Assembly (NCBI RefSeq): GCF_044324785.1 | Contig: NZ_CP172127.1 | From: Escherichia coli | Lineage (GTDB): Bacteria; Pseudomonadota; Gammaproteobacteria; Enterobacterales; Enterobacteriaceae | Strand: one strand, 5' to 3' | Length of the DNA stretch: 64,000 nt | Shown: one piece after another, positions 1 to 64,000 of the stretch | How the letters are laid out: the number at the start of each line of letters is the position of its first letter | Numbering within the stretch: the first letter of the stretch is position 1 | Translations under genes and position numbers: made by a program | Notes under the pieces: model-generated | What the model was told of the DNA's origin: nothing | The model's input: the letters and a program-made list of their open reading frames with translations, nothing else | Database searches by the model: none

Positions 1-248
1 GCCAGATTTGCCACTTCCTCCAATGGGATATTATGGCTTTCAGCGAGCTTCTGATAACTCTCTTTCCGTGCCTGATTGATATTTGCTACCAGCTCTCGTG
101 TTTCTGGATCAGTGCTTATAGCCGCAAGGTAGCCATTATGCCTTTCACCTACCCGCCCCTGACTTCTGGCTTCATTCAGGGTTAATGCCATCGCACTACT
201 GCTCACCAGACCAATAATCCATACCGCTATGAGTAATGTTCTTTTCAT
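1..248 (-). CDS. ydbL: YdbL-like periplasmic protein (DUF1318), N-terminal ~82 codons; 3' end lies beyond window start
   Basis: Minus-strand ATG at 246-248, 7 nt after ynbE stop; translation begins MKRTLLIAVWIIGLVSSSAMA (signal peptide); position after ydbH-ynbE as in E. coli. Confidence 0.7.
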   Translation of the reverse strand, partial: MKRTLLIAVWIIGLVSSSAMALTLNEARSQGRVGERHNGYLAAISTDPETRELVANINQARKESYQKLAESHNIPLEEVANL

Positions 249-255
249 CATTACC

Positions 256-441
256 TCAGAAAAGATCGCTACGAGTTTCAAGCAGCTCTTCGACATCTTT
301 GTCTGCCTTGATGATGATCTCATGCTCAATTTTAACGTTCATATTGATAGTGATCGGTTCCTTAGGTGCAGCGACTTCAATGCGAGGCGTACAGCCAACC
401 AGCATAAAAGATGACGTCAACGCAGCCAGTAAAATTTTCAT
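256..441 (-). CDS. ynbE: small lipoprotein YnbE (61 aa)
   Basis: 61-aa ORF with lipobox LVGC; start overlaps ydbH stop by 4 nt (ATGA), operon-like. Confidence 0.8.
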   Translation of the reverse strand: MKILLAALTSSFMLVGCTPRIEVAAPKEPITINMNVKIEHEIIIKADKDVEELLETRSDLF

Positions 442-3077
442 TGTTTTTCCTCACACTCTTTTCCTTGCGGACAGTCATTTCCCGGCAGACGCGCGTTCTG
501 CTCCAACCATGCCTGGAGATTATCGCCAAAGCGTAAACTGCGCCACAGCGTAAAAATATTCTCTTCATGATGGTAATTAAGGTTTACCGTACCGCTTTTA
601 CCATCAACGCGACTGGTGCCTGTAATGTTGGCCTGCATGGTTAATAAACCGAGATTATCTAAGTTAATTTTTGTCGATGAACGGCTAATTTCCATATAGC
701 GCAACCAGTTAATTGCTGAACCCGCGGTCATATTGTCTTTCACTACCGCATCTGCGGTGTCTTTATCCAGCCGCAAGGTCATTGGCCCGCTATTTGCCAG
801 CCAACCATCTTTCACTATCCATTTTTCGTTGTTTAGCCATAACGGCAATGCACCACTAAATGCCCCGGACATGGCGAATTGTTTCGGATTGACGGCGCTA
901 ACCAGTTCGCTGGATGAGAGATTATTCAGCCGCAACAGCGCCGGGTCATGTTGCGGCATACGTAATTGTTTCATCAGCACGTTACCGCCTAACACATCGA
1001 CGCTAACATCAGTCAACAGCAATGGTTCTTCTTCTGTCCACGGATAGCGCCCTTGCAAATCAGCCGTAATATTTTTCGCTGTCACCAGATTAATCACTTC
1101 GGCAATTCGCAACGTAACGGGGCCGCGAGTCCCCAGATGCCAGGCTCCATCGGCAAAACGGAAAGGCAGGACAAAATCGACACCGTTAACCTGATTATCT
1201 GGCATCCAGGCACTACCGCCTTTCAACACACCGTGCCCTCCCGCGCGGAATCCTTGTTCAGGCGCAGCAGAAAATGCGACCTGGGCATATAGTTCGCCAT
1301 CGCGTAAGTTCATCTTCCAGTCGGGTGGCACCAGCGGCTGGAATACGGTCAGTGATTGTTTAGGCCACCAGGCGTTACCGCGCAGACGAATACCGTCCCA
1401 GCGACCACTTACCCGAACCGGGCCAATCTCACCAGCATGTAAATCGCCTTTAAAAAGGAAATACGTCGGATCGCGTCCATCGACGCTAAATTTTAAGGTT
1501 GATGGCGGTAACACACTGCCGCCAGTGAACAGCGTTTGCCCGGCGTCCAGTGACAGCGCGCCGCTAAAGGAGGGATGCTGTGCGTCACGTACCCAGACGA
1601 CGGGCTTGTCGAGAATTAGTCGCGGCTTTTCTACCGTCATCGTACCGTATTGTAACTGGTCGAAACCGGTGGAGAGATCGGTCAGCGTAATCGTGCTGTC
1701 ATGCCACTCACCCTTTCCTGCGACGTCCCAGGTGGCATTCATCGGTGTAAAACTGCCTTTTCCCCAGTAGCGCCACTGCCAGCGGCCAGCGTCAGGGAGA
1801 AAATCATTCGCCAGTCCATCCATATGCAGCACGAAATCGCCCAGTTCATTTTCATGCGCCTGCAAAATGGCCTGCAAACGTCCGTCAACACCACGTTGGG
1901 TGACTTTTACACCCGCTAAAGGCCAGCGGATTTCATCGATGTCCAGCGAATCGATGACTCTTCCCTTCGAACGTAATAACGCGCCTGGCTCAAAGGCCAG
2001 CGTTGGGTCAGTCAGACTTCCGCTTAGCTGCGCAGGTAAGCGGGCATATAAAATGAGATCCGCCTGTTTCGCTTCACCGGTCAGCTGCAAAGGCAGCTGG
2101 CTGTTATCCATGCTTAATTTTCCAGGGCCAAAATTAAGCACCGCGTTGCCTTTACCCGCTTGCCCCTGGGTCAGCACACTAAGTCGTCCGCTGACCAGAG
2201 CGTTCTCGAGCCCTGCCTGCCAGTTGTCGACTTTGACACCCAGTCGGCCACTCAAAGGAAAACCTGCATACGGCCAACTCCAGCGACCATCGCTTACGGT
2301 CAATTGTTGACGAGTAATTTGCCACGGCAAATCGAGCAACGGATCGCCGTTATCCCGTGCCAGCACAATCAATTGCCCGCTATTTTCCTGCCAGTCCAGC
2401 TCTGCATCCACCAGTGACGGTTCCTGCGGCAAGTTAAACGTCGCAGTAGTATGCCCACTGACAGGAAGTCCATCCGGCACGAGCGGCATAGTAAATTCCC
2501 CCGCCAGTTTAACCGGCGGCTGATTTTCAAACGCGACGACATCCAGTTCGCTGACTGTAAGTTGTTGCCCTTTCAGCTGGCCTTGAAATTTAACTTTTTC
2601 GCCCTGATAACGCAGTTGCTGGATATCAGAGGTTAATGCGAGAGAGAGTTTTCCCTGCCATTCCTGCCAGGGAGAAAAAATCAGTTTATCGATATTGATC
2701 CAGGTGTTAGGCAGCATGGACTGCCACTGCGCGAGGGTTTTTGGAGCGGCTGGCGATTGCTCCGTCTGCGGCAATTTCGCCAGACAAGCAGAATCAAGTT
2801 CTACCGTGCCGACGTTCAATAACCAGCGGCTGGGATGTGAAAGGCTGGCGTTGGTGATATGCGCAAGCTGACAATCTCCCACCAGATAACGGAGATCGGG
2901 AATGATTAAACCTTTACGCGTAATGCGTGGGCTTTCATCTAATGCAATACGTGTCCCGAGCGGTAGCCAGATGCCCGCCAGCGTGGGAACCCACAAGCCG
3001 AGCGTCATCAGCAGCGTCAACGGCACAAGAATAATCAGTAATAACAGCGCGAGAACGGCTTTATATTTACCCAGCAT
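438..3077 (-). CDS. ydbH: AsmA-family large membrane-anchored protein YdbH (879 aa)
   Basis: 879-aa ORF, N-terminal TM helix, length matches E. coli YdbH. Confidence 0.9.
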   Translation of the reverse strand: MLGKYKAVLALLLLIILVPLTLLMTLGLWVPTLAGIWLPLGTRIALDESPRITRKGLIIPDLRYLVGDCQLAHITNASLSHPSRWLLNVGTVELDSACLAKLPQTEQSPAAPKTLAQWQSMLPNTWINIDKLIFSPWQEWQGKLSLALTSDIQQLRYQGEKVKFQGQLKGQQLTVSELDVVAFENQPPVKLAGEFTMPLVPDGLPVSGHTTATFNLPQEPSLVDAELDWQENSGQLIVLARDNGDPLLDLPWQITRQQLTVSDGRWSWPYAGFPLSGRLGVKVDNWQAGLENALVSGRLSVLTQGQAGKGNAVLNFGPGKLSMDNSQLPLQLTGEAKQADLILYARLPAQLSGSLTDPTLAFEPGALLRSKGRVIDSLDIDEIRWPLAGVKVTQRGVDGRLQAILQAHENELGDFVLHMDGLANDFLPDAGRWQWRYWGKGSFTPMNATWDVAGKGEWHDSTITLTDLSTGFDQLQYGTMTVEKPRLILDKPVVWVRDAQHPSFSGALSLDAGQTLFTGGSVLPPSTLKFSVDGRDPTYFLFKGDLHAGEIGPVRVSGRWDGIRLRGNAWWPKQSLTVFQPLVPPDWKMNLRDGELYAQVAFSAAPEQGFRAGGHGVLKGGSAWMPDNQVNGVDFVLPFRFADGAWHLGTRGPVTLRIAEVINLVTAKNITADLQGRYPWTEEEPLLLTDVSVDVLGGNVLMKQLRMPQHDPALLRLNNLSSSELVSAVNPKQFAMSGAFSGALPLWLNNEKWIVKDGWLANSGPMTLRLDKDTADAVVKDNMTAGSAINWLRYMEISRSSTKINLDNLGLLTMQANITGTSRVDGKSGTVNLNYHHEENIFTLWRSLRFGDNLQAWLEQNARLPGNDCPQGKECEEKQ

Positions 3078-3284
3078 GGGTAGTTAATATCCTGATTTAG
3101 CGAAAAATTAAGCATTCAATACGGGTATTGTGGCATGTTTAACCGTTCAGTTGAAGGTTGCGCCTACACTAAGCATAGTTGTTGATGAATTTTTCAATAT
3201 CGCCATGGCTTTCAATTATATTTGAAATTTTGTAAAATATTTTTAGTAGCTTAAATGTGATTCAACATCACTGGAGAAAGTCTT

Positions 3285-4274
3285 ATGAAACTCGCCGTTT
3301 ATAGCACAAAACAGTACGACAAGAAGTACCTGCAACAGGTGAACGAGTCCTTTGGCTTTGAGCTGGAATTTTTTGACTTTCTGCTGACGGAAAAAACCGC
3401 TAAAACGGCCAATGGCTGCGAAGCGGTATGTATTTTCGTAAACGATGACGGCAGCCGCCCGGTGCTGGAAGAGCTGAAAAAGCACGGCGTTAAATATATC
3501 GCCCTGCGCTGTGCCGGTTTCAATAACGTCGACCTTGACGCGGCAAAAGAACTGGGGCTGAAAGTAGTCCGTGTTCCAGCCTATGATCCAGAAGCCGTTG
3601 CTGAACACGCCATCGGTATGATGATGACGCTGAACCGCCGTATTCATCGCGCGTATCAGCGTACTCGTGACGCCAACTTCTCTCTGGAAGGTCTGACCGG
3701 CTTTACTATGTATGGCAAAACGGCAGGCGTTATCGGTACCGGTAAAATCGGTGTGGCGATGCTGCGCATTCTGAAAGGTTTTGGTATGCGTCTGCTGGCG
3801 TTCGATCCGTATCCAAGTGCGGCGGCACTGGAACTCGGTGTGGAGTATGTCGATCTGCCAACCCTGTTCTCTGAATCAGACGTTATCTCTCTGCACTGCC
3901 CGCTGACACCGGAAAACTACCATCTGTTGAACGAAGCCGCCTTTGATCAGATGAAAAATGGCGTGATGATCGTCAATACCAGTCGCGGTGCATTGATTGA
4001 TTCTCAGGCGGCAATTGAAGCGCTGAAAAATCAGAAAATTGGTTCGTTGGGTATGGACGTGTATGAGAACGAACGCGATCTGTTCTTTGAAGACAAATCC
4101 AACGACGTGATCCAGGATGACGTATTCCGTCGTCTGTCTGCCTGCCACAACGTGCTGTTTACCGGGCACCAGGCATTCCTGACAGCAGAAGCACTGACCA
4201 GTATTTCTCAGACTACGCTGCAAAACTTAAGCAATCTGGAAAAAGGCGAAACCAGCCCGAACGAACTGGTTTAA
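3285..4274 (+). CDS. ldhA: fermentative D-lactate dehydrogenase, NAD-dependent (329 aa)
   Basis: 329 aa; D-2-hydroxyacid dehydrogenase NAD-binding motif GVIGTGKIG; begins MKLAVYSTKQYDKKYL. Confidence 0.95.
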   Translation: MKLAVYSTKQYDKKYLQQVNESFGFELEFFDFLLTEKTAKTANGCEAVCIFVNDDGSRPVLEELKKHGVKYIALRCAGFNNVDLDAAKELGLKVVRVPAYDPEAVAEHAIGMMMTLNRRIHRAYQRTRDANFSLEGLTGFTMYGKTAGVIGTGKIGVAMLRILKGFGMRLLAFDPYPSAAALELGVEYVDLPTLFSESDVISLHCPLTPENYHLLNEAAFDQMKNGVMIVNTSRGALIDSQAAIEALKNQKIGSLGMDVYENERDLFFEDKSNDVIQDDVFRRLSACHNVLFTGHQAFLTAEALTSISQTTLQNLSNLEKGETSPNELV

Positions 4275-4281
4275 TCTTGCC

Positions 4282-4309
4282 GCTCCCCTGCATTCCAGGG
4301 GAGCTTATT
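4282..4309 (+). terminator. rho-independent terminator of ldhA
   Basis: stem gctcccctg / caggggagc with loop cattc, followed by ttattc, 8 nt after ldhA stop. Confidence 0.6.
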
Positions 4310-4384
4310 CAGATAATCCCCAAAGACCTTTCATCCTCTATTCTTAAAATAGTCCTGAGTCAGAAACTGTAATTGAGAACCACA

Positions 4385-4807
4385 ATGAAGAAAGTAGCCG
4401 CGCTCGTTGCGCTAAGCCTGCTGATGGCGGGATGTGTAAGTAATGACAAAATTGCTGTAACCCCAGAACAGCTACAGCATCATCGCTTTGTGCTGGAAAG
4501 CGTAAACGGTAAGCCCGTGACCAGCGATAAAAATCCGCCAGAAATCAGCTTTGGTGAAAAGATGATGATTTCCGGCAGCATGTGTAACCGCTTTAGCGGT
4601 GAAGGCAAACTGTCTAATGGTGAACTGACAGCCAAAGGGCTGGCAATGACCCGTATGATGTGCGCTAACCCGCAGCTTAATGAACTCGATAACACCATTA
4701 GCGAAATGCTGAAAGAAGGTGCACAAGTGGATCTGACCGCGAACCAGTTAACGCTGGCGACCGCGAAACAGACATTAACTTATAAGCTGGCGGATTTAAT
4801 GAATTAA
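4385..4807 (+). CDS. hslJ: heat-shock lipoprotein HslJ (140 aa)
   Basis: ORF track 4373..4807; start set at MKKVAALVALSLLMAGC (lipobox) to match the 140-aa protein. Confidence 0.85.
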   Translation: MKKVAALVALSLLMAGCVSNDKIAVTPEQLQHHRFVLESVNGKPVTSDKNPPEISFGEKMMISGSMCNRFSGEGKLSNGELTAKGLAMTRMMCANPQLNELDNTISEMLKEGAQVDLTANQLTLATAKQTLTYKLADLMN

Positions 4808-5070
4808 TAGCTGCCACAGCTCCCGGCGGCAAGTGACTGTTCGCTACAGCGTTTGCCGTTGGGTAATGCACACATCCCAATCGCCGTACCATCCAGTTGA
4901 CGGGCAACAGAAAGCGAACCGCCGATCATTGCACAATTTGCTTCTCCACTACTGGACATCGACGCTTTTAAACCTGGCGCTACGTGCGCCGCAGTCGCCT
5001 GTTGAACAGGTTCACTACTACACGCCGACAACAATAAAGCGGCACACCCTACCCAAAACGCTGCTCGCAT
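4804..5070 (-). CDS. ydbJ: DUF333 lipoprotein YdbJ (88 aa)
   Basis: 88-aa ORF with signal peptide and lipobox LSAC; convergent 4-bp overlap with hslJ. Confidence 0.8.
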   Translation of the reverse strand: MRAAFWVGCAALLLSACSSEPVQQATAAHVAPGLKASMSSSGEANCAMIGGSLSVARQLDGTAIGMCALPNGKRCSEQSLAAGSCGSY

Positions 5071-5343
5071 CTTTTCTTCCTCTGATCTTCAAGCCAAACG
5101 ACACCGCCATAAATAATAGGCAGCACAGAGGGCGACGTCGAGAGCTGTCCTGCGCGTTGCCCCGCATTTTTACTTTTTTATGGCTATTTTTTTGCCCTCT
5201 GTTTGATCAAAACATTCATTACGCTGATGTGGGGGACACAAAAGCGAAAATGCAGAAGAAAGCCATTTGCTAAAATTGAAAGATAACTACTGGGCGCGCA
5301 GCAATTTCGTGCGCCCCTCATTTGCGCAATGTAAGGGTGTCAT

Positions 5344-8300
5344 ATGATTACTATTGACGGTAATGGCGCGGTTGCTTCGGTGGCGTTTCGCACCAGTGAA
5401 GTTATCGCCATCTACCCTATTACCCCCAGTTCCACGATGGCAGAACAGGCTGATGCATGGGCCGGAAACGGCTTGAAAAACGTCTGGGGAGACACACCAC
5501 GCGTGGTTGAAATGCAGTCGGAAGCAGGTGCTATCGCTACCGTGCATGGCGCTTTGCAGACGGGTGCCCTTTCAACATCGTTTACGTCATCGCAGGGTTT
5601 GCTGCTGATGATCCCGACGCTGTACAAACTGGCAGGCGAACTCACACCGTTTGTCCTACATGTAGCGGCACGTACCGTTGCCACACATGCACTCTCTATT
5701 TTTGGCGATCATTCCGACGTCATGGCGGTGCGCCAGACGGGTTGCGCGATGTTGTGTGCGGCAAACGTCCAGGAAGCGCAAGACTTTGCTCTCATTTCGC
5801 ACATCGCGACGCTGAAAAGCCGCGTGCCATTTATTCATTTCTTTGATGGTTTCCGCACGTCCCACGAAATCAATAAAATTGTCCCGCTGGCCGATGACAC
5901 GATTCTTGATCTCATGCCGCAGGCCGAAATTGATGCTCATCGCGCCCGGGCACTCAACCCGGAACATCCGGTGATCCGCGGTACGTCCGCCAATCCTGAC
6001 ACTTATTTCCAGTCTCGCGAAGCCACCAACCCCTGGTACAACGCGGTCTATGACCATGTTGAGCAGGCGATGAATGATTTCGCTGCCGCGACAGGTCGTC
6101 AGTATCAGCCGTTTGAGTATTACGGGCATCCGCAAGCTGAACGAGTGATTATCCTGATGGGCTCAGCCATTGGCACCTGTGAAGAAGTGGTTGATGAATT
6201 GCTAACCCGTGGCGAAAAAGTCGGCGTGCTGAAAATTCGCCTGTACCGCCCCTTCTCAGCCAAACACTTGCTACAAGCTCTGCCGGGATCCGTACGCAGC
6301 GTGGCGGTACTGGACAGAACCAAAGAACCCGGTGCCCAGGCAGAACCGCTCTATCTGGATGTGATGACCGCACTGGCAGAAGCCTTTAATAATGGCGAGC
6401 GCGAAACCCTGCCCCGTGTCATTGGTGGGCGCTATGGTCTTTCATCCAAAGAATTTGGCCCGGACTGTGTACTGGCGGTATTTGCCGAGCTCAACGCGGC
6501 TAAACCGAAAGCGCGCTTTACGGTTGGTATTTACGATGATGTGACCAATCTGTCACTGCCGTTGCCGGAAAACACCCTGCCAAACTCGGCGAAACTTGAA
6601 GCCTTGTTTTATGGCCTTGGTAGTGATGGCAGCGTTTCCGCGACCAAAAACAATATCAAGATTATCGGTAATTCCACGCCGTGGTACGCACAGGGCTATT
6701 TTGTTTACGACTCCAAAAAGGCGGGCGGCCTGACGGTTTCTCACCTTCGCGTGAGCGAGCAGCCGATTCGTTCCGCTTATCTCATTTCCCAGGCTGATTT
6801 TGTTGGCTGCCACCAGTTGCAGTTTATCGATAAATATCAGATGGTTGAACGTTTAAAACCTAGCGGCATTTTCCTGCTCAACACGCCGTACAGCGCAGAT
6901 GAAGTGTGGTCGCGCTTGCCGCAGGAAGTTCAGGCCGTGTTAAACCAGAAAAAAGCGCGCTTCTATGTGATTAACGCGGCGAAAATCGCCCGCGAATGTG
7001 GCCTGGCGGCCCGTATTAATACCGTCATGCAGATGGCTTTTTTCCATCTGACGCAAATTCTGCCTGGCGATAGCGCCCTCGCAGAATTGCAGGGTGCGAT
7101 TGCCAAAAGTTACAGTAGCAAAGGTCAGGATCTGGTGGAGCGCAACTGGCAGGCTCTGGCGCTGGCGCGTGAATCCGTAGAAGAAGTTCCGTTGCAGCCG
7201 GTTAATCCGCACAGCGCCAATCGACCGCCTGTGGTTTCCGATGCCGCTCCTGATTTCGTGAAAACCGTTACCGCGGCGATGCTCGCCGGGCTTGGTGATG
7301 CCCTCCCCGTTTCGGCGCTGCCGCCAGACGGCACCTGGCCGATGGGCACCACGCGCTGGGAAAAACGCAATATCGCCGAAGAGATCCCCATCTGGAAAGA
7401 GGAACTCTGTACCCAATGTAACCACTGCGTCGCCGCTTGCCCACACTCAGCTATTCGCGCAAAAGTGGTACCGCCTGAAGCGATGGAAAACGCCCCTGCC
7501 AGCCTGCATTCGCTGGATGTGAAATCGCGTGATATGCGCGGGCAGAAATATGTCTTGCAGGTGGCACCGGAAGATTGCACCGGCTGTAACCTGTGCGTCG
7601 AAGTTTGCCCGGCGAAAGACCGTCAGAATCCAGAGATTAAAGCCATCAATATGATGTCGCGCCTGGAACATGTCGAAGAAGAGAAAATCAATTACGATTT
7701 CTTCCTCAACCTGCCAGAAATCGACCGTAGCAAACTGGAACGTATTGATATTCGTACATCGCAGCTGATTACACCGCTGTTTGAATATTCAGGTGCTTGC
7801 TCCGGTTGTGGCGAGACGCCGTATATTAAATTGCTGACTCAGCTCTATGGCGACCGGATGTTGATCGCTAACGCCACGGGCTGTTCTTCAATTTATGGCG
7901 GTAACCTGCCCTCTACACCGTATACTACCGATGCCAACGGTCGAGGACCGGCATGGGCGAACTCGCTGTTTGAAGATAACGCCGAATTTGGCCTTGGTTT
8001 CCGCCTGACGGTCGATCAACACCGTGTCCGCGTGCTGCGTCTGCTGGATCAATTTGCCGATAAAATCCCGGCTGAATTACTAACTGCGTTGAAATCAGAC
8101 GCCACGCCAGAGGTTCGTCGTGAACAGGTTGCAGCTTTACGCCAGCAACTCAAAGATGTTGCCGAAGCACATGAACTGCTACGTGACGCAGATGCGCTGG
8201 TGGAAAAATCAATCTGGCTGATTGGCGGCGACGGCTGGGCTTACGATATCGGCTTTGGCGGTTTGGATCATGTATTGAGTTTGACAGAAAACGTCAACAT

Positions 8301-8868
8301 TCTGGTGCTGGATACGCAATGCTATTCCAACACCGGTGGTCAGGCGTCGAAAGCGACACCGCTGGGTGCAGTAACTAAGTTCGGCGAGCACGGCAAACGT
8401 AAAGCGCGTAAAGATCTTGGCGTCAGTATGATGATGTACGGTCATGTTTATGTGGCGCAGATTTCTCTCGGCGCGCAGCTCAACCAGACGGTGAAAGCGA
8501 TTCAGGAAGCGGAAGCGTATCCGGGGCCATCGCTGATCATCGCTTATAGCCCCTGTGAAGAGCATGGTTACGATCTGGCACTCAGTCACGACCAGATGCG
8601 CCAACTCACTGCTACCGGCTTCTGGCCGCTATATCGCTTTGATCCGCGTCGTGCCGATGAAGGCAAACTGCCGCTGGCGCTGGATTCACGCCCGCCGTCA
8701 GAAGCACTGGAAGAAACGTTACTTCATGAGCAGCGTTTCCGTCGTCTGAATTCGCTGCAGCCAGAAGTGGCAGAACAGTTATGGAAAGATGCTGCAGCTG
8801 ATTTGCAAAAACGCTATGACTTCCTGGCACAAATGGCCGGAAAAGCGGAAAAAAGCAACACCGATTAA
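5344..8868 (+). CDS. ydbK: pyruvate:flavodoxin/ferredoxin oxidoreductase (1174 aa)
   Basis: 1174 aa; two 4Fe-4S ferredoxin motifs CTQCNHCVAACP and CTGCNLCVEVCP; TPP-binding GGDGWAYDIGFGG. Confidence 0.95.
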   Translation: MITIDGNGAVASVAFRTSEVIAIYPITPSSTMAEQADAWAGNGLKNVWGDTPRVVEMQSEAGAIATVHGALQTGALSTSFTSSQGLLLMIPTLYKLAGELTPFVLHVAARTVATHALSIFGDHSDVMAVRQTGCAMLCAANVQEAQDFALISHIATLKSRVPFIHFFDGFRTSHEINKIVPLADDTILDLMPQAEIDAHRARALNPEHPVIRGTSANPDTYFQSREATNPWYNAVYDHVEQAMNDFAAATGRQYQPFEYYGHPQAERVIILMGSAIGTCEEVVDELLTRGEKVGVLKIRLYRPFSAKHLLQALPGSVRSVAVLDRTKEPGAQAEPLYLDVMTALAEAFNNGERETLPRVIGGRYGLSSKEFGPDCVLAVFAELNAAKPKARFTVGIYDDVTNLSLPLPENTLPNSAKLEALFYGLGSDGSVSATKNNIKIIGNSTPWYAQGYFVYDSKKAGGLTVSHLRVSEQPIRSAYLISQADFVGCHQLQFIDKYQMVERLKPSGIFLLNTPYSADEVWSRLPQEVQAVLNQKKARFYVINAAKIARECGLAARINTVMQMAFFHLTQILPGDSALAELQGAIAKSYSSKGQDLVERNWQALALARESVEEVPLQPVNPHSANRPPVVSDAAPDFVKTVTAAMLAGLGDALPVSALPPDGTWPMGTTRWEKRNIAEEIPIWKEELCTQCNHCVAACPHSAIRAKVVPPEAMENAPASLHSLDVKSRDMRGQKYVLQVAPEDCTGCNLCVEVCPAKDRQNPEIKAINMMSRLEHVEEEKINYDFFLNLPEIDRSKLERIDIRTSQLITPLFEYSGACSGCGETPYIKLLTQLYGDRMLIANATGCSSIYGGNLPSTPYTTDANGRGPAWANSLFEDNAEFGLGFRLTVDQHRVRVLRLLDQFADKIPAELLTALKSDATPEVRREQVAALRQQLKDVAEAHELLRDADALVEKSIWLIGGDGWAYDIGFGGLDHVLSLTENVNILVLDTQCYSNTGGQASKATPLGAVTKFGEHGKRKARKDLGVSMMMYGHVYVAQISLGAQLNQTVKAIQEAEAYPGPSLIIAYSPCEEHGYDLALSHDQMRQLTATGFWPLYRFDPRRADEGKLPLALDSRPPSEALEETLLHEQRFRRLNSLQPEVAEQLWKDAAADLQKRYDFLAQMAGKAEKSNTD

Positions 8869-8896
8869 ATGTTCTGGATAAGAATTATCCAATTCT

Positions 8897-9006
8897 AAAA
8901 AAAAGCCCGAACGACTGTTCGGGCTTGTCTTTTTATATGTTGGAAAATCAGTGGCAATGCAATGGCCCAACAGAAAATAAAATCTGTGACAATAAAGGCA
9001 TATAAC
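8897..9006 (-). ncRNA. micC: MicC small RNA (about 109 nt), antisense regulator of porin mRNAs
   Basis: Minus-strand sequence GTTATATGCCTTTATTGTCACAGATTTTATTTTCTGTTGGGCC... ending in hairpin GCCCGAACAGTCGTTCGGGC plus U-run matches MicC as I recall it; lies between ydbK and ompN. Confidence 0.85.
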
Positions 9007-9233
9007 CCGCGCAGAATAACGTATAGCAAATTAAAAGTATAATTTTTATTTTGTATGTATTATCTCCAATACATTCACCAGACTTATTATCATTTCAGAA
9101 GAATTATTTGATTAAGGTTTTACTTAAGGCGTAACAAATAATATTTATCGGCTAACTGAACTTCTCCTTTAGGATGTTTTCACTCCCCGAAATGGGGATA
9201 AAAGGCAAATAAAATAACTAAAGGATTTATTCA

Positions 9234-10367
9234 ATGAAAAGCAAAGTACTGGCACTTTTAATTCCTGCCCTGCTCGCCGCAGGTGCTGCACATGCAGCCG
9301 AAGTTTATAATAAAGACGGCAACAAATTAGATCTGTATGGCAAAGTTGATGGCCTGCATTATTTTTCTGATAATTCAGCGAAAGATGGCGACCAGAGCTA
9401 TGCGCGTCTGGGTTTTAAAGGCGAAACCCAAATTAACGATCAACTAACTGGCTACGGTCAATGGGAATACAATATTCAGGCAAACAACACTGAATCCTCA
9501 AAAAACCAGTCATGGACCCGTCTGGCATTTGCCGGATTGAAATTTGCAGATTACGGTTCTTTCGATTACGGACGTAATTATGGCGTAATGTACGACATCG
9601 AAGGCTGGACCGATATGCTGCCTGAATTTGGCGGTGACTCTTATACCAATGCAGACAACTTTATGACTGGTCGAGCCAATGGCGTCGCGACTTATCGTAA
9701 TACTGATTTCTTCGGTCTGGTAAATGGTCTGAACTTCGCGGTGCAGTATCAAGGTAACAACGAAGGTGCCAGTAATGGTCAGGAAGGCACCAACAACGGA
9801 CGTGATGTTCGCCATGAAAACGGTGACGGCTGGGGTCTTTCCACAACATATGATTTAGGCATGGGCTTTAGCGCTGGTGCGGCATACACCTCTTCTGACC
9901 GCACCAATGACCAGGTTAACCATACTGCGGCGGGTGGTGATAAAGCAGACGCATGGACTGCTGGGCTAAAATACGATGCTAACAATATTTACCTGGCAAC
10001 CATGTATTCAGAAACGCGTAATATGACCCCGTTTGGCGACAGCGATTATGCTGTTGCAAACAAAACCCAGAACTTTGAAGTTACTGCACAGTACCAGTTT
10101 GATTTTGGTCTGCGTCCGGCAGTCTCTTTCCTGATGTCTAAAGGCCGTGACCTGCACGCTGCCGGTGGTGCAGACAACCCGGCAGGTGTTGATGATAAAG
10201 ATCTGGTTAAATACGCCGATGTTGGCGCGACTTACTATTTCAACAAAAATATGTCCACCTACGTTGACTATAAAATCAACCTGTTGGATGAAGATGACAG
10301 CTTCTACGCTGCCAACGGCATCTCTACCGATGATATTGTCGCTTTAGGTCTGGTTTATCAGTTCTAA
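9234..10367 (+). CDS. ompN: outer membrane porin OmpN (377 aa)
   Basis: 377 aa, signal peptide ending AHA, porin-like beta-strand pattern, C-terminal YQF. Confidence 0.95.
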
Positions 10368-10375
10368 ATCCTCCT

Positions 10376-10399
10376 GCCCGCTGTTATGGCGGGCTTTTT
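10376..10399 (+). terminator. rho-independent terminator of ompN
   Basis: gcccgc tgttatg gcgggc followed by ttttt. Confidence 0.7.
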
Positions 10400-10426
10400 C
10401 TGCTTATTCTTCCTCCTTTGATCTAA

Positions 10427-10942
<516 letters not shown>

Positions 10943-10949
10943 CACTAAC

Positions 10950-10975
10950 GCCCGCACATTGCTGCGGGCTTTTTG
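10950..10975 (+). terminator. rho-independent terminator of uspF
   Basis: gcccgca cattgc tgcgggc followed by ttttt. Confidence 0.7.
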
Positions 10976-11117
10976 ATTCATTTCGCAAATGTGCTGACAT
11001 TTTCCCCTCTAATCCGTACCATACACGCCACTGTTTTTATATCAGATTTCTTATGCTGGGCATTCCGGCATGACGCATACTCTTCTGATGCCATATAACG
11101 AATTGAGTCGCTTTTAA

Positions 11118-12053
11118 ATGTCGCAAAATCAAGAAATTAGTAAGAAAGAACAATACAACCTGAACAAATTACAAAAACGTCTGCGTCGTAACGTGGGCGA
11201 AGCCATTGCTGACTTCAATATGATTGAAGAAGGCGATCGCATCATGGTTTGCCTCTCCGGGGGTAAAGACAGCTATACCATGCTGGAGATTCTGCGCAAT
11301 TTGCAGCAAAGCGCGCCAATCAATTTTTCGCTGGTGGCTGTTAACCTCGATCAAAAGCAACCGGGCTTCCCGGAACACGTTCTGCCCGAGTATCTTGAAA
11401 AGCTGGGCGTTGAGTACAAGATTGTTGAAGAGAACACTTACGGTATCGTGAAAGAGAAAATTCCAGAGGGCAAAACCACTTGCTCACTGTGTTCTCGCCT
11501 GCGTCGCGGTATCCTTTATCGTACCGCAACGGAACTAGGGGCGACGAAGATCGCACTGGGTCACCATCGTGACGATATCCTGCAAACGCTGTTCTTAAAT
11601 ATGTTCTACGGTGGCAAGATGAAAGGTATGCCTCCGAAACTGATGAGCGATGATGGCAAACATATCGTGATTCGTCCGCTGGCCTACTGCCGCGAGAAAG
11701 ATATTCAGCGCTTTGCCGATGCAAAAGCGTTCCCGATTATTCCGTGCAACCTGTGCGGTTCACAGCCTAACCTGCAACGTCAGGTAATTGCTGACATGTT
11801 GCGTGACTGGGATAAACGTTATCCGGGGCGTATCGAGACGATGTTCAGCGCAATGCAGAATGTGGTGCCGTCGCATCTGTGCGATACCAACCTGTTCGAT
11901 TTCAAAGGCATTACCCACGGTTCTGAAGTGGTTAACGGGGGTGATCTGGCGTTTGATCGCGAAGAGATCCCACTACAACCGGCGGGCTGGCAGCCAGAAG
12001 AAGATGAAAATCAGTTGGATGAGTTACGACTGAATGTGGTTGAAGTGAAATAA
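11118..12053 (+). CDS. ttcA: tRNA 2-thiocytidine(32) synthetase TtcA, intact (311 aa)
   Basis: 311 aa; PP-loop ATP pyrophosphatase motif SGGKDS; CxxC pairs (CSLC, CNLC). Confidence 0.9.
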
Positions 12054-12100
12054 CCAGGATAGCGCCCGATGCGCAAGCGTATCGGGCTACTCTTATGGAG

Positions 12101-12133
12101 GCCGGATAAGACGCGGCCAGCGTCGCGTCCGGC
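12101..12133. repeat. REP/PU-like palindromic element in the ttcA-dbpA convergent spacer
   Basis: gccggataagacgcggccagcgtcgcgtccggc resembles the GCCGGATAAG...CCGGC REP family; a separate hairpin (gcccgat...atcgggc) lies at 12064-12087. Confidence 0.5.
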
Positions 12134-12181
12134 AATCCCGGAGAAGATGTTTACTCTTGCACCCTGCGATTCAACATTTCA

Positions 12182-13555
12182 TTATTTTAATAACCGCACC
12201 CGGCACGTTTTTCCTTTAATCTTCCCGCCCTGCAACTGTTTCCATGCTTTATGAGCAACAGCCTGACGCACCGCGACATAGACATGCGCCGGATGCACGG
12301 CGATTTTGCCAATATCTGCGCCATCAAGCCCGATATCTCCTGTCAGCGCACCTAATACATCACCCGGGCGCATTTTGGCTTTTTTCCCGCCATCGATACA
12401 TAACGTTGCCATTTCGGCTTCCAGCGGCACAATGGAACTATTAACTGGCGGCGTTTGCCAGTTAAGTTTTATCTGCAACATGTCAGAAATGATATTGGCC
12501 CGCTGTGCTTCTTCCGGGGCACAGAAACTGATCGCCAGACCGCTATTTCCTGCACGCGCTGTGCGACCGATGCGATGTACATGAACTTCAGGATCCCACG
12601 CCAGCTCAAAGTTCACCACCAGCTCAAGCGATTTAATATCCAGACCTCGCGCAGCAACATCAGTCGCAACCAGTACACGGGCGCTACCGTTAGCAAAACG
12701 TACCAGGGTCTGATCGCGATCGCGTTGCTCCAGATCGCCGTGTAACGACAATGCACTTTGCCCTACTTCATTCAGCGCGTCGCAGACAGCCTGGCAATCT
12801 TTTTTGGTATTGCAAAACACCACACAAGAGGATGGCTGATGCAAGCTTAATAACCGTTGCAACAGAGGAATTTTGCCTTTACTGGATGTCTCATAAAATT
12901 GTTGTTCAATGGGTGGCAAAGCATCTGTTGAGTCAATTTCAATCGCCAAAGGATCGCGTTGCACTCGTCCGCTGATTGCGGCGATGGCTTCCGGCCAGGT
13001 TGCCGAAAACAGAAGCGTCTGTCGAGATGCAGGCGCAAAACGGATGACATCATCAATGGCATCGCTAAATCCCATATCCAGCATGCGGTCGGCCTCATCC
13101 ATCACCAAAGTATTCAGCGCATCCAGTGATACCGTGCCTTTTTGCAAGTGATCCAGCAAACGACCCGGCGTTGCCACGATAATATGCGGCGCATGTTGCA
13201 ACGAATCACGCTGCAAACCGAACGGTTGACCACCGCACAACGTCAAAATTTTGGTATTTGGCAGAAAACGCGCCAACCGACGCAATTCACCTGCCACCTG
13301 ATCCGCCAGTTCACGCGTAGGACACAGCACTAAAGCCTGGGTTTGAAATAGCGACGCATCAATTTGCTGTAACAAGCCGAGGCCAAAAGCCGCCGTTTTG
13401 CCGCTGCCGGTTTTCGCCTGCACGCGAACATCTTTTCCGGCAAGGATCGCCGGAAGCGCGGCGGCCTGCACCGGCGTCATGGTTAAATAACCCAACTCAT
13501 TAAGGTTCGTGAGTTGGGCGGGAGGCAAAACATTCAGGGTAGAAAAAGCGGTCAC
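12182..13555 (-). CDS. dbpA: ATP-dependent DEAD-box RNA helicase DbpA (457 aa)
   Basis: 457 aa; Walker A AKTGSGKT, DEAD box VMDEADRML, SAT motif. Confidence 0.95.
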   Translation of the reverse strand: MTAFSTLNVLPPAQLTNLNELGYLTMTPVQAAALPAILAGKDVRVQAKTGSGKTAAFGLGLLQQIDASLFQTQALVLCPTRELADQVAGELRRLARFLPNTKILTLCGGQPFGLQRDSLQHAPHIIVATPGRLLDHLQKGTVSLDALNTLVMDEADRMLDMGFSDAIDDVIRFAPASRQTLLFSATWPEAIAAISGRVQRDPLAIEIDSTDALPPIEQQFYETSSKGKIPLLQRLLSLHQPSSCVVFCNTKKDCQAVCDALNEVGQSALSLHGDLEQRDRDQTLVRFANGSARVLVATDVAARGLDIKSLELVVNFELAWDPEVHVHRIGRTARAGNSGLAISFCAPEEAQRANIISDMLQIKLNWQTPPVNSSIVPLEAEMATLCIDGGKKAKMRPGDVLGALTGDIGLDGADIGKIAVHPAHVYVAVRQAVAHKAWKQLQGGKIKGKTCRVRLLK

Positions 13556-13584
13556 AATCTATTCTCGTGGTCATCGACGCAAAG

Positions 13585-13758
13585 TTAGCAGGCGCGTATC
13601 CTCGCAGATCTACGCTCACGATGCGACAATTTAATCGGTTCTTCATCGGGTGGTGGGTCAGGCATGGGTTGCGGGCGAGGGATTGGATCGGGCACAGGAA
13701 CAGGATCGCCAGGAATCGGTTCAGGGACAGGAATTTGCAAATAAATAAGTGTCGTCAT
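13585..13758 (-). CDS. candidate small proline-rich protein (57 aa), immediately upstream of dbpA
   Basis: ATG at 13758 preceded by GGAGGG 4 nt upstream; translation MTTLIYLQIPVPEPIPGDPVPVPDPIPRPQPMPDPPPDEEPIKLSHRERRSARIRAC; stop 29 nt before dbpA ATG; below the 60-aa cut-off of the ORF track. Confidence 0.4.
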   Translation of the reverse strand: MTTLIYLQIPVPEPIPGDPVPVPDPIPRPQPMPDPPPDEEPIKLSHRERRSARIRAC

Positions 13759-13815
13759 ATTTCCCTCCGGTCATTGGGTGGACTCTTAAAGGGTAGACGC
13801 TGATAAATAACAGGC

Positions 13816-13937
13816 AAAAAAAAGCCGACTCATCAAAGTCGGCGTCGTACGAATCAATTGTGCTATGCAGTAATTCAAAAAAGGAAGTAAGACAATATGG
13901 AGCGCAACGCCCATCGCTTGACGTTGCATTCACCTGC
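13816..13937 (-). ncRNA. fnrS: FnrS small RNA (about 122 nt), FNR-activated anaerobic sRNA
   Basis: Minus-strand GCAGGTGAATGCAACGTCAAGCGATGGGCGTTGCGCTCC...GCCGACTTTGATGAGTCGGC plus U8 matches FnrS as I recall it. Confidence 0.85.
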
Positions 13938-13972
13938 AAGGGAGATATTGCCCTGAATGGGTAGAGAGTTTA

Positions 13973-13986
13973 TTGACTTCGCTCAA
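13973..13986 (-). promoter_or_regulatory. FNR binding site upstream of fnrS
   Basis: TTGACttcgCTCAA, centred about 42 bp upstream of the inferred FnrS 5' end. Confidence 0.7.
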
Positions 13987-14032
13987 ACTTTGCGGCGTTT
14001 TTGTATACAGACAGCCGGAAAAATTGCTTTTG

Positions 14033-15037
<1,005 letters not shown>

Positions 15038-15270
15038 TTATTTTGTAGTCTAGCCTTCTGGCCCTGTTACGCAACATCTCATCACCCCATTACCCTGAAA
15101 TGATTAATAAAATTCTGTCTAAATTGAATACAAAAAGCAAAATGCTTTTCCATATACAAACCGTGTGAAGTGTTAAATAGCGTCTATCATTATCAGAATT
15201 ATCTGATCATATGACGTGGCTTTTTTGCGATCGGATAGCAACAAAAATTGATAAAAATAATGGGATCTCA

Positions 15271-16503
15271 ATGATTACGCACAACTTCAATACCCTGGAC
15301 TTACTCACCAGTCCTGTCTGGATCGTTTCGCCCTTTGAGGAACAGTTAATTTATGCCAATAGCGCGGCGCGACTGTTGATGCAAGACCTCACGTTTAGTC
15401 AGCTACGAACCGGTCCCTATTCCGTCTCCTCACAAAAAGAACTGCCAAAATACCTCTCCGATCTGCAAAACCAACACGATATTATCGAAATCCTCACCGT
15501 TCAGCGCAATGAAGAGGAAACAGCATTGAGCTGTCGGCTTGTTTTGCGAAAGCTGACAGAAGCAGAACCGGTGATTATTTTCGAAGGTATCGAAGCACCG
15601 GCAACGCTGGGTTTAAAAGCCAGTCGCTCGGCAAATTATCAGCGCAAAAAACAAGGTTTTTATGCGCGCTTTTTTCTGACTAACTCTGCACCAATGTTGT
15701 TGATTGACCCGTCACGAGATGGACAAATCGTCGATGCTAACCTCGCCGCGCTCAATTTCTATGGTTATAACCATGAAACGATGTGCCAGAAACATACCTG
15801 GGAAATAAATATGCTCGGGCGTCGCGTCATGCCTATCATGCATGAAATCTCGCATTTACCCGGTGGTCATAAGCCTTTGAATTTTATTCATAGGCTGGCG
15901 GATGGTTCGACTCGTCATGTGCAGACCTATGCCGGTCCGATTGAAATTTATGGCGACAAGCTCATGTTATGTATTGTGCATGATATTACTGAGCAAAAAC
16001 GGCTGGAGGAGCAGCTGGAACATGCTGCCCACCATGACGCGATGACAGGATTACTGAATCGGCGACAGTTTTATCACATTACCGAGCCAGGCCAAATGCA
16101 GCACCTCGCCATCGCCCAGGATTACAGCTTGTTGCTCATCGACACCGATCGTTTTAAACACATTAACGATCTCTATGGGCATTCTAAAGGTGATGAGGTG
16201 TTATGCGCCCTCGCCCGCACTCTCGAAAGTTGCGCTCGCAAAGGCGATTTGGTGTTTCGTTGGGGAGGCGAAGAGTTTGTCTTATTGCTACCAAGAACCC
16301 CACTGGATACCGCGCTTTCGCTGGCTGAAACTATCCGCGTAAGCGTGACAAAAGTGAGTATTTCGGGCTTACCACGCTTTACCGTCAGCATTGGTGTGGC
16401 GCATCACGAAGGAAATGAAAGCATCGATGAACTGTTTAAACGCGTTGATGATGCTTTGTATCGGGCGAAAAATGATGGACGCAACCGCGTGCTGGCGGCA
16501 TAA
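15271..16503 (+). CDS. dgcM: PAS-GGDEF diguanylate cyclase DgcM/YdaM (410 aa)
   Basis: ORF track 15211..16503; start set at MITHNFNTLD; GGDEF active-site motif RWGGEEF. Confidence 0.9.
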   Translation: MITHNFNTLDLLTSPVWIVSPFEEQLIYANSAARLLMQDLTFSQLRTGPYSVSSQKELPKYLSDLQNQHDIIEILTVQRNEEETALSCRLVLRKLTEAEPVIIFEGIEAPATLGLKASRSANYQRKKQGFYARFFLTNSAPMLLIDPSRDGQIVDANLAALNFYGYNHETMCQKHTWEINMLGRRVMPIMHEISHLPGGHKPLNFIHRLADGSTRHVQTYAGPIEIYGDKLMLCIVHDITEQKRLEEQLEHAAHHDAMTGLLNRRQFYHITEPGQMQHLAIAQDYSLLLIDTDRFKHINDLYGHSKGDEVLCALARTLESCARKGDLVFRWGGEEFVLLLPRTPLDTALSLAETIRVSVTKVSISGLPRFTVSIGVAHHEGNESIDELFKRVDDALYRAKNDGRNRVLAA

Positions 16504-16523
16504 GCCGCGGATGCGTCTCGAGA

Positions 16524-17087
16524 TCAACGACTGCGCTTAGCGTGGCGCTCCCAGTTTTCTTGCTTCGCCTGCGCCGTTTTACGTAGTGCGACGTAACACG
16601 CCCCGCTGCCGCCATGATGCGGTAGCGCGGTGCAATATGCCTGAACATCATCAAATTCGGTCAGCCAGCGCGCCACATAGCTGCGGACAATATTGGCATG
16701 CGATTTATCATCCCGCCCTTTACCATGAATAATCAGCACGTTACGCAAACCATCCGCCAGGGCTTGTTGAATAAAACTGAACACCATTTTGCGGCACTCT
16801 TCCACCGGCTGGCGCAAAAGATTCAGGCTCGCCTGTTGCGGATATTTACCACTGCGCAGCTTATCCAGCACCCCATGTTGCAACCCTTCCCGCCGAAACT
16901 CCAGCGGCTGACTTAGTGGGATGATGTCGAGAAATCCGGTGGTGAGGAAATTATCAAGCTGCAGCGTGTCGATACGCTGCGGCGCACGTTGGTTACGCGT
17001 TGGATGCCAGTGGACATCGGTAGCACGTTTCAGCGGCTGGACATCTTCCATGGCGTCAAGAAACAGCGATTTGTCGTCAAGGTTCAT
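16524..17087 (-). CDS. smrA: Smr-domain DNA endonuclease SmrA/YdaL (187 aa)
   Basis: 187-aa ORF; length and position match YdaL. Confidence 0.85.
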   Translation of the reverse strand: MNLDDKSLFLDAMEDVQPLKRATDVHWHPTRNQRAPQRIDTLQLDNFLTTGFLDIIPLSQPLEFRREGLQHGVLDKLRSGKYPQQASLNLLRQPVEECRKMVFSFIQQALADGLRNVLIIHGKGRDDKSHANIVRSYVARWLTEFDDVQAYCTALPHHGGSGACYVALRKTAQAKQENWERHAKRSR

Positions 17088-17281
17088 GTAACCTCCTATG
17101 CACCTTCACACGTCGTGATTCAGACGGGTTAATTGTTCATACTTACTGCATCGTTCCCTTCACAGATTGAAACAATACTCTACTTCATACCTGTGAGTAT
17201 CTGCGCAGGCGGGGCATTTTATACTAGCCTGTTAGCAGTATCGAACAGTTTAGCCCGAGTTTAATTCAGCACAGGCTCCGA

Positions 17282-18796
17282 TCAGGATGATTTATTCATA
17301 GCAGGAACCAACAAAAATGCGATAAATAACAGACCACTGATTAGCAGAAAGGTATCCGAAAATGCCATAGTTTGCGCCTCCCTCAGCATCAATTGACTTA
17401 ATAATTTGGTTGAAGCCAGTATTTCCGATGTCTGGTCACTTCCACTGCGATTAAAAAACAAAGCACTTCTGGAAATGAAGTCATTCACCGTATGGGGAAC
17501 AGAAACCATTTTTTCACCCATTCTCGAAAAATGAAAATTAGTTCGATTATTGAGAATAGAGCCACACAGGGCAATACCAATCGCGCCCCCAAGATTACGT
17601 GTTAAATTAAATACACCAGAGGCTAACTTCAGCCGTTCTTTTGGAATTCCCCCCAGCGTTAATGTTACGATGGGGGCCATCGCAAACTGCTGCGAAATCC
17701 CTCTAATTGCCTGTGGAAACAGTAACTCCTGCCATCCCCATTCGTGGGTTATCGGGGTAAAAAGATACATTGAAAACACAAATCCACCCAGCCCCGCCAT
17801 CAACAGCCATCGCAGATTTATTTTTTTACTTAACCAGAAGTAAAAGGGAACAGAAAATAACTGGAAAATACCTGTTGTGCAAACGGCAAAACCTATCTCT
17901 TCGGCATTTAATCCGCGAACCTGCCCCAAAAACACAGGTATTAAATATACAGTAGAGAATATCCCAACCCCTCCAGAAAAAGAAAAAAAACATCCCAGCG
18001 TGAAATTTTTATCCTTAAAAGCATGAAGATCCATTATCGGATTGGATATTGTAAGTGTACGCACAGCAAATAAAATAAAACTCACCAATGCCAGAACTGA
18101 TGTCAGCAAAATAGTATTATCATCCAGCCATCCCCAGCGCGCTCCTTCTTCAACGGTATATTCCAGACATCCCAGTGTCATGGCCAACAGGATAATACTC
18201 GGATAATCAGCAACTTTCAGTAAAGAGAGATCAGGTTTATCAAAATTAACCAGAAAAGGAATACTCAAAACTAAATATATGCCAGGTAATATATTGATAT
18301 AAAATAGCCATCGCCAGTCGAGATTATCAGTGATCCAGCCCCCCAGAGTTGGCCCTAGCGTCGGTGACAGTGAGGCCAGCGCACTGACTACCGCAGCAGC
18401 CAACCCCAGCTCTTTACCCTGGTAATAAATAAACGCCGTCGTGAAAACTAAAGGGATCATGGATGCGCCAGCCGCTCCCTGTAAAGCACGAAACAAAATC
18501 ATGATCTGAATATTCCATGCAAGTCCACACGCGATACTCATTAAAGTAAATATTCCCGCGGATAGAGTAAAAAGCCAACGAGTGGAAAATACCCGTGACA
18601 GCCACCCAGAGAGCGGAATAACAATAATCTCAGCAATTAAATAGCTGGTCTGAAGCCAGGCCATTTCGTCTTTACCTGCGGACAGACCACCACCTATTTC
18701 ATTTAGGGATGACGATACAATTTGAATATCAAGCTGAGCAATAAATAATCCCATACACATACTGGCGAAAGCAATATGTTTACGCATAGACATCAT
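17282..18796 (-). CDS. MFS transporter, EmrB/QacA-like multidrug-efflux type (504 aa)
   Basis: 504 aa, highly hydrophobic with many predicted TM segments; start overlaps upstream MFP stop by 4 nt (ATGA). Confidence 0.8.
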   Translation of the reverse strand: MMSMRKHIAFASMCMGLFIAQLDIQIVSSSLNEIGGGLSAGKDEMAWLQTSYLIAEIIVIPLSGWLSRVFSTRWLFTLSAGIFTLMSIACGLAWNIQIMILFRALQGAAGASMIPLVFTTAFIYYQGKELGLAAAVVSALASLSPTLGPTLGGWITDNLDWRWLFYINILPGIYLVLSIPFLVNFDKPDLSLLKVADYPSIILLAMTLGCLEYTVEEGARWGWLDDNTILLTSVLALVSFILFAVRTLTISNPIMDLHAFKDKNFTLGCFFSFSGGVGIFSTVYLIPVFLGQVRGLNAEEIGFAVCTTGIFQLFSVPFYFWLSKKINLRWLLMAGLGGFVFSMYLFTPITHEWGWQELLFPQAIRGISQQFAMAPIVTLTLGGIPKERLKLASGVFNLTRNLGGAIGIALCGSILNNRTNFHFSRMGEKMVSVPHTVNDFISRSALFFNRSGSDQTSEILASTKLLSQLMLREAQTMAFSDTFLLISGLLFIAFLLVPAMNKSS

Positions 18797-19824
18797 CTCT
18801 CATCAACACTGACGGTGACGGACAGTCCCGGGCGAAGAAGTTGCTTTAATTCCTTTGCGTCGTCAAATGCAATCCGTACCGGGACACGCTGAACAATTTT
18901 GGTGAAATTGCCAGTGGCATTTTCTATCGGAATCAAGCTGAAACTGGCTCCTGTCGCTGGGGAAAGGCTTTCAATGTGACCGTGAAACACTTCCCCTTTG
19001 AGAATATCAGCACGGATCTCAGCCTTCATTCCTGGCTTCATTCCCGCTATTTGGTTTTCTTTATAATTTGCATCAACCCACAACTCACTGACTGGTACTA
19101 GTGAAACTAACGATGTGCCGCCTTCCACCCAACTGCCTGTATGGGCGCTGCGGTTTGCGACAATGCCATCAATCGGCGCACGAACAAGGGTATATTCCAG
19201 ATCCAGTAGTGCCTGAGTCAAAGCGGCCTGAACTTCTTCGATACTTGCACGTACGTTTTCTTCCTGAGCAGATAAAACTGCCAGCCGTTGCTTCTCCACC
19301 ATGAAATCGTTCGCGGCTTTGCGCTCCTTTGCTGCGACCTGCTGGTAGTCAAACCTGGCGTTATCAATAATTTGTTGCGATATTGCCGCTGATTGTGCGA
19401 GTTTTTCATAACGTTCAGTATCTCGCAGGCGCTTTTGCTCCTCATGTTTTACTGCCTGCCATGTTTCACTGGCACTTTGAATTATCGACTGCTGCATCGC
19501 AATAGTGGCTTGAATGCTTTCGAGATTGGCTTTGCTACTTTTTATTTTTGCCTCAAGCCTGGCGACATTTGCACGATAATCCCGATCATCGAGACGCAGG
19601 ATAATATCGCCTTTTTTTACGCTCTGATTATCGCGCACCTCTATAGCAGAAATATAACCAGAAACTTTACTTGCCACCGTGGTGATATTACCACCAATGT
19701 AAGCATCATCCGTCGTCTGTATAAATCTTCCTTTGCTTACCCACCAGATAAAAAAGACAACGCCAGCCAAAATAATACCGATCGCTACCACCCCAATAAG
19801 CTGTTTTTTAGAAATTATCATCAC
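18793..19824 (-). CDS. HlyD/EmrA-family membrane fusion protein (343 aa)
   Basis: N-terminal TM anchor (VVAIGIILAGVVFFIWW), long coiled-coil region, C-terminal beta-barrel segment typical of MFPs. Confidence 0.8.
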   Translation of the reverse strand: MMIISKKQLIGVVAIGIILAGVVFFIWWVSKGRFIQTTDDAYIGGNITTVASKVSGYISAIEVRDNQSVKKGDIILRLDDRDYRANVARLEAKIKSSKANLESIQATIAMQQSIIQSASETWQAVKHEEQKRLRDTERYEKLAQSAAISQQIIDNARFDYQQVAAKERKAANDFMVEKQRLAVLSAQEENVRASIEEVQAALTQALLDLEYTLVRAPIDGIVANRSAHTGSWVEGGTSLVSLVPVSELWVDANYKENQIAGMKPGMKAEIRADILKGEVFHGHIESLSPATGASFSLIPIENATGNFTKIVQRVPVRIAFDDAKELKQLLRPGLSVTVSVDER

Positions 19825-19917
19825 TCTTTACACCGTATATATCCGGAAACTTGCATTCGTCATATTTAAAATTTAACATGGCTTATTTGATGATTTCTGA
19901 CAAAATACCTACTGTAA

Positions 19918-20733
19918 ATGACAATCACACTGCAACCCAAAGCATCACCAGGGCATCACATTATCGGACTGGATTCGGAACATCTGAATGGAGGCACAGT
20001 TCCCTGGCATAAACATCTCTATGCCCAGTTGCTTTACCCGGCTGAAGGAGTCGTTCGTGTATGGGCTGGAGAAAGCGTCTGGCTAGTCCATGCCAGCAGC
20101 GCGCTTTGGCTGCCCCCACAAATGCCGCATAAGTTTGTTGCGACAGGCAACGTACTTTTAAAAACCGTACTGGTTTCAGAAGCGGAAAGTGAAACGCTGG
20201 GAAAAGTTTGCTTCATGACGGGTATTTCACCCCTGTTAAGAGAATTACTAATTGCAATTAACCAACTTCCACCGTCGCAAAGTACCACAGATAAACAACA
20301 GTTACGTTTTTCAGCCCTCGAGACACTGATACTTCAGGAAATAAAAATGGGGGTGAAAATGTCACTTGAACTCCCTTGGCCAAATGATGAGCGGCTACAG
20401 CAGCTTTGTGAGAATTTGCTAAACAACCAAGGGTATCTACCAACACTGGATAATCTAGCGGATAAAATTAACGTCAGTAGCCGTACACTCATGCGCTTAT
20501 TTGTTAAAGAGACGGGATTAACATTTCGCCACTGGGTTCAGCAAATGCACGTTATTTCTGCAGTGACGCTTCTTGATGATGGATATTCGTTGACCAAAAT
20601 TGCCCATCGTCTGGGCTATGCCTCAGCTGAATCGTTCGGCAATATGTTTAAGCGTCGAACGGGCTACTCGCCCGGTAAATTTACTCGTCGATTAACGATG
20701 CATGATTATGCAATCACAAGACAAATGATTTAA
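19918..20733 (+). CDS. AraC/XylS-family transcriptional regulator with N-terminal cupin-like domain (271 aa)
   Basis: C-terminal double HTH (KIAHRLGYASAESFGNMFKRRTGYSPGKF); divergent from the MFP-MFS operon. Confidence 0.8.
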   Translation: MTITLQPKASPGHHIIGLDSEHLNGGTVPWHKHLYAQLLYPAEGVVRVWAGESVWLVHASSALWLPPQMPHKFVATGNVLLKTVLVSEAESETLGKVCFMTGISPLLRELLIAINQLPPSQSTTDKQQLRFSALETLILQEIKMGVKMSLELPWPNDERLQQLCENLLNNQGYLPTLDNLADKINVSSRTLMRLFVKETGLTFRHWVQQMHVISAVTLLDDGYSLTKIAHRLGYASAESFGNMFKRRTGYSPGKFTRRLTMHDYAITRQMI

Positions 20734-20803
20734 CTTATATTTTCGTGAAATCTGTCACTGAAGAAAATTGGCAACGGATGGGTAAAACCGTTATAACACT
20801 GTC

Positions 20804-20897
20804 ACCGGTCACCAGGACCCCAGGCCGGATTTAAGACGAGGATGCACTGCTGTGTGTACTGTAGAGTCTGGCGGATGTCGACAGACTCTATTTTTTT
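20804..20897 (+). ncRNA. mcaS: McaS (IsrA) small RNA
   Basis: ACCGGTCACCAGGACCCCAGGCCGGATTTAAGACGAGGATGCACTGCTGTGTGTACTGTAGAGTCTGGCGGATGTCGACAGACTCTATTTTTTT; GGA motifs plus terminal hairpin and U-run; -35/-10 candidates ttggca/tataac upstream. Confidence 0.8.
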
Positions 20898-20905
20898 ATG
20901 CAGTT

Positions 20906-21814
20906 TTAACTTTGCAGATAGCCGCATTCTCGCCGAAATTGCGTGATTAATGACGCGGTCAGTGGTGTCTGGCGACTATCACGCCGCTGAATCAAATAAT
21001 AGGTCGCTTTCGGTAAAATTTCGCTAACCGGCAACATCACCAGCCCCTGTCCGTGCAAGGGATCGCAGCCCATTTCTTCAGGTAGTATGCTGAGAAAATC
21101 GCTTTTTGCCACCAGACTGATACAGGCTGAGAACGTCTCGCAGACTACGCCGACCTGTGGCGTTTGCGCCTGATCGTCAAGCAATTCACTCAAGTGTTTG
21201 TAGTAGCTGCCGTGTGGCGTCGGCATTGTCCAGCTGTAGTCCAGTAACTGTTTGATCGAACGGGCACCAATGGCGGGATGTCCCGGGCGGCAAAAGATCG
21301 CGAATTGTTTTTCCAGTAATTTCTCAAAAGTAAATTCGTGGTCGTAGGGTCCCTGATAATAGGTATTGATGGTGAAATCCAGTTCCCCCTGGCGCAATTC
21401 ATTAATCATCGATACCAGTTGCCCTTCCATAATGCGTACTTTTACCTGCGGATGCTGCTGATGAAAACGAGATATGACAGCTGGCATCAGACTGCGGGAA
21501 ATACTGGCCCCCATGCCGATATTAATTTGCCCTGCCAGTTGCCCTTGTCGTTGGCGAATATCCTCTTGCGCTGCGCGCAGCTCTTCAAGAATAAGACTGG
21601 CGTGCTGATAAAAACTTTCACCGGCATCAGTTAACGTCACGCCTTTACTACGGCGAAAAAAGAGTTGTGCCGCCAACCCTTCTTCCAGCTCCTGAATAGA
21701 TTTACTCAGTGCCGGTTGCGACATATTCAACATTCGGCTCGCTCCGCGAATGCTGCCCTGACGAGCCACTTCAACAAAAGCCCGAATTTGATGAATTTTT
21801 ACCTGAAAAGCCAT
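20906..21814 (-). CDS. abgR: LysR-family regulator AbgR (302 aa)
   Basis: 302 aa; N-terminal LysR HTH; divergent from abgABT. Confidence 0.9.
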   Translation of the reverse strand: MAFQVKIHQIRAFVEVARQGSIRGASRMLNMSQPALSKSIQELEEGLAAQLFFRRSKGVTLTDAGESFYQHASLILEELRAAQEDIRQRQGQLAGQINIGMGASISRSLMPAVISRFHQQHPQVKVRIMEGQLVSMINELRQGELDFTINTYYQGPYDHEFTFEKLLEKQFAIFCRPGHPAIGARSIKQLLDYSWTMPTPHGSYYKHLSELLDDQAQTPQVGVVCETFSACISLVAKSDFLSILPEEMGCDPLHGQGLVMLPVSEILPKATYYLIQRRDSRQTPLTASLITQFRRECGYLQS

Positions 21815-21989
21815 GACGCCACCGATAACCGTTATTTATCAGACCAAAGAAACTGGCATCTACTTTAATGCAGATGATTGTGTCAGGGTAATTTATGAAC
21901 GGTTAAAACTGTGAAAAATCAGTTAGTGATAAGTAAAAACTATCGCTACGTGAACCGGGTCACACTTTTTACTGATGACGGGAAAGGTT

Positions 21990-23300
21990 ATGGAGTCTTT
22001 GAATCAATTTATTAATTCGCTTGCCCCAAAATTATCGCACTGGCGACGTGATTTTCACCACTATGCAGAGTCTGGCTGGGTGGAATTCCGCACTGCCACC
22101 CTTGTTGCGGAAGAATTGCACCAGCTCGGTTATTCACTGGCGCTGGGCCGCGAAGTAGTTAATGAAAGTAGCCGGATGGGATTACCTGATGAATTCACTC
22201 TACAACGCGAATTCGAGCGCGCTCGTCAACAGGGTGCGCTAGAACAATGGATTGCGGCTTTTGAAGGCGGTTTCACTGGCATCGTCGCTACCCTGGATAC
22301 CGGTCGCCCCGGTCCGGTGATGGCTTTCCGTGTCGATATGGACGCGCTGGATCTCAGTGAAGAACGGGATGTCAGCCATCGCCCCTATCGCGACGGTTTT
22401 GCGTCATGTAACGCCGGAATGATGCATGCCTGTGGTCATGATGGACATACCGCCATTGGGCTTGGGCTGGCGCATACCCTTAAACAGTTCGAGTCCGGAC
22501 TACATGGCGTCATCAAACTGATTTTTCAACCTGCAGAGGAAGGTACGCGTGGCGCGCGGGCGATGGTCGATGCAGGAGTAGTGGATGATGTTGATTATTT
22601 TACTGCCGTGCACATTGGCACTGGTGTACCTGCGGGCACAGTAGTGTGCGGCAGTGATAATTTTATGGCAACCACCAAATTTGACGCGCACTTCACCGGG
22701 ACCGCCGCTCACGCAGGCGCAAAACCAGAAGACGGTCACAATGCCTTGTTGGCGGCAGCACAAGCAACTCTTGCACTGCATGCAATCGCCCCGCACAGCG
22801 AAGGCGCTTCCAGAGTAAACGTGGGCGTTATGCAGGCAGGAAGCGGTCGTAATGTTGTTCCCGCCTCAGCGTTGCTGAAAGTGGAAACACGCGGGGCCAG
22901 CGACGTCATTAATCAATATGTTTTTGACCGTGCACAACAAGCGATTCAGGGCGCAGCAACCATGTATGGTGTCGGCGTTGAAACTCGTCTGATGGGTGCA
23001 GCTACCGCCAGTTCTCCTTCGCCGCAATGGGTCGCATGGTTGCAAAGTCAGGCAGCTCAGGTCGCCGGGGTCAATCAGGCCATTGAACGTGTTGAAGCGC
23101 CTGCGGGTTCCGAAGATGCCACATTAATGATGGCCCGCGTGCAGCAACATCAAGGGCAAGCCTCCTATATGGTGTTTGGCACACAGCTGGCGGCAGGTCA
23201 TCACAACGAAAAATTCGATTTTGACGAGCAGGTTCTCGCTATTGCCGTCGAAACGCTGGCGCGCACCGCGCTCAATTTTCCCTGGACGCGAGGTATCTGA
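21990..23300 (+). CDS. abgA: p-aminobenzoyl-glutamate hydrolase subunit A, M20 amidohydrolase (436 aa)
   Basis: ORF track 21975..23300; start set at MESLNQFINS; M20 metal-binding residues. Confidence 0.9.
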   Translation: MESLNQFINSLAPKLSHWRRDFHHYAESGWVEFRTATLVAEELHQLGYSLALGREVVNESSRMGLPDEFTLQREFERARQQGALEQWIAAFEGGFTGIVATLDTGRPGPVMAFRVDMDALDLSEERDVSHRPYRDGFASCNAGMMHACGHDGHTAIGLGLAHTLKQFESGLHGVIKLIFQPAEEGTRGARAMVDAGVVDDVDYFTAVHIGTGVPAGTVVCGSDNFMATTKFDAHFTGTAAHAGAKPEDGHNALLAAAQATLALHAIAPHSEGASRVNVGVMQAGSGRNVVPASALLKVETRGASDVINQYVFDRAQQAIQGAATMYGVGVETRLMGAATASSPSPQWVAWLQSQAAQVAGVNQAIERVEAPAGSEDATLMMARVQQHQGQASYMVFGTQLAAGHHNEKFDFDEQVLAIAVETLARTALNFPWTRGI

Positions 23301-24745
23301 TGCAGGAAATCTATCGTTTTATCGACGATGCGATTGAAGCCGATCGCCAACGTTATACCGATATTGCCGATCAAATCTGGGATCATCCAGAAACACGTTT
23401 TGAAGAGTTCTGGTCAGCGGAGCATCTGGCTTCGGCGCTGGAGTCTGCAGGCTTCACCGTTACCCGCAACGTAGGCAATATCCCAAATGCCTTTATTGCT
23501 TCGTTTGGTCAAGGCAAACCGGTTATCGCCCTGCTGGGGGAATATGACGCCCTGGCAGGTTTAAGTCAGCAAGCCGGTTGCGCGCAACCTACATCCGCGA
23601 CGCCCGGTGAAAATGGTCACGGTTGCGGACACAATTTGCTGGGAACCGCCGCCTTTGCCGCAGCAATAGCCGTCAAGAAATGGCTGGAACAATATGGGCA
23701 AGGCGGCACGGTGCGCTTTTATGGTTGTCCTGGCGAAGAAGGCGGCTCGGGTAAAACGTTCATGGTCCGCGAGGGGGTATTTGATGATGTGGATGCGGCA
23801 CTCACCTGGCACCCGGAAGCCTTTGCCGGTATGTTCAATACCCGCACGCTGGCAAACATTCAGGCATCATGGCGCTTTAAAGGGATCGCAGCACATGCCG
23901 CGAACTCCCCTCATTTGGGACGCAGCGCCCTTGATGCCGTAACGTTGATGACCACTGGCACCAACTTCCTCAACGAACATATTATTGAAAAAGCGCGCGT
24001 ACACTATGCCATCACAGATAGCGGCGGGATCTCGCCCAACGTGGTCCAGGCGCAGGCAGAAGTGCTTTATCTTATCCGCGCCCCCGAAATGACCGATGTG
24101 CAGCATATTTATGATCGGGTCGCCAAAATCGCCGAAGGTGCGGCATTGATGACCGAAACCACGGTTGAATGCCGCTTCGACAAAGCCTGTTCCAGTTATC
24201 TCCCGAATCGCACCTTAGAAAATGCCATGTACCAGGCCCTATCCCATTTTGGTACCCCGGAATGGAACTGCGAAGAACTGGCTTTTGCGAAACAAATTCA
24301 GGCTACGCTCACCTCCAACGATCGGCAAAACAGTCTGAATAATATCGCCGCAACCGGTGGCGAAAACGGCAAGGTTTTTGCACTACGTCATCGTGAAACG
24401 ATACTGGCGAATGAAGTCGCTCCATATGCCGCCACCGATAACGTGCTTGCGGCATCGACTGATGTCGGCGACGTCAGTTGGAAACTGCCTGTTGCCCAGT
24501 GTTTCAGCCCCTGTTTTGCCGTCGGTACACCGCTACATACGTGGCAACTGGTTAGCCAGGGGCGAACATCTATTGCTCATAAAGGAATGCTGCTGGCGGC
24601 GAAAACTATGGCAGCAACCACAGTCAATCTCTTCATTGATTCAGGGCTATTGCAAGAATGCCAACAAGAGCATCAGCAAGTTACGGACACGCAACCGTAT
24701 CACTGCCCTATCCCGAAAAACGTGACACCGTCACCTTTAAAATAA
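23300..24745 (+). CDS. abgB: p-aminobenzoyl-glutamate hydrolase subunit B (481 aa)
   Basis: 481 aa; start overlaps abgA stop by 1 nt; motif GHGCGHNLLG. Confidence 0.9.
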   Translation: MQEIYRFIDDAIEADRQRYTDIADQIWDHPETRFEEFWSAEHLASALESAGFTVTRNVGNIPNAFIASFGQGKPVIALLGEYDALAGLSQQAGCAQPTSATPGENGHGCGHNLLGTAAFAAAIAVKKWLEQYGQGGTVRFYGCPGEEGGSGKTFMVREGVFDDVDAALTWHPEAFAGMFNTRTLANIQASWRFKGIAAHAANSPHLGRSALDAVTLMTTGTNFLNEHIIEKARVHYAITDSGGISPNVVQAQAEVLYLIRAPEMTDVQHIYDRVAKIAEGAALMTETTVECRFDKACSSYLPNRTLENAMYQALSHFGTPEWNCEELAFAKQIQATLTSNDRQNSLNNIAATGGENGKVFALRHRETILANEVAPYAATDNVLAASTDVGDVSWKLPVAQCFSPCFAVGTPLHTWQLVSQGRTSIAHKGMLLAAKTMAATTVNLFIDSGLLQECQQEHQQVTDTQPYHCPIPKNVTPSPLK

Positions 24746-24781
24746 CAACAACAACGCAAACACAACAAACGAGGAATGCCC

Positions 24782-26308
24782 ATGAGTATGTCATCCATAC
24801 CGTCGTCCTCCCAATCCGGGAAGCTCTATGGCTGGGTCGAAAGAATTGGTAACAAGGTTCCCCATCCTTTTTTGCTCTTTATCTATTTGATTATCGTACT
24901 CATGGTGACGACGGCAATTTTGTCGGCCTTTGGCGTCAGTGCGAAAAACCCGACCGATGGTACGCCGGTGGTCGTGAAAAACCTGCTCAGTGTGGAAGGA
25001 TTACACTGGTTTTTACCCAATGTGATTAAAAACTTTAGCGGTTTTGCTCCACTTGGTGCGATCCTGGCGCTGGTTTTAGGTGCCGGCCTAGCGGAGCGCG
25101 TCGGCTTACTGCCAGCGCTAATGGTTAAAATGGCATCGCATGTGAATGCCCGCTACGCCAGTTATATGGTGCTGTTTATTGCTTTTTTCAGCCACATTTC
25201 TTCCGATGCGGCGTTAGTGATCATGCCACCGATGGGTGCGCTAATTTTTCTGGCGGTGGGCAGGCATCCAGTTGCAGGTTTACTGGCCGCCATTGCAGGC
25301 GTAGGTTGCGGCTTTACGGCTAATTTACTGATTGTCACAACCGACGTGTTGCTGTCGGGGATCAGCACGGAGGCTGCGGCTGCGTTCAATCCGCAAATGC
25401 ACGTCAGTGTAATTGATAACTGGTATTTTATGGCCAGCTCCGTAGTCGTACTGACGATTGTTGGCGGCCTGATAACCGACAAAATCATTGAGCCACGTTT
25501 AGGTCAATGGCAGGGAAACAGCGATGAGAAACTGCAGACATTAACCGAAAGTCAGCGTTTTGGTTTACGCATAGCAGGTGTCGTATCGCTACTTTTTATT
25601 GCTGCGATTGCGCTGATGGTGATCCCGGAAAACGGGATATTGCGCGATCCGATTAATCACACCGTGATGCCATCCCCCTTTATTAAAGGTATCGTGCCAC
25701 TGATCATTCTTTTTTTCTTTGTGGTCTCGCTGGCTTATGGCATCGCTACCCGCACAATTCGACGTCAGGCGGATTTACCGCATTTAATGATTGAACCGAT
25801 GAAAGAGATGGCGGGATTTATCGTGATGGTTTTTCCCCTCGCCCAGTTTGTCGCCATGTTTAACTGGAGCAACATGGGGAAATTCATCGCCGTGGGGCTG
25901 ACCGATATACTGGAAAGTTCAGGGCTTAGCGGCATCCCGGCGTTTGTCGGTCTGGCGTTGCTTTCCTCTTTCTTATGCATGTTTATCGCCAGCGGTTCCG
26001 CAATCTGGTCGATTCTGGCCCCCATTTTCGTACCGATGTTTATGCTACTTGGCTTTCACCCGGCATTTGCGCAAATCCTCTTTCGTATTGCCGACTCATC
26101 CGTATTGCCTTTAGCGCCGGTATCTCCTTTTGTTCCACTGTTTCTTGGATTCCTGCAACGTTACAAACCAGACGCGAAACTGGGTACTTACTATTCGTTA
26201 GTTTTGCCCTATCCACTTATCTTTTTGGTGGTATGGCTGCTGATGTTGCTGGCGTGGTATCTTGTTGGCTTGCCGATAGGTCCGGGTATTTACCCACGTT
26301 TGTCTTAA
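24782..26308 (+). CDS. abgT: p-aminobenzoyl-glutamate transporter AbgT (508 aa)
   Basis: Polytopic membrane protein; ORF track 24776..26308 trimmed to MSMSSIPSS. Confidence 0.9.
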
Positions 26309-26318
26309 GAGAGAACGG

Positions 26319-26834
26319 ATGCTGAGATTACTTGAAGAAAAAATTGCCACGCCACTGGGTCCACTGAGGGTGATTTGCGATGAGCAATTTCGCCTGCGGG
26401 CGGTTGAATGGGAAGAGTACAGCGAACGCATGGTGCAGCTGCTGGACATCCATTATCGCAAAGAAGGCTATGAGCGCATTTCTGCCACCAACCCAGGTGG
26501 TTTAAGCGACAAGCTTCGTGAATATTTTGCCGGTAATCTTAGCATTATTGATACGCTTCCCACTGCCACGGGGGGGACGCCATTTCAGCGCGAAGTCTGG
26601 AAAACACTGCGCACTATCCCCTGCGGGCAGGTAATGCATTATGGCCAACTGGCTGAACAATTAGGCCGCCCAGGCGCGGCGCGTGCCGTTGGTGCGGCAA
26701 ACGGATCGAATCCCATCAGCATCGTCGTACCTTGCCATCGGGTTATTGGCCGAAACGGCACCATGACCGGATATGCAGGCGGAGTTCAGCGAAAAGAGTG
26801 GTTATTGCGCCACGAAGGTTATCTTTTGCTGTAA
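26319..26834 (+). CDS. ogt: O6-alkylguanine-DNA alkyltransferase Ogt (171 aa)
   Basis: 171 aa; active-site motif PCHRV ([10 protein letters not shown]). Confidence 0.95.
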
Positions 26835-26995
26835 ACATTAAACAATTTGTGCCAGCTTGTTCACACTTTTATGTAAAGTCACCCTTAACAACTTAAGGGT
26901 TTTCAAATAGATAGACATATATTTACATCTAATATCGGAATTCTCTGCTGTTAAGGTTTGCTTAGACTTACTTGCTCCCTAAAAAGATGTTAAAA

Positions 26996-27009
26996 TTGAC
27001 AAATATCAA
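26996..27009 (+). promoter_or_regulatory. FNR box at the fnr promoter (autoregulation site)
   Basis: TTGACaaatATCAA, 20 bp upstream of the fnr ATG. Confidence 0.7.
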
Positions 27010-27028
27010 TTACGGCTTGAGCAGACCT

Positions 27029-27781
27029 ATGATCCCGGAAAAGCGAATTATACGGCGCATTCAGTCTGGCGGTTGTGCTATCCATTGCCAGGATTGCAGC
27101 ATCAGCCAGCTTTGCATCCCGTTCACACTCAACGAACATGAGCTTGATCAGCTTGATAATATCATTGAGCGGAAGAAGCCTATTCAGAAAGGCCAGACGC
27201 TGTTTAAGGCTGGTGATGAACTTAAATCGCTTTATGCCATCCGCTCCGGTACGATTAAAAGTTATACCATAACTGAGCAAGGCGACGAGCAAATCACTGG
27301 TTTCCATTTAGCAGGCGACCTGGTGGGATTTGACGCCATCGGCAGCGGCCATCACCCGAGCTTCGCGCAGGCCCTGGAAACCTCGATGGTATGTGAAATC
27401 CCGTTCGAAACGCTGGACGATTTGTCCGGTAAAATGCCGAATCTGCGTCAGCAGATGATGCGTCTGATGAGCGGTGAAATCAAAGGCGATCAGGACATGA
27501 TCCTGCTGTTGTCGAAGAAAAATGCCGAGGAACGTCTGGCTGCATTCATCTACAACCTGTCCCGTCGTTTTGCCCAACGCGGCTTCTCCCCTCGTGAATT
27601 CCGCCTGACGATGACTCGTGGCGATATCGGTAACTATCTGGGCCTGACGGTAGAAACCATCAGCCGTCTGCTGGGTCGCTTCCAGAAAAGCGGTATGCTG
27701 GCAGTCAAAGGTAAATACATCACCATCGAAAATAACGATGCGCTGGCCCAGCTTGCTGGTCATACGCGTAACGTTGCCTGA
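27029..27781 (+). CDS. fnr: global anaerobic regulator FNR (250 aa)
   Basis: ORF track 26972..27781; start set at [10 protein letters not shown]; Fe-S cysteine cluster CAIHCQDC; CRP-family HTH. Confidence 0.95.
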
Positions 27782-27932
27782 TTTTTCCGCATAACTCACT
27801 ATCCTTCTGTCATATCATTAAATTTTTCTGATTTATTGATCTGACAGAAGGTTCATCACTGTTTCATTCACCAGATATGGGTTAATCTTTTAATTACAAA
27901 CTGCGTTGACAGTTGTTGTAAGGAGACCCTGT

Positions 27933-28883
27933 ATGGCTATGTATCAGAACATGCTCGTTGTTATCGATCCTAACCAGGACGACCAACCAGCATTGCGGCG
28001 AGCTGTTTATTTACATCAACGGATTGGTGGCAAAATTAAAGCCTTTTTGCCGATCTATGACTTCTCATACGAAATGACCACCCTGCTCTCTCCGGACGAA
28101 CGTACCGCTATGCGTCAGGGCGTCATCAGCCAGCGTACAGCCTGGATCCACGAGCAGGCAAAATATTATCTCAATGCTGGCGTTCCCATTGAAATTAAAG
28201 TGGTCTGGCATAACCGTCCTTTCGAAGCCATCATTCAGGAAGTGATCAGCGGCGGGCACGATTTGGTGCTAAAAATGGCGCACCAACATGACCGTCTGGA
28301 AGCGGTGATTTTTACGCCAACGGACTGGCATCTGTTACGCAAATGCCCAAGCCCGGTGTGGATGGTGAAAGACCAGCCGTGGCCGGAAGGGGGTAAGGCG
28401 CTGGTGGCGGTGAATCTCGCCAGTGAAGAGCCGTATCATAATGCGCTCAATGAAAAACTGGTCAAAGAGACGATCGAACTGGCGGAACAAGTCAACCATA
28501 CCGAAGTTCATCTGGTTGGCGCTTATCCGGTAACGCCAATTAATATCGCGATTGAACTGCCGGAATTTGATCCGAGCGTTTATAACGATGCCATTCGTGG
28601 GCAACATTTGCTGGCAATGAAAGCCCTGCGGCAGAAATTCGGCATTAATGAAAACATGACGCACGTAGAAAAAGGTCTGCCAGAAGAGGTGATTCCTGAT
28701 TTGGCGGAGCATTTACAGGCGGGGATTGTGGTTCTGGGCACGGTCGGACGCACCGGTATTTCAGCGGCATTCCTCGGCAACACGGCGGAACAGGTGATTG
28801 ATCATCTTCGCTGCGACCTGCTGGTCATTAAACCTGACCAGTATCAGACACCCGTTGAACTGGATGACGAAGAAGACGATTAA
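27933..28883 (+). CDS. uspE: tandem-domain universal stress protein UspE (316 aa)
   Basis: ORF track 27906..28883 trimmed to [10 protein letters not shown]; two Usp domains. Confidence 0.9.
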
Positions 28884-28903
28884 CGACTCTTCAATAACTG
28901 ACA

Positions 28904-28930
28904 AGGCCCGAGTTATCGGGCCTATTTTTT
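28904..28930. terminator. terminator hairpin between convergent uspE and ynaJ
   Basis: aggcccga gtta tcgggcct followed by attttttt. Confidence 0.65.
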
Positions 28931-28932
28931 AC

Positions 28933-29190
28933 TTACTGCTCTTCGCCGCCAAGGAAATAAATTCCCAACGGGATTGCCAGCAACACAGTAAAGACCAGGC
29001 TATAAACAAAAATCATCGATGACTGAATCACATACATTGATGTCGTCCACTCAGACAGCGGAATATTGTACTGTTCTATCACGCCGCCGATGGTCGCGCG
29101 AGTCACAACCGACGCCGCAATAATGAAAACCGCCAACAAACCAAAGAGAAATTTCTTCCCTTTCGCTGACTTCAGTTTCGCCATAATCAT
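28933..29190 (-). CDS. ynaJ: small membrane protein YnaJ (85 aa)
   Basis: 85 aa with two hydrophobic helices. Confidence 0.8.
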   Translation of the reverse strand: MIMAKLKSAKGKKFLFGLLAVFIIAASVVTRATIGGVIEQYNIPLSEWTTSMYVIQSSMIFVYSLVFTVLLAIPLGIYFLGGEEQ

Positions 29191-29433
29191 GATGTAATCC
29201 TTGTGCAGACAAATTTCTTGTTACCTAAACGTAACAATACCATGACATTTTACCGTTGTCTGCTCTGAAAACCTTACCTCTTAGCTGGATTTACAATCAA
29301 CGCATTGATTAGTTAGCTAATGTTGCTACTTCCTTCCCTGACTATTGATGATCTGAATGAATTGTCGCGGTAAAATAGCCCCGCCAGGGGTTTCCGGCAT
29401 GACGACAATTATCTGGAGGAGCCTGATAAAACA

Positions 29434-30465
29434 ATGATCGCTGAACTGTTTACAAATAATGCGCTTAATCTGGTCATTATTTTCGGTAGCTGCGCAGCAT
29501 TGATTCTGATGAGCTTTTGGTTTCGCCGCGGAAATCGTAAAAGAAAAGGTTTTTTATTCCATGCGGTGCAATTTTTAATCTACACCATAATTATCAGTGC
29601 TGTTGGTAGCATCATTAATTATGTTATAGAAAACTATAAACTCAAATTTATCACCCCAGGCGTTATCGATTTTATCTGTACGTCCCTGATTGCGGTTATT
29701 CTGACGATTAAGCTATTTCTGCTGATTAATCAGTTTGAAAAACAGCAGATTAAAAAAGGTCGCGATATCACCAGTGCGCGGATTATGTCGCGTATCATCA
29801 AAATCACCATTATTGTGGTGCTTGTTCTGCTTTATGGCGAACATTTCGGCATGAGCCTTTCTGGCTTGTTGACCTTTGGTGGTATTGGTGGTCTGGCTGT
29901 CGGTATGGCCGGTAAAGATATTCTGAGTAACTTCTTTTCCGGGATTATGCTCTATTTCGACCGTCCTTTTAGTATTGGCGACTGGATCCGTTCACCGGAC
30001 AGAAATATCGAAGGTACAGTAGCGGAAATTGGCTGGCGAATTACCAAAATTACGACCTTTGATAATCGTCCATTGTACGTACCGAACTCGCTGTTTTCGT
30101 CAATCAGCGTAGAAAACCCTGGACGAATGACCAACCGGCGCATTACCACGACCATTGGTTTACGTTATGAGGATGCGGCAAAAGTGGGCGCTATTGTCGA
30201 AGCCGTACGTGAGATGCTGAAAAATCACCCGGCCATCGACCAGCGACAAACCCTACTGGTTTATTTCAACCAGTTTGCTGACTCTTCATTGAATATTATG
30301 GTTTATTGCTTTACCAAAACCACGGTATGGGCTGAATGGCTTGCTGCACAGCAAGACGTTTATTTGAAGATTATCGATATTGTACAGTCACACGACGCGG
30401 ACTTTGCCTTCCCCAGCCAGACGCTGTATATGGATAACATTACACCGCCGGACCAGGGTCGCTAA
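29434..30465 (+). CDS. ynaI: MscS-family mechanosensitive channel YnaI (343 aa)
   Basis: 343 aa; N-terminal TM helices followed by MscS beta domain. Confidence 0.9.
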
Positions 30466-30682
30466 ATCAGACATCACTGGCGTTATCCACAAGGGTAACG
30501 CCAGTTCCCATTACATCAATGCTTCACAATATACATAGTCCGACTGTACGCCACATCTTCAGGGTTATTAATGGGATAACCTTTCAGCCACGGCTTGATT
30601 AATCGTCCATTGGTATATTGATAAATTGGTGCAATCGGTGCTTGCTCCATGAGGATTTTTTCTGCCGCATTGTAATCGGCAT

Positions 30683-30691
30683 TACGCGCTT
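30683..30691. repeat. IS1 target-site duplication, left copy (TACGCGCTT)
   Basis: identical 9-mer immediately flanks both IS1 ends. Confidence 0.9.
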
Positions 30692-30746
30692 GGTGATGCT
30701 GCCAACTTACTGATTTAGTGTATGATGGTGTTTTTGAGGTGCTCCA

Positions 30747-31022
30747 GTGGCTTCTGTTTCTATCAGCTGTCCCTCCTGTTCAGCTACTGACGGGGTGGTG
30801 CGTAACGGCAAAAGCACCGCCGGACATCAGCGCTATCTCTGCTCTCACTGCCGTAAAACATGGCAACTGCAGTTCACTTACACCGCTTCTCAACCCGGTA
30901 CGCACCAGAAAATCATTGATATGGCCATGAATGGCGTTGGATGCCGGGCAACTGCCCGCATTATGGGCGTTGGCCTCAACACGATTTTACGTCACTTAAA
31001 AAACTCAGGCCGCAGTCGGTAA
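30747..31022 (+). CDS. insA: IS1 InsA (91 aa)
   Basis: [43 protein letters not shown]... zinc-finger/HTH InsA. Confidence 0.95.
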
Positions 31023-31444
31023 CCTCGCGCATACAGCCGGGCAGTGACGTCATCGTCTGCGCGGAAATGGACGAACAGTGGGGCTATGTCGGGGCTAAAT
31101 CGCGCCAGCGCTGGCTGTTTTACGCGTATGACAGTCTCCGGAAGACGGTTGTTGCGCACGTATTCGGTGAACGCACTATGGCGACGCTGGGGCGTCTTAT
31201 GAGCCTGCTGTCACCCTTTGACGTGGTGATATGGATGACGGATGGCTGGCCGCTGTATGAATCCCGCCTGAAGGGAAAGCTGCACGTAATCAGCAAGCGA
31301 TATACGCAGCGAATTGAGCGGCATAACCTGAATCTGAGGCAGCACCTGGCACGGCTGGGACGGAAGTCGCTGTCGTTTTCAAAATCGGTGGAGCTGCATG
31401 ACAAAGTCATCGGGCATTATCTGAACATAAAACACTATCAATAA
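30941..31444 (+). CDS. insB: IS1 InsB reading frame (expressed as InsAB' by -1 frameshift)
   Basis: 167-aa ORF in the -1 frame overlapping the insA 3' end. Confidence 0.9.
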
Positions 31445-31459
31445 GTTGGAGTCATTACC

Positions 31460-31468
31460 TACGCGCTT
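31460..31468. repeat. IS1 target-site duplication, right copy (TACGCGCTT)
   Basis: identical to 30683-30691. Confidence 0.9.
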
Positions 31469-32963
31469 TAACGGTATTTTCCGTTGATGCCTGGGCCAGT
31501 ACTTTGTCGTATGCCGGATTGTTAAAGCGTGAAATATTCCCTGAATGCGTTGACGTTAACAACGTAAGGAAAGTGGAGGGTTCATTATAATCCCCTACCC
31601 ATGAGGCGCGGATAACATCAAAATTGCCGGTGTTACGGCTATCGATATAGGTTTTCCATTCCTGATTCTGCAATTTAACATCTACGCCAAGGTTCTTTTT
31701 CCACATCGATGCTACAGCAATCGCAATTTTTTGATGGTTTTCTGAAGTGTTATACAAAAGCGTCAGCTTCAGCGGTTTTTGCGGACCATAACCAGCTGCG
31801 CTCAACAAAGTTTTTGCCTGCGCATTCAGTTCTTCCTGACTCATTTGTTCAAACGGCGAAGGCTCCGGCGTAAAACCGGCAGTAACATCTGGTGTAAAAT
31901 GCCACGCTGGCTTTTCCCCCGTCCCCAACACTTTTTCGGTCATCAGGCGGCGATCTATCGTCATACTTAATGCCAGGCGAACACGCTGATCGGCCGTCGG
32001 CCCTTTTTGCGTGTTAAACGCATAATAATAGGTCCCGAGCTGCGGCGGCGTATAAACCTGCCCCGGAATATCCTTCAACAGCTTCTGATACATATTTTTC
32101 GGGAAGGATTCGGTGATATCAATATCCCCCGCGAGGTAACGCTTAGTGGCTGCGGATTCCTGATTAATTGGCAAGAAGGTCACTTTTTGCAGTACCGTTT
32201 TGGCGTTATCCCAATAATGGGTATTCGGTACCACGACCAGTTTTTCATTGACTACGCGCTCTTCAAGAACATAAGCGCCATTACCGATCAGTTTTCCGGG
32301 TTTCGTCCACTCTTTAATGCTTTCTACGTTGGCTTTTTGCACCGGGAAGAAGGCAAAGTTAGCGGTTAAATTCACAAACCACGGCAACGGTTTATCAAGC
32401 TGGATTTTCAAAGTATGGGCATCAACTGCGGTGACGCCAAGCTGGTCAGGCGTGGCTTTACCATCAATAATCGCCTGTGCGTTGTTGATTCCCGCCAGCG
32501 CGGCAAACCATGCAAATGGCGACAATGTTTTTGGGTCCACCAGACGTTGCCAGCTGTAGACAAAATCTTGCGCCGTTACCGGTGTGCCATCCGCCCATTT
32601 TGCGTTATCGCGCAAGGTAAATGTCCAGATACGGTTGTCATTACTTTTCCACTGAGTCGCAACGCCGGGGACAATCTCCCCTTTCTCGTTCTGATTCACC
32701 AGTCCTTCAAACAGATCGCGAATGACCTGAATCTCTGGCAGGCCCACGGCTTTAGCGGGATCCAGCGACGCAGGTTCATCTTTAATGTGGCGCACCAACT
32801 CCTGCTTCTCTGCCAGTACTGTGCCGCTCGGAACTTCTGCAGCATACGAAAGAGAAATGCTGCTGACCAACAGCGCACAACACGTGACTGAAACAGAGTG
32901 CTTCATAAGTTTCCCTCTAACCGACATTAAAATTGATGCGTAATTATTTGTTTCGCCTTAAAG

Positions 32964-32998
32964 AAATGCAAACAACTTCCATCAAAAAAGTGACAAAG
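32964..32998. promoter_or_regulatory. conserved motif upstream of mppA (copy A); candidate operator/promoter element, possibly for PgrR(YcjZ)
   Basis: AAATGCAAACAACTTCcatCAAAAAAGTGA matches 28 of 32 positions with a copy upstream of mpaA (36954-36988). Confidence 0.45.
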
Positions 32999-33242
32999 GA
33001 AGCATCAAATGTTTTAAGTATCAATATATCAAATCAGATTTAGCGTAAATAATAGTCTCCAAAATGCGGTAAAGCACATAGAACTCCGAACACTACGTTC
33101 GGGCTTCGCACGTTCAAACCCGTTTTCGGTATCATAATCAGCATCTGTCGCCATTGTGCGAAGAATAAAAAATGACCAAAACGTTGAAAGGAACTGAGAA
33201 TACGTTAAGAGAAGAATTAAATTAATGTATCAGCAAGTAGTG

Positions 33243-34142
33243 CTAAACAGCACCTTTATACTTCAGCCTATCTATAAATAATGAGAATGCCGAGCCAGCA
33301 TGTCGACGGTGTGGATAGTACAGGTGATAACCGGGTAAATCTGGTGTGAATTTATCCAAAACACGTATCAGTTTTTTTTCTTTAATAGCCCGCTCAACCT
33401 GATCATAAGGTAGATACGCCAACCCATGCCCATCAATTGCAGCATCAATGATCAGGTCTATCGTATTCAGTAAAAGCTGACCTTCCATGCGAACACGAAC
33501 TTCACGTCCACCGCGTATTAATCTCCAGCGATTTGCTGTACCCGATGTGGGAAGATACAAATTAATTGCCTGATGATCTATTAATTGTGACACTGACGTT
33601 GGAGCACTTCGACGAGAAAAATAATCCGGTGAGCCAACAATAGCCATTGGTATATCTGGCCCGATTCGAATGGCGATCATATCTTTATCCATCTCCCCAC
33701 CCAGACGGACGCCTGCATCAAAACGTTCAGAAACGACATCGGTCAAACCATAATCAATGGTAAGCTGGATATCAATTTCAGGATGCGATTTCAGGAATGT
33801 GCGCATAGCTGGTAACAATATCGTTTTTGCTGCATGTTCTACAGTAGTAATACGTATTGTCCCGGATGGGCGGTTCTGCAGATCGCTCAGGGATGTCAGG
33901 GCAGAATCTATGTCATGCAACATAGGGCCAAGAACAGACAAAAGATGCTCGCCCGCTTCAGTGGGTACAACGCTGCGCGTGGTTCGCGTCAGAAGCCGCA
34001 ATCCTAATCGTTCTTCTATACGGCGCACTATCTGGCTTAAAGCTGACTGCGCCATGCTCAGGCGGGCTGCTGCGCGAGTGAAGCTACGCTCCTCTGCAAC
34101 GACGACAAACGCCATCAGATCAGCGATTTCTTCACGCTTCAT
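33243..34142 (-). CDS. ycjZ: LysR-family regulator YcjZ (I believe renamed PgrR, peptidoglycan-recycling regulator) (299 aa)
   Basis: 299 aa; N-terminal LysR HTH (AARLSMAQSALSQIVRRIEERLG); divergent from ycjY. Confidence 0.85.
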   Translation of the reverse strand: MKREEIADLMAFVVVAEERSFTRAAARLSMAQSALSQIVRRIEERLGLRLLTRTTRSVVPTEAGEHLLSVLGPMLHDIDSALTSLSDLQNRPSGTIRITTVEHAAKTILLPAMRTFLKSHPEIDIQLTIDYGLTDVVSERFDAGVRLGGEMDKDMIAIRIGPDIPMAIVGSPDYFSRRSAPTSVSQLIDHQAINLYLPTSGTANRWRLIRGGREVRVRMEGQLLLNTIDLIIDAAIDGHGLAYLPYDQVERAIKEKKLIRVLDKFTPDLPGYHLYYPHRRHAGSAFSLFIDRLKYKGAV

Positions 34143-34166
34143 TCAGTATCTCCATACAATCTATTA

Positions 34167-34180
34167 ATCATTTAAATGAT
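34167..34180. promoter_or_regulatory. perfect 14-bp palindrome in the ycjZ/ycjY divergent region (candidate LysR-type operator)
   Basis: ATCATTTAAATGAT, followed by direct repeat GGTCTAATCA at 34182-34191 and 34200-34209. Confidence 0.4.
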
Positions 34181-34267
34181 AGGTCTAATCATGATTTTGG
34201 GTCTAATCAACTTAATGATCAATATCTATAGTGATATCACCAACCGTCAAAACGAACCGACAACTCC

Positions 34268-35200
34268 ATGAGGAACGGAATGATGAATAATAAAGTCAGC
34301 TTCACTAACAGCAATAATCCAACCATCTCTTTGTCTGCAGTGATCTATTTCCCTCCAAAATTTGATGAAACCCGTCAGTATCCGGCAATTGTGGTATCTC
34401 ACCCAGGTGGGGGCGTTAAAGAGCAAACGGCCGGAACCTATGCCGAAAAACTGGCGGAAAAGGGATTTGTCACTATTGCTTATGACGCATCTTATCAAGG
34501 TGAAAGCGGCGGCGAGCCGCGTCAGTTAGAAAACCCATACATTCGTACTGAAGACGTCAGTGCCGTGATTGATTACCTGACAACGCTTTCTTATGTCGAC
34601 AATACCCGAATTGGTGCGATGGGAATTTGTGCCGGTGCAGGATATACAGCCAATGCTGCAATTCAGGATCGCCGCATCAAGGCCATCGGTACTGTTAGTG
34701 CGGTCAATATTGGTTCGATGTTCCGTAATGGTTGGGAAAACAATGTGAAATCTATTGATGCCCTACCATACGTTGACGCGGGTTCAAACGCCCGAACCAG
34801 CGATATTAGCAGCGGAGAATACGCCACTATGCCACTGGCACCAATGAAGGAGTCCGATGCGCCGAACGAAGAACTGCGTCAGGCCTGGGAGTATTACCAC
34901 ACCCCTCGCGCGCAGTATCCAACAGCACCGGGTTACGCTACTTTGCGCAGCCTTAACCAGATTATTACCTATGATGCTTACCATATGGCGGAAGTGTACC
35001 TGACTCAGCCGATACAGATTGTGGCGGGCAGCCAGGCAGGGAGCAAATGGATGAGTGACGACCTGTACGATCGAGCATCAAGCCAGGATAAACGCTATCA
35101 CATTGTTGAAGGCGCAAACCATATGGATCTTTATGACGGCAAAGCCTATGTGGCTGAAGCAATTTCAGTATTAGCTCCGTTCTTTGAGGAAACTCTGTAA
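34268..35200 (+). CDS. ycjY: alpha/beta hydrolase, dienelactone-hydrolase-like with Cys nucleophile, YcjY (310 aa)
   Basis: GxCxG nucleophile elbow (MGICAGAG) in an alpha/beta-hydrolase-like sequence; start may be a few codons downstream. Confidence 0.8.
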   Translation: MRNGMMNNKVSFTNSNNPTISLSAVIYFPPKFDETRQYPAIVVSHPGGGVKEQTAGTYAEKLAEKGFVTIAYDASYQGESGGEPRQLENPYIRTEDVSAVIDYLTTLSYVDNTRIGAMGICAGAGYTANAAIQDRRIKAIGTVSAVNIGSMFRNGWENNVKSIDALPYVDAGSNARTSDISSGEYATMPLAPMKESDAPNEELRQAWEYYHTPRAQYPTAPGYATLRSLNQIITYDAYHMAEVYLTQPIQIVAGSQAGSKWMSDDLYDRASSQDKRYHIVEGANHMDLYDGKAYVAEAISVLAPFFEETL

Positions 35201-36132
35201 TGAAACATATTCAAATCCGCAATAGTGATATGGCCTGGCATATTGCTGCCAATATTCAGTTTCCACCAAATTTTGATGAGTCAAAACAGTATCCGGCGAT
35301 TATCAGCGTCCATCCTTTTGGCAGTTGTAAGGAGCAGACGTCTGGCAATATCTATGGCAAGGCATTGGCTGAAAAAGGCTATGTCGTTCTCGCTTATGAC
35401 GCCAGTTTCCAGGGAGAATCTGGTGGGGAGCCTCGTTGGATAGAAGATCCGACACAGCGCGTTGAGGATATTAGCCGTGTTATCGATTATGCAGTAACTC
35501 TGCCATATGTTGATGCTGAACGCATTGGCGTGCTGGGTGTGTGTGGGGGGGGTGGCTATGCCATTAATGCCGCGCTGACAGAAAAACGAATTAAAGCTGT
35601 AGTGAGTATTACGGGTGTTAATATCGGGCGTCTTTTTCGAGAAGGTTTCAGCAATTACGATCCGATTGGCGCATTGAATGCAATGGCGTCGCAACGAACC
35701 AAAGAGGCTCGTGGTGGAGAATTACAGATCAACGAATTACTTCCCGCCAGCCTGGATGCAGCAAAAGCCCATGGACTGACCGAACGCGATGTTTATGAAG
35801 CAACTGACTACTATAAAACACCACGCGGGCAACAACCGGGAGGTGCGACAAAAATGTTGTTCTCACATGCACAGAAAACGCTGGCCTGGGATGCCTTCGC
35901 ATTTACTGAAGTGTTACTGACTCAGCCGGTGATGGTAGTAGTTGGTGAAAAAGTCGGTGCCTTCGGTGCTTATCGTGATGGACTGGAAGTCTATGGCCGG
36001 GCGATGGTTTCGCAGGATCGTCAGTTAGTTTCGTTACCCGATTTCTCACATTATGAACTGTATGACAAACCGGAAGCAGTTCAGGAGGCGCTGGAAAAAG
36101 TTATTCCTTTTTTCAACACCCATCTGGGATAA
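35200..36132 (+). CDS. paralogous alpha/beta hydrolase with Cys nucleophile (310 aa); corresponds in position to a region I recall as the K-12 ymjD remnant
   Basis: Clear paralog of the upstream gene (shared blocks AYDASFQGESGGEPR, LGVCGGGG); start overlaps ycjY stop. Confidence 0.75.
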   Translation: MKHIQIRNSDMAWHIAANIQFPPNFDESKQYPAIISVHPFGSCKEQTSGNIYGKALAEKGYVVLAYDASFQGESGGEPRWIEDPTQRVEDISRVIDYAVTLPYVDAERIGVLGVCGGGGYAINAALTEKRIKAVVSITGVNIGRLFREGFSNYDPIGALNAMASQRTKEARGGELQINELLPASLDAAKAHGLTERDVYEATDYYKTPRGQQPGGATKMLFSHAQKTLAWDAFAFTEVLLTQPVMVVVGEKVGAFGAYRDGLEVYGRAMVSQDRQLVSLPDFSHYELYDKPEAVQEALEKVIPFFNTHLG

Positions 36133-36137
36133 GTTTC

Positions 36138-36788
36138 ATGAGAAATATTATGAAAAAAGTACTCATTCTTGGTGCTGGCGGTCAGATAGCCCGCCATGTG
36201 ATTAATCAACTGGCAGATAAACAAACCATTAAACAAACTTTATTTGCTCGTCAGCCAGCAAAAATACACAAACCCTATCCAACTAATAGCCAGATTATTA
36301 TGGGGGATGTACTGAATCATGCAGCACTGAAGCAGGCCATGCAGGGACAGGATGTTGTGTATGCCAACCTTACGGGGGAAGATTTAGATATTCAGGCAAA
36401 TTCAGTGATCGCTGCGATGAAAGCCTGTGATGTTAAACGTCTGATCTTTGTTCTTTCCCTCGGTATTTATGATGAAGTTCCAGGAAAATTTGGCGAATGG
36501 AATAATGCAGTTATTGGTGAACCCCTAAAACCATTCCGCAGGGCTGCGGATGCAATTGAGGCTTCTGGACTGGAATATACAATTCTTCGCCCTGCCTGGC
36601 TGACTGATGAAGATATTATTGATTATGAGCTTACCTCACGCAATGAACCATTCAAAGGTACGATCGTATCACGTAAGAGTGTCGCCGCATTAATTACAGA
36701 TATCATCGATAAACCTGAGAAACACATTGGTGAGAATATAGGCATCAATCAACCCGGGACTGATGGCGATAAACCCTTCTTCATGTAA
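36138..36788 (+). CDS. NAD(P)H-binding NmrA/SDR-like protein (216 aa); corresponds in position to a region I recall as the K-12 ymjC remnant
   Basis: Rossmann motif VLILGAGGQIARH near the N-terminus; true start may be MKKVLILG at 36150. Confidence 0.7.
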   Translation: MRNIMKKVLILGAGGQIARHVINQLADKQTIKQTLFARQPAKIHKPYPTNSQIIMGDVLNHAALKQAMQGQDVVYANLTGEDLDIQANSVIAAMKACDVKRLIFVLSLGIYDEVPGKFGEWNNAVIGEPLKPFRRAADAIEASGLEYTILRPAWLTDEDIIDYELTSRNEPFKGTIVSRKSVAALITDIIDKPEKHIGENIGINQPGTDGDKPFFM

Positions 36789-36953
36789 ATCAATTATATA
36801 GCTACCATCGTACTGTACTATGTGCAGTACGATTTATTAAACTTATTAAGGTGAACTGATCAATCAGATGCGATTAACATGTGTAGAACCAGTAAGAATA
36901 AAATACGCCATGTATATAACATTACGACAATTCTAATATCTGCACATCAATGA

Positions 36954-36988
36954 AAATGCAAACAACTTCTGGCAAAAAAGTGATACAA
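36954..36988. promoter_or_regulatory. conserved motif upstream of mpaA (copy B)
   Basis: AAATGCAAACAACTTCtggCAAAAAAGTGA; matches copy A at 28 of 32 positions. Confidence 0.45.
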
Positions 36989-37078
36989 GATCGATGACAT
37001 AGCGTTGAAGAAAAGGATTTGATAATCCGCAAAATTTGCACAACACTGCCTGTAATACTTCCTGAACCAGAGACGATC

Positions 37079-37807
37079 ATGACCGTAACCCGCCCACGCG
37101 CCGAACGCGGCGCATTTCCGCCCGGAACAGAACATTACGGACGTTCATTATTGGGCGCGCCGTTAATCTGGTTTCCTGCCCCTGCAGCCAGCCGCGAAAG
37201 TGGTTTGATTCTGGCTGGCACTCACGGTGATGAAAACTCTTCGGTCGTCACGCTCTCCTGTGCTCTGCGGACGTTGACACCTTCTTTGCGCCGTCATCAT
37301 GTGGTGCTGTGTGTAAATCCTGACGGCTGCCAGTTGGGGTTACGGGCCAATGCTAATGGTGTGGATTTAAACAGAAACTTTCCGGCGGCGAACTGGAAGG
37401 AAGGTGAAACCGTTTATCGCTGGAACAGCGCCGCTGAAGAACGTGATGTCGTTTTACTGACAGGTGACAAACCTGGCTCCGAACCTGAAACCCAGGCGCT
37501 GTGCCAGCTTATACACCGCATTCAACCTGCCTGGGTGGTCTCATTCCACGATCCACTGGCCTGTATTGAAGATCCCAGACACAGCGAATTAGGCGAATGG
37601 CTAGCCCAGGCGTTTGAATTGCCTCTGGTAACCAGCGTCGGTTATGAAACACCTGGCTCTTTCGGTAGTTGGTGTGCGGATCTCAACCTGCATTGCATAA
37701 CCGCAGAGTTTCCGCCCATCTCCTCCGACGAAGCCAGCGAAAAATATCTCTTTGCGATGGCAAACTTGCTGCGCTGGCATCCTAAAGATGCAATTCGCCC
37801 GTTGTGA
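37079..37807 (+). CDS. mpaA: murein peptide amidase A, gamma-D-Glu-meso-DAP zinc carboxypeptidase (242 aa)
   Basis: ORF track 37019..37807 trimmed to MTVTRPRAERG; zinc-binding HGDEN motif. Confidence 0.9.
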   Translation: MTVTRPRAERGAFPPGTEHYGRSLLGAPLIWFPAPAASRESGLILAGTHGDENSSVVTLSCALRTLTPSLRRHHVVLCVNPDGCQLGLRANANGVDLNRNFPAANWKEGETVYRWNSAAEERDVVLLTGDKPGSEPETQALCQLIHRIQPAWVVSFHDPLACIEDPRHSELGEWLAQAFELPLVTSVGYETPGSFGSWCADLNLHCITAEFPPISSDEASEKYLFAMANLLRWHPKDAIRPL

Positions 37808-38747
37808 ACTGAAGCGCCGGTTCCACATCTACCGCCAGCCAGGTCGGTCCGTCAAGATCGGCGAAACTGACCTGCGGCACCAGCGGTAAAGCGGCGCTAA
37901 TGGCACGAGAGGTACACAACATGCAGCCCAGCATCAGACTAAAACCTTGTGCACGTGCTTCAGTCGCCAGCGCCAGCGCTTCCGTCAGGCCACCCGTTTT
38001 ATCGAGCTTAATGTTAACCATCTCATAGCGCCCTTTCAGCGCCTTCAGATTGCTACGAGTATGACAACTTTCATCTGCACAAATCGGTAACGGATGAATA
38101 AAATTCTCCAGTGCCGCATCGTCCTGCGCAGGGAGCGGTTGTTCAAGCATCGCAACGCCTAAATCCGCCAATAGCTGGCAACGCGCCGCCAACCCTTCTG
38201 CACGCCAGGATTCATTTGCGTCAACGATCAGCGTCGCATCGGGCACAGCTGTGCGAATTGCCACCATCCGCTCACTGATAAGATGGTTATCCAGCTTCAC
38301 TTTCAGTAATTTCGCGCCTGCCTGCCAGAATGTTGATGCACTATTGGCCATCTGATCAGGCGTACCGATGACTACCGTCTGTGCAGTGGTGACTATCTCG
38401 GGAAGCGTTACGCCGATCAAATCAGCCAGCGATTGCTGCTGTTTTCGCGCCGCCAGATCCCACAATGCACAATCCAGCGCATTACGTGCTGCGCCGGCAG
38501 GGAGAATTTTTTGCAACTCCTCCCGTGTCAGCCCTTTCTCTAATTGCGGCACGACGCTCATAATTTGCGCCATTACCGAGGCATCACTTTCTCCATAGCG
38601 CGGATAGGGCGTGCATTCACCGGTGCCTTTAATACCCTCTTCTTCCAGTTCAACCACCACCACGCGCGCTTCACTGCGACTTCCCCGAGCAATCACAAAC
38701 GGGGTATGTAAGGGCCAGGCTTCCTCAAATACCTTAACGGTTCTCAT
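37782..38747 (-). CDS. ycjG: L-Ala-D/L-Glu epimerase, enolase superfamily (321 aa)
   Basis: ORF track 37782..38789 trimmed to MRTVKVFEE; enolase-superfamily fold; 3' end overlaps mpaA by 26 bp (convergent). Confidence 0.9.
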   Translation of the reverse strand: MRTVKVFEEAWPLHTPFVIARGSRSEARVVVVELEEEGIKGTGECTPYPRYGESDASVMAQIMSVVPQLEKGLTREELQKILPAGAARNALDCALWDLAARKQQQSLADLIGVTLPEIVTTAQTVVIGTPDQMANSASTFWQAGAKLLKVKLDNHLISERMVAIRTAVPDATLIVDANESWRAEGLAARCQLLADLGVAMLEQPLPAQDDAALENFIHPLPICADESCHTRSNLKALKGRYEMVNIKLDKTGGLTEALALATEARAQGFSLMLGCMLCTSRAISAALPLVPQVSFADLDGPTWLAVDVEPALQFTTGELHL

Positions 38748-38865
38748 CTTTACTCCTTGTTGTCGCAGTGGTCTGCGGATTAAGCGCAAATAGCGTTTGC
38801 TGTGTTATTGACAGTTAGCATAAACTAGGTGTGACGTTAACTATATGTAAACAGGAAAGATAATC

Positions 38866-39372
38866 ATGTCACAAACCGTTCATTTCCAGGGCAACCCGGT
38901 TACAGTCGCCAATTCCATCCCGCAGGCGGGTAGCAAAGCGCAGACTTTTACTCTCGTGGCAAAAGATCTGTCTGACGTCACCCTCGGTCAGTTTGCGGGT
39001 AAACGCAAAGTGCTGAACATTTTCCCGAGTATTGATACCGGTGTTTGCGCCGCATCAGTACGTAAGTTTAACCAACTGGCAACAGAGATCGACAACACCG
39101 TTGTGCTGTGTATCTCTGCCGATCTGCCGTTCGCCCAGTCTCGTTTCTGCGGCGCAGAAGGTCTGAACAACGTTATCACCCTCTCCACTTTCCGTAACGC
39201 TGAGTTCCTGCAAGCTTACGGTGTGGCAATTGCTGATGGCCCACTGAAAGGTCTGGCAGCGCGTGCCGTTGTGGTTATTGATGAAAATGACAATGTGATT
39301 TTCAGCCAGCTGGTGGATGAAATCACCACCGAGCCGGATTACGAAGCAGCTCTGGCTGTACTGAAAGCATAA
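38866..39372 (+). CDS. tpx: thiol peroxidase Tpx (168 aa)
   Basis: 168 aa; peroxidatic Cys in [10 protein letters not shown]. Confidence 0.95.
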
Positions 39373-39376
39373 GTTA

Positions 39377-39409
39377 ATATGCCTGATGGTGTTGCACCAT
39401 CAGGCATAT
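39377..39409. terminator. bidirectional terminator hairpin between convergent tpx and tyrR
   Basis: perfect 15-bp stem atatgcctgatggtg / caccatcaggcatat with 3-nt loop. Confidence 0.7.
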
Positions 39410-39415
39410 TCGCGC

Positions 39416-40957
39416 TTACTCTTCGTTCTTCTTCTGACTCAGACCGTATTCCCGCAACTTATTGGCAATCGCGGTATGCGAAACGCCCAGGCGTTTTGCC
39501 AGTTTGCGCGTGCTGGGATAATTGCGATAAAGCTGGGTTAATACCGAGCGTTCAAAACGGCTGGTGATTTCGTCCAGCGAACCTTCCATCGCATCTTCGC
39601 CCACGGCTACCGTTGCGGCGTCATAATCCGGTAACAAAATATCCTGTGGACGCAGCTCATAACCGTCCAGTTGTGTTAGTGCGCGATAAATAGCGTTCTT
39701 TAACTGCCGCACATTTCCCGGCCACGCATAACGCGTAAGTACAGTATTCAGGTCAGCGGCCAGTTTCGGACGCGGCACGCCCTGCTCGTCGGCAAAGCGG
39801 GCGACGAACAGCTCGGTTAACGGCATGATGTCCTGCGGACAGTCACGTAGCGGCGGCAGATTGAGCGTCAACACGTTCAGACGATAATAGAGATCTTCAC
39901 GGAACACGCCTTTTTGCACCAGTTCGACAAGATTCTTCTGCGTCGCGCAAATCACCCGCACATCGACATGCACCTCATGGTCTTCGCCAACCCGACGGAA
40001 AGTGCCATCATTAAGGAAACGCAGTAATTTCGCCTGCATCCGTGGTGACATCTCACCTATTTCATCCAGCAGTACCGAACCACCGTTCGCCTGCTCAAAG
40101 AACCCTTTCTTCCCTTCCGGAGCATGACCAAACAGTTCACTCTCGACCGCATCTTCCGGGATAGAAGCACAGTTCAGCGCCAGATAGGGTTTGCCCGCGC
40201 GTGGGCTTGCCTGATGACAGGCATACGCAAAGAGATCTTTTCCGGTGCCGGTATCACCCGTAATCAGCAGCGGCGCGCTTAGCATCGCCAGTTTTTGCGC
40301 CTGTTCGACAACATGCTTCATTTTCGGGCTGACAGCGACAATTTGACTAAAGGCGCTGACGTCCTGGGCGGCGACATTTTGCAACTGACGGCCCATACGA
40401 ATCGTTGATCGCAACATCACCACCGCACCGGTCAGGACGTGTTGATCATTTTCATCCTGAAGATAAACAGGCGTAATCTCCATCAGGAAATTCTGCCCAT
40501 TAATAACGACATGCTCGTTATGCGAATCTTGCGGTTCGCTTTCCAGCCAACGTAAAAAATTAAAGCCGTTAATCAATTGTGCGGCGGTATGGTTGCGCAG
40601 GCGATCCAATTTTTGCCCAAAAAGCTGACAGCTCGCCGGGTTCGCCATATCCACTTTGCTTTTCATATCGACAGAGAGCACAGGTTCAGGCAACGCCTCC
40701 AGTAACGCGCTCAACGCCAGATGCTCACGTTCGGAAGGCATCCACGGGACAGTACGGACATCGGTAACACCTGCAATACGGCGTATTTCGGCCATCAGAC
40801 TGCTGAAACTCTCAAACTCCAGTTCAGCAAAATTGAGGTAGATTCGCCCAATGGGGTCAATCTCAATACCGCGTAAATCAATGCCTCTTAGCACGAGTAG
40901 ATCGAGTAATTCGCGGGTCAGACCGAGTCGGTCTTCACAAAAGACTTCCAGACGCAT
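39416..40957 (-). CDS. tyrR: sigma-54-family regulator of aromatic amino acid genes TyrR (513 aa)
   Basis: ORF track 39416..40984 trimmed to MRLEVFCEDRLG; AAA+ Walker A GDTGTGKDLFA; C-terminal HTH. Confidence 0.95.
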   Translation of the reverse strand: MRLEVFCEDRLGLTRELLDLLVLRGIDLRGIEIDPIGRIYLNFAELEFESFSSLMAEIRRIAGVTDVRTVPWMPSEREHLALSALLEALPEPVLSVDMKSKVDMANPASCQLFGQKLDRLRNHTAAQLINGFNFLRWLESEPQDSHNEHVVINGQNFLMEITPVYLQDENDQHVLTGAVVMLRSTIRMGRQLQNVAAQDVSAFSQIVAVSPKMKHVVEQAQKLAMLSAPLLITGDTGTGKDLFAYACHQASPRAGKPYLALNCASIPEDAVESELFGHAPEGKKGFFEQANGGSVLLDEIGEMSPRMQAKLLRFLNDGTFRRVGEDHEVHVDVRVICATQKNLVELVQKGVFREDLYYRLNVLTLNLPPLRDCPQDIMPLTELFVARFADEQGVPRPKLAADLNTVLTRYAWPGNVRQLKNAIYRALTQLDGYELRPQDILLPDYDAATVAVGEDAMEGSLDEITSRFERSVLTQLYRNYPSTRKLAKRLGVSHTAIANKLREYGLSQKKNEE

Positions 40958-41027
40958 GGGAACCTTCACCTGAAAAAAGAACAATTAATATGATGATATG
41001 ACACTATTTGGATAGCAGGAAGGTTTC

Positions 41028-41045
41028 TGTCAACAATCATTGACA
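41028..41045. promoter_or_regulatory. TyrR-box-like palindrome in the tyrR upstream region
   Basis: TGTCAAcaatcaTTGACA, compare TyrR box TGTAAA-N6-TTTACA; 71 bp upstream of tyrR ATG. Confidence 0.5.
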
Positions 41046-41104
41046 CAAAGACGGAAAAACGGGCACTTCGGCGTAAAGATATCCGGTCAGCACCCGATAT
41101 TGCA

Positions 41105-42166
41105 TTATTTTTCGCTGGGCGTTTTGCCTTTTTGCAGCGTTTCTTTCACCTGACCGATAAGCTGACGACGGAAATCCCCAAGGCGAGGTTTGTCATCGTC
41201 AATCCACGGCAGAGGGCGGCAAAGCTCCATAGCTTTAATCCCCAGTCGTGCCGTCAGAAGTCCAGCACCAATCCCCTGAGCTGCCCGGGTAGACAAACGC
41301 GCAGCGAGATCTTGCGACATCCAGTCCATCCCCACTTCGCGCACCAGTTCGCTGGCCCCGGCGAAAGCGATATTCAGCAATACCAGCTTAAACAGGCGCA
41401 AACGGCTGTAATATCCCAGTTCAATGCCATACAGCGTGGCGATGCGATTGATCAAACGCAGATTGCGCCAGGCGATAAATGCCATATCCACCAGCGCCAG
41501 CGGGCTAACGGCGATCATCAACGTTGATTCCGCTGCCGAACGGCTGATTTCGCGCCGCGCCTGGGCATCTAAAACTGGCTGGACCAGATGAGCATACAGG
41601 CTGACCACTTCACGATCGTTCTGCGTTTCATGGATTGAGGCATACCAGCGTTGCAGTGCCGGATGCGACTGGTCGATGCCCGCCTGCTGCGCCAGTTTTT
41701 CGCAAAATGCGCGGCCTTTACCCGTGCCGTGACTGTGCAACAAATCGCGCGCTTCGTCGCGTTCATGGGCGCGCTGTCGCAAGCGCCATAAGCGCCGCCA
41801 CTCTGTTACCACAGAACCTACGCCAGCGCCGATAATCAATGCCCCAGCGGCACATCCACCCAGCGCTACCCAATCCTGAGTTTGCCAGGCGTTCATTGTC
41901 CACTGTACGCCCTGCCCGACAACGCTTGCGCCAAACAGAGCCAGCCCGCCCATCACCATTTTGCGCCACAGGCTGCGTTTCGGACGTAACGCTGCGTCCA
42001 TCACCGCTTCAACTTGCCCTTCTTCTTCCGGTGCTTCGTCGAGCGTGGCCGGAGCAAAATTTTGCGCCTGATTTTCGTCAAAGGTCTGCTGCGCCCTGAA
42101 TTTTGGATTCTGATCGACCTCCAGTGGACCGTCGAAATCAATACGTGGTTTTAACGGTTCGGTCAT
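41105..42166 (-). CDS. ycjF: UPF0283 inner-membrane protein YcjF (353 aa)
   Basis: 353 aa; start overlaps ycjX stop (4 nt). Confidence 0.85.
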
Positions 42167-43560
42167 CGCAATTTATCTCCTATTAAAAATTCCAGCGCAG
42201 CATCAAGACGAATATGCGGCAGCGGTTTGTCGACATCCATCACCTGCGGACGAAACGCCTCAAACTGGAAGCCTTGCTTATCCCAGAACGCCTGACCAGG
42301 TAAACGTGCGGGAACTTCGCCAGGATAAACAGTGAGCGGTGCGCCATCGCTGAGTCGATTACCGCGCAGCGCCGGGATTTTCTCACCGTTAACATCAATA
42401 ATGCCGCTGGTGGTCGCCTGAACTGACGCCAGCCCCAGGCAGTCCATGCTGATCCCTTCGAAAGCCGCATTTTGCCAGGCATCCTGAATTAGTTGTTGCA
42501 GTAATGAAACCATATTGGCGTGCTGATCGATGGTCACATGGTCTGCTTTAGTGGCAGCAAACAATAGCTTATCGATAACCGGCGAAAACAAACGCCGGAA
42601 CAGGGTTCGCTGCCCGTAGTGGAAACTTTGCATCAGCTGCGTCAGCGCCAGACGCATATCATTAAATGCCTGTGGCCCACTGTTGAGAGGCTGCAGGCAA
42701 TCCACCAGCACAATCTGGCGGTCAAAGCGCAGAAAATGATTCTTATAGAATCCCTTCACCACTTTCTCGCAGTAATAATTAAACCGCTCGCGCAGCATTC
42801 CGGCATTGGTATGCTTATCGGCCTGCGCCAGTTTGGACTCGCCCCAGGCATCGACATCCGGCCACGGGAAGAATTGCAGCGCGGGCGCACCTGCCATATC
42901 TCCCGGCAAGACAAAGCGCCCAGGCTGAATAAAGTGCAACCCCTGCTGTTTGCAGTGGTGGAGATACTCGGTCCAGGCGGCGGCAATGTCTGCCAGCCGG
43001 TTTTCGTCGGCAGGCGCTAGCGGATCCAGCCCTTCGCACATCATTCGCCATTTCGCCGACCATTCGCCGCGCTGACCATTAAGTAAGCCCGTCATCTGGC
43101 GCGACCAGCTTAAATAGTCCTGCGCCAACATCGGCAGATCGAGCAGCCATTCGCCGGGATAATCCACAATCTCCAGATACAGCGTGGAGGTGTCCTTGAA
43201 GTGGCGTAGCAGCGAATCGTTCGATTTAAAACGTAACGCCAGGCGAATTTCACTGACGCCGCGCGTAGGCGTCGGCCAGGCGGGAGGATCGCCATATAAC
43301 TGCGCCAACCCTTCATCATAGGTGAAGCGCGGAATGCCAAAGTCACGCTGGGGAATGCGTTTTACGCCCAGCAGGCGCTCTTCACGCACCGCACTTAAAA
43401 GCGGCAAACGTGCTCCGGCATGAATATTGAGCAACTGATTAACCATCGCGGTGATAAACGCTGTTTTGCCGCTGCGGCTAAGTCCGGTTACAGCGAGGCG
43501 CAGATGTCTGTCGACACCCCGATTCACCAGCGCATTAAGTTCATTTTTAAGTCGCTTCAT
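42163..43560 (-). CDS. ycjX: P-loop NTPase YcjX (DUF463) (465 aa)
   Basis: 465 aa; Walker A GLSRSGKT. Confidence 0.85.
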
Positions 43561-43678
43561 TGCTGTCCTGTGCCAGAAAGCTGTAGAAAGGATTAGATAC
43601 TGGAGATAATAATGTGGGTTAATTTTGATTTATCAAATGAATAAGCGGCGTTGTTTACACCGCTCAATAAGTAATTTG

Positions 43679-43993
43679 TTAACCTTTGACCTTCGGCATT
43701 GCGATGTCTTTCAGGCCACCGGCGTTCTCAACGTGGGTATATCCCATCTCGCTAAGGATCTCTTTTGCCTGCCCTGACTGGCGTCCGGCATTGCAATACA
43801 CTTTCACGGTGTCGTTTTTATCCGGAACGGCGGTGGCAATGCGCTCTTTTACTTCCTTCAGGGGAATATTGATGGCCCCCTGAACGTGCTCTTGCTGATA
43901 CTGCTCTGGAACACGAACATCGATCCAGTGTTCAGCGGCGAAAACGGGCAGTGAAAACACCAGTGTCAGAGCAAGTAAGCCTTTTTTAAACAT
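43679..43993 (-). CDS. pspE: periplasmic rhodanese (thiosulfate sulfurtransferase) PspE (104 aa)
   Basis: signal peptide; rhodanese active-site Cys in YCNAGRQS. Confidence 0.9.
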   Translation of the reverse strand: MFKKGLLALTLVFSLPVFAAEHWIDVRVPEQYQQEHVQGAINIPLKEVKERIATAVPDKNDTVKVYCNAGRQSGQAKEILSEMGYTHVENAGGLKDIAMPKVKG

Positions 43994-44067
43994 GTAAGCG
44001 TCCTTCTATGGATGAAAATTGCCATCCATAATATGCCTTAGCTTTAACAATTTTTGCGAAACTCCCC

Positions 44068-44289
44068 TCACCTTTTATAACGCTGCGCCAGTTTATTGGC
44101 AGCCCGACTTAACAGCGGTTCCAGCGCCACGGCCAGCAACATTTTCAGTGGTCGGCGAGCAACTGATTTTATCGCCCAGCCAGCTACACCCGCCGGGCCA
44201 TAGCGCAGTGCGGTAAGAAGTACCAGCTTGCCTGCTAATTTGAAACCAGGCTTCACCTTTTGCCCGGCCTGTTGCCAGCGAGTATTCAT
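44068..44289 (-). CDS. pspD: phage-shock protein D (73 aa)
   Basis: ORF track 44068..44301 trimmed to [10 protein letters not shown]. Confidence 0.85.
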
Positions 44290-44297
44290 AACTTTCC

Positions 44298-44657
44298 TCA
44301 CAGTTGACGGAAACGGCTACGTAACGTGAAAGTATCGGAAGTGACATAACGTTCCATCTCGCGTAAACGCGTTTCACTTGCCGCCAGTTCACGGTCGACT
44401 TCATCCAACAATTCGCTGCTGGAAGGTAGCTGCTCACCAAAGGCCATGTTGTCCGGCATTGGATCAAGCGCAAATGACAAAATGATGTAAGCAACCAGGG
44501 TAAACAGCGCCAGACCGAAGAAAATCGACAGCACCACCAGGATACGCACCAGTTTTACCGGTACATCAAAATAGTTGGCAATCCCGGCGCAAACGCCGCG
44601 TACCATGCCCTGCTGCGGAATACGCCATAATTTTTTATTGAGATTAATGCCCGCCAT
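44298..44657 (-). CDS. pspC: phage-shock protein C (119 aa)
   Basis: 119 aa with single TM; overlaps pspB stop. Confidence 0.9.
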
Positions 44658-44881
44658 TAGCGATCCCTCCAGTTCGGATGTTCTGCATCAAGAATAGATT
44701 CCAGCGCCTGAGTACGTTCGCGCATCCGTTTTGCTTCATCAGCCAGTTGCGCTAATCGCTGCTGCTCACTTTGCGACAATTCACTGCGACCAGAACGATT
44801 GCTGTAATGCAGCCATAACCAGATCGGTAAAACAAACAGCACAAAAATGGTTAACGGAATAGCCAGAAATAGCGCGCTCAT
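44657..44881 (-). CDS. pspB: phage-shock protein B (74 aa)
   Basis: 74 aa with N-terminal TM helix. Confidence 0.9.
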   Translation of the reverse strand: MSALFLAIPLTIFVLFVLPIWLWLHYSNRSGRSELSQSEQQRLAQLADEAKRMRERTQALESILDAEHPNWRDR

Positions 44882-44934
44882 AAGGACTCCTTAGACGATG
44901 AGCGGCGGCGCGTTCGGACGCCGCCTGGATGTTA

Positions 44935-45675
<741 letters not shown>

Positions 45676-45769
45676 TTATCTTTTTGATTTATAAAGATCT
45701 GATTGAAGAATCAACAGCAGCATGCCAGGATAAGTTAGCGAATTACACTAACAAGTGGCGAATTTCATC

Positions 45770-46747
45770 ATGGCAGAATACAAAGATAATTTACTCGGCG
45801 AGGCGAACAGCTTTCTCGAAGTGCTGGAACAGGTTTCGCATCTCGCACCGCTGGACAAACCGGTGCTCATCATCGGCGAGCGCGGCACAGGTAAAGAGCT
45901 GATTGCCAGCCGTCTGCATTATCTCTCCTCCCGTTGGCAGGGGCCGTTTATTTCCCTTAACTGCGCGGCGTTAAATGAAAATCTGCTGGATTCCGAACTG
46001 TTTGGTCACGAAGCGGGCGCGTTTACCGGTGCGCAAAAACGTCATCCAGGGAGATTTGAACGTGCCGACGGCGGTACGCTATTTCTTGATGAACTCGCTA
46101 CGGCACCGATGATGGTACAGGAGAAATTATTGCGCGTGATTGAGTACGGTGAACTGGAGCGCGTTGGCGGCAGCCAGCCATTGCAGGTGAATGTGCGGTT
46201 GGTATGCGCGACGAATGCCGATCTCCCGGCGATGGTCAATGAAGGTACTTTTCGCGCTGACCTGCTCGACCGGCTGGCTTTCGATGTAGTGCAACTGCCG
46301 CCCCTGCGCGAGCGCGAAAGCGACATTATGCTGATGGCAGAACACTTTGCCATTCAGATGTGTCGGGAAATCAAGCTGCCTCTGTTCCCGGGGTTTACGG
46401 AGCGCGCCAGAGAAACATTGCTGAATTATCGCTGGCCGGGAAATATTCGTGAATTGAAAAACGTGGTGGAACGTTCAGTGTATCGCCACGGCACCAGCGA
46501 TTATCCGCTTGATGACATCATTATTGATCCCTTTAAACGGCGTCCGCCTGAAGACGCTATCGCCGTTTCAGAAACCATCTCGCTTCCAACACTGCCGCTG
46601 GATTTACGTGAGTTTCAGATGCAGCAGGAAAAAGAGTTGCTGCAACTCAGTTTGCAACAAGGGAAATATAACCAGAAGCGCGCGGCTGAATTACTGGGGT
46701 TAACCTATCATCAGTTCCGCGCGTTGTTGAAAAAGCACCAGATTTAG
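45770..46747 (+). CDS. pspF: sigma-54-dependent activator PspF (325 aa)
   Basis: ORF track 45755..46747 trimmed to MAEYKDNLL; AAA+ Walker A GERGTGKE and GAFTGA sigma-54 contact motif. Confidence 0.95.
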   Translation: MAEYKDNLLGEANSFLEVLEQVSHLAPLDKPVLIIGERGTGKELIASRLHYLSSRWQGPFISLNCAALNENLLDSELFGHEAGAFTGAQKRHPGRFERADGGTLFLDELATAPMMVQEKLLRVIEYGELERVGGSQPLQVNVRLVCATNADLPAMVNEGTFRADLLDRLAFDVVQLPPLRERESDIMLMAEHFAIQMCREIKLPLFPGFTERARETLLNYRWPGNIRELKNVVERSVYRHGTSDYPLDDIIIDPFKRRPPEDAIAVSETISLPTLPLDLREFQMQQEKELLQLSLQQGKYNQKRAAELLGLTYHQFRALLKKHQI

Positions 46748-46782
46748 CGAAGTTGGGCAATACAACTTGCCGGATGCGGCGT

Positions 46783-46786
46783 GAAT
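46783..46786. repeat. 4-bp direct repeat (GAAT) flanking the left end of the IS3-family element; lies within the left half of a split REP palindrome
   Basis: left flank ...gccggatgcggcgtGAAT | TGAACTGCACCCC... Confidence 0.6.
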
Positions 46787-47310
46787 TGAACTGCACCCCA
46801 AATGTTGGACATAATCTGACATCTGAAGGTGCAGTTTATGAAACATTCATTTGAAGTAAAACTTGCCGCTGTAAATCATTACCTGGCTGGTCATGCAGGC
46901 ATCATTTCTACGGCAAAACTCTTTCAACTTTCTCACACCAGCCTCTCACACTGGATTAATCTTTTTCTTCTTCACGGTCCTCGGGCACTGGATTGCAGAC
47001 ACAAGCGTAGCTATTCTCCTGAAGATAAACTTTGCGTGGTTCTTTATGCTCTCGGGCATTCTGAGTCTCTACCCCGGGTAGCTGCCCGGTTTAACATTCC
47101 CAGCCACAACACGGTTAAAAACTGGATAAAAGGCTACCGCAAATCTGGTAATGAGGCCTTTATCAGGCGCAGGAAGGAGAAAAGCATGACCCGTTCTGAT
47201 GATACCCATGAAAACGAGGCAAACATGACGCCGGAAGAGATGAAGAATGAGCTGCGTTATCTTCGCGCAGAAAATGCATATCTGAAAGCCATGCAGGAGC
47301 ATCTCCTGGA

Positions 47311-48218
<908 letters not shown>

Positions 48219-48222
48219 GAAT
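48219..48222. repeat. 4-bp direct repeat (GAAT) flanking the right end of the IS3-family element; start of the right half of the split REP
   Basis: ...CAGTTCA | GAATgctttatccggc. Confidence 0.6.
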
Positions 48223-48313
48223 GCTTTATCCGGCATACATAATCAATACGTCGTTTGCAGGCCTGATAAGCGCAGCGCATCAGACATTATTGCGTTGACC
48301 CTGCTTCTGCGTA

Positions 48314-49579
48314 TTAATCTTTCAGCGCATCCTGCAAAATTTTCATTGCCGCATCGAATTGCGCATCCGGGATGGTCAGCGGATACAGGAAACGAATCAC
48401 GTTGCCGTATGCGCCACAGGTCAGCAGAAGCAGCCCCTGCGCCAGCGCGCGTTGCTGGATTTTCTGTGCAATCGCCGCTGACGGCTCGCCCGTTTGCGGA
48501 TCGTTAAACTCTGCCGCAATCATAGACCCCAGACCGCGTACCGCCGCGATGGCCGGAACGCTTTCTTTGGCATCAATCAACGTGTTTGTCAGGCGCTGGC
48601 CCAGTTGATTCGCGCGTTCACAGAGTGATTCTTTGTCGATAATGTTGAGCACAGCGTGCGCGGCAGCCACCGCCAGCGGGTTCCCGGCGTAAGTACCACC
48701 CAACCCGCCCGGCGCGGGCGCGTCCATAATATTCGCGTTACCGACCACGCCCGAAAGCGGCATGCCGCCTGCGAGGCTTTTCGCCATCGTCATTAAGTCC
48801 GGCTTATCGGCGTAGTGATCCATGGCAAACAGTTTACCGGTACGCGCAAAGCCGCTTTGCACTTCATCGGCAATCATCACAATGCCGTGCTCGTCGCACA
48901 GGCGGCGAATGGCGGCAACCAGCTCTTTGGGTGCAACGTTGAAACCGCCCTCGCCCTGCACCGGTTCGAAAATAATCGCCGCCACCTGCTTCGCTTCAAT
49001 GTCCGATTTAAACAAGCGTTCGATGGCGTCGAGGGAGTCCTGCGTTGAAACGCCATGTAAATCTGACGGATAAGGTACGTGATATACCGAACCGGGGAAC
49101 GGGCCGAAGCCGATTTTGTACGGCGCGACCTTTCCGGTCAGCGCCATGGTCATATATGTACGACCGTGGAAGCCGCCGCTAAACGCAATCACGCCAGGGC
49201 GTCCGGTATGGGCGCGGGCGATTTTCACCGCGTTCTCCACCGCTTCCGCACCGGTAGTGAAGAACGCAGTTTTAGCCTGCCCGCTCACCGGGGCAAGGGC
49301 GTTGATTTTCTCCGCCAGGGTGACGTAGCTTTCGTACGGCACAATCTGATACGCCGTGTGGGTAAACTGTTGCAATTGCTGCTCCACCGCCGCGACCAGA
49401 TCAGGGTGGCGATGCCCGGTATTCAGCACCGCAATGCCTGCGGCGAAATCGATATATTCGTTGCCCTCTACATCCTTCAGCGTGGCGTTTTCTGCCGACT
49501 GGGCGAAGAAGTTACACATCACGCCAACCCCGCGTGGGGTAGCAGAAAGACGACGCTGATGGAATTCATTGTTGCTCAT
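48314..49579 (-). CDS. puuE: 4-aminobutyrate aminotransferase PuuE (421 aa)
   Basis: class-III PLP aminotransferase; 421 aa. Confidence 0.95.
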   Translation of the reverse strand: MSNNEFHQRRLSATPRGVGVMCNFFAQSAENATLKDVEGNEYIDFAAGIAVLNTGHRHPDLVAAVEQQLQQFTHTAYQIVPYESYVTLAEKINALAPVSGQAKTAFFTTGAEAVENAVKIARAHTGRPGVIAFSGGFHGRTYMTMALTGKVAPYKIGFGPFPGSVYHVPYPSDLHGVSTQDSLDAIERLFKSDIEAKQVAAIIFEPVQGEGGFNVAPKELVAAIRRLCDEHGIVMIADEVQSGFARTGKLFAMDHYADKPDLMTMAKSLAGGMPLSGVVGNANIMDAPAPGGLGGTYAGNPLAVAAAHAVLNIIDKESLCERANQLGQRLTNTLIDAKESVPAIAAVRGLGSMIAAEFNDPQTGEPSAAIAQKIQQRALAQGLLLLTCGAYGNVIRFLYPLTIPDAQFDAAMKILQDALKD

Positions 49580-49616
49580 GTTTCACACCTTTTGACTCTT
49601 CACTGTTAATCGGAAA

Positions 49617-50897
49617 TTAAACGCCCAGACGATCGCGCAGGCTGTAATAAGCCGCGCCCATCGCGGTAAATGGCACGCGCAGCGTGCGCCCGCCGGGGAA
49701 CGGGTAATGCGGCAGATTGGCGAAGGCGTCGAAGCGTTCGGCGTCACCGCGCAGCAGTTCAGCAATCAAACGCCCGGCAAGATGGGTACAGGTGACGCCG
49801 TGGCCGCTGTAACCCTGCATGTAATAGATGTTGGTATCAAGGCGACCGAACTGCGGCATGCGCGACAAGGTCAGCAGGAAGTTGCCCGTCCAGCGGTAAT
49901 CAATTTTCACGCCCTTCAGCTGCGGGAAGGTTTTCAGCAGTTTCGGCACAACAAGACGCTCAACGTCATCTGGGTCGCGCGCGCCGTAGACCACGCCGCC
50001 GCCGTACAGCAGGCGGTTATCGGCAGTCAGGCGGTAGTAATCAAGCAGATAGTTACAGTCTTCCACGCAGTAGTTTTTCGGGATCAGCGAACGGGCTAAA
50101 TCATCGGAAAGCCGCTCGGTGGTGATCACCTGCGTACCGCACGGCATGCTGCGTTTCGCTAGTTCCGGCTCTACTTTATCGCCCAGATACGCATTCCCGG
50201 CGACAACCACATACTTCGCCGTCACCTGACCATTGGCAGTCCGCACCACGGCTGGCGTGGTGTGCTGGATCTGCGTCACGGCGGAAAGCTCATACACGCG
50301 CCCGCCGTTCAGGCGGATGGCATCGGCTTCACCAATGGCGAGGTTTAGCGGGTGAATATGCCCACCGCTGTGATCCAGCAGCGCACCAGTGTAGCGATCG
50401 CTGGCGACCTCGCGGCGAATAGCGTTGGCGTCCAGCAGCTCCAGCTGTTTATTGCCGTAGCGTTCCCAGTTCTCTTTCTGCTCTTCGAGTGTGGCGAGTT
50501 GTTTATCATTCATCGCCACAAACAGACCGCCGGGGCGATAGTCGCAGTCAATCTGATAACGTTTGATACGTTCGCGGATGATCTCGCCACCCTCGAACAT
50601 CATGCTGCCGAGCATACGGGCGGTGTCCATGCCGTAGCTTTTTTCGATCACGTCGATGTCGCGGCTGTAGGAGTTCACAAGCTGCCCGCCGTTGCGTCCG
50701 CTTGCGCCGAAGCCGATGCGTGAGGCTTCAAGAACCACCACGTCAAAGCCCGCTTCTGCCAGATGCAGCGCGGAGGAAAGCCCGGTATAGCCGCCGCCGA
50801 CCACGCAAACATCGCAGGAAATCGACTCATTCAGTGTGTCGAATGGCGCGTATTTATTCGCACTGGCGGCGTAATAACTGCTGGTATGTTCGGTCAT
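49617..50897 (-). CDS. puuB: gamma-glutamylputrescine oxidase PuuB (426 aa)
   Basis: FAD-binding GxGxxG (VCVVGGGYTG). Confidence 0.95.
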   Translation of the reverse strand: MTEHTSSYYAASANKYAPFDTLNESISCDVCVVGGGYTGLSSALHLAEAGFDVVVLEASRIGFGASGRNGGQLVNSYSRDIDVIEKSYGMDTARMLGSMMFEGGEIIRERIKRYQIDCDYRPGGLFVAMNDKQLATLEEQKENWERYGNKQLELLDANAIRREVASDRYTGALLDHSGGHIHPLNLAIGEADAIRLNGGRVYELSAVTQIQHTTPAVVRTANGQVTAKYVVVAGNAYLGDKVEPELAKRSMPCGTQVITTERLSDDLARSLIPKNYCVEDCNYLLDYYRLTADNRLLYGGGVVYGARDPDDVERLVVPKLLKTFPQLKGVKIDYRWTGNFLLTLSRMPQFGRLDTNIYYMQGYSGHGVTCTHLAGRLIAELLRGDAERFDAFANLPHYPFPGGRTLRVPFTAMGAAYYSLRDRLGV

Positions 50898-50898
50898 T

Positions 50899-52386
50899 TC
50901 AGGCCTCCAGGCTTATCCAGATGGTTTTCAGTTCGGTGAATTTTTCAAGGGCATGCAGGGATTTGTCGCGACCGTTGCCGCTCTGCTTATAGCCGCCAAA
51001 CGGCACTGTCATATCGCCATCGTTGTAGTTATTGACGAAGACGGAACCGGCTTTCAGGCGGCGACTCATGCGGTGCGCGCGGGAGAGGTCGCGCGTCCAT
51101 ACTGCCGCGCCGAGGCCGTACTGGCTGTCGTTAGCAAGCTGAAGCGCCTGATCTTCTGATGTGAAACGCGTGACCACCAACACCGGGCCGAAAATCTCTT
51201 CGCGGCTTAAGGACGCATTCGGGTCTACATCCACAAAGATGGTCGGGCCGATGGCGGCAGCCAGCTCGGCGTTACGGCCATCCAGCAGCAGTTGCCCTTT
51301 GCCTTCGCCTTCACGAATAAAGCTATGCACCGAGTCGGCGTGGGCGCAGTCGATTAAGGTGCCCATGGTGGTTGCGGGATCAAGTGGATGGCCCGGCTGC
51401 CAGTTTTGCGCCTGCTGTTTTAACAGGGCTAAGAATTCATCGGCGATGCTCTCTTCCAGCAACAAACGCGTTCCGGCGATGCACACCTGGCCCTGGTTGT
51501 AGAAAATGCCTGCGGCGGTGGCGCTTGCCGCCTGTTGCAAATTCGGGCAGTCGGCGAAAACGATGTTGGCGCTTTTGCCGCCCGCCTCCAGCCAGACGCG
51601 TTTCATGTTGCTGTCGCCCGCGTCCTTCAGCAGCTGTTTCCCGGTGCGGGTTGAGCCAGTAAAGGCAATGGCATCGATATCGTTATGGCGCGAAAGCGCC
51701 TGCCCGGCTTCATGACCAAAACCCGTCACCACGTTCAACACACCATCCGGCAGCCCCGCGTCTTTCGCCAGCCCCGCGAGACGAATCGCACTGAGCGGTG
51801 ATTTTTCAGACGGTTTTAGAATCACGCTGTTTCCCGCCGCCAGCGCCGGGCCGAGTTTCCAGCAAGTCAGCAGCAGCGGGAAGTTCCACGGCACGATGGC
51901 GGCAATCACGCCGACCGGTTCACGCACGATCATCGCCAGCTCATGGCTACTGGTGGTCGCCACTTCGCCATACACTTTGTCGATCGCTTCGGCGTACCAG
52001 CGAATGGCGCGCGCCGCGCCGGGAATATCATCACGCAGGCTGTGACGAATCGGTTTACCGGTGTCGAGCGTTTCCAGCAGTGCCAGCTCTTCGGCGTTGG
52101 CTTCCATTAAATCGGCGAGTTTATTCAGTACCGCTTTACGTTTAGCCGGAGAAGAGAGTGACCAGTCGCCGCGTTCAAATACGCCGCGTGCTGCGCTCAC
52201 CGCACGGTCGATATCGACGCTCTTGCCGCGGGCAATTTTCGCCAGCGGTGCCTGGGTGACCGGATCAACGGTTTCAAAAGTTTCATTTTCCGCCGCAGCA
52301 GTATATTCACCGTTAATAAATAAGCGGGTTTCAATGGCGAGACTTAACGCTTTATCCTGCCAGTAAGCCAGATGATGAAAATTCAT
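50899..52386 (-). CDS. puuC: gamma-glutamyl-gamma-aminobutyraldehyde dehydrogenase PuuC (495 aa)
   Basis: ORF track 50899..52482 trimmed to MNFHHLAYWQ; aldehyde dehydrogenase family. Confidence 0.9.
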   Translation of the reverse strand: MNFHHLAYWQDKALSLAIETRLFINGEYTAAAENETFETVDPVTQAPLAKIARGKSVDIDRAVSAARGVFERGDWSLSSPAKRKAVLNKLADLMEANAEELALLETLDTGKPIRHSLRDDIPGAARAIRWYAEAIDKVYGEVATTSSHELAMIVREPVGVIAAIVPWNFPLLLTCWKLGPALAAGNSVILKPSEKSPLSAIRLAGLAKDAGLPDGVLNVVTGFGHEAGQALSRHNDIDAIAFTGSTRTGKQLLKDAGDSNMKRVWLEAGGKSANIVFADCPNLQQAASATAAGIFYNQGQVCIAGTRLLLEESIADEFLALLKQQAQNWQPGHPLDPATTMGTLIDCAHADSVHSFIREGEGKGQLLLDGRNAELAAAIGPTIFVDVDPNASLSREEIFGPVLVVTRFTSEDQALQLANDSQYGLGAAVWTRDLSRAHRMSRRLKAGSVFVNNYNDGDMTVPFGGYKQSGNGRDKSLHALEKFTELKTIWISLEA

Positions 52387-52535
52387 TATGACTCCTGTTT
52401 CACGTCTATCAGATATATGCAGTTTGTGAACGTCAGGGCGCAGAGATCCCCGGGCCGTATGCCCGTTTATTTCTGGCGACATTCTTTATAGATTGCCGGG
52501 CGCATTGCGCTTACCCGGCTTACAGAACAAAAAGA

Positions 52536-53093
52536 TTAAAACGTGGTGGGCGTATGGGCGCTGATAATTCGGCAAATACCTGCCGACGTATTACTGAAAC
52601 TGTGCGGGATGCCGGTATTAATGGCATAACTTTGCCCCGCGACGAGGTGGTAATCCTGACCATTAATCGTCAGAACAATTTCACCTTCCAGTACAGTGCC
52701 TATTTCCTCACCCTGATGCTTAATTCTTTCCCCAGTGGTTGTGCCCGGCTGGTAAGTTTCAAAGATCATCGCCAGCGTGCGATTCGGGTTACCGTTATGA
52801 ACCAGCTTCATTGACACACCCTGACTGCCCATCTCAATTAAGTCGTCCTGATTAATGACGACCTGCGGCTCATCAGGTTTTTCCGGCTCGGAAAAGAATT
52901 CCGAGAGTGACAGACCATACACCTTCAGCAGCTTTTGCAGCGTACTTATGGCAGGGCTGACTTTATCTTGTTCTATCGTACTGATAGCACTGTGAGTCAG
53001 CCCGGAGAGTTCGGCGGCACGACGTTGTGAAAGCCCCTGCTGCTGGCGGATTTCCGACAAGCGTTTTCCTGGCGCCAGTCCCTCATCACTCAT
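52536..53093 (-). CDS. puuR: repressor PuuR, HTH_XRE plus cupin (185 aa)
   Basis: 185 aa; N-terminal Xre-type HTH. Confidence 0.9.
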   Translation of the reverse strand: MSDEGLAPGKRLSEIRQQQGLSQRRAAELSGLTHSAISTIEQDKVSPAISTLQKLLKVYGLSLSEFFSEPEKPDEPQVVINQDDLIEMGSQGVSMKLVHNGNPNRTLAMIFETYQPGTTTGERIKHQGEEIGTVLEGEIVLTINGQDYHLVAGQSYAINTGIPHSFSNTSAGICRIISAHTPTTF

Positions 53094-53119
53094 ATTTGCA
53101 TTTCCTTAAACTGTAGTGG

Positions 53120-53884
53120 TCAGAGTCGCTGTTTTTCAGCGATATGGTGCTGACAAGCGGTGATAAAGCCCTCGAACAATATACGCGAAAGCGCGTACTC
53201 GCTACTGTTCCATTCCGGGTGCCACTGTACGCCCAGCGCAAAAGGATGATTGATGACGCTAACCGCCTCAACTAAGCCATCCGGCGAGCGAGCTTCAACA
53301 CGCAACCGTGGGCTAACGACCTTCGCCCCTTGTCCATGCAGAGAGTTTACCCAAAAGTTGCTACATTCAGGTAACAACGCAGACAGTAATCCCCCCTCTT
53401 CAACCAGAACTTCATGCGACGGCGCATATTGCTGCTCCACCGGCAGTTCGGGATCTTCCCGATGTTCCAGCAATTCAGGCTGTTCGCACAGCTTGCGATG
53501 CAACGAACCACCGGTTGCCACCACCAGTTCCTGTAAACCCCGGCAGATGGCGAAAATGGGGATGCGCCTTTCGAGTGCGGCATTAATTAACGCCATGCTC
53601 AGAAGATCACGCCCAGGATCGGCGTCAGGCTCATCGCCGTTTTCACCATATAGGTGCGGCTGCACATTGCTGGGACTACCAGGAAGATAAATACCATCGA
53701 GTTTCGGCAAAAGTTGTTCAAGTAATGACGGTTCCGCCAGCGCATGTGGCAGCGCAATTGGCAAGCCGCCTGCGTGGATGATGGCATTCAGGTACTTTTC
53801 TTGCAGAGTCTGGGTCGCATGACCCTTAAGCCTGTTCCTGCACATTACGACACCGATAACCGGATTGTTCATTATATTTTCCAT
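53120..53884 (-). CDS. puuD: gamma-glutamyl-GABA hydrolase PuuD, class-I glutamine amidotransferase (254 aa)
   Basis: ORF track 53120..53896 trimmed to MENIMNNPVIG; nucleophile Cys in AICRGLQ. Confidence 0.9.
   Translation of the reverse strand: MENIMNNPVIGVVMCRNRLKGHATQTLQEKYLNAIIHAGGLPIALPHALAEPSLLEQLLPKLDGIYLPGSPSNVQPHLYGENGDEPDADPGRDLLSMALINAALERRIPIFAICRGLQELVVATGGSLHRKLCEQPELLEHREDPELPVEQQYAPSHEVLVEEGGLLSALLPECSNFWVNSLHGQGAKVVSPRLRVEARSPDGLVEAVSVINHPFALGVQWHPEWNSSEYALSRILFEGFITACQHHIAEKQRL
53866..53880. promoter_or_regulatory. PuuR-box candidate 1 (overlaps the first codons of puuD)
   Basis: minus-strand AAAATATAATGAACA; first of three repeated 15-mers in the puuD/puuA region. Confidence 0.6.
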
Positions 53885-53942
53885 GCTCAATCTCACAAAG
53901 TGGACTAAATTATCGCCATTACTGCGCTTTAAATGACCTTTA

Positions 53943-53957
53943 TGTTCAATATTTTTT
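53943..53957. promoter_or_regulatory. PuuR-box candidate 2
   Basis: minus-strand AAAAAATATTGAACA. Confidence 0.55.
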
Positions 53958-54037
53958 CAATCTAGCAGTGGGTTTTCATTTTTGCAAACTCAATTTAACA
54001 TTTGACAAACATTTAGTTTGCATACAGATTCGAATGG

Positions 54038-54052
54038 TGGTCATTATATTTT
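54038..54052. promoter_or_regulatory. PuuR-box candidate 3
   Basis: minus-strand AAAATATAATGACCA. Confidence 0.55.
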
Positions 54053-54095
54053 ACGCTTTGATAACGAGCGGAAAACAAACCAAAGGCGAAGAATC

Positions 54096-55514
54096 ATGGA
54101 AACCAATATCGTTGAAGTAGAGAACTTTGTTCAGCAGTCAGAAGAGAGGCGGGGTAGCGCCTTTACGCAGGAAGTGAAACGCTACCTGGAGCGCTACCCG
54201 AATACGCAATATGTTGATGTTTTACTTACCGATTTAAATGGTTGCTTCCGTGGAAAACGTATTCCTGTTTCAAGCCTGAAGAAGCTCGAGAAAGGGTGTT
54301 ATTTCCCGGCCTCGGTATTTGCAATGGATATTCTGGGCAACGTAGTAGAAGAAGCGGGTCTGGGTCAGGAAATGGGCGAACCGGATCGTACCTGTGTTCC
54401 TGTTCTCGGTTCCTTAACCCCTTCTGCCGCCGATCCAGAGTTTATCGGTCAGATGCTCCTGACCATGGTCGATGAAGATGGCGCTCCCTTTGACGTTGAG
54501 CCGCGGAACGTTCTTAACCGCCTGTGGCAGCAGCTGCGCCAGCGCGGATTGTTCCCGGTCGTAGCGGTAGAGCTGGAGTTCTATTTACTGGATCGCCAGC
54601 GCGACGCTGAAGGGTATCTGCAACCGCCCTGCGCGCCTGGCACCGATGACCGCAATACACAAAGCCAGGTTTACTCCGTTGATAACCTCAACCACTTCGC
54701 CGACGTGCTCAATGATATTGATGAGCTGGCGCAGTTACAGCTGATTCCGGCAGATGGCGCGGTCGCCGAGGCCTCGCCAGGTCAGTTTGAAATCAATCTT
54801 TACCATACCGATAACGTGCTGGAAGCTTGCGATGATGCGCTGGCACTAAAACGCCTGGTGCGTCTGATGGCAGAAAAGCATAAGATGCACGCCACTTTTA
54901 TGGCGAAGCCGTATGAAGAGCACGCGGGCAGCGGGATGCATATCCATATCAGTATGCAAAATAATCGTGGCGAGAACGTGCTTTCTGACGCGGAAGGCGA
55001 AGATTCGCCGCTGCTGAAAAAGATGCTCGCCGGGATGATTGACCTGATGCCGTCATCAATGGCGTTGCTGGCACCAAACGTGAACTCGTATCGCCGCTTC
55101 CAGCCGGGAATGTATGTGCCGACGCAGGCGTCGTGGGGCCATAACAACCGCACCGTTGCCCTGCGTATTCCGTGCGGCGATCGTCATAATCACCGCGTGG
55201 AATATCGCGTGGCGGGTGCCGATGCCAACCCATATCTGGTGATGGCAGCGATTTTTGCCGGTATTTTGCATGGCCTTGATAACGAGCTGCCGTTGCAGGA
55301 AGAAGTCGAAGGCAACGGGCTGGAACAGGAAGGCTTACCCTTCCCGATTCGCCAGAGCGATGCCCTGGGTGAGTTTATCGAGAATGATCACCTGCGCCGC
55401 TATTTAGGCGAACGCTTCTGCCATGTCTATCACGCCTGTAAAAATGATGAGCTGTTGCAGTTTGAGCGCCTCATCACAGAAACAGAAATTGAGTGGATGT
55501 TGAAAAACGCGTAA
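54096..55514 (+). CDS. puuA: gamma-glutamylputrescine synthetase PuuA, glutamine-synthetase family (472 aa)
   Basis: ORF track 54018..55514 trimmed to METNIVEVENF. Confidence 0.95.
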   Translation: METNIVEVENFVQQSEERRGSAFTQEVKRYLERYPNTQYVDVLLTDLNGCFRGKRIPVSSLKKLEKGCYFPASVFAMDILGNVVEEAGLGQEMGEPDRTCVPVLGSLTPSAADPEFIGQMLLTMVDEDGAPFDVEPRNVLNRLWQQLRQRGLFPVVAVELEFYLLDRQRDAEGYLQPPCAPGTDDRNTQSQVYSVDNLNHFADVLNDIDELAQLQLIPADGAVAEASPGQFEINLYHTDNVLEACDDALALKRLVRLMAEKHKMHATFMAKPYEEHAGSGMHIHISMQNNRGENVLSDAEGEDSPLLKKMLAGMIDLMPSSMALLAPNVNSYRRFQPGMYVPTQASWGHNNRTVALRIPCGDRHNHRVEYRVAGADANPYLVMAAIFAGILHGLDNELPLQEEVEGNGLEQEGLPFPIRQSDALGEFIENDHLRRYLGERFCHVYHACKNDELLQFERLITETEIEWMLKNA

Positions 55515-55816
55515 TACCCCTTGCGGGGTTGTTTCATCGGCCTGAGCGGAGCCAGGCCTGACATTTGCTGGTAATCCAGACATTTTCCGGATGTCGCGTT
55601 ATGGAGCGCAGGCGGCAACGGGCTTCCGTTAACGATTAAGACTGTGACGAGGAAATGAGATGATGCCGATGATTAAATCCCCGCATGGCGAGGGAGGCTG
55701 CGTATGCGCCCCTCCTGCGACTGACTGGACTCCGCCCCCTTTGCTTCCCTTGCTAAACAGGTTTGATTTCAGGTCGACACGACCGCAAACCTTATTACGC
55801 AGGGGAGGCAGCAATT

Positions 55817-57202
55817 ATGGCTATTAATTCACCACTGAATATTGCTGCGCAACCCGGCAAAACCCGTCTGCGAAAATCACTGAAATTGTGGCAGGTGGTG
55901 ATGATGGGTCTGGCCTATCTCACGCCGATGACTGTGTTCGATACCTTTGGTATTGTCTCCGGCATTAGCGACGGTCACGTTCCGGCGTCCTATTTGCTGG
56001 CGCTGGCGGGCGTGCTGTTTACCGCTATCAGCTACGGCAAACTGGTTCGCCAGTTTCCGGAAGCCGGTTCGGCCTATACCTACGCGCAAAAGTCGATTAA
56101 CCCGCACGTCGGATTTATGGTCGGCTGGTCATCGCTGCTGGATTATCTCTTTTTGCCGATGATCAACGTCTTGTTGGCGAAAATCTATCTCTCCGCCCTC
56201 TTCCCGGAAGTGCCGCCGTGGGTGTGGGTGGTAACCTTCGTCGCCATTTTAACCGCCGCGAATCTGAAGAGCGTCAACCTGGTCGCAAACTTCAATACCC
56301 TGTTTGTACTGGTGCAAATCTCCATCATGGTGGTGTTTATCTTCCTGGTGGTTCAGGGACTGCATAAAGGAGAAGGCGTTGGCACCGTCTGGTCACTTCA
56401 GCCGTTTATCAGCGAGAACGCGCACCTGATCCCGATTATTACCGGGGCGACGATTGTCTGTTTCTCCTTCCTCGGTTTCGATGCGGTGACCACGCTTTCG
56501 GAAGAGACGCCGGACGCCGCACGCGTGATCCCTAAAGCCATCTTCCTGACGGCGGTATACGGCGGCGTTATCTTTATCGCTGCGTCGTTCTTTATGCAGC
56601 TGTTCTTTCCCGATATCAGCCGCTTTAAAGACCCGGACGCCGCACTGCCTGAAATTGCGCTGTACGTCGGCGGCAAGCTCTTCCAGTCGATTTTCCTCTG
56701 CACCACGTTTGTGAACACGTTAGCGTCTGGCCTGGCTTCACATGCCAGCGTGTCGCGTCTGCTGTATGTGATGGGGCGTGACAATGTGTTTCCGGAGCGC
56801 GTGTTTGGCTATGTGCACCCGAAATGGCGCACGCCAGCGCTGAACGTCATTATGGTCGGGATTGTTGCGCTGTCGGCGCTGTTCTTTGATTTAGTCACCG
56901 CGACAGCATTGATTAACTTCGGTGCTCTGGTGGCATTTACCTTCGTAAATCTGTCGGTGTTTAATCATTTCTGGCGGCGTAAAGGAATGAATAAAAGCTG
57001 GAAGGATCACTTCCACTATTTGCTGATGCCGCTGGTTGGCGCGCTGACGGTGGGTGTGCTGTGGGTTAACCTCGAGTCAACGTCACTGACACTCGGTTTG
57101 GTATGGGCTTCATTAGGCGGCGCATATTTGTGGTATCTGATCCGCCGCTATCGCAAAGTGCCGTTGTATGATGGTGACAGAACGCCGGTGAGCGAAACGT
57201 AA
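55817..57202 (+). CDS. puuP: putrescine importer PuuP, APC family (461 aa)
   Basis: ORF track 55763..57202 trimmed to [12 protein letters not shown]; 12-TM amino-acid/polyamine permease pattern. Confidence 0.9.
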
Positions 57203-57335
57203 TAGTCGGATGCGCGGCGCATTATCCTGCCTGAGGGTAATGCACCGCGCCATTAACTATAAAAAGATGTATGACCCGGATCACGAGTGCTATCATCCGC
57301 CCTTATGCTTAGCGCATTAACCCCAGGGGCAAACA

Positions 57336-57581
57336 ATGAACCACGATATCCCGCTAAAATATTTTGATATTGCCGATGAGTACGCGACCGAATGCGCAGA
57401 GCCTGTCGCAGACGCTGAACGCACACCGCTGGCCCACTACTTCCAGTTACTGCTCACCCGTTTGATGAACAATGAAGAAATCAGCGAAGAAGCCCAACAT
57501 GAAATGGCTGCTGAAGCGGGGATTAATCCCGTACGCATTGATGAGATCGCAGAGTTTTTGAATCAATGGGGTAATGAGTAA
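57336..57581 (+). CDS. ymjA: small protein YmjA (81 aa)
   Basis: 81-aa acidic ORF in the expected position between puuP and sapA. Confidence 0.8.
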
Positions 57582-57614
57582 TTATTTCATTGCAGACGCT
57601 CGGTCAGTATCGTT

Positions 57615-57645
57615 GCCCGGATAAAGCGTTCACGCCGCATCCGGC
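57615..57645. repeat. REP (palindromic unit) element
   Basis: GCCCGGATAAAGCGTTCACGCCGCATCCGGC, canonical REP-like sequence. Confidence 0.75.
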
Positions 57646-57893
57646 TAAAAATGACACGCACTGCAGCGTGCCTTAATGGGTTTCTCACGATCGTACCGCT
57701 CTGCTCCTCGCTAAGTTGTTCTGTGAGTTATAGTTATAGAGAAATCACGGGTACGAATGTTGAACAGATGGCGACGTCACCTGTTCAACGACCAACCACA
57801 CGGCCCTCATTAAGACCCCTGAACACAAACGGTAATGGCAAATGTCATTAAATATTAGTAAGATAGCCTCTTTACATAAAATCCCTTAATATT

Positions 57894-59537
57894 ATGCGCC
57901 AGGTATTATCGTCTCTTTTGGTGATTGCTGGACTTGTGAGTGGTCAGGCAATCGCCGCGCCTGAATCCCCCCCGCATGCTGATATCCGCGACAGCGGTTT
58001 TGTCTATTGCGTTAGCGGGCAAGTCAACACCTTTAACCCATCCAAAGCGAGCAGTGGGTTAATTGTCGATACCCTTGCCGCCCAGTTTTATGATCGACTG
58101 CTGGATGTCGATCCCTATACCTATCGCCTGATGCCGGAACTTGCCGAAAGCTGGGAAGTTCTCGACAACGGCGCGACCTATCGCTTCCACCTGCGTCGCG
58201 ATGTTCCGTTTCAAAAAACCGACTGGTTTACTCCCACTCGTAAAATGAATGCCGACGATGTGGTGTTTACCTTCCAGCGAATTTTTGACCGCAACAACCC
58301 GTGGCATAACGTCAACGGCAGCAACTTCCCCTACTTCGACAGCCTGCAATTTGCCGATAACGTGAAAAGCGTCCGCAAACTGGATAATCATACGGTTGAG
58401 TTCCGACTCGCCCAGCCGGATGCTTCTTTTTTGTGGCACCTGGCGACCCATTATGCATCGGTCATGTCGGCAGAATATGCCGGGAAGTTAGAGAAAGAAG
58501 ATCGCCAGGAACAACTCGACCGTCAACCGGTTGGCACCGGTCCGTATCAGTTGTCGGAATACCGCGCCGGGCAATTTATTCGCTTACAACGTCATGATGA
58601 TTTCTGGCGTGGTAAGCCGTTGATGCCACAAGTGGTGGTGGATTTAGGCTCTGGCGGTACAGGACGATTGTCGAAACTCCTGACCGGGGAGTGCGACGTT
58701 CTGGCCTGGCCTGCTGCCAGTCAGCTATCCATTTTGCGTGACGACCCACGCTTGCGTTTAACGCTGCGTCCTGGGATGAACGTCGCCTATCTGGCATTTA
58801 ACACCGCCAAGCCGCCGCTAAATAATCCCGCTGTCCGCCATGCGCTGGCACTGGCGATCAATAACCAGCGTCTGATGCAATCCATCTATTATGGTACGGC
58901 TGAAACGGCAGCCTCTATTTTACCGCGCGCCTCGTGGGCCTATGACAACGAGGCTAAAATTACTGAATACAATCCGGCGAAATCGCGCGAACAGTTGAAG
59001 GCGTTGGGGCTGGAAAACTTAACGCTGAAACTGTGGGTGCCAACACGTTCGCAGGCGTGGAACCCCAGTCCACTGAAAACCGCCGAACTGATTCAGGCGG
59101 ATATGGCACAGGTTGGCGTAAAAGTGGTGATTGTGCCGGTAGAAGGTCGCTTTCAGGAGGCGCGGTTGATGGATATGAGCCATGATCTGACGTTATCCGG
59201 TTGGGCGACTGACAGTAACGACCCGGACAGTTTCTTCCGTCCGTTACTGAGCTGCGCAGCAATTCATTCGCAGACCAACCTCGCCCACTGGTGCGATCCG
59301 AAATTCGACAGCGTGTTGCGTAAGGCGCTCTCCTCGCAGCAGCTGGCGGCGCGTATTGAAGCCTATGACGAAGCGCAAAGTATTCTGGCGCAGGAATTAC
59401 CTATTCTGCCGCTGGCGTCGTCATTGCGTTTGCAGGCCTATCGGTACGATATCAAAGGTCTGGTACTTAGTCCGTTTGGTAACGCCTCCTTTGCTGGGGT
59501 GTATCGCGAGAAACAGGATGAGGTGAAAAAACCATGA
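57894..59537 (+). CDS. sapA: periplasmic peptide-binding protein SapA (547 aa)
   Basis: signal peptide; family-5 solute-binding protein. Confidence 0.95.
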
Positions 59538-60499
59538 TTATCTTCACCTTACGCCGCATTTTGTTATTGATTGTCACCTTGTTCCTGCTGACCTTCGTTG
59601 GCTTCAGTTTGAGCTATTTCACTCCACACGCGCCGTTACAAGGCGCGTCACTGTGGAATGCCTGGGTGTTCTGGTTTAATGGCCTGATCCACTGGGATTT
59701 TGGTGTTTCCAGCATTAACGGTCAACCAATTGCCGAACAGTTAAAAGAGGTCTTCCCGGCGACGATGGAACTGTGCATCCTCGCCTTCGGTTTTGCGCTG
59801 ATTGTTGGCATCCCCGTGGGGATGATTGCCGGGATTACGCGCCATAAGTGGCAGGATAACTTGATCAACGCCATCGCCTTACTGGGCTTTTCAATCCCGG
59901 TGTTCTGGCTGGCGCTTCTGTTGACGCTGTTTTGTTCACTCACGCTAGGTTGGTTGCCCGTTTCAGGGCGTTTCGATCTGCTCTACGAAGTGAAACCGAT
60001 TACCGGTTTTGCGTTGATTGATGCCTGGCTTTCGGACTCACCATGGCGGGATGAAATGGTCATGAGCGCAATCCGCCATATGATATTGCCCGTGATCACC
60101 CTGTCGGTTGCGCCAACAACTGAAGTGATCCGACTGATGCGTATCAGCACTATCGAAGTGTATGACCAGAACTATGTTAAAGCAGCGGCGACCCGCGGTT
60201 TGTCGCGCTTTACTATTTTGCGTCGCCACGTTCTGCATAACGCGTTACCTCCGGTTATTCCTCGCCTGGGCTTACAGTTTTCTACCATGCTGACGCTGGC
60301 GATGATCACCGAAATGGTTTTTAGCTGGCCGGGTTTAGGCCGCTGGTTAATTAACGCTATCCGCCAGCAGGATTACGCAGCCATTTCCGCCGGAGTGATG
60401 GTGTGTGGCTCACTGGTCATTATTGTTAACGTGATTTCTGATATTTTGGGTGCCATGGCTAACCCTCTGAAACATAAGGAATGGTATGCCTTACGATAG
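59534..60499 (+). CDS. sapB: ABC permease SapB (321 aa)
   Basis: overlaps sapA stop; polytopic permease. Confidence 0.95.
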
Positions 60500-61376
60500 C
60501 GTATACAGCGAAAAGCGCCCGCCGGGCACGCTGCGTACCGCCTGGCGCAAATTTTATAGTGATGCCTCTGCGATGGTCGGCCTGTACGGCTGCGCGGGGC
60601 TGGCTGTACTGTGTATTTTTGGCGGCTGGTTTGCGCCTTACGGCATCGATCAGCAATTTCTCGGTTATCAATTATTGCCGCCGTCATGGTCGCGCTATGG
60701 CGAAGTTTCTTTCTTCCTGGGGACTGACGACCTCGGACGCGATGTTTTAAGCCGTTTACTGAGCGGAGCTGCGCCAACCGTAGGCGGCGCATTTGTGGTG
60801 ACGCTTGCCGCTACGATCTGTGGCCTGGTACTGGGCACCTTCGCCGGGGCGACGCACGGCCTACGCTCAGCGGTGCTTAACCATATTCTGGATACCTTAC
60901 TGGCGATCCCTTCCCTGCTGCTGGCAATTATCGTTGTAGCGTTTGCCGGACCGAGTTTGTCTCACGCCATGTTTGCCGTCTGGCTGGCGCTACTGCCGCG
61001 TATGGTACGTTCGATTTACAGCATGGTGCATGACGAACTGGAAAAAGAGTACGTCATCGCCGCCCGTCTGGATGGCGCATCAACGCTGAATATTCTCTGG
61101 TTTGCTGTGATGCCAAACATCACCGCCGGGCTGGTCACCGAGATCACCCGCGCACTGTCGATGGCAATTCTCGATATCGCCGCGCTGGGCTTTCTCGATC
61201 TCGGCGCGCAACTCCCCTCGCCTGAATGGGGAGCGATGCTCGGTGATGCGCTGGAACTGATTTATGTCGCCCCGTGGACTGTCATGCTGCCAGGTGCGGC
61301 AATTATGATTAGCGTGCTGTTGGTTAACCTCCTTGGCGACGGTGTCCGTCGTGCAATTATTGCGGGGGTGGAATAA
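60486..61376 (+). CDS. sapC: ABC permease SapC (296 aa)
   Basis: overlaps sapB; permease. Confidence 0.95.
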
Positions 61377-62368
61377 TGCCATTACTCGATATTCGTAACC
61401 TGACCATTGAATTTAAAACCGGTGATGAGTGGGTTAAAGCCGTCGACCGCGTAAGTATGACCTTAACCGAAGGTGAAATCCGCGGTCTTGTTGGTGAATC
61501 CGGTTCCGGCAAGAGTTTGATTGCGAAAGCAATTTGTGGGGTGAATAAAGATAACTGGCGTGTTACAGCTGATCGTATGCGTTTTGATGATATCGATTTG
61601 CTGCGTCTCTCCGCACGCGAACGGCGCAAGCTGGTTGGTCACAACGTGTCGATGATTTTCCAGGAACCGCAGTCGTGTCTTGACCCTTCAGAACGTGTGG
61701 GTCGCCAGTTGATGCAAAACATCCCAGCCTGGACCTATAAAGGCCGTTGGTGGCAGCGTTTTGGCTGGCGCAAACGCCGTGCCATTGAACTGCTGCACCG
61801 CGTGGGGATTAAAGATCACAAAGATGCGATGCGCAGTTTTCCCTATGAGTTGACCGAAGGTGAATGTCAGAAAGTGATGATAGCCATTGCACTGGCGAAT
61901 CAACCGCGTCTGCTGATTGCTGACGAACCGACAAACTCAATGGAGCCAACAACCCAGGCGCAAATCTTTCGCCTGCTGACGCGTCTCAACCAAAACAGCA
62001 ATACCACTATTTTGCTTATCAGCCATGACTTACAAATGCTTAGCCAATGGGCGGATAAAATTAACGTGCTTTACTGCGGTCAAACGGTGGAAACCGCGCC
62101 AAGTAAGGAGTTGGTGACAATGCCACATCATCCTTATACCCAGGCGCTGATCCGCGCGATACCAGACTTCGGCAGCGCGATGCCGCATAAAAGTCGCCTC
62201 AATACGCTGCCCGGCGCTATCCCACTGCTGGAACAGTTACCGATTGGGTGTCGTCTGGGGCCGCGTTGCCCGTATGCACAACGAGAATGCATTGTGACGC
62301 CACGTTTGACGGGGGCGAAAAATCATCTCTATGCCTGTCATTTCCCGCTGAACATGGAGAAAGAGTGA
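61376..62368 (+). CDS. sapD: ABC ATPase SapD (330 aa)
   Basis: Walker A GESGSGKS. Confidence 0.95.
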
Positions 62369-62369
62369 G

Positions 62370-63176
62370 ATGATCGAAACGTTGCTTGAAGTGCGTAATT
62401 TAAGTAAAACGTTCCGCTACCGGACCGGCTGGTTTCGTCGTCAGACCGTAGAAGCGGTAAAACCCTTGAGCTTTACGCTACGTGAAGGCCAGACACTGGC
62501 GATCATTGGCGAGAATGGTTCTGGTAAATCCACGCTGGCAAAAATGCTGGCGGGAATGATAGAACCTACCAGCGGCGAGTTATTGATTGACGATCATCCG
62601 CTGCATTTTGGCGATTATTCCTTCCGCAGTCAGCGTATCCGCATGATTTTTCAGGATCCTTCGACCTCGTTGAATCCCCGTCAACGTATCTCGCAAATTC
62701 TGGATTTTCCACTGCGTCTGAACACCGATCTGGAACCTGAACAGCGTCGCAAACAGATTATTGAAACGATGCGTATGGTTGGGCTGCTACCGGATCACGT
62801 CAGTTACTATCCGCATATGTTGGCACCCGGGCAAAAACAGCGTCTGGGGCTGGCGCGCGCGCTGATATTGCGCCCAAAAGTCATTATTGCCGATGAAGCC
62901 CTCGCCTCACTGGATATGTCGATGCGTTCGCAGTTGATTAATCTGATGCTGGAGTTACAGGAAAAACAGGGCATTTCGTATATTTATGTTACCCAGCATA
63001 TCGGAATGATGAAGCACATTAGCGACCAGGTGCTGGTGATGCATCAGGGCGAGGTTGTCGAGCGAGGCAGCACCGCGGATGTGCTGGCATCGCCGCTGCA
63101 TGAACTCACCAAACGGCTTATTGCCGGTCATTTTGGCGAGGCATTGACGGCGGATGCGTGGCGTAAGGACCGTTAA
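62370..63176 (+). CDS. sapF: ABC ATPase SapF (268 aa)
   Basis: Walker A GENGSGKS. Confidence 0.95.
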   Translation: MIETLLEVRNLSKTFRYRTGWFRRQTVEAVKPLSFTLREGQTLAIIGENGSGKSTLAKMLAGMIEPTSGELLIDDHPLHFGDYSFRSQRIRMIFQDPSTSLNPRQRISQILDFPLRLNTDLEPEQRRKQIIETMRMVGLLPDHVSYYPHMLAPGQKQRLGLARALILRPKVIIADEALASLDMSMRSQLINLMLELQEKQGISYIYVTQHIGMMKHISDQVLVMHQGEVVERGSTADVLASPLHELTKRLIAGHFGEALTADAWRKDR

Positions 63177-63805
63177 CAGGTTTCCTGGCTAGTACAATAT
63201 TCTTCACCGATAGCATCAGGGTCGATAAAGGGATACTCATTTTGCATAATATCCTGTAAATATTGTGCAAAATTAACAGCAATGACCTGATAGCTATCGG
63301 GATCATGTAAATAACGAACAATTTGTCCAGATTTTCCTTTTGGAGATGGAGAAAAGTCGATATATAAACGTGAAGTGCCGCCATTATTAATGCAATGAGC
63401 AAAACAGAGCCAGCGATGAAACGGTACAGTTGGATCTATACGTTCATCAACATCGACTTCGTCCATTTGCCCATCGTAGATTTTCATGATGGATTCCTGA
63501 CCAAACCATGACTTTCTTTCCTCCAAAATCTGCTGGGCAGACTGGAGATAATAGGGATATTCTCCGCCTTCAACATCCGCCCCTAAAACGGGTAAAAATA
63601 CCTTTTTATCCTGATGTTGTTGAAAATAAGTTCCCTTGATCTGGCGAAGCAAACCGAGTAAATCCTCCGAAGAATCAGGATATTCATGGAGAAGTTCTGT
63701 TATATCGCTTTCTTGCGCTCCAGACAGTGTTGCAAATAATGCCCTGACATCCGTTGGCAAATGTGCGGCAAGCCCGGCCAAATATTCCTGATACATTGTC
63801 ATCAT
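63173..63805 (-). CDS. uncharacterised acidic cytoplasmic protein (210 aa), convergent with sapF; possibly SMI1/KNR4 (SUKH)-like, unverified
   Basis: 210-aa ORF MMTMYQEYLAGLAAHLPTDVRALF...; no signal peptide or TM segment; 4-bp convergent overlap with sapF stop; does not resemble the 117-aa YcjD I expect next to sapF in K-12. Confidence 0.6.
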   Translation of the reverse strand: MMTMYQEYLAGLAAHLPTDVRALFATLSGAQESDITELLHEYPDSSEDLLGLLRQIKGTYFQQHQDKKVFLPVLGADVEGGEYPYYLQSAQQILEERKSWFGQESIMKIYDGQMDEVDVDERIDPTVPFHRWLCFAHCINNGGTSRLYIDFSPSPKGKSGQIVRYLHDPDSYQVIAVNFAQYLQDIMQNEYPFIDPDAIGEEYCTSQETC

Positions 63806-64000
63806 AACGTCCTTTTTTAATCCATAATGAACAGCGTGTTTTGACTGTTTTTCTTAACAAAAGTTCCTGCTGTGCAACGCTCTGGCTCTTTAGTCCTTTC
63901 GTCGCTTATAATAGCTTTTTTCGGTCTTCCTCTTTCTCAAGAGAAAAGCTGCCTGATGTACAGGCACTGAAACGAGTATCAACAATAAGGATTAAAGCTA

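Follow-up and report, generated by a model that had tools for sequence, protein, structure and literature searches.

The window analysed here is a 64 kb stretch of Escherichia coli DNA, which has no exact match in the E. coli collection (best identity 99.2% over 20 kb). At the locus of interest, the plus strand carries ydbK (also annotated nifJ; 5344..8868, per the ORF list and the RefSeq annotation of the orthologous region), which encodes a pyruvate:flavodoxin/ferredoxin oxidoreductase of 1174 aa. Its stop codon, TAA, lies at 8866-8868, and its C-terminal sequence, ...RYDFLAQMAGKAEKSNTD, is the same as in K-12. Beyond ydbK, in its direction of transcription, the gene that any read-through would run toward is ompN (9234..10367, plus strand, per the ORF list and RefSeq annotation); both genes were named after their orthologues in E. 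coli 042 and K-12, as annotated in RefSeq. Between them, on the minus strand, lies the small RNA MicC, which was recognised by the Rfam model RF00121 at 9009..8889 with a score of 127.5 bits against a gathering score of 90. The match spans the full model (model positions 1-123), and the terminal stem of the model corresponds to the hairpin and U-tail described below. Taking the start as the G of GUUAUAUG and placing the end in the U-tract, per Rfam, the K-12 annotation and the stated length of the RNA, MicC occupies 8898..9006 and is 109 nt long. The annotated order in K-12 is ompN, micC (1437121..1437231, plus strand) and ydbK (1437260..1440784, minus strand), and the region was found in 5412 of 5426 complete E. 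coli genomes, with flanking features annotated as nifJ (ydbK) and ompN. Two other Rfam matches in the window are FnrS (13820-13937, minus strand, RF01796, 134.8 bits) and McaS (20804-20899, plus strand, RF00115, 113.5 bits).

From 8860 to 8940 the plus strand reads ...ACCGAT TAA ATGTTC TGGATAAGAATTATCCA ATTCT AAAAAAAA GCCCGAAC GACT GTTCGGGC TTGTCTTTTT ATATG. The initial annotation had proposed that a single hairpin here, with the loop gact, terminates both ydbK and MicC, and the loop was confirmed at 8913-8916, between a first core arm GCCCGAAC (8905-8912) and a second core arm GTTCGGGC (8917-8924). Two A-T pairs lengthen the stem from 8 to 10 bp, giving the whole stem AAGCCCGAAC / GTTCGGGCTT at 8903-8926, which was recovered on both strands by sequence inspection, consensus scan and folding. 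On the plus strand the hairpin is found 36 nt past the ydbK/nifJ stop codon. This 10-bp stem holds 6 G-C pairs around a loop of 4 nt, and it was classed as terminator-like on both strands by the consensus scan, with the tail GTCTTTTTAT on the plus strand and TTTTTTAGAA on the minus strand. For the allele present in the window, the stem energy is -16.3 kcal/mol and is equal in both senses. The predicted fold of the plus strand has an energy of -17.4 kcal/mol over 39 nt (z -4.9) and that of the minus strand -18.8 kcal/mol over 43 nt (z -5.7), and none of 200 shuffles folded as well on either strand.

The two flanks of the hairpin are not equivalent. On one side, a tract of eight A on the plus strand (8897-8904) reads, on the minus strand, as the U8 that follows the MicC terminator hairpin. 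On the other side, the ydbK-sense tail (8925-8934, plus strand; TTGTCTTTTT in DNA, UUGUCUUUUU in RNA) is T-rich, with T/U at 8 of 10 positions and U at 7 of the 8 nt past the 10-bp stem, but it is interrupted. The expectation of an A-run on one side and a T-run on the other thus held for the A-run, which is the only uninterrupted one; the T-run is broken. The range originally given for the element, 8869-8930, is also too short, as the T-rich tail continues four bases further, to 8934. That range also contains a second hairpin that had gone unmentioned, an A/T-rich predicted fold of 7 bp in the ydbK 3' UTR, TGGATAA-GAA-TTATCCA (8875..8891, plus strand), upstream of the terminator. Its arms are conserved across Escherichia species and its spacer is variable. 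The palindrome GGATAA-N3-TTATCC occurs twice in the window against 0.08 copies expected, at 8875-8891 and at 11810-11824, the latter copy lying within a 311-aa ORF (11118-12053). The palindrome may represent a hairpin in the RNA or a binding site for a protein.

A permissive consensus terminator scan returned 2 sites in 2 kb against 2.2 expected and has no significance alone, and a stricter test was therefore applied to the whole 64 kb window and to 500 dinucleotide shuffles. A site counted only if it combined a perfect stem (7 bp or longer, with 4 or more G-C pairs) with 6 or more A among the 10 nt before it and 6 or more T among the 10 nt after it. The MicC/ydbK hairpin was the one site found in the window, against an expectation of 0.008 per shuffle (4 of the 500 shuffles contained any site). 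Hairpins with a T-rich tail on the plus strand only were seen elsewhere in the window. Two with perfect stems, at 12441-12465 and 28904-28923, are probably ordinary one-way terminators. Another, GCCCGCA-CATTGC-TGCGGGC followed by TTTTTG (10950-10969, plus strand), lies past a uspF-like ORF, and the same hairpin and tail (GCCCGCACAUUGCUGCGGGCUUUUUGAUUC) are found in the TRS data at the primary 3' end of K-12 uspF, 1435149-1435152 (PMC10687069). The FnrS terminator hairpin (13824-13843) is also one-sided and, unlike the MicC terminator, lacks a T-rich tail on the plus strand.

For comparison across species, one genome per species was scanned with the MicC 5' seed GTTANATGCCTTTATTNTCA, which was chosen so that the terminator itself was not selected on. 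The scan yielded 45 loci, comprising 34 enterobacterial micC loci (in Escherichia, Citrobacter, Salmonella, Klebsiella, Pseudocitrobacter, Superficieibacter and others) and 11 chance matches in unrelated phyla, which were discarded. Adding K-12, strain 042, five further E. coli and the window brought the set to 42 loci. The hairpin GCCCGAAY-loop-RTTCGGGC is present in all 42, and the convergent arrangement of ydbK and micC is conserved. Eight of the 10 stem pairs are the same in all 37 distinct sequences; the loop-closing pair shows a compensatory change from C-G to U-A in 4 of them, and the loop sequence varies freely. In all 35 loci whose flank is long enough, 22-41 nt separate the ydbK stop codon from the hairpin that follows it, and no second G+C-rich hairpin was found in this interval. 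A separate ydbK terminator ahead of the MicC hairpin was considered and rejected, the spacer being 22-41 nt in all genera and the only structure in it, in Escherichia, being the 7-bp A/T-rich hairpin, which has no U-tail.

The two tails differ markedly in their conservation. In the MicC sense, at least 7 uninterrupted U follow the hairpin in all 42 loci, with tail scores of 4.7-6.1. The ydbK-sense tail nearly always opens with UUGUC, complementary to a GACAA that is conserved in MicC, but is variable after that. In most Escherichia it is UUGUCUUUUU (8 of 10 U, score 3.2-3.3), in Klebsiella UUGUCGUUUU, in Citrobacter and Salmonella UUGUCAAUUU (6 of 10 U, score 2.45), and in Superficieibacter UUGUCAUAAA (4 of 10 U); the Citrobacter-type counterpart of TTGTCTTTTT in DNA is TTGTCAATTT. 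In the window itself the ydbK-sense tail scores 3.2 and the MicC tail 5.2. The invariance of the MicC U-run beside the variability of the ydbK tail points to strong selection on the MicC terminator. These alignments also indicate that the ydbK-side signal reaches its best form in Escherichia and derives in part from the MicC sequence; the quality of the ydbK tail may be a by-product of MicC altogether rather than a signal selected for ydbK. We would like to note one locus, in a Citrobacter MAG (DXKH01000073.1, about 1-130 of the locus), where micC and its terminator are intact and the downstream sequence is not a ydbK 3' end. Another hairpin, CCCCCAGC-TAG-GCTGGGGG, lies downstream there, the contig ends 247 nt from the micC start, and the difference may reflect a rearrangement or an insertion.

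Within E. coli, the stem itself is polymorphic at one position. Position 8910 is A in the window, where the stem is perfect in both senses, and G in K-12 and most E. coli. In the MicC sense the G allele produces an A.C mismatch and a stem energy of -11.8 kcal/mol, against -16.3 for the window allele; in the ydbK sense it produces a G.U pair and -15.8 kcal/mol. Exact-match counts over 5426 complete genomes gave 2495 of the K-12 type (nine A, then G at this position) and 1215 of the O157 type (eight A, G), with the window type (eight A, A) seen once, in strain 042, and a type with nine A and A seen twice. The probes used for these counts were short and left about 1,680 of the 5,426 genomes unreached, and at least 3710 of the approximately 3750 reached carry G. 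G also stands at the equivalent of 8910 in the three sampled strains whose tail or A-run length differs from these types. Since the stem is perfect in all other Escherichia species and genera sampled, the G looks derived, and the A of the window would be a rare allele of the ancestral type. MicC termination from this perfect-stem allele should be stronger than in K-12.

At intrinsic terminators, RNA is released at a distance of about 6-9 nt from the last core G-C pair. Available 3'-end data for ydbK come from K-12, whose locus has the same flanks as the window, one different stem base and one extra A. SMRT-Cappable-seq recorded a monocistronic reverse-strand transcript, 1437197..1440845, which fully covers only b1378 (ydbK), with 203 reads at its start, of which 49 end at 1437197, 9 pass this position and 1 ends no more than 50 bp downstream (PMC6131387). 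The termination site carries the tag 'novelTTS', i.e., RegulonDB has no terminator there, and the median read-through past it is 93 nt (PMC6131387). Of the ydbK molecules that reach the site in this dataset, about 83% stop there and about 15% (9 of 59), roughly one in six, continue. TRS assigned to ydbK a minus-strand 3' end with its peak at 1437194 (ranges 1437187/93 to 1437201/02), which recurs, at very small P values, in several datasets (PMC10687069). In that work, Supplementary Data 2 and 3 include matched RNAtag-seq and Term-seq from LB and minimal-medium cultures, and the upstream sequence printed for the ydbK end is ...GCCCGGACGACUGUUCGGGCUUGUCUUUUU / ...AAAAAAAAAGCCCGGACGACUGUUCGGGCUUGUCUUUUU, with a predicted hairpin of -16.9 kcal/mol (PMC10687069).

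The ends at 1437197 and 1437194 lie 6 and 9 nt, respectively, past the last core G-C pair and within the U-rich tail, and they correspond by position to 8930 and 8933 in the window, where the ydbK mRNA would be expected to have its 3' ends at about 8930-8934. 3'-end mapping had been named in the initial annotation as the check on its proposal, and on the ydbK side both K-12 ends fall in the tail; taken with the anatomy of the hairpin and the RF00121 match, they support one hairpin terminator common to ydbK and MicC. The Term-seq and BCM supplements of Adams 2021 hold no entry for micC, ydbK or pfo and none in the range 14371xx-14372xx. We regard this absence as uninformative and not as evidence against the terminator; it may well stem from low expression or curation thresholds.

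3'-end sequencing of either kind (TRS or SMRT-Cappable-seq) is blind to the difference between termination and exonuclease trimming back to a stable hairpin, and both methods mix primary and processed 3' ends. It is therefore conceivable that the hairpin terminates MicC only, and that the recorded ydbK ends belong to longer read-through transcripts trimmed from 3' to 5' by exonucleases. Such a reading would sit well with the interrupted, low-scoring tail in the ydbK sense (3.2 against 5.2 for MicC) and with its poor conservation outside Escherichia. Read-through molecules are also present (9 of 59 reads), and ydbK-ompN has been described as an operon: the two genes were co-expressed as one in a SoxS-constitutive strain, according to Fabrega et al. 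2012 as cited in PMC6176095, and the TRS class of the ydbK end, 'alternative primary in TU', means that the annotated unit continues beyond ydbK (PMC10687069). Nevertheless, the ends lie 6-9 nt past the G-C core, in the U-run, as in intrinsic release, and not at the base of the stem. A single read ending within 50 bp downstream and the 93-nt median read-through leave no large pool of longer precursors, and the Adams 2021 bicyclomycin (BCM) tables hold no Rho-dependent region nearby, at 14371xx-14372xx. A 10-bp stem followed by 8 of 10 U after the core fits the usual sequence criteria for a terminator. We infer that the ydbK ends arise from intrinsic termination and consider trimming an unlikely source of them.

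On the MicC side, the micC end annotated in RefSeq K-12 is the last U of the U-tract. The length of MicC is given as 109 nt in PMC5745476, citing Chen 2004. Counted from the annotated G, 109 nt ends in the U-tract, at 8898 in the window. No genome-wide record of a MicC 3' end was found in the TRS or Adams 2021 datasets, and it is from the RefSeq annotation and the reported length that we infer an end in the U-tract.

The arrangement of the locus raises the possibility of a different mechanism, in which the hairpin mainly pauses RNA polymerase and release is caused by head-on collision of the ydbK and micC polymerases together with trailing polymerases, as in the SEnd-seq model of 'bidirectional terminators'. 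The architecture, i.e., a convergent pair with one hairpin and overlapping 3' ends, fits this class, and the ynaJ-uspE element is weak alone and performs better under convergent transcription (Wang et al.). Against it, the canonical U8 on the MicC side needs no helper, and termination of ydbK is sharp, with an efficiency of about 83%, in datasets that contain no MicC 3' end, which suggests little opposing traffic. The model was moreover meant for terminators unlike intrinsic ones, and the MicC/ydbK hairpin is intrinsic-like both ways. We regard collision as very improbable at this site.

The explanation we favour, and hold to be likely, is that the hairpin at 8903-8926 is a bidirectional intrinsic (Rho-independent) terminator common to two convergent transcription units. 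A G+C-rich hairpin followed by a U-tract is found in both the MicC and the ydbK direction, and the two convergent units share this one hairpin with its A-tract and T-tract flanks. Under leftward transcription the hairpin would form the 3' stem-loop of MicC, and with the eight U that follow it would make a strong canonical terminator, leaving a product with a hairpin-plus-polyU 3' end. Such an end is typical of Hfq-binding small RNAs. Under rightward transcription the same palindrome would fold into an equally stable hairpin followed by UUGUCUUUUU, with release expected at UUGUCUUUU, such that most ydbK transcripts would end 6-9 nt past the G-C core. With MicC ending at 8898 and ydbK at 8930-8933, about 36 nt (approximately 8898-8933) would be present in both RNAs as complementary sequence.

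The terminator would be asymmetric, strong and under strong constraint in the MicC direction and moderately efficient in the ydbK direction, where the U-tract is weaker and interrupted and about one transcript in six would continue antisense through micC toward ompN. The initial view of a bidirectional terminator thus stands, with the qualification that the directions are not equivalent, as the ydbK side lets more transcripts through and is far less conserved. The ydbK read-through seen in K-12, with its median of 93 nt, just covers the antisense of micC (approximately 8935-9030 in the window, plus strand) and ends near the micC promoter. Adams 2021 lists a region of Rho-dependent termination antisense to ompN (K-12 1436165, plus strand; the equivalent position in the window is within ompN), from which an antisense RNA heading for micC and the start of ompN can be deduced.

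It is also conceivable that the asymmetry is functional, with the ydbK-side leak serving as a regulatory valve and the stem SNP tuning the two directions independently. If so, induction of ydbK by SoxS or RpoS would send read-through antisense across all of micC, which may hinder micC transcription or titrate MicC, and in some strains the read-through would reach ompN and couple oxidative-stress metabolism to porin control. No sign of regulation of the leak was seen in the K-12 3'-end datasets examined, and we think such a role improbable. For the shared intrinsic terminator, the practical consequences are modest. It has little weight beyond annotation, where it provides a 3' boundary for ydbK/nifJ (approximately 8930-8934). 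The well-used MicC terminator, part of the MicC scaffold, would be a two-way element at its native site, and edits to its stem or to the preceding A-rich stretch would also alter ydbK termination and antisense read-through.

Full-text literature searches retrieved no paper on the micC/ydbK terminator pair. Nevertheless, the element is an ordinary one, of a kind already known; existing annotation includes the MicC terminator, and two public tables contain the ydbK end. Compared with K-12 MicC (RF00121), the window is alike in its full-length match, including the terminal stem-loop and U-tail, and in its position between ompN and ydbK; the K-12 terminator differs in having G at the stem position where the window has A (8910) and a perfect stem. 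The ydbK site also resembles the leaky operon-variant terminators described by SMRT-Cappable-seq, in that about 15% of reads pass it and ydbK is not last in its unit, but its median read-through of 93 nt falls short of ompN. Shared bidirectional terminators have already been published for E. coli, at rpsO T1 = sraG T and at can/hpt, and hundreds of overlapping bidirectional terminators were reported by Ju et al. 2019 (SEnd-seq), according to the summary given by Wang et al. These have in common with the MicC/ydbK element one G+C-rich palindromic hairpin flanked by an A-tract and a T-tract between convergent units, overlapping 3' ends, and read-through that is unequal by direction, and rpsO/sraG is, like ydbK/MicC, a pair of an mRNA and a small RNA. 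Nothing essential sets the MicC/ydbK terminator apart from these known examples; what is particular to it is that one of its two tails is interrupted and varies in quality by genus.

Follow-up and report, generated by a model that had tools for sequence, protein, structure and literature searches.

The window, i.e. the whole stretch of 64,000 nucleotides of Escherichia coli DNA that was analysed, carries on its plus strand the genes ompN, uspF and ttcA, with dbpA and zntB lying downstream of ttcA on the minus strand. The limits of ompN (9234-10367) were read from the list of open reading frames and from the raw sequence. The uspF gene, which codes for the universal stress protein F (144 amino acids) and forms the left host flank of the site described below, extends from 10508 to 10942, with an ATG at 10508 and a stop codon at 10940-10942. 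It was identified by its open reading frame, by collinearity with K-12 and by NCBIfam, in which the UspF equivalog NF011581 was matched end to end (model positions 1-144 of 144) with 303.3 bits (cutoff 166), and the protein was assigned to UspF on this basis. Because the model aligns over its whole length from the ATG at 10508, this codon was taken as the true start of the gene, and the GTG at 10436, given as the start in the mechanical list of open reading frames, was rejected.

The spacer between uspF and ttcA (10943-11117) is exactly 175 bp long. Just 3' of uspF, a pattern scan detected a terminator-like element on the plus strand (10950-10979), a consensus match only, in which the hairpin GCCCGCACATTGCTGCGGGC at 10950-10969 is followed by the T-run TTTTTGATTC. 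Pattern scanning also pointed to a promoter-like element on the plus strand at 10994-11022 (CTGACA, 17 nt, TACCAT; 9 of 12 matches). As sites of that quality occur on average 0.7 times in shuffled sequence, the match is a weak one, and this element may at most tentatively be considered as the native ttcA promoter. When the whole window was scanned with Rfam at the gathering thresholds, no RNA family was found in the spacer.

The ttcA gene (11118-12053, plus strand) is intact and encodes the tRNA cytosine-32 2-sulfurtransferase, as established from its open reading frame, from NCBIfam and by comparison with K-12. A first reading of this DNA from its sequence only had described a full-length TtcA of 311 amino acids with its PP-loop, 175 bp after uspF, and this description was borne out by the open reading frames and by NCBIfam: the TtcA equivalog NF007972 was matched over its full length with 513.6 bits (cutoff 272), and the PP-loop motif SGGKDS was read from the sequence and the translation at residues 47-52 (11256-11273, plus strand). 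Two CxxC motifs, C122/C125 and C210/C213, are present as well. The full-length equivalog match, the PP-loop and both CxxC motifs assign the protein to TtcA.

When compared with E. coli K-12 MG1655, the window is collinear with the K-12 chromosome in reversed orientation, from about position 1,445,985 down to 1,355,000, and the identity over the region is 97-98.7%. In the MG1655 annotation, the cryptic prophage Rac occupies positions 1411899-1434958 and separates ttcA, intR and xisR from ynaM, the ttcC' pseudogene, uspF and ompN, in agreement with the sequence-only reading, in which Rac of K-12 is integrated into ttcA and parts it from the uspF/ompN side. In the window, the two sides are contiguous. 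Positions 4128-11167 correspond to K-12 1442000-1434959 (uspF side), and positions 11125-17097 correspond to K-12 1411941-1405969 (ttcA side). These two matches overlap at 11125-11167, and the K-12 DNA that lies between them is missing here, i.e. the 23,060-bp Rac prophage is absent without any scar. It had been considered beforehand that Rac genes might be hidden by a gap in the assembly. There is, however, no N anywhere in the window and thus no assembly gap, and no blastn or tblastx match was obtained between the interior of the K-12 Rac prophage and the whole 64-kb window. As this search covered these 64 kb, a Rac-like prophage could be located in another part of the genome.

An alignment with the attL and attR junctions of K-12, the check proposed in the sequence-only reading, located a common core of 26 bp in the 5' region of ttcA. 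This core, AAGAAAGAACAATACAACCTGAACAA, lies at 11142-11167 on the plus strand and covers codons 9-17 of the gene. It is identical at 26 of 26 positions in the window and in both K-12 junctions, as seen in three-way and five-way alignments and by exact-string search. On the left, positions 11068-11167 of the window are identical to the uspF-side junction of K-12; on the right, positions 11142-11230 are identical to the int-side junction, which there runs into the body of ttcA. The two core copies of K-12 are spaced by 23,060 bp, a distance equal to the deletion reported for Rac excision (PMC11014345). Furthermore, in the GenBank record of phage Rac-SA53 (KU052037.1), the same 26-bp position is annotated as attP on the int side and as attB on the uspF side. 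A search for repeats and dyad symmetry around the core returned only the trivial palindrome TTTAAA at the start codon, and no inverted repeat by which core-type integrase binding sites could be recognised.

The sequences bordering the core reveal how the two forms of the gene differ. In the window, the core is preceded by the native codons 1-8 of ttcA (11118-11141, plus strand; MSQNQEIS), which were delimited by the junction alignments, by protein comparison and by published data (PMC4632033). They read ATG TCG CAA AAT CAA GAA ATT AGT, which is the sequence of the ttcC' stub of K-12. On the int side of K-12, the core is preceded by ATG CAA GAA AAT CAA CAA ATT ACA, which is supplied by the phage; on the uspF side, the phage arm starts with GTAAGGG and ends the ttcC' stub by a TAA directly after the core. 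K-12 TtcA begins with MQENQQIT, since its codons 1-8 come from the copy carried by the phage. Over their whole length, the two proteins are identical at 306 of 311 residues (98%), and the differences concern residues 2, 3, 6 and 8 as well as residue 290, a glycine in the window and a cysteine in K-12.

These observations are in line with what has been published on K-12. Rac sits between ttcA and ttcC', and its excision, directed by XisR/YdaQ, alters four N-terminal residues of TtcA owing to imperfectly matched attachment sites (Liu et al. 2015, Sci Rep, PMC4632033). The TtcA form of the Rac-excised strain was considered by these authors to be the ancestral one. The prophages CP-933R and Sp10 of O157, which are counted among the Rac-like phages, use the same site in ttcA (PMC4632033). 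In an independent report, a precise excision of 23,060 bp at the 5' end of ttcA was described, whereas only two changes in TtcA, Q6E and T8S, with three base changes, were given (PMC11014345). The discrepancy between two and four residues likely comes from the placement of the deletion within the imperfect repeat and would not correspond to a biological difference.

Taken together, the core of the window is common to both lysogen junctions, its flanks are the host arms, and neither integrase nor prophage DNA lies between them. We are highly confident that positions 11142-11167 in ttcA constitute an unoccupied attB for Rac-type lambdoid phages. Compared with the attB of Rac-excised K-12 (PMC4632033), the gene, the position and the N-terminus MSQNQEIS of TtcA are the same, and the K-12 junction halves that would form such an attB agree at every position with the core and with the two host flanks of the window; the window differs in that the empty state is found in a natural, non-K-12 lineage, and in G290 instead of C290. 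The Rac-SA53/Sp10/CP-933R type also shares the ttcA site (PMC4632033), and in Rac-SA53 the annotated attP and attB fall on the same 26 bp. The attB copy of the window may be usable as a recombination substrate, as is indirectly suggested by the TtcA form that results from excision in K-12 (PMC4632033; PMC11014345) and by the int-ttcA junction of 2,912 genomes (see below).

The frequency of empty and occupied sites was determined among 5,426 complete E. coli genomes. A query of 150 bp centred on the core was covered to at least 80% in one piece in 2,488 of them, with 100% identity in many finished genomes, and a query of 1.7 kb spanning uspF and ttcA gave nearly the same count (2,487 of 5,426). 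The int-ttcA junction of K-12 (200-bp query) was present in 2,912 of the 5,426 genomes and the uspF-side junction of K-12 (200-bp query) in 1,819. Complete E. coli genomes are thus split into about 46% with an empty site and about 54% with an occupied one, and in about a thousand genomes the int-side junction is present while the opposite junction of the K-12 type is absent.

Occupied sites are themselves heterogeneous. In one sampled genome, PNUSAE147328, a full prophage with intR, xisR, ralR, recT and recE was found at the site. In the ST131 strain 2019_APHA, only a remnant of 2.3 kb is left between uspF and ttcA, in which a metal ABC permease with a frameshift, a fragment of DUF1627 and the final 231 bp of an integrase gene are found. 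In this strain, the 5' end of ttcA is of the phage type and the second core copy is absent; therefore, the remnant is no longer excisable by site-specific recombination. In CAVP776, the ttcA side has been replaced, in association with IS1.

Two other explanations of the empty site were considered. According to the first one, the similarity at the junctions would reflect the mere conservation of ttcA, and Rac-type phages would integrate elsewhere, a situation which the sequence-only reading had itself named as fatal to its proposal. This explanation is refuted: the K-12 annotation puts Rac exactly at ttcA, the junction alignments agree with it, and the int-ttcA junction recurs in the 2,912 genomes cited above. 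In addition, the ttcC' stub ends at the end of the core while the phage-borne ttcA codons begin at the int side, and excision from this site in K-12 was shown experimentally (PMC4632033; PMC11014345). According to the second explanation, the empty site would be an assembly artefact, in which a prophage flanked by repeated ttcA 5' segments had been collapsed. About 43-50 bp are indeed almost the same in the two junctions of a lysogen, and repeats can lead short-read assemblers to wrong joins. Nevertheless, a repeat of 26-50 bp is shorter than typical reads, so that a collapse is unlikely, the window is free of gaps with a perfect synteny of the flanks, and the 150-bp junction is found unchanged in many finished genomes. 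An artefact is accordingly very improbable.

A third possibility concerns the history of the site, which could formerly have been occupied and then have lost its prophage by precise excision under the action of IntR and XisR. Rac excision in K-12 is indeed precise and regenerates exactly the same TtcA N-terminus (PMC4632033; PMC11014345), and lysogeny at ttcA, present or past, concerns more than half of the complete E. coli genomes. An example of such a loss may be AG100, a K-12 derivative in which uspF adjoins ttcA and Rac is absent (NZ_LN832404.1, 1435570-1440983). On the other hand, the sequence of the window is neutral in this respect: because an exchange within an identical core leaves no scar, a site that was never occupied and a cured one are indistinguishable by sequence. 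The closest complete genome, that of strain N3, also has an empty site, which fits either history. We regard a cured attB as rather unlikely. Of the earlier claim that the window carries the native attB, the attB itself stands, supported by the 26-bp core, by the host flanks and by the TtcA N-terminus of excised K-12 (PMC4632033), whereas the word native cannot be separated from precisely cured.

As a separate observation on AG100, its genome contains an additional partial ttcA fragment, annotated as a pseudogene, which overlaps the start of ttcA and may be due to a rearrangement or to an assembly problem.

Strain N3 is identical to the window at 99.3-99.4%, and all other complete E. coli genomes reach at most 98.8% over the first 25 kb. 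Finished E. coli genomes thus include few representatives of the lineage from which the window comes. The insertions of IS1 and of an IS3-family element described below may be compatible with a Shigella-like genome.

The unoccupied attB can be placed in the following scheme of integration. The tyrosine recombinase IntR exchanges strands between attP and the core in ttcA, and excision is directed by XisR/YdaQ (PMC4632033). Recombination would take place in the shared 26-bp core, probably in its last 15 bp, and would split ttcA after about codon 17. A translation start and the first codons must come from the phage, because integration occurs at the 5' end of ttcA. A full-length ttcA would be rebuilt beside intR, as the int-side phage arm brings its own ribosome-binding region and ATG together with eight codons that deviate slightly from the native ones. 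Codons 1-17 and the native promoter would stay beside uspF as the ttcC' stub, closed by a phage-derived TAA. In the window, integration either never happened or was exactly reversed, and ttcA has retained its native promoter region and N-terminus.

The junctions of Rac-SA53 provide an indication of the position of the strand exchange within the core. The int-side copy of the core in this phage reads AAGAAAGAGATATACAACCTGAACAA and differs from the host at three positions, while the uspF-side copy corresponds to the host sequence. When the phage-side copy GAGATATAC is set against GAACAATAC, three positions differ, and the identity shared with the attB of the window is reduced to 15 bp. The three int-side differences lie to the left of this 15-mer; if they were carried by the phage before integration, the exchange must have occurred within 11153-11167. 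The Rac-SA53 junctions thus suggest that strand exchange takes place in the last 15 bp of the core, ATACAACCTGAACAA (11153-11167, plus strand), as the most likely segment. We are slightly inclined to think that the segment exchanged by IntR is narrower than the annotated 26 bp, and that the remaining shared sequence and the surrogate codons 1-8 would serve to preserve the coding of TtcA and not recombination. If true, this would refine a known system slightly.

In order to describe the phage side, the attP of Rac was reconstructed from the K-12 junctions as a sequence of 426 bp. When the phage collection was searched with it, no record covered more than 53% of the query and no contiguous attP across the core was found; the records of Rac-like phages are prophage excerpts, which end at host DNA or include it. 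The reconstructed attP contains repeats of TTTGCCCC, two on the int-side arm and three on the other arm, plus a TTTGCCAC variant. The TTTGCCCC repeats are plausible candidates for arm-type IntR binding sites; they belong to phage DNA and are located outside the window.

The site belongs to the same kind as the attB of phage lambda: attP and attB have a short core in common, the integrase is accompanied by a neighbouring excisionase, and both phage arms carry repeats. The lambda attB is, however, intergenic (gal-bio), whereas the Rac site lies within a coding gene, in its 5' end, for which the phage supplies a replacement. Phage 21 and e14, which integrate in icd, and the phages that integrate in tRNA genes also carry a near-copy of the displaced segment, which keeps the target gene intact. 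With these elements, it is the 3' end of the target that is replaced, whereas with Rac-type phages it is the 5' end, together with the start codon and the translation-initiation region. Unlike the 3'-end replacers, Rac-type integration parts ttcA from its native promoter.

An empty Rac site in ttcA is ordinary and has already been described in the literature. As Rac is missing at its usual locus, recET, kilR, ralR/ralA, sieB and trkG are missing at that locus, too, and the strain encodes the ancestral form of TtcA behind the native promoter region. The site is free for the landing of Rac-like phages; it can help in the typing of strains and can serve as a clean attB for reference. The finding adds little beyond annotation.

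Several other differences from K-12 were observed along the window. Between smrA and mcaS lies a block of 3.6 kb (17282-20733) that K-12 lacks and that has been annotated in the E. coli genomes matching best. It encodes an EmrB-like DHA2 MFS efflux pump (17282-18796, minus strand), an EmrA-like adaptor (18793-19824, minus strand) and a regulator of the AraC family (19918-20733, plus strand). At 35200-36788, two intact genes are present where K-12 has only the ymjC/ymjD remnants; their products are a 310-residue alpha/beta-hydrolase-like paralogue of the neighbouring ycjY and a protein of 216 residues with no NCBIfam match. Conversely, the 14-kb ycjM-ycjW block that includes ompG (K-12 1370022-1384104) is missing at 43573-43660, where the pspE-side and ycjX-side DNA are linked by about 85 bp of unrelated sequence; strain N3 appears to be alike.

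Insertion sequences also differ. The IS5 located between ynaI and ynaJ in K-12 (IS5F, 1396044-1397238) is absent at 29313-29316. The 3' end of mppA contains an inserted IS1 (about 30692-31459), with a 9-bp target duplication that corresponds to K-12 1394665-1394673; the mppA open reading frame now encodes 490 amino acids against 537 in K-12, and strain N3 appears to be without this insertion. Between pspF and puuE, an IS3-family element of 1.4 kb (46787-48218), with orfA at 46829-47359 and orfB at 47464-48186, is absent from K-12 and apparently from N3. Finally, three small RNA genes, each matched over its full length in Rfam, occupy the same positions as in K-12: MicC (8889-9009, minus strand), FnrS (13820-13937, minus strand) and McaS (20804-20899, plus strand).

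Follow-up and report, generated by a model that had tools for sequence, protein, structure and literature searches.

The 57-codon minus-strand open reading frame (ORF) between fnrS and dbpA in the window, the whole 64-kb stretch of Escherichia coli DNA analysed here, is ynaL, a true protein-coding gene with an existing annotation and a product that has been detected experimentally. Its finding is therefore a rediscovery that adds no new gene, because the annotation and validation of ynaL date back to 2018. What is new here is the peptide-level selection on the proline-rich core of YnaL, the persistence of the family beyond its linkage to dbpA and the DNA/RNA-level conservation seen in E. coli-type genes. 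These comparative data narrow the options for YnaL, as selection acts on the Pro-X-Pro core at the peptide level and this core survives without an adjacent dbpA, and about 50 nt upstream of dbpA are frozen at the nucleotide level across more than 10 genera. We give about an even chance to a joint reading in which ynaL is a free-standing small-protein gene whose Pro-X-Pro peptide acts in trans, with a probable additional effect in cis on dbpA where the two genes are adjacent. The gene and its neighbours are arranged as follows.

13585..13758, minus strand: coding sequence of ynaL (57 codons and the TAA stop) for the proline-rich small protein YnaL
13763..13768, minus strand: Shine-Dalgarno sequence GGAGGG, 4 nt 5' of the ynaL ATG, read from the sequence
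13820..13937, minus strand: fnrS sRNA gene (Rfam RF01796, 134.8 bits), the invariant upstream neighbour of ynaL
13824-13843 plus T-run, minus strand: intrinsic terminator of fnrS, a strong hairpin followed by an 8-T run
12182..13555, minus strand: dbpA, ATP-dependent RNA helicase DbpA, 457 aa, GTG start, from ORF and annotation

The ynaL ATG lies at 13758-13756 and the TAA at 13587-13585 (sequence and ORF list), leaving a gap of 29 nt to the dbpA GTG (13555). The product, MTTLIYLQIPVPEPIPGDPVPVPDPIPRPQPMPDPPPDEEPIKLSHRERRSARIRAC, contains 16 Pro and 8 Asp/Glu. All of this agrees exactly with the initial annotation, which had described a Pro-rich ORF with a GGAGGG ribosome-binding site located between FnrS and dbpA; its statement that the ORF is unlisted is wrong for current annotation, in which the interval already holds ynaL, in K-12 MG1655 as elsewhere. 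The 57 aa are identical to WP_001296046.1 (RefSeq 'proline-rich small protein YnaL'), including the K-12 MG1655 protein, and the RefSeq ynaL annotation is present in all of the matches listed from 5392 matching E. coli genomes. Compared with the known YnaL of K-12, nothing differs: sequence, position between fnrS and dbpA and strand arrangement are the same. Furthermore, Pfam PF23677 ('Protein YnaL-like') matches the product over its full length (E=2.2e-40; residues 1-57 on model positions 1-57) and is carried by all YnaL homologues.

YnaL was detected in 2018 by chromosomal SPA tagging followed by immunoblot, and the sequence printed for it in that study is the product of the window ORF (VanOrsdel et al., PMC6001520). 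The same work reported a signal for ynaL in tetracycline-arrested ribosome profiling and included YnaL in a group of 13 small proteins for which ribosome profiling was positive too, most of them present at high levels according to the authors (PMC6001520). Of the two roles first proposed for the ORF, a small protein or an EF-P-dependent leader peptide of dbpA, the former is borne out by these data, and the ribosome occupancy on which the proposal had been made to depend is on record. Detection relied on a C-terminal tag, which could stabilise a normally short-lived peptide. The YnaL literature gives detection only; the stand-alone homologues and nucleotide-invariant blocks described below are not reported there, and no ynaL entry was found in the supplements of ribosome-profiling and EF-P profiling papers. 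By length alone the ORF is unremarkable, as 48 ORFs of 30 aa or longer overlap the same 4-kb stretch. ynaL stands above chance because its frame, start and Shine-Dalgarno sequence are kept in every related locus examined, the last as (C/T)GGAGG(G) 5' of the ATG in nearly all of them, and because the ratio pN/pS is far below 1, so that the conservation anticipated for a real gene is indeed found.

Within YnaL, this selection falls on the following part of the peptide.

13645..13707, minus strand: acidic Pro-X-Pro core, DPVPVPDPIPRPQPMPDPPPD (codons 18-38), where selection on the peptide is seen

The core follows the consensus DPVPxPDPIPxPQPxPDP, or in its extended form DPVPxPDPIPxPQPxPDPP(P), and ends in DPPPD (residues 34-38), the PPP codons of which lie at 13648-13656. 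Over 18 core codons, pN/pS was 0.10-0.17 at a pS of 0.56-1.0 relative to Phytobacter, Erwinia, Mixta, Scandinavium, Kosakonia and Klebsiella, and these values hold even against loci without an adjacent dbpA. Third codon positions in the core vary freely and synonymous sites are close to saturated, yet the residues are conserved; this pattern indicates that selection acts on the peptide and not on the nucleotides. Across the last 40 codons, pN/pS was 0.02-0.25 with a pS close to that of dbpA. The conserved part extends over some 40 residues at the C-terminal end, close to the length of one exit tunnel, and the N-terminus varies. Of 120 cluster representatives, 106 have PPP and five carry PSP or PIP in its place, a replacement also seen in E. 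albertii and the C. youngae group.

The tract from position 11 to 41 is dominated by D/E/P (22 of 31 residues; RNA C/G ratio 2.2). AlphaFold2 assigned a pLDDT of ~91 to residues 21-40 with no secondary structure, and a tract of ~25 residues is predicted to form an extended polyproline-type rod without a globular fold. In this alternation of X-Pro with acidic residues and its predicted extended, rigid shape, YnaL resembles the proline-rich spacer of TonB (PF16031) and other X-Pro rods. The compositional matches to TonB are weak (NCBIfam TonB E=2.9e-4, 20.8 bits against a cut-off of 315; Pfam TonB_N E=0.75) and there is no significant homology; unlike TonB, YnaL is a 57-aa stand-alone peptide without membrane anchor or C-terminal domain, and its core is conserved residue by residue, beyond composition. 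No transmembrane segment was found in YnaL, no relative among the solved structures of the PDB and no plasmid-borne copy of the gene. The family is narrow, with 36 matches among 1.84 billion representatives.

The genomic context of ynaL is constant on one side and variable on the other. The order zntB - fnrS - ynaL was found in all loci examined from Enterobacteriaceae and Erwiniaceae, with fnrS directly 5' of ynaL and about 60-100 nt between the end of the former and the start of the latter, whereas the gene on the 3' side differs between loci. The distance from ynaL to a downstream dbpA is 14-32 nt in Escherichia, Salmonella, Citrobacter, Enterobacter, Klebsiella and relatives; the ynaL stop moves in Klebsiella and Raoultella, and an early stop in Kosakonia cowanii-type loci leaves 62 nt to dbpA. 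The family also reaches Erwinia, Mixta, Phytobacter and Scandinavium, where ynaL again follows fnrS and dbpA is not directly downstream, its absence being judged by adjacency to ynaL at the locus only. A hairpin and a ttcA gene in convergent orientation lie 3' of ynaL in Phytobacter (L037), an Enterobacter sp. (L040), Mixta (L042) and Scandinavium (L043); the Erwinia locus (L038) has ttcA-dbpA further on, parted from ynaL by a T-run-bearing hairpin and a promoter match of 10/12. The obligatory place upstream of a regulated gene that marks a leader peptide is therefore seen in the window and in E. coli-type loci and not across the family. As ynaL is kept without an adjacent dbpA, a dedicated leader peptide for dbpA is not its general role.

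At the 3' end of ynaL the mode of conservation is different, and two blocks stand out.

13622..13638, minus strand: block 1, CCGATTAAATTGTCGCA, codons 41-46, P-I-K-L-S-H
13591..13611, minus strand: block 2, AGATCTGCGAGGATACGCGCC, codons 50-56, R-S-A-R-I-R-A, with the rare codons AGA, AGG and ATA

Block 1 is invariant at the nucleotide level in all dbpA-linked loci, save for T/A at a Leu/Met codon and for its last base (A, or G in Kosakonia-type loci), and its distance to the dbpA start is constant at 81-84 nt. The Enterobacter sp. locus L040, in which dbpA is not adjacent, encodes a similar peptide, VPYKLSRV, with different codons. Block 2 has an 18-nt core, TCTG(C/A)GAGGATACGCGCC, that is shared by all dbpA-linked loci examined, which span more than 10 genera, and is variable at the C/A position only; of the block's codons, the first alone changes (AGA, or GGA/AAT). 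It is absent where dbpA is not adjacent, and it is intact but untranslated, outside the ORF, in the Kosakonia cowanii-type loci L039 and L041, which identifies it as a DNA/RNA-level element tied to dbpA. In 25 loci, no nucleotide changes at all in ynaL codons 39, 41-43, 45 and 51-55, and hardly any in codons 50 and 56; by comparison, only 5 of 120 amino-acid-invariant degenerate codons in dbpA are nucleotide-invariant, with a longest run of 1. Taken together, these data show that blocks 1 and 2, within the last 19 codons of ynaL, belong to the upstream region of dbpA rather than to the peptide, and the bipartite nucleotide-invariant element that they form was previously undescribed.

Several identities were considered for this element. 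Rfam returned no match for the invariant blocks, FnrS alone passing the gathering threshold, and a permissive scan of 13480-13830 gave one chance-level match (E=7.3). Block 2 occurs in a single copy within the window, where the only further match to block 1 was a chance-level one with 3 mismatches. A putative hairpin in block 2, AUCU-G(C/A)GA-GGAU, is formed by 20 of 25 sequences compared with 11.2 expected (mean z -0.28), a weak enrichment. A possible CsrA-type GGA hairpin fits the block only loosely, with the Kosakonia GAG variant breaking the GCG/CGC stem, and the literature search gave no relevant link between CsrA and E. coli dbpA. The idea that the blocks imitate or are complementary to 23S rRNA (the DbpA target region h92) or 16S rRNA was rejected, as local alignment scores did not exceed shuffle means, and so was pairing of block 2 with dbpA codons 36-38 (AUCCUUGC), a site that is not conserved at the nucleotide level. 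No sigma-70 promoter for dbpA inside ynaL was matched by the promoter scan, and sigma-54, sigma-E and sigma-32 readings, assessed by eye, do not hold, either for reasons of spacing or because Enterobacter has ATC in place of TGC. Overlapping genes were likewise discarded: the ATG of a +1-frame ORF is missing in Salmonella and others and the spacing between the genes differs by 1-3 nt among loci, and the frame of an antisense ORF is not conserved across the Pro tract.

Two further features bear on how ynaL and dbpA could be expressed.

13790..13817, minus strand: candidate ynaL promoter, inferred only, with -35 TTGCCT (13817-13812), 16-nt spacer and -10 TACCCT (13795-13790)
13553..13567, minus strand: dbpA translation start region, with a weak Shine-Dalgarno-like CGAGA, a 7-nt gap and UUGUG including the GUG start

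The candidate promoter sits just 3' of the fnrS terminator. Its CTAC(C/G)CT is invariant in the alignments and its 16-nt spacing is found in most loci, being broken in two Citrobacter loci; the Erwinia equivalent, TTGCCA-17-TATGCT, passes the promoter scan, in which the E. coli candidate fell below the threshold and gave no match. At the other end, CGAGA ... TTGTGACCGCTTTTTC is conserved at the dbpA start. In the window sequence, the two ends of this start region can pair into a 5-bp mini-hairpin over the dbpA start codon (-3.7 kcal/mol, z -3.15); its five pairs show one-sided changes only, and nothing ties the hairpin to ynaL. Scanning of the window sequence gave no match to a promoter or terminator between ynaL and dbpA, and a review of DEAD-box helicases contains nothing on dbpA promoters or expression.

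Under the joint reading, ynaL behaves as a free-standing gene whose ribosome-binding site is strong and which probably has a weak promoter of its own, the candidate located after the fnrS terminator. The acidic Pro-X-Pro tract would be the functional module, most likely a trans-acting peptide that binds a putative conserved cellular partner, a role suggested by its conservation and by the gene standing alone in some genomes. In E. coli-type genomes, ribosomes on ynaL would pass DPPPD, where EF-P is expected to assist, then cross the two blocks and terminate just before the weak dbpA GUG, so that translation of ynaL probably also sets dbpA expression in cis. The tandem arrangement, the weak dbpA start, DPPPD and the invariant element at the ynaL 3' end together make such a secondary effect possible. 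Hence, of the EF-P-dependent dbpA leader proposed by the initial annotation, the general role is not supported, given homologues that persist without an adjacent dbpA, a PPP that is not universal and the failure to find a conserved RNA switch, and a secondary cis effect in E. coli-type genomes may stand. DbpA is a 50S-assembly helicase. We tentatively raise, as a minor possibility, that the bipartite element of the dbpA leader and translation through DPPPD form a device tuning DbpA synthesis to translation performance (EF-P, peptidyl-transferase centre, Mg2+). If the element and ynaL translation do control DbpA, this would be a new case of a ribosome-biogenesis factor regulated by translation quality.

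A first alternative, which we consider unlikely, is that ynaL is mainly a cis-acting leader or arrest peptide for dbpA, in which EF-P-dependent stalling at PPP or MgtL-like intrinsic ribosome destabilisation (IRD) sets dbpA translation or Rho-dependent polarity and the released peptide is idle. It would account for the 14-32-nt ynaL-dbpA tandem of E. coli-type genomes with neither promoter nor terminator in between, for the weak dbpA GUG within its mini-hairpin, for the exit-tunnel length of the conserved C-terminal part and for the invariant nucleotides at the junction of the two genes. DPPPD is predicted to be a strong EF-P motif, D before PPP being among the strong EF-P stalling contexts (PMC4176338), and EF-P dependence of YnaL is plausible from its sequence. 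The D/E/P content of positions 11-41 resembles IRD sequences (bioRxiv 10.1101/2021.02.02.429294), and the RNA of the Pro tract is C-rich and G-poor, as are rut sites (PMC5021804). Against this, the core is under purifying selection even in loci that lack a co-directional gene after ynaL, some lineages have PSP or PIP in place of PPP, and tagged full-length YnaL was seen by immunoblot (PMC6001520). The effect of a D/E/P cluster in IRD is maximal at the N-terminus and is counteracted by ~30 preceding residues (bioRxiv 10.1101/2021.02.02.429294); the YnaL cluster starts at residue 13 and its densest part, 33-41, comes after ~32 residues. No conserved alternative RNA structure linking ynaL to the dbpA start was found (folding z about 0), RNAalifold returning only short invariant hairpins with compensatory changes in 0 of 19 pairs and a covariation term of +0.04.

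Like MgtL and MgtP, the leaders of mgtA and mgtCBR, YnaL is encoded by a short D/E/P-rich ORF with alternating prolines (EPDP...PLPRRR in MgtL, PDPIPRP...DPPPDEEP in YnaL) that in E. coli lies directly 5' of another gene, and both types of sequence are expected to be hard to translate. In contrast, MgtL has 17 aa with its D/E/P motif right after the initiator Met, whereas the strongest motif of YnaL comes after ~32 residues; the mechanism of MgtL relies on defined alternative leader structures and on Rho, and structures of that kind were not found for ynaL; and YnaL persists without a downstream gene. SecM carries GIRAGP. With SecM, TnaC, the RAPP/RGPP peptides and PepNL, ynaL shares its place as an upstream ORF whose conserved C-proximal sequence ends near the next start, and the 'IRA' within its RIRAC loosely resembles the SecM motif. 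Unlike these arrest peptides, YnaL contains no RAPP, RGPP or RAGP (motif set from PMC12992588) and no SecM-type motif, and no switch sequestering a ribosome-binding site was found. Instead of a peptide-conserved arrest motif it has a C-terminal tail, RSARIRAC, that is dispensable in K. cowanii and constrained as nucleotides, which explains its conservation, and a stop codon that moves between genera.

A second alternative, which we regard as quite improbable, links YnaL to its invariant neighbours, either as a regulator of the CorA-family zinc transporter ZntB or as an anaerobic read-through product from the FNR-dependent fnrS promoter. Modulation of transporters by small proteins has precedents in MgtS and MntS. 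The zntB - fnrS - ynaL order, kept at every locus while the downstream gene changes, and the short distance from fnrS to ynaL are in line with this alternative; however, the conserved order is weak evidence because synteny is generally conserved in these families. Moreover, YnaL lacks a transmembrane segment, and the strong fnrS terminator is followed by a promoter-like element. Pairing of FnrS with the ynaL-dbpA mRNA was no better than that of shuffled sequences (best local duplex -15.1 kcal/mol compared with a shuffle mean of -18.05) and was rejected as an explanation of the invariant blocks as well. Also against this alternative, the dbpA mRNA of Shigella is lowered in anaerobiosis (log2 -1.86), when fnrS is induced (PMC4229854).

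That the ORF is conserved solely through overlapping non-coding functions (dbpA leader, promoter), with the peptide a by-product of translation, would fit the nucleotide constraint on blocks 1 and 2 and could stand only for the last 19 codons; it is highly implausible for ynaL as a whole, being contradicted for the core by pN/pS, with its amino acids kept at near-saturated synonymous sites, and by a conserved start codon and Shine-Dalgarno sequence and a detected protein.

The open reading frame (ORF) between FnrS and dbpA was found in the window as the initial annotation had described it, with a proline-rich product (MTTLIYLQIPVPEPIPGDPVPVPDPIPRPQPMPDPPPDEEPIKLSHRERRSARIRAC, translated from the minus strand) and 29 nt between its TAA and the dbpA GTG:

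12182..13555, minus strand: dbpA, ORF for a 457-aa DEAD-box helicase, GTG start
13585..13758, minus strand: ynaL, ORF of 57 codons, ATG at 13758, TAA at 13587-13585
13768-13763, minus strand: Shine-Dalgarno sequence GGAGGG, 4 nt 5' of the ynaL ATG
13820..13937, minus strand, as ynaL: FnrS (Rfam, 134.8 bits)

Its length is by itself uninformative, since the same 4-kb stretch is overlapped by 48 ORFs of 30 aa or more, and the case for the ORF rests on comparative evidence. The gene, initially taken to be unlisted, is already known as ynaL: the translation is identical to that of WP_001296046.1, located between zntB and dbpA in the K-12 MG1655 annotation, and matches Pfam PF23677 ‘Protein YnaL-like' (E=2.2e-40). 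A 701-nt query over the region matched 5392 of 5426 complete E. coli genomes at ≥95% identity; among the matches listed, every row labels the ORF in RefSeq as ‘ynaL: proline-rich small protein YnaL' or ‘protein YnaL'. The same 57-aa sequence was printed as ynaL, with fnrS and dbpA as neighbours, by VanOrsdel et al. 2018 (PMC6001520), who detected YnaL by chromosomal SPA tagging and immunoblot and remarked that ynaL is possibly in an operon with dbpA; YnaL was also positive in tetracycline-arrested ribosome profiling (PMC6001520). Our literature search found no further paper on YnaL. The suggestion of a small protein was thus upheld, and K-12 annotation and reported ribosome profiling, two of the checks that the initial annotation proposed, both agree with it.

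Homologues in PF23677 occur in Escherichia, Citrobacter, Salmonella, Enterobacter, Leclercia, Lelliottia, Kosakonia, Klebsiella, Raoultella, Pseudocitrobacter and others; the first 15–20 residues are variable and the remainder is highly conserved (...DPVPxPDPIPRPQPMPDPPPDEEPIK(L/M)SH...RSARIRAC). The reading frame is kept in the related loci examined; in comparisons of the window with 26 loci, pN/pS was 0.02–0.25 over the last 40 codons, with a synonymous divergence there similar to that of the first 150 dbpA codons. AlphaFold2 predicted no secondary structure, with pLDDT of ~91 at residues 21–40 only and pTM of 0.23, a model more in line with an extended polyproline-type rod than with a fold; no relatives were found in the PDB or on plasmids. 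The length of the Pro-X-Pro tract varies in frame among alleles: E. coli E69 (locus L009) carries an 11-codon in-frame deletion giving 46 aa, and Salmonella protein cluster P0053, present on 181 contigs, a 10-residue duplication giving 70 aa. Occasional frameshifted alleles also exist (E. coli variants P0110 and P0023).

Codon-by-codon comparison of 25 loci showed that amino acids are conserved in codons 18–38, the Pro-X-Pro tract, with third positions free and all four Pro codons used. Amino acids are also conserved at codons 39, 41–43 and 45, where third positions are identical in all 25 loci, and at codons 50–56, of which 51–55 are identical in all 25 and 50 and 56 nearly so. Two nucleotide-invariant stretches lie in this 3' end:

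13622-13638, minus strand: block 1, GAA..CCG ATT AAA.TG TCG
13591-13611, minus strand: block 2, AGA TCT GCG AGG ATA CGC GCC

Both are essentially identical at all nucleotides, synonymous sites included, in more than ten genera. The exceptions are, in block 2, the first codon and a C/A position and, in block 1, the Leu/Met codon and the last base; the copies in Klebsiella, Raoultella, Kosakonia and Leclercia differ only in one codon and one C/A position. In dbpA, taken as control, nucleotide invariance was limited to 5 of the 120 degenerate codons whose amino acid is invariant (longest run, 1), and only four of its first 80 codons were invariant across 33 loci. Block 1 lies 81–84 nt from the dbpA start (21 loci). 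Three of the last eight ynaL codons (13597-13611, minus strand) are AGA, AGG and ATA, which the long ORFs of the window use least (1.6, 0.8 and 4.5 per thousand). All dbpA-linked loci have AGG and ATA, and most have AGA, replaced by GGA or AAT in a few. These rare codons are probably a consequence of nucleotide-level constraint but could also slow decoding. The blocks are the one feature here for which we found no description, and they merit closer functional scrutiny.

When 1.84 billion representative proteins were searched with a profile, only 36 hits came back, with divergent members from Erwinia, Mixta, Phytobacter, Scandinavium and Kosakonia cowanii among them. The homologous loci have zntB and fnrS upstream of ynaL throughout and differ on the 3' side:

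Group a, Phytobacter (L037), Enterobacter sp. (L040), Mixta (L042), Scandinavium (L043): GC-rich hairpin, then convergent ttcA; dbpA not adjacent
Group b, Erwinia (L038): hairpin with T-run, 10/12 promoter match, ttcA, then dbpA
Group c, K. cowanii type (L039, L041): dbpA next; ynaL ends after ...EEPIK(L/M)SR, at 49 aa

Peptides of groups a and b retain the acidic Pro-X-Pro core, most with different ends, e.g. ...DPPPH(R/M), and the 18-codon core gave pN/pS of 0.10–0.17 against such distant loci (pS 0.56–1.0). Both blocks are absent from all loci without adjacent dbpA, the Erwinia dbpA upstream region included; in group c, block 2 (AGATCTGAGAGGATACGCGCC) is intact outside the ynaL ORF, 35 nt 5' of the dbpA start. 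Together, the core pN/pS and these loci show that the core is selected as peptide, independently of dbpA, which makes ynaL a gene in its own right. Block 2 (and, by association, the invariance of block 1) belongs to the dbpA upstream region at the DNA or RNA level, and the ‘RSARIRAC' tail is largely a by-product of block 2. The Erwinia-like metagenome contig L038 carries a called 63-aa homologue at 2501-2692, whose real start is probably the internal ATG at codon 13, preceded by AAGGAGG, because a promoter-like TTGCCA-17-TATGCT overlaps the called start.

With roughly even confidence, we read YnaL as a free-standing small protein that would act in trans on a cellular partner through its conserved, acidic Pro-X-Pro rod, with a secondary role in E. 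coli-type genomes, where ynaL would be the first cistron of ynaL-dbpA and its translation would pass over the invariant element of the dbpA leader. That ynaL is instead purely a leader peptide for dbpA appears unlikely. The sequence is indeed of a hard-to-translate kind: PPP after D ranks with the strong EF-P-dependent contexts (PMC4176338), ribosomes can be destabilised by D/E/P-rich tracts, MgtL being an example (bioRxiv 10.1101/2021.02.02.429294), and polyproline stalls can uncouple transcription from translation, letting Rho act on C-rich RNA (PMC5021804), the C/G ratio of codons 11–41 being 2.2. This sequence type makes EF-P-dependent synthesis of YnaL likely, and the dependence could spill over to dbpA in E. 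coli. However, ynaL persists without a downstream gene in distant loci, PPP is replaced by PSP or PIP in several lineages, the C-terminal tail is not conserved as a peptide motif, no RNA switch was found between ynaL and dbpA, and tagged full-length YnaL was seen by immunoblot (PMC6001520); moreover, ~32 residues precede the densest D/E/P cluster, reportedly enough to suppress intrinsic ribosome destabilisation (bioRxiv 10.1101/2021.02.02.429294). The initial proposal of an EF-P-dependent dbpA leader fits the sequence type, but the features that would mark a dedicated leader were not found. A link of YnaL to ZntB or FnrS, whose genes accompany ynaL in all three groups, is doubtful; pairing of the blocks with FnrS tested negative. 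That the ORF is not a functional peptide is scarcely credible.

Several candidate roles for the invariant element were examined. Rfam scans gave no RNA family match for the blocks, their consensus structure showed no covariation (0 of 19 pairs compensatory), and folding stability of the ynaL-dbpA region was not unusual. Tests were likewise negative for mimicry of, or pairing with, 23S or 16S rRNA, for pairing with early dbpA codons and for a sigma-70 promoter (scan without match). Block 2 can form a hairpin with an AUCU/GGAU stem around a G(C/A)GA loop in 20 of 25 distinct sequences, against 11.2 expected with shuffled spacers, although mean z reaches only −0.28 and the 25 sequences share ancestry; its sole variable base is the free position of the GNRA-type loop, and the variable spacer pairs with the invariant CGCGCC. 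A second hairpin can form over the dbpA GUG:

13553-13567, minus strand: 5-bp hairpin, C(A/G)CGA-N7-UUGUG (CACGA-N7-UUGUG in the window)

It would pair the weak Shine-Dalgarno region with the GUG start (z −3.15 versus shuffles of the window sequence) and is kept in relatives with one-sided changes only, A-U to G-U.

The ynaL-dbpA gap contains no promoter or terminator match, and the dbpA GTG follows a weak CGAGA. Upstream of ynaL lies a candidate promoter:

13790-13817, minus strand: TTGCCT, 16 nt, then CTACCCT, candidate −35/−10 pair

Here the last part of the fnrS terminator T-run supplies TTGCCT, and the CTAC(C/G)CT heptamer is invariant among aligned loci; the promoter scan accepted the corresponding Erwinia site, TTGCCA-17-TATGCT, but not the E. 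coli one. We infer that this site is a weak ynaL promoter and that ynaL and dbpA share a transcript in E. coli-type genomes. In Shigella flexneri RNA-seq, dbpA mRNA was lower in anaerobiosis (log2 −1.86) and a canonical FNR site was assigned to the ‘dbpA promoter region' (PMC4229854); this site is probably that of the fnrS promoter, between zntB and ynaL. Further upstream, a 15-codon ORF (15030-15077, minus strand), ‘protein YnaN' in K-12 RefSeq, stops 13 nt 5' of the zntB start, a tiny upstream ORF before this CorA-family transporter gene. In E. coli STEC388 (NZ_CP041425.1), the fnrS-ynaL-dbpA match falls in two pieces flanking an IS1A element, so IS1 has inserted here in at least one strain.

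Follow-up and report, generated by a model that had tools for sequence, protein, structure and literature searches.

The FNR-FnrS locus of an Escherichia coli-type chromosome segment: comparison with K-12 and conservation across the Enterobacterales

The locus described here is almost certainly the canonical FNR-FnrS regulatory module of enterobacteria, carried on a chromosome of the E. coli type. This module is textbook knowledge, already known, and present in essentially all E. coli. The whole stretch of DNA analyzed, which is referred to below as the window, comprised 64,000 nucleotides, and the presence, position, integrity and conservation of the cis elements and of both genes, together with their identity to K-12, were shown by the analysis. 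No evidence contradicting the canonical FNR-FnrS explanation was found in the analysis. The coordinates of the relevant features are presented in Table 1.

Table 1. Features of the fnrS and fnr loci and of the neighboring uspF upstream region
Feature	Position in window	Strand	Description
fnrS gene	13816..13937	-	122-nt small RNA; Rfam RF01796 match and identity to K-12 b4699
FnrS 5' end, nt 1-10	13928..13937	-	GCAGGUGAAU; pairing region including G4 and G5 (mutated in fnrS-III)
FnrS central region, nt 44-61	13877..13894	-	UGUCUUACUUCCUUUUUU; C/U-rich; contains C47-U49 (fnrS-II) and U57-U59 (fnrS-I)
Intrinsic terminator of FnrS	13816..13843	-	Stem-loop GCCGACUUUGAUGAGUCGGC at 13824-13843, followed by the U8 tail at 13816-13823
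Single-base difference from K-12	13941	-	fnrS promoter, -4; C in place of the K-12 T
Probable -10 hexamer of the fnrS promoter	13945..13950	-	CAATAT; putative, at -13..-8
FNR activation site, fnrS promoter	13973..13986	-	TTGAGcgaaGTCAA on the FnrS strand; center -42.5
Weak upstream FNR-like box, fnr	26893..26906	+	TTAAGggttTTCAA; 103 bp farther upstream than the -0.5 site
Probable -10 hexamer of the fnr promoter	26991..26996	+	TAAAAT; putative, at -12..-7 relative to A27003
FNR autorepression site, fnr promoter	26996..27009	+	TTGACaaatATCAA; overlaps the fnr transcription start; center -0.5
fnr gene	27029..27781	+	Complete 250-aa ORF; oxygen-sensing [4Fe-4S] transcription factor FNR
uspF FNR box	10418-10431	+	TTGATctaaATTAA; 9/10 consensus fit; precedes the uspF start codon (10509) by ~85 nt

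Identity and conservation of the FnrS RNA

The whole window was scanned against Rfam 15 at gathering thresholds, and three matches were obtained. The match to RF01796 (frnS), at 13820-13937 on the minus strand, scored 134.8 bits (E = 4.4e-24; gathering score, 60) and spanned the full model from position 1 to position 119. Alignment with the fnrS gene of K-12 MG1655 (b4699) detected identity at 122 of 122 nucleotides. A preliminary description of this DNA, made from the letters of the window, had placed FnrS at exactly the position listed in Table 1, and the Rfam match and the K-12 alignment bore out these coordinates. In the K-12 MG1655 record, fnrS is a 122-nt ncRNA located at 1409129-1409250 between zntB and ynaL/dbpA; the window had the K-12 gene order of zntB-fnrS-ynaL-dbpA with all of these genes on the same strand, and the annotations of strains 504838 and N3 were also compared. 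On the minus strand, positions 13600-14200 comprised the terminal part of zntB, an intergenic region, the small RNA gene and a short ORF. The fnrS locus was found in 5,392 of 5,426 complete E. coli genomes.

Two other small RNAs exceeded their Rfam gathering scores in the window, namely, MicC at 8889-9009 on the minus strand, adjoining ompN (127.5 bits), and McaS/IsrA at 20804-20899 on the plus strand, adjoining abgR (113.5 bits). Both are known Hfq-dependent small RNAs. The neighboring ynaL gene (13585-13758, minus strand) begins 57 nt past the U tail of FnrS on the same strand and encodes a proline-rich protein of 57 aa with the same sequence as in K-12; in strain N3, this gene has a frameshift according to the annotation. 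The YnaL small protein was validated by VanOrsdel et al. 2018 (PMC6001520).

A set of loci for phylogenetic footprinting was assembled by scanning one genome per species with a degenerate pattern derived from the 5' hairpin of FnrS. Sixty-two homologous Enterobacterales FnrS loci, ranging from Escherichia to Photorhabdus, Yersinia, Erwinia and Arsenophonus, were recovered and combined with the window to produce an alignment of 63 sequences. The first ~50 nt of FnrS and the C/U-rich stretch were nearly invariant among these loci; nt 1 to 9 were invariant and nt 10 (U) was conserved in at least 90% of sequences, with the proviso that the invariance of the 5' hairpin was partly built in because the search pattern fixed parts of it. 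The 5' pairing region (nt 1 to 10) was the same as that of K-12. The central region (nt 44 to 61), which is complementary to Shine-Dalgarno sequences, was likewise identical to K-12 and was strongly conserved between genera.

Both regions contain positions at which pairing mutants have been constructed. According to PMC8595263, which cites Durand & Storz 2010 on this point, these mutants carry the substitutions U57A, U58G and U59A (fnrS-I), C47A, U48A and U49G (fnrS-II) or G4C and G5U (fnrS-III). Numbering from G13937 as nt 1, the window FnrS had the wild-type base at G4/G5, C47-U49 and U57-U59, as follows from the complete identity of the RNA to that of K-12. Divergence in the seed regions, which the preliminary description had named as the observation that would count against a functional circuit, was looked for relative to K-12, and none was detected.

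The intrinsic terminator consisted of an 8-bp stem with 5 G-C pairs followed by the U8 tail, and was detected by the terminator scan and also in the Rfam consensus structure. In the alignment of 63 loci, the terminator stem exhibited covariation, with 16 to 21 sequences per pair being altered on both sides. The stability of a single-sequence fold of FnrS did not significantly exceed that of shuffled sequences (z = -1.67), and hence structural support for the RNA was drawn instead from the Rfam model and from the cross-genus covariation of the terminator. The poly-U terminator of FnrS is the Hfq-binding 3' module.

The FNR box and promoter of fnrS

On the plus strand, the fnrS box at 13973-13986 reads TTGACTTCGCTCAA (also given as TTGACttcgCTCAA). 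Counted from the annotated start at G13937, this box spans -49 to -36 and is therefore centered at -42.5, which is a class II position overlapping the site where a -35 element would be located. All 14 positions were identical to the K-12 site. In Table 1 of Myers 2013 (PMC3688515), a ChIP-seq peak and direct activation by FNR are reported for fnrS, with the site at -42.5; supplementary file 6 of that study presents the site as TTGAGCGAAGTCAA, which is the sequence of the window box when read on the FnrS strand. The FNR consensus quoted in the same study (Myers 2013, PMC3688515) is TTGATnnnnATCAA, and the fnrS box fits this consensus at 8 of 10 positions. The FNR site that had been proposed to precede FnrS was thus found in place.

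A sigma-70 promoter scan of the region upstream of fnrS detected no consensus promoter with a -35 element. The lack of a stand-alone sigma-70 promoter fits an activator-dependent class II promoter, and the scan was set aside as uninformative for fnrS because such a promoter depends on its activator. The hexamer CAATAT (13945-13950) is probably the -10 element, since A-12 and T-8 were each conserved in 97% of the 63 loci and are spaced like the key A and T of such a hexamer. A terminator-like hairpin reported on the plus strand at 13948-13964 by the terminator scan was put down to chance, since the fnrS promoter spacer in which it is located is not conserved and no plus-strand gene converges on it.

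The frequency of FNR-like palindromes in the window was compared to the chance expectation. Two occurrences of TTGA-N6-TCAA were observed versus 1.45 expected, and 51 occurrences of TTGAT-N4-ATCAA with at most two mismatches were observed versus 36.6 expected. Neither pattern was above chance, and the motif count was rejected as proof by itself; the count with at most two mismatches indicated that boxes fitting the consensus at 8 of 10 positions are common by chance. The sites were judged to be real because of their positions relative to the transcription starts and their exact identity to K-12 sites with ChIP peaks (Myers 2013, PMC3688515), and the fnrS box was further judged to be real because of the phylogenetic footprint across the Enterobacterales. 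The best FNR-like box was centered exactly at -42.5 in 61 of the 63 loci and at -41.5 in the other 2, as counted from the conserved GCAGGUG start, and all 63 boxes fit the consensus at 8 to 9 of 10 positions. The TTGA/TCAA half-sites (-48 to -46 and -39 to -36) were 94% to 100% conserved, while conservation in the spacer from -30 to -17 was at most 65%. A 14-bp FNR-like palindrome, for which the count alone was not significant, is thus made convincing by its position relative to the start, its cross-genus conservation and its identity to a ChIP-validated site.

CRP and FNR bind related palindromes at the same class II position, and Durand & Storz 2010 are reported to have found somewhat reduced FnrS levels in crp and arcA mutants. 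These points could be taken to favor a reading in which the fnrS palindrome is mainly a site for CRP or another CRP-family regulator, such that FnrS would answer to carbon source and not to oxygen. The half-sites are of the FNR type (TTGA/TCAA), not the GTGA/TCAC type of CRP, and the T at -48, which is the discriminating first position of the TTGA core, was invariant in 63 of 63 loci. In K-12, anaerobic induction of FnrS has been reported to be lost in an fnr deletion with crp intact. Furthermore, both an FNR ChIP-seq peak and FNR-dependent activation have been detected in K-12 at exactly this sequence (Myers 2013, PMC3688515). A primary role for CRP at this box is, on this evidence, exceedingly improbable, and the palindrome is treated below as an FNR site.

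The T-to-C substitution at -4 was the sole difference from K-12 detected by alignment within the fnrS promoter and RNA. The two alleles were counted with 41-mers that had this base at their center, a design in which a match could be seeded only by the allele queried. Of the 5,426 complete E. coli genomes, 1,392 (~26%) had C and 3,643 had T; among the 63 Enterobacterales loci, T was present in 55 and C in 7. These results indicated that C at -4 is a frequent natural variant. The base falls between the -10 element and the start site, in a stretch that can affect open-complex stability, but an effect of the C allele on the amount of FnrS or on the sharpness of its induction is unlikely. If such an effect were true, the anaerobic post-transcriptional response would vary quantitatively among natural E. 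coli lineages. The contig of a metagenome-assembled genome, 'Proteobacteria bacterium OH_SBlB_131', matched positions 11125-16916 at 98.0% identity and also carried C at -4.

A third FNR site, missed in the preliminary description, was detected upstream of uspF. The uspF site of Myers 2013 (PMC3688515) is TTAATTTAGATCAA, with an FNR ChIP peak in K-12, and the window box, TTGATctaaATTAA, is the reverse complement of this ChIP-validated sequence. The uspF box is only 3.5 kb from fnrS because the Rac prophage is absent. At the uspF-ttcA-dbpA junction (~10940-12180), ttcA has uspF and ompN as its immediate neighbors, an arrangement shared with strain N3, whereas in K-12 and strain 504838 ttcA is followed by intR and ~23 kb of Rac; uspF, ompN and micC are consequently only 3 to 5 kb from fnrS in the window. 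At least 80% of positions 1-14000 was covered in a single matched place by 3,518 of the 5,426 complete genomes.

The fnr gene, its promoter and the surrounding segment

The FNR protein encoded in the window was identical to K-12 NP_415850.1 at 250 of 250 residues. Cys20, Cys23, Cys29 and Cys122 were present in the translation, as were Glu209, Ser212 and Arg213 of the helix-turn-helix. The four cysteines are the ligands of the [4Fe-4S] cluster, and the latter three residues contact DNA.

The fnr box, TTGACAAATATCAA, ends 20 nt before the fnr start codon (27029), fits the consensus at 9 of 10 positions and was identical to K-12 at 14 of 14 positions. In Myers 2013 (PMC3688515), fnr is described as directly repressed from a site at -0.5, with citation of Mettert & Kiley 2007. 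The supplementary site for fnr in Myers 2013 (PMC3688515) is TTGATATTTGTCAA, the reverse complement of the window box. A comparison with curated FNR sites had been suggested as a check in the preliminary description, and both boxes were found to equal the sites in Myers 2013 (PMC3688515). The two boxes are ~13.0 kb apart, as had been described. They had also been called matching, which holds insofar as both fit the FNR consensus but not with respect to their actions, which are opposite: from their positions, the fnrS box (-42.5) activates and the fnr box (-0.5) represses.

On the assumption that the fnr start of this strain is that of K-12, we infer from the -0.5 center that +1 is A27003 and that TAAAAT is the likely -10 element. 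No promoter was flagged by the sigma-70 scan of the fnr promoter because, despite a good -10 element, no -35 element passes the scan threshold. Between about -122 and the ATG, the promoter did not differ from that of K-12, and the only differences from K-12 within the aligned upstream stretch were two silent-looking substitutions, at 26813 and 26880, which lie outside both boxes. The weak upstream box, TTAAGggttTTCAA, was the same as in K-12, and it presumably corresponds to the -103.5 fnr site of Mettert & Kiley 2007. An identical -0.5 box was detected upstream of fnr in Citrobacter youngae, the sole fetched locus that reached fnr and hence too few for a footprint.

The window is an E. coli-type chromosome segment extending from ydbL to fabI and is reversed relative to K-12. 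Among 5,426 complete RefSeq E. coli genomes, the best identity over positions 1-14000 was 98.8%, to strain N3, and the identity to the same strain over positions 14001-39000 was 99.6%; the region looks mosaic. A three-gene island at 17282-20733, between smrA and abgR/McaS, was absent from K-12 and strain 504838 and encodes a DHA2-family MFS efflux permease (504 aa), an HlyD-family protein and an AraC-family regulator. The permease gene was intact in the window and frameshifted in strain N3.

Two insertion sequences were detected. An IS1 element of 768 bp with InsA and InsB ORFs (30692-31459), accompanied by a 9-bp target duplication, interrupted the gene for the murein tripeptide binding protein (mppA) and reduced it to a truncated ORF of 490 aa; this insertion was absent from the nearest complete genome, that of strain N3. 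An IS3-family element of 1,432 bp (46787-48218) was located between pspF and puuE and was also absent from strain N3. Its orfA/orfB pair is presumably IS150-like, by its resemblance to the InsJ sequence. A target duplication is suggested by a 4-bp overlap of the N3 alignments on the flanks of this element.

These insertions, both lacking from the nearest complete relative and one disrupting mppA, make gene inactivation elsewhere in the genome conceivable, and the fnrS promoter of the window has C at -4, where K-12 and the majority of loci across genera have T. A circuit with all of its parts present could, on these grounds, be weakened or silent due to the -4 substitution or to a trans defect, in hfq or isc, elsewhere; hfq, the Isc machinery for Fe-S cluster assembly and the mRNAs targeted by FnrS are all outside the window. 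The frequency of C at -4 in E. coli and its occurrence in several other genera are not the pattern of a deleterious mutation. Furthermore, the FNR box, the -10 element, the RNA and FNR were otherwise unchanged, and no insertion was detected in or near fnr or fnrS in the alignment to strain N3. We consider a weakened or silent circuit to be very improbable. The regulator, its autoregulatory site and the small RNA were all intact, as the preliminary description had held, and its expectation of a functional FNR-FnrS circuit gained support, with activity in this strain being anticipated from sequence identity to K-12.

The predicted circuit and related systems

Experiments in K-12 suggest that, in the window strain too, FNR would bind its sites, FnrS would be induced anaerobically and depend on Hfq, and its targets would be repressed. 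Without oxygen, FNR (27029-27781) would carry its [4Fe-4S] cluster, dimerize and bind to TTGAT-N4-ATCAA-like sites. At fnrS, the site at -42.5 would replace the -35 element and FNR would function as a class II activator of sigma-70 RNA polymerase. Activation would yield the 122-nt FnrS RNA (13816-13937, minus strand), ending at the intrinsic terminator with its U8 tail. In conjunction with Hfq, nt 1 to 10 and nt 44 to 61 of FnrS would pair with the ribosome-binding regions of target mRNAs for functions that are dispensable under anaerobic conditions, such as sodB, gpmA, cydDC, metE, yobA and iscR. This pairing would repress translation and lower mRNA levels, and FnrS would thereby let FNR, an activator, indirectly repress a second tier of genes. 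At the fnr promoter, FNR bound at -0.5 (26996-27009) would occlude RNA polymerase, with anaerobic negative autoregulation as the expected outcome.

The targets, pairing and Hfq dependence of FnrS are described in PMC3688515 (Table 5), PMC8595263 and PMC11572966. Table 5 of Myers 2013 (PMC3688515) lists gpmA, cydDC, chaA, adhP, sodB, yobA and dld, and metE is also given as a target in Myers 2013 (PMC3688515). The iscR gene is a target in PMC11572966, and rseA is one reported positive target of FnrS (PMC8595263).

The closest comparison is with K-12 itself. The K-12 fnrS locus (Durand & Storz 2010; Boysen et al. 2010; RF01796) has the same RNA, the same zntB, ynaL and dbpA neighbors, the box TTGAGCGAAGTCAA at -42.5 and the same terminator, but differs from the window in having T at -4 and in carrying Rac after ttcA. 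The K-12 fnr locus (Mettert & Kiley 2007; Myers et al. 2013) encodes the same protein and shares the -0.5 box and the weak upstream box.

Reversal of regulatory sign by a transcription factor acting through a small RNA is also a feature of Fur-RyhB in E. coli, FNR-AniS in Neisseria and the FNR/NarL-dependent NarS. The logic of these systems is the same, in that a sensor of one signal drives an Hfq-dependent small RNA that represses a second tier of mRNAs. FnrS and RyhB have common targets in sodB, sodA, marA and the isc operon (PMC8595263). RyhB, AniS and NarS belong to RNA families unrelated to that of FnrS and have different sensors; they are functional analogues and not homologues.

Overall, this chromosome segment carries an unaltered textbook anaerobic module, which has little significance beyond annotation. 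Since the module is unaltered, the strain is expected to switch between aerobic and anaerobic metabolism in the manner of K-12.

What the first reader, a model, noticed from the sequence alone, without database searches (positions are those of the whole stretch)
17282..20733. Three-gene accessory efflux module (AraC regulator / HlyD-type MFP / MFS pump) between smrA and McaS
Divergent AraC-cupin regulator (19918-20733) and a translationally coupled MFP-MFS operon (18793-19824, 17282-18796) sit exactly where, in the K-12 arrangement I recall, smrA is directly followed by mcaS and abgR. The block looks AT-richer than its core neighbours by eye, and the McaS promoter abuts the AraC stop codon. 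It has EmrAB-like architecture but a short 343-aa MFP and an AraC rather than MarR/TetR regulator, so substrate and inducer are unknown. Proximity to the abg (aminobenzoyl-glutamate) genes suggests an aromatic acid or xenobiotic as a guess.
Basis: partly seen in the sequence, partly recalled or inferred. Interest (0 to 1): 0.6.

Follow-up and report, generated by a model that had tools for sequence, protein, structure and literature searches.

The report
Accessory EmrAB-like efflux gene cassette
About a quarter of E. coli strains carry this real but fairly ordinary three-gene island, a NimR-like sensor-regulator plus a two-part EmrAB-type export pump, inserted between smrA and the McaS small-RNA gene; what it exports is unknown and many strains have broken it.

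Summary
Three intact ORFs sit at the stated coordinates: a 14-TMS DHA2 MFS transporter, a 4-nt-overlapping EmrA-type adaptor, and a divergent cupin-AraC regulator. The block is AT-rich (44% GC against ~50% in the flanks).

It is absent from K-12 and present in 1457 of 5426 complete E. coli genomes. It is an insertion, not a K-12 deletion. K-12's smrA-upstream DNA matches Salmonella and Citrobacter, and that DNA is replaced here by 3.6 kb. The right edge falls at the regulator's native stop codon, so the ORF runs 11 codons into backbone DNA.

The same three-gene cassette sits in unrelated chromosomal sites in Kluyvera/Citrobacter-type and Pluralibacter genomes. The pump proteins are only 28% and 31% identical to EmrB and EmrA. 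The regulator is 32% identical to NimR and has an invariant HxHxxxQ…H cupin site.

Most likely it is a ligand-induced, proton-driven pump that uses TolC. The substrate is unknown, and nothing supports a link to abg.

The module is younger than its flanks, often inactivated, and perfectly linked to a distinct McaS allele. RefSeq wrongly flagged the intact transporter ORF "frameshifted" in the carriers checked. Verdict: a new, uncharacterised member of a known kind; modest interest.

The parts
17098..20697 (.). Inserted segment (3600 bp) that is absent from K-12; replaces 111 bp of ancestral smrA-upstream DNA
   Evidence: K-12 homology ends at 17097 and resumes at 20698. The K-12 111-bp stretch is homologous to Salmonella and C. 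rodentium smrA-upstream DNA. GC 0.441. ATGCA is present at 17098-17102 and 20698-20702.
17282..18796 (-). DHA2-family 14-TMS MFS transporter, 504 aa, intact
   Evidence: TIGR00711 406 bits, above cutoff 230; EmrB equivalog 220, far below 925. MFS_1 1e-40. Best solved match EmrB 8zal, 6e-56. 28% identical to K-12 EmrB. D23 in TM1, FRALQG and GPTLGG motifs.
18793..19821 (-). EmrA-type periplasmic adaptor (MFP), 342 aa from ATG 19821 (343 from GTG 19824); stop overlaps the MFS start by 4 nt
   Evidence: EmrA 8zar 2e-43, colinear with EmrA 20-346. 31% identical to K-12 EmrA. One N-terminal TM helix, residues 8-26.
19825..19917 (.). Divergent control region between the MFP and AraC genes; candidate mfp promoter TTTACA-17-AATCAT (19918..19890, - strand)
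   Evidence: Pattern scan (not enriched over shuffles). The position of both hexamers and an adjacent block are conserved in the Kluyvera-type and Pluralibacter cassettes.
19918..20733 (+). Cupin-AraC (NimR-like) regulator, 271 aa; the last 36 nt (20698-20733, MHDYAITRQMI*) are backbone DNA shared with K-12
   Evidence: Homologues in other genera are 260-262 aa and stop 5 residues after GYSPxK[FY]. Cassette nucleotide homology ends at 20695. AF2 pLDDT is below 50 for residues 259-271. 32% identical to NimR. H31, H33, Q37 and H71 are invariant.
17098..17281 (-). 184-bp tail downstream of the MFS stop, of unknown origin; now forms the whole smrA upstream region; candidate promoter TCGATA-17-TAAAAT (17244..17216); no terminator predicted on the - strand
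   Evidence: No homology to K-12 or to the cassettes of other genera. Scan.
16524..17087 (-). smrA, core gene directly downstream of and co-oriented with the MFS; lost its ancestral upstream DNA to the insertion
   Evidence: 100% identical to K-12 over 16400-17097.
20734..20899 (+). mcaS promoter and McaS sRNA (20804-20899), alternative allele linked to the module
   Evidence: Rfam RF00115, 113 bits. The allele differs from K-12 in the promoter spacer and the 5' hairpin loop, with a compensatory stem change. Alternative allele in 1459 genomes, K-12 allele in 3926.

Best explanation
This is a horizontally acquired, self-contained efflux cassette. The 271-aa regulator has a cupin sensor domain and an AraC-type DNA-binding domain and is related to NimR. 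It is inferred to bind a small ligand, possibly through a metal-type HxHxxxQ…H site. It would then activate the divergent promoter of a translationally coupled operon. That operon encodes an EmrA-type adaptor anchored in the inner membrane and a 14-helix DHA2 proton antiporter. Together with the chromosomal outer-membrane channel TolC they are inferred to form an EmrAB-TolC-like tripartite pump. The pump would expel a still unknown, probably hydrophobic or amphipathic, compound. The cassette entered an Escherichia lineage by illegitimate insertion between smrA and mcaS. It then spread between lineages by homologous recombination, together with a linked McaS allele. It is conditionally dispensable, and many strains have inactivated it. 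Shown: gene content, family membership, insertion polarity, junctions, distribution, linkage and decay. Inferred: activation by a ligand, use of TolC, proton coupling and substrate class.
For: Families and anatomy. Conserved three-gene unit in at least three unrelated chromosomal contexts in other genera (MFS 82% and 72% identical). More distant Paraburkholderia relatives are MFP-MFS-OMF operons with a NodT-family channel (280 bits, cutoff 210), which shows the pump family is tripartite. Like emrAB, the enterobacterial cassettes carry no OMF gene. Regulator: 32% identical to NimR (E 4e-34). NimR is a single-target AraC-family factor that binds only the nimR/nimT spacer and is described as activator of the MFS exporter NimT (PMC5934670, PMC7355843). 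Distant subfamily members also sit divergently from exporters. H31/H33/Q37/H71 are invariant down to 27% identity. Insertion polarity. Younger than the flanks: dS 0.009-0.038 against 0.075-0.083 (window vs B2), and 0.08-0.18 against 0.34-0.98 (window vs E69). Foreign composition. Purifying selection still acts (dN/dS 0-0.4).
Against: No experiment on this cassette was found in five targeted literature searches. No substrate, inducer or TolC dependence is shown. The MFP scores below the curated EmrA/EmrK subfamily cutoff (267 vs 390.8) and the MFS is far below the EmrB equivalog cutoff, so the EmrAB analogy rests on architecture, not orthology. Promoter-like sites are not enriched over shuffles, and no repeated operator was found. 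Whether the regulator activates or represses is extrapolated from NimR at 32% identity. Relaxed constraint on the pump genes and many independent knock-outs show that the function is often unneeded.
Confidence: 0.72

Rival explanations
1. The module is ancestral to E. coli and the K-12-type empty site arose by deletion. The 36 nt of AraC 3' sequence seen in K-12 would then be a deletion scar.
For: K-12 intergenic DNA aligns with the last 36 nt of the AraC ORF. A divergent Escherichia lineage (E69) has the module at the same site.
Against: K-12's 111 bp upstream of smrA is homologous to Salmonella and Citrobacter smrA-upstream DNA, and all module haplotypes lack it. Outgroups have no module at this locus. 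The 36 nt lie beyond the native stop of the 260-262-aa homologues and beyond the end of cassette nucleotide homology. Module dS is several-fold lower than flank dS. GC3 is about 10-15 points below the flanks.
Confidence: 0.04
2. In E. coli the pump is an evolutionary relic with no current role. The ORFs that remain intact simply have not yet been hit, and only the regulator (or nothing) still matters.
For: There are many independent lesions: the Nissle-type internal deletion; a ~200-bp deletion in SCU-204; W353* in AR_0017; a split MFS in E69; Shigella C-terminal frameshifts and truncated forms; an IS1 insertion (H8); and G148E in the motif C GP dipeptide of ST95-type alleles. dN/dS of MFS and MFP is 3-10 times that of the flanks.
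Against: Six of seven sampled full-length carriers, plus the window, have all three ORFs intact. dN/dS stays well below 1 (0.15-0.43 for MFS). 1316 of 1457 carriers keep at least 80% of the module. The cassette is conserved as a unit across genera.
Confidence: 0.2
3. The MFP-MFS pair does not use TolC. It either works only across the inner membrane or recruits another outer-membrane factor (for example an MdtP/MdtQ-type channel).
For: No OMF gene is in the cassette. The MFP is below the EmrA/EmrK subfamily cutoff and also matches MdtN (163 bits) and AaeA (103 bits) models. Relatives in Paraburkholderia use a dedicated NodT-type OMF.
Against: The MFP is colinear with EmrA through the whole periplasmic part, including the hairpin region, and EmrA is solved in complex with EmrB (8zal/8zar). 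From general knowledge, E. coli MFPs encoded without their own OMF use TolC.
Confidence: 0.12
4. The regulator's main role is not, or not only, pump control. It is kept for other targets, or because its transcription reads into mcaS. That would explain why it survives when the pump is deleted.
For: AraC is intact in Nissle 1917 although the pump is deleted. It shows 0-1 amino-acid changes across sampled E. coli against 3-10 in the MFS. No terminator is predicted between the AraC stop and mcaS, and both are on the + strand.
Against: Truncated AraC alleles are common (166-aa form on 363 contigs). NimR, the nearest characterised relative, has a single target. Counts of substitutions are small.
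Confidence: 0.15

Closest known systems
EmrAB-TolC of E. coli K-12 (emrRAB; PDB 8zal/8zar)
   Same: Adaptor gene followed by a 14-TMS DHA2 transporter gene, with no OMF gene. The adaptor has one N-terminal TM helix and is colinear with EmrA 20-346. The transporter aligns over 493 residues and keeps motif B and motif C.
   Different: Only 31% (adaptor) and 28% (transporter) identical. Scores are below the EmrA/EmrK subfamily and EmrB equivalog cutoffs. It lacks EmrA's ~14 N-terminal and ~44 C-terminal residues. Its genes overlap by 4 nt, whereas emrA and emrB are separated by 16 nt. It is controlled by a divergent cupin-AraC instead of the co-transcribed MarR-type EmrR. It is accessory rather than core.
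NimR-NimT (YeaM-YeaN) of E. coli K-12
   Same: The regulator is 32% identical over 234 residues, including the HxHxxxQ…H cupin signature. The size is similar (271 vs 272-273 aa). It is divergently transcribed from an MFS exporter gene. NimR is a single-target factor acting on that spacer.
   Different: NimT is a 12-TMS MFS of ~393 aa without an adaptor, whereas here the target is a two-gene adaptor + 14-TMS pump. C164, invariant in this subfamily sample, is not conserved in NimR. The inducer of either regulator was not established by anything I read.
MdtNOP and AaeAB adaptors (E. coli K-12)
   Same: The adaptor has a similar length to MdtN and matches both family models (163 and 103 bits).
   Different: Both scores are far below their cutoffs (376 and 400). 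Those adaptors partner with non-MFS inner-membrane proteins (established knowledge). MdtNOP brings its own OMF.
Orthologous cassettes in Kluyvera, Citrobacter, Salmonella salamae, Hafnia, Pluralibacter and others (unnamed)
   Same: Identical three-gene layout. MFS 82% or 72%, AraC 80%, MFP 68% identical; 71% nucleotide identity across exactly 17297-20695.
   Different: They sit at other chromosomal sites. Their regulator is 260-262 aa without the 11-residue backbone-encoded tail. Their GC follows the host (0.48 to 0.655). None is characterised either.

Membership tests
DHA2 (14-TMS drug:H+ antiporter-2) family of the MFS | Full-length match to the curated subfamily model TIGR00711 above its cutoff | tested here: met
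   406 bits against cutoff 230.2; residues 9-496 on profile positions 3-480 of 485.
DHA2 (14-TMS drug:H+ antiporter-2) family of the MFS | 14 transmembrane segments, with antiporter motif C in TM5, motif B Arg in TM4 and an acidic residue in TM1 | tested here: met
   Hydropathy peaks are consistent with 14 TMS, although TM12 and TM13 are weak by Kyte-Doolittle. FRALQG at 101-106, GPTLGG at 148-153, D23. Colinear with EmrB.
EmrB (orthologue of the K-12 protein) | Score above the curated EmrB model cutoff | tested here: not met
   NF000391: 220 bits against cutoff 925. 28% identity.
EmrA/EmrK adaptor subfamily | Score above the TIGR00998 cutoff | tested here: not met
   267 bits against cutoff 390.8; EmrA equivalog 207 against 563. 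The protein is still colinear with EmrA 20-346.
Membrane fusion protein (HlyD) superfamily | Lipoyl/barrel-sandwich, alpha-hairpin and beta-barrel domains, plus an N-terminal membrane anchor | tested here: met
   Pfam HlyD_D23 4e-16, HlyD_3 9e-13, Biotin_lipoyl_2 2e-10. TM helix 8-26.
Tripartite MFS pump (EmrAB-TolC type) | Functional and physical coupling to an outer-membrane factor | not testable with these tools
   No OMF gene in the cassette. Paraburkholderia relatives carry an adjacent NodT-family OMF. Use of TolC is inferred.
AraC/XylS transcription factors | C-terminal double helix-turn-helix domain plus an N-terminal cupin-type AraC ligand-binding domain | tested here: met
   HTH_18 1.4e-21; AraC_binding 5e-08; Cupin_2 1e-06. 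The AF2 model shows a beta-barrel followed by a helical domain, pLDDT 88.5. Fold matches to ToxT, Rns, AraC and RhaR.
NimR-like subfamily of AraC regulators | Full-length similarity to NimR, with the conserved cupin signature and a divergent exporter gene | tested here: inconclusive
   32% identity, E 4e-34 pairwise. HxHxxxQ…H is shared. The divergent exporter layout is shared. No curated family model exists to set a boundary, and no NCBIfam cutoff was reached.
Horizontally acquired genomic islet | Absent from outgroups and most conspecifics, atypical composition, defined junctions | tested here: met
Horizontally acquired genomic islet | Mobility genes or target-site duplication of a transposon or integrase | tested here: not met
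   No integrase, transposase or tRNA at the site. There is only a 5-bp ATGCA microhomology at the junctions and a 111-bp target deletion.

The most novel reading that the evidence does not exclude
The insertion did more than add a pump: it rewired two core neighbours. It removed the ancestral upstream DNA of the DNA endonuclease gene smrA, which now lies terminator-less downstream of the efflux operon on the same strand. It is also in perfect linkage with a distinct McaS allele (different promoter spacer and 5' hairpin loop) that lies terminator-less downstream of the regulator gene. In about 27% of E. coli, xenobiotic sensing by the NimR-like regulator could therefore be coupled to SmrA and to the McaS/CsrA biofilm-motility switch. 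The regulator may be retained for this reason even where the pump is dead, as in Nissle 1917.
Probability: 0.12. Interest if true: 0.55.

Novelty: new member of a known kind. Interest (0 to 1): 0.3.

Why it matters
If the pump is active, it is an uncharacterised efflux system in roughly a quarter of sequenced E. coli, including the major extraintestinal lineages. It could contribute to tolerance of some drug, bile component, plant compound or microbial metabolite.

On the practical side, RefSeq labels the transporter a frameshifted pseudogene in every carrier I checked, although most copies are intact. Protein-based pan-genome and resistome surveys will therefore tend to miss it.

The locus also gives a clean two-haplotype system (empty + K-12 McaS versus module + alternative McaS). 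This could be used to study how an insertion reshapes the expression of neighbouring core genes and an sRNA.

The invariant HxHxxxQ…H site defines a NimR-like regulator subfamily whose signal is not known.

Tried and rejected
1. Deletion in K-12 as the origin of the polymorphism. I first favoured this because K-12 aligns with the AraC 3' end. I rejected it after the outgroup alignment and the comparison of homologue C-termini.

2. Searching for a donor. AraC hits at 89-92% identity turned out to be E. coli alleles with internal deletions. The nearest true relatives stay at about 80%. The genome scan returned only 7 loci because it relies on exact peptide words, so the absence of E. albertii and E. 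fergusonii from it is not informative.

3. Literature. Searches by flanking gene names, protein accessions, guessed CFT073 locus tags and topic words found nothing on this cassette.

4. Operator search. No convincing direct or inverted repeat common to the cassettes was found in the 93-bp spacer. One 17-nt imperfect inverted repeat overlaps the MFP start codon and is explained by coding conservation.

5. Ligand inference from structure. Foldseek gave only generic AraC-family and cupin matches.

6. PGAP 'frameshifted' flags as evidence of decay. I rejected this because SF-088 and six of seven further sampled copies are intact 504-codon ORFs, colinear with the 505-aa homologues. The flag probably comes from a truncated Shigella reference protein; that cause is an inference.

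7. The abg link to substrate: rejected.

8. The McaS mechanism paper did not give the McaS-side pairing nucleotides, so the functional effect of the allele remains open.
Full report
1. OBSERVATION

The three ORFs are exactly as described.
- MFS: 17282-18796(-), 504 aa.
- Adaptor (MFP): 18793-19824(-). A GTG start gives 343 aa. The ATG at 19821 gives 342 aa and is the start PGAP uses in other strains.
- AraC-type regulator: 19918-20733(+), 271 aa.

The adaptor stop and the MFS start overlap by 4 nt. Neighbours are zntB, dgcM and smrA (16524-17087, -) on the left. On the right are McaS (Rfam RF00115, 20804-20899, +, 113 bits), abgR, abgA and abgB. Family matches are strong:
- DHA2 subfamily model TIGR00711 at 406 bits, cutoff 230.
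- Pfam MFS_1 1e-40.
- HlyD_D23, HlyD_3 and Biotin_lipoyl_2 for the adaptor.
- HTH_18 1e-21 with AraC_binding/Cupin_2 for the regulator.

The block is compositionally distinct. Its GC is 0.441 and GC3 is 0.39-0.43. The flanks are at 0.495-0.514 with GC3 of 0.49-0.58.

2. DISTRIBUTION

K-12 (DH10B) has smrA-mcaS-abgR with nothing between them. Module-only DNA (17098-20697) is found in 1457 of 5426 complete E. coli genomes, and at least 80% of it is present in 1316. It is a single copy, almost always chromosomal, and at least 99% identical in 1403 genomes. The window arrangement (module next to intact abgR) occurs in 313 genomes. The other ~1000 carriers, including IHE3034, SF-088 and Nissle 1917, have lost the abg operon and keep only an abgR stub next to ogt. 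This collection is rich in clinical isolates, so these fractions are not population frequencies.

3. INSERTION OR DELETION

Homology to K-12 stops at 17097, which is 10 nt upstream of the smrA ATG. It resumes at 20698, which is 36 nt inside the AraC ORF. At first this looked like a deletion scar in K-12. Three results reverse that reading.

(a) The 111 bp that K-12 has in place of the module is clearly homologous to the smrA-upstream DNA of Salmonella and Citrobacter rodentium. The window, a B2 strain and the divergent lineage E69 all lack it. In those two outgroups ogt lies directly beside smrA, with neither abg nor the module present.

(b) The regulator's homologues in other genera are 260-262 aa and stop five residues after the conserved GYSPxK[FY]. 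At that point the window ORF continues for 11 codons (MHDYAITRQMI*), and these are encoded by the DNA shared with K-12. Nucleotide homology to the Kluyvera-type cassette runs from 17297 to 20695, two bases short of the junction. The AlphaFold model is confident (pLDDT 88.5) except for residues 259-271.

(c) The module is younger than its surroundings. Between the window and a B2 strain, dS is 0.009-0.038 in the three genes and 0.075-0.083 in smrA, dgcM and zntB. Between the window and E69, dS is 0.08 (AraC) and 0.18 (MFP), against 0.34 (smrA) and 0.98 (dgcM).

So 3.6 kb was inserted with loss of 111 bp of target DNA. It later moved between Escherichia lineages by recombination. The only junction signature is a 5-bp ATGCA at both ends, and there are no mobility genes. 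The 184 bp between the left junction and the MFS stop (17098-17281) matches nothing I hold.

4. THE CASSETTE ELSEWHERE

The nearest non-Escherichia MFS relatives are 82% identical. They are scattered over Kluyvera, Citrobacter, Hafnia, Salmonella salamae, Yokenella, Pluralibacter, Providencia and others, and none has a specific name. The contigs I fetched for the 82% group carry no organism names, but they have the same divergent cupin-AraC / adaptor / MFS unit in two different chromosomal neighbourhoods. The Pluralibacter cassette (72%) shows a third. In the 82% group the AraC is 80% and the adaptor 68% identical to the window proteins.

Relatives at 62% identity form a different operon with an HxlR-type regulator and a ketoacyl synthase, and sometimes the adaptor and MFS are fused into one 867-aa protein. 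Paraburkholderia relatives (MFS 52%, adaptor 41%) are adaptor-MFS-OMF operons with a NodT-family channel. The AraC-linked cassette is therefore its own orthologous group within a tripartite pump family.

5. HOW IT MOST LIKELY WORKS

The best solved matches are the E. coli EmrA and EmrB chains of entries 8zar and 8zal (2e-43 and 6e-56). Identities to the K-12 proteins are 31% and 28%.

The adaptor has one N-terminal TM helix and aligns without large gaps to EmrA 20-346. It is 'short' only because it lacks EmrA's terminal extensions. The MFS has the DHA2 pattern: D23 in TM1, FRALQG (motif B) and GPTLGG (core of motif C). No OMF gene is present, as in emrRAB. The inference is a proton-driven EmrAB-type pump that docks onto TolC.

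The regulator is 32% identical to K-12 NimR over 234 residues (E 4e-34). NimR is an AraC-family factor with a single SELEX target, the nimR/nimT spacer. It is described as the activator of the MFS exporter NimT (PMC5934670, PMC7355843).

In 16 homologues down to 27% identity, H31, H33, Q37 and H71 are invariant. They fit the two cupin motifs, G(X)5HXH(X)3[E/Q](X)6G and PxxxxH. This suggests a conserved, possibly metal-assisted, ligand site. Distant members also sit divergently from exporters: an MFS in Acinetobacter and a TauE-type protein in Brevibacterium. One sits beside a LeuA-like gene instead. Foldseek gives only generic AraC and cupin neighbours, so the ligand is open.

In the 93-bp spacer, a promoter-like TTTACA-17-AATCAT element abuts the AraC start codon, and its position is conserved in the other cassettes. 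Such hits are not enriched over shuffles, and no shared operator repeat was found. Activation by a ligand is therefore an inference from NimR.

6. STATE OF THE MODULE IN E. COLI

The window copy is intact. PGAP labels the MFS gene 'frameshifted' in every RefSeq carrier I opened, always with the same 1456-nt coordinates. Yet SF-088 and six of seven further full-length copies are uninterrupted 504-codon ORFs, colinear to the end with the 505-aa homologues. The flag is therefore a systematic annotation artefact. It probably comes from a truncated Shigella reference protein; that cause is an inference.

Real lesions are nevertheless frequent and independent:
- an internal deletion fusing adaptor and MFS stubs in Nissle 1917 and the other 49%-coverage hits;
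- a ~200-bp deletion in SCU-204;
- W353* in AR_0017;
- a split MFS in E69;
- C-terminal frameshifts in Shigella flexneri;
- an IS1 insertion (H8);
- an MFS truncated after residue 329, the representative of a large cluster, and a 166-aa AraC on 363 contigs;
- G148E in the motif C GP dipeptide of ST95-type alleles.

dN/dS is 0.15-0.43 for the MFS, 0.1-0.9 for the adaptor (few sites), 0-0.15 for AraC and 0-0.07 for the flanks. The pump is thus under relaxed but real constraint. The regulator is the best-conserved part and survives in Nissle 1917 without the pump.

7. EFFECTS ON NEIGHBOURS (inference)

smrA is on the same strand as the MFS and directly downstream of it. Its ancestral upstream DNA is gone, and no terminator is predicted in the 194-bp gap. 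One promoter-like site lies in the foreign tail.

mcaS is on the same strand as AraC and 70 nt downstream of it, again with no predicted terminator. By eye, the mcaS promoter (TTGGCA-17-TATAAC, 20768-20796) and a CRP-like site (20744-20759) are intact.

All module haplotypes carry a different McaS allele. The promoter spacer differs. The 12-nt loop of the 5' hairpin is ACCAGGACCCCA where K-12 has CAGAGGAGACAA. The stem is kept through a G-U to C-G double change, and the loop keeps a GGA. The alternative allele is in 1459 genomes and the K-12 allele in 3926. These counts match the carrier and non-carrier counts. From memory, not checked here, the loop GGA is one of the CsrA-binding motifs of McaS.

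8. COMPARISON AND VERDICT

The module works like EmrAB-TolC under a NimR-like regulator. It is not an orthologue of EmrAB, EmrKY, MdtN or AaeA, because all curated cutoffs are missed. I found no publication on it.

It is a new, uncharacterised member of a known kind. The abg-based substrate guess is unsupported, and the short adaptor is not a meaningful difference. Interest is modest. The most useful by-products are the insertion polarity, the perfect linkage to a second McaS allele, the loss of smrA's native upstream region, and the RefSeq pseudogene artefact.

Noticed in passing
window 20734-20899 (McaS 20804-20899): E. coli has two McaS alleles. The module haplotype carries a different promoter spacer and a different 12-nt loop in the 5' hairpin (ACCAGGACCCCA vs CAGAGGAGACAA). 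The stem has a compensatory change and the loop GGA is retained. The alternative allele is in 1459 genomes and the K-12 allele in 3926, which matches module presence and absence.
   Followed up: partly
window 17282-18796; loci L002, L031-L037: RefSeq/PGAP marks this MFS gene 'frameshifted' in every carrier examined (same 1456-nt span), although SF-088 and 6 of 7 further sampled copies are intact 504-codon ORFs. It is a systematic artefact that removes the protein from RefSeq protein sets.
   Followed up: yes
window 17088-17281 vs L001 3699-3809: Module carriers have lost the smrA-upstream DNA that is conserved between K-12, Salmonella and Citrobacter. smrA now follows the MFS gene on the same strand with no predicted terminator between them.
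   Followed up: partly
L002 10508-10855; L030 5508-5836: B2-type strains (SF-088, IHE3034, Nissle 1917) and the divergent lineage E69 lack abgABT and keep only a degraded abgR stub between mcaS and ogt. In Salmonella and C. rodentium ogt abuts smrA directly, so the ogt-smrA gap is a hotspot for gain and loss.
   Followed up: partly
L015 (CP089930.1, 'E. coli' E69): This genome is labelled E. coli, but its flanking genes are highly diverged from the window (dgcM dS 0.98, smrA dS 0.34). It still carries the module at 95-99% identity at the same junctions, with a split MFS. It looks like a cryptic Escherichia lineage that exchanged the module with E. coli.
   Followed up: partly
L023, L024, L025: The 62%-identical paralogous pumps (L023 from the cluster whose representative P0139 is named Raoultella ornithinolytica; L025 unnamed) form an operon of HxlR-type regulator, adaptor, MFS and ketoacyl-ACP-synthase-like gene. 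In L025 the adaptor and MFS are fused into one 867-aa protein.
   Followed up: no
L002 MFS residue 148; protein P0129: ST95-type alleles carry G148E in the GP dipeptide of antiporter motif C. One widespread form (the representative of a 1555-member cluster) also ends after residue 329. Both are probably loss-of-function changes.
   Followed up: no
window 17098-17102 and 20698-20702: The pentamer ATGCA occurs at the first bases of the insert and at the first bases of the resumed backbone. This may be microhomology used in the illegitimate insertion, or it may be chance.
   Followed up: no
window 13820-13937 (-): FnrS sRNA (Rfam RF01796, 134.8 bits) lies between zntB and the upstream region, as expected for this chromosomal neighbourhood.
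   Followed up: no
L004 1-733 and 718-2388; L027 3005-5813: A paralogous cupin-AraC (36% identical to the window regulator) sits beside a LeuA/HMGL-like gene in the unnamed 82%-cassette contigs (L004 and relatives). The Rhizobium member of the subfamily (L027) is likewise divergent from a LeuA/HMGL-like gene. So one branch of this regulator subfamily is linked to metabolism rather than export.
   Followed up: no

Follow-up and report, generated by a model that had tools for sequence, protein, structure and literature searches.

The 243-bp spacer between the divergent genes ynaJ and ynaI in the 64-kb stretch of DNA analysed here (hereafter the window) is almost certainly a native divergent promoter region that was never interrupted, that is, the ancestral allele of the locus, with IS5F having entered its TTAG target in the K-12 lineage alone. 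Under the mechanism we propose, one copy of IS5F (insH4/b1331) would have transposed into TTAG in that lineage, and the transposition would have duplicated 4 bp and moved ynaJ and ynaI 1.2 kb further apart. The K-12 IS5 at ynaI/ynaJ already has an annotation (b1331) and has been the subject of earlier studies. At this locus the exception is the reference strain: MG1655 coordinates and promoter models carry a 1.2-kb insertion that is missing from 93% of E. coli.

The gene set of the window around the spacer (fnr, uspE, ynaJ, ynaI and mppA) lies in the order of MG1655, reversed, and the features discussed below are collected in Table 1. The start codons of ynaJ (position 29190, minus strand) and ynaI (position 29434, plus strand), taken from the list of open reading frames and from the sequence, leave a gap of exactly 243 bp. 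As a guide to recognizing an IS5 in this gap we used a length of ~1195 bp, 16-bp terminal inverted repeats (GGAAGGTGCGAAYAAG) and an ins5A/insH transposase gene, all of which the K-12 comparator possesses. The spacer contains no transposase and no open reading frame above 31 amino acids, the longest frames that touch it being of 21–31 amino acids and of the kind expected by chance, and the K-12 copy of IS5 gave no BLAST match anywhere in the 64-kb window. A search of positions 28000-31000 against Rfam at E ≤ 1 likewise returned zero matches, and hence no known small RNA or riboswitch. The reading frames, the sequence and the BLAST search thus agree with the earlier note, which had described ynaJ and ynaI as separated by 243 bp with no transposase.

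Table 1. Features of the ynaJ/ynaI locus and insertion sequences of the window (window coordinates)
Feature	Coordinates	Strand	Description
ynaJ	28933..29190	-	Open reading frame; 85 aa, DUF2534 inner-membrane protein; protein identical to YNAJ_ECOLI; RefSeq annotation of matching genomes concurs
Divergent ynaJ/ynaI intergenic spacer, without IS	29191..29433	.	243 bp; colinear with 5055/5426 complete E. coli genomes
Predicted ynaJ promoter	29234..29262	-	-35 CAGACA (29262..29257), 17-bp spacer, extended -10 TGgTATTGT (29242..29234); read from the sequence
Unoccupied IS5 target TTAG	29313..29316	.	Present on each side of IS5F in K-12; lies in native run TTAGTTAG and palindrome TTAGCTAA
Predicted ynaI promoter region	29343..29376	+	Conserved block TATTGATGATCTGAA (29343-29357) and -10-like TAAAAT (29371-29376); putative
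ynaI	29434..30465	+	Open reading frame; 343 aa, MscS-family low-conductance mechanosensitive channel; exact protein in public E. coli records; RefSeq annotation
IS1 in mppA	30692..31459	+	768 bp; 9-bp target duplication TACGCGCTT at 30683-30691 and 31460-31468
IS1397 (IS3 family)	46787..48218	+	1432 bp; in REP between pspF and puuE; 4-bp duplication GAAT

The earlier note had also placed an IS5 (insH) between ynaI and ynaJ of K-12, had proposed alignment to the MG1655 interval as the way to check this, and had named an MG1655 without an IS at the site as the outcome that would overturn it. The K-12 IS5 proved to be real. The RefSeq annotation of MG1655 (NC_000913.3) records 'insertion sequence:IS5F' with insH4 (b1331) at 1396044-1397238, between ynaI (b1330) and ynaJ (b1332), and the alignment found the IS5 in place. 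When a K-12 genome was aligned to the window, it followed the window sequence up to 29316, continued with a 1195-bp IS5, and then resumed the window sequence at 29313. K-12 is therefore longer by 1199 bp, made up of the 1195 bp of the element and the 4 bp of the duplicated TTAG, and its spacer measures 1442 bp as compared with 243 bp in the window. The K-12 element, whose ends read GGAAGGTGCGAATAAG... and ...CTTGTTCGCACCTTCC, has terminal repeats GGAAGGTGCGAA... and is bordered by TTAG on either side, so that the K-12 junction reads ...gattagTTAG-IS5-TTAGctaatg.... In the pairwise alignment the two K-12 halves share only TTAG as overlap, and the window has one TTAG where K-12 has two around IS5, with flanks that are otherwise colinear; across ynaJ..ynaI as a whole, K-12 and the window differ by 16 SNPs. 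Matches from our genome survey (below) split the query at positions 614-617, in agreement with the TTAG point. IS5 prefers YTAR targets, and TTAG fits this pattern. The IS5 targets CTAA and CTAG are mentioned in PMC11677980. In comparison with IS5F of MG1655, the window thus shares the locus, the flanks to the base and TTAG, and differs in having no element and a single TTAG.

The distribution of the two states was determined in 5426 complete RefSeq E. coli genomes, in 5422 of which the region was matched. The spacer is uninterrupted in 5055 of the 5426 genomes (~93%), and queries that spanned an IS5 junction (flank plus IS5 end) were fully matched in 342 genomes on the ynaJ side and in 353 on the ynaI side. 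From these 342-353 IS5-bearing genomes 64 were listed by name, and all 64 appear to be K-12 laboratory derivatives; they include MG1655 and evolved lines, C600, J53, DH5alpha, DH1, MC1061, NCM3722, RR1 and ER strains. Beyond the 64 listed, a rare IS5 carrier outside K-12 may exist among the 342-353 genomes. In a further ~14-18 genomes the spacer is interrupted or missing for reasons other than IS5.

An exact 20-mer scan of species-representative genomes gave one match only, in Escherichia sp. MOD1-EC7003, a genome outside E. coli in which the site is likewise empty (96.7% identity); the other outgroups were taken via YnaJ orthologues. Divergent ynaI and ynaJ genes with IS-free spacers were found in E. 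albertii (242 bp), E. fergusonii (~241 bp), S. enterica (238 bp) and C. amalonaticus (243 bp); in Enterobacter roggenkampii ynaJ lies in a different genomic context. The gene neighbourhood of E. fergusonii ATCC 35469 (locus L010, 4066-5348) is distinguished by beta-lactamase-family and resolvase genes beside uspE, where other species have fnr, and these may represent a mobile-element insertion or a local rearrangement.

The site is empty in the outgroups and in most E. coli lineages, including the 93% of genomes counted above, and empty is therefore the ancestral state; a single gain of IS5 in the K-12 lineage explains the whole distribution. Precise excision, in which the source lineage formerly had an IS5 here and lost it leaving a single TTAG, would give exactly the sequence that we observe, and TTAG is a good YTAR target within the TTAGTTAG / TTAGCTAA run. 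We nevertheless regard this history as highly improbable: all outgroups and the great majority of E. coli are empty, occupied alleles are seen only in K-12 derivatives, and a single K-12 gain is a much simpler history than an ancestral gain followed by many precise losses. Moreover, TTAG bears no excision footprint, and the site is likewise unoccupied in two relatives whose flanks match the window at 100% identity. The tandem TTAGTTAG was considered as an IS5 excision footprint and rejected, as the left flank of K-12 itself already holds the run, which is therefore native.

Because IS repeats are often mis-assembled from short reads, the empty site might in principle be an assembly artefact, with a real IS5 copy collapsed out of the assembled sequence. 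The probability of this is close to negligible given that IS1 and IS1397, which are multicopy, were assembled in place in the same window with intact target duplications, that the spacer recurs at 100% identity in two independent assemblies, and that the length of the spacer agrees with that in other species. A native spacer that was never occupied remains the reading we adopt in what follows.

In order to describe the anatomy of the spacer, we aligned six spacers and derived a conservation profile from the pairwise identity of the four most distant. The strongest peak of conservation (0.86) covers 29231-29245 and extends across Escherichia, Salmonella and Citrobacter; it coincides with the predicted extended -10 of ynaJ, and the CAGACA 17 bp further upstream is conserved as well. 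A second peak (0.73), at 29343-29357, precedes a GTAAAAT that is likewise conserved (29370-29376, ynaI strand). The two peaks are separated by a trough at 29263-29317, where conservation falls to 0.28-0.40, and the IS5 target sits at its right edge. A strict consensus promoter scan gave no strong sigma-70 match in the spacer; weaker candidate promoter elements coincide with the two conservation peaks. On grounds of sequence and conservation the spacer thus appears to comprise core promoters for the two genes, facing away from each other, around a weakly constrained centre. The same plan is seen in divergent enterobacterial promoter regions, which have in common with the window genes ~240 bp apart, a conserved -10/-35-type block beside each of them and a centre of low conservation, the assignment in the window being predictive. 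No mapped transcription starts for ynaJ or ynaI were found in the literature searched.

Two minor features of the spacer can be noted here. On the minus strand a terminator-like hairpin (29399-29382) falls within the 5' leader of ynaI; it lacks conservation beyond Escherichia and was treated as a chance match. Positions 29251 and 29275 of the window are T where K-12, E. coli 2018-18.25PC and Escherichia sp. MOD1-EC7003 have C; position 29251, which is C in all three comparators, falls within the spacer of the predicted ynaJ promoter, and position 29275 is T also in E. albertii. Both T states are common to SRR27151381 and GCA_044688645.1, which are 100% identical to the window across the region.

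With this anatomy, IS5 would have landed in the centre of the spacer in K-12, with both core promoters still attached to their genes. The predicted ynaI promoter region is retained in K-12 because IS5 lies upstream of it, at 29316. The insertion would be tolerated in K-12 because its target falls in the middle of the spacer, where constraint is weak. We infer that expression is nearly unaffected by IS5F. A perfect palindrome, AATCAAcgcaTTGATT (29295-29310), adjoins the IS5 target, and IS5 is not considered in the studies of ynaI expression in K-12; both points would suit a spacer that hides some other functional element (a small RNA, a small protein or a shared operator) disrupted by the K-12 IS5. 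We consider such an element quite unlikely, as there is no Rfam match and the reading frames of the spacer are of chance size only, and as conservation in E. fergusonii, Salmonella and Citrobacter extends to the flanking promoter blocks but not to the palindrome or the rest of the centre. The specific candidate of AATCAAcgcaTTGATT as a shared operator severed by IS5 in K-12 was accordingly demoted: it is not conserved beyond E. coli and, in part, E. albertii, and such poor conservation makes a conserved operator unlikely.

Two core promoters around a weakly constrained centre thus remain the preferred description of the spacer, and a related question is whether expression data from K-12 represent natural E. 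coli. In K-12 data, ynaI is the weakest mechanosensitive channel gene, and Reg-Seq found no regulator sites. In that strain the predicted starts of ynaI and ynaJ lie ~67 bp and ~86 bp, respectively, from the ends of IS5F, which is upstream of both. Were upstream sequence of the intact spacer to regulate these genes, our knowledge of ynaI and ynaJ expression, which comes essentially from K-12, would reflect an IS-altered promoter and misrepresent natural E. coli. We think this unlikely; the spacer of natural E. coli is the one present in the window.

The IS5F copy has known consequences in K-12. It is one of 11 IS5 copies in BW25113, where the ynaI/ynaJ copy (copy 4) was deleted (PMC11677980). 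Certain stocks of W3110 and MG1655 have lost ynaJ-uspE-fnr through recombination between a further IS5, close to ogt/fnr, and what PMC2072959 calls 'the known IS5 element b1331 to the right of ynaI'. As the 64-kb window has no IS5, this route to deletion of ynaJ-uspE-fnr is absent from the interval. Other K-12 IS5 polymorphisms, such as those in wbbL/rfb-50 and, in some stocks, upstream of fnr, likewise separate K-12 lines or sublines from natural isolates by a single copy; compared with those markers, the state of the window is the common ancestral one and discriminates against K-12 only. In the K-12-like strain CY34 (locus L014, NZ_CM181225.1, 2852-5122) the IS5 beside ynaI abuts a truncated ttcA and not ynaJ, a state that is an IS5-associated rearrangement or deletion removing or relocating ynaJ-uspE-fnr. 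The ynaI-side junction was matched in 11 more genomes of the survey than the ynaJ-side junction (353 vs 342).

Over the interval that corresponds to MG1655 1351828-1445985 (reversed), the only insertion sequences of the window are IS1 and IS1397, and those of K-12 are IS5F and IS5Y. These differing sets bear out the view, expressed in the earlier note, that insertion sequences in this region are distributed in a lineage-specific manner. Its further suggestion that they can serve as a strain marker held in part: the insertion in mppA is of use for typing the strain, but an unoccupied IS5 target does no more than rule out K-12. Because an IS-free spacer is both ancestral and widespread, lack of IS5 says little beyond "not K-12", and the derived, marker-worthy state at ynaJ/ynaI is the insertion of K-12.

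An IS1 was recognized by a length of 768 bp, imperfect terminal repeats of ~23 bp, insA and insB' frames and a target duplication of 8-9 bp. The element in mppA shows each of these, with inverted repeats GGTGATGCTGCCAACTTACTGAT and GGTAATGACTCCAACTTATTGAT, an InsA-like frame of 91 amino acids and an InsB-like frame of 167 amino acids, and its identity to annotated IS1A copies is 98.9%; the terminal repeats and the 9-bp duplication substantiate the IS1 that had been reported in mppA from the sequence. The insertion splits mppA, the gene of the murein tripeptide binding protein, at a point ~176 bp short of the 3' end. The mppA::IS1 junction was found in none of the 5426 complete E. coli genomes. 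Two weaker mppA-IS1 matches came from the complete genomes of 2018-18.25PC and UMNF18. In 2018-18.25PC the IS1 lies between mppA and pgrR, at a different site, and we therefore rejected it as the same insertion; the match in UMNF18 has the same geometry, in three pieces over ~2.7 kb. Over 10 kb, the closest of the complete E. coli genomes reaches 99.5% identity to the window. By comparison, GCA_044688645.1 and SRR27151381, which are draft or read-derived, are 100% identical to the window over ~6.8 kb and have no IS1 and one copy of the 9-bp target. That relatives with identical flanks lack the element indicates that the insertion is recent and strain-specific, and mppA::IS1 is a recent strain-specific gene inactivation.

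The IS3-family element that had been placed near pspF is indeed there and is IS1397. Here the expected characters were a length of ~1432 bp, terminal inverted repeats, two consecutive transposase frames, a duplication of 3-4 bp and a location in the loop of a REP (palindromic unit). Consistent with these, the terminal repeats of the element agree at 21 of 25 bases, two open reading frames lie on its plus strand, and the GAAT duplication falls inside the REP gccggatgcggcgtGAAT|GAATgctttatccggc. Work by Bachellier and Clement is said to have shown that IS1397 targets REP loops, and with its duplications the element in the window spans 46783-48222, in such a loop. The element together with both flanks was matched at a coverage of at least 80% in 94 complete genomes, and RefSeq annotates an 'IS3-like element IS1397 family transposase'.

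Several other differences between the window and K-12 were observed nearby. The Rac prophage, which occupies 23 kb in K-12 beside ttcA, is absent, and the K-12 flanks meet at 11125-11167 with a 43-bp overlap that is presumably the core of the attachment site. A 3.6-kb segment at 17098-20697, between smrA and the mcaS/abgR side, is missing from K-12; judged by eye from the translations, its open reading frames specify an EmrB-like MFS transporter (504 amino acids), an EmrA/HlyD-like protein (343 amino acids) and an AraC-family regulator (271 amino acids). At 35200-36948 the window has a second ycjY-like hydrolase (310 amino acids) and an NAD(P)-binding-like protein of 216 amino acids (also by eye), for which K-12 retains only the small remnants ymjD and ymjC, so that K-12 appears to carry a deletion there. 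Conversely, the ycjM-ycjW/ompG sugar-utilisation cluster (~14 kb, MG1655 1370022-1384104) is missing from the window, and at 43574-43659 an unrelated AT-rich sequence of 86 bp links pspE to ycjX.
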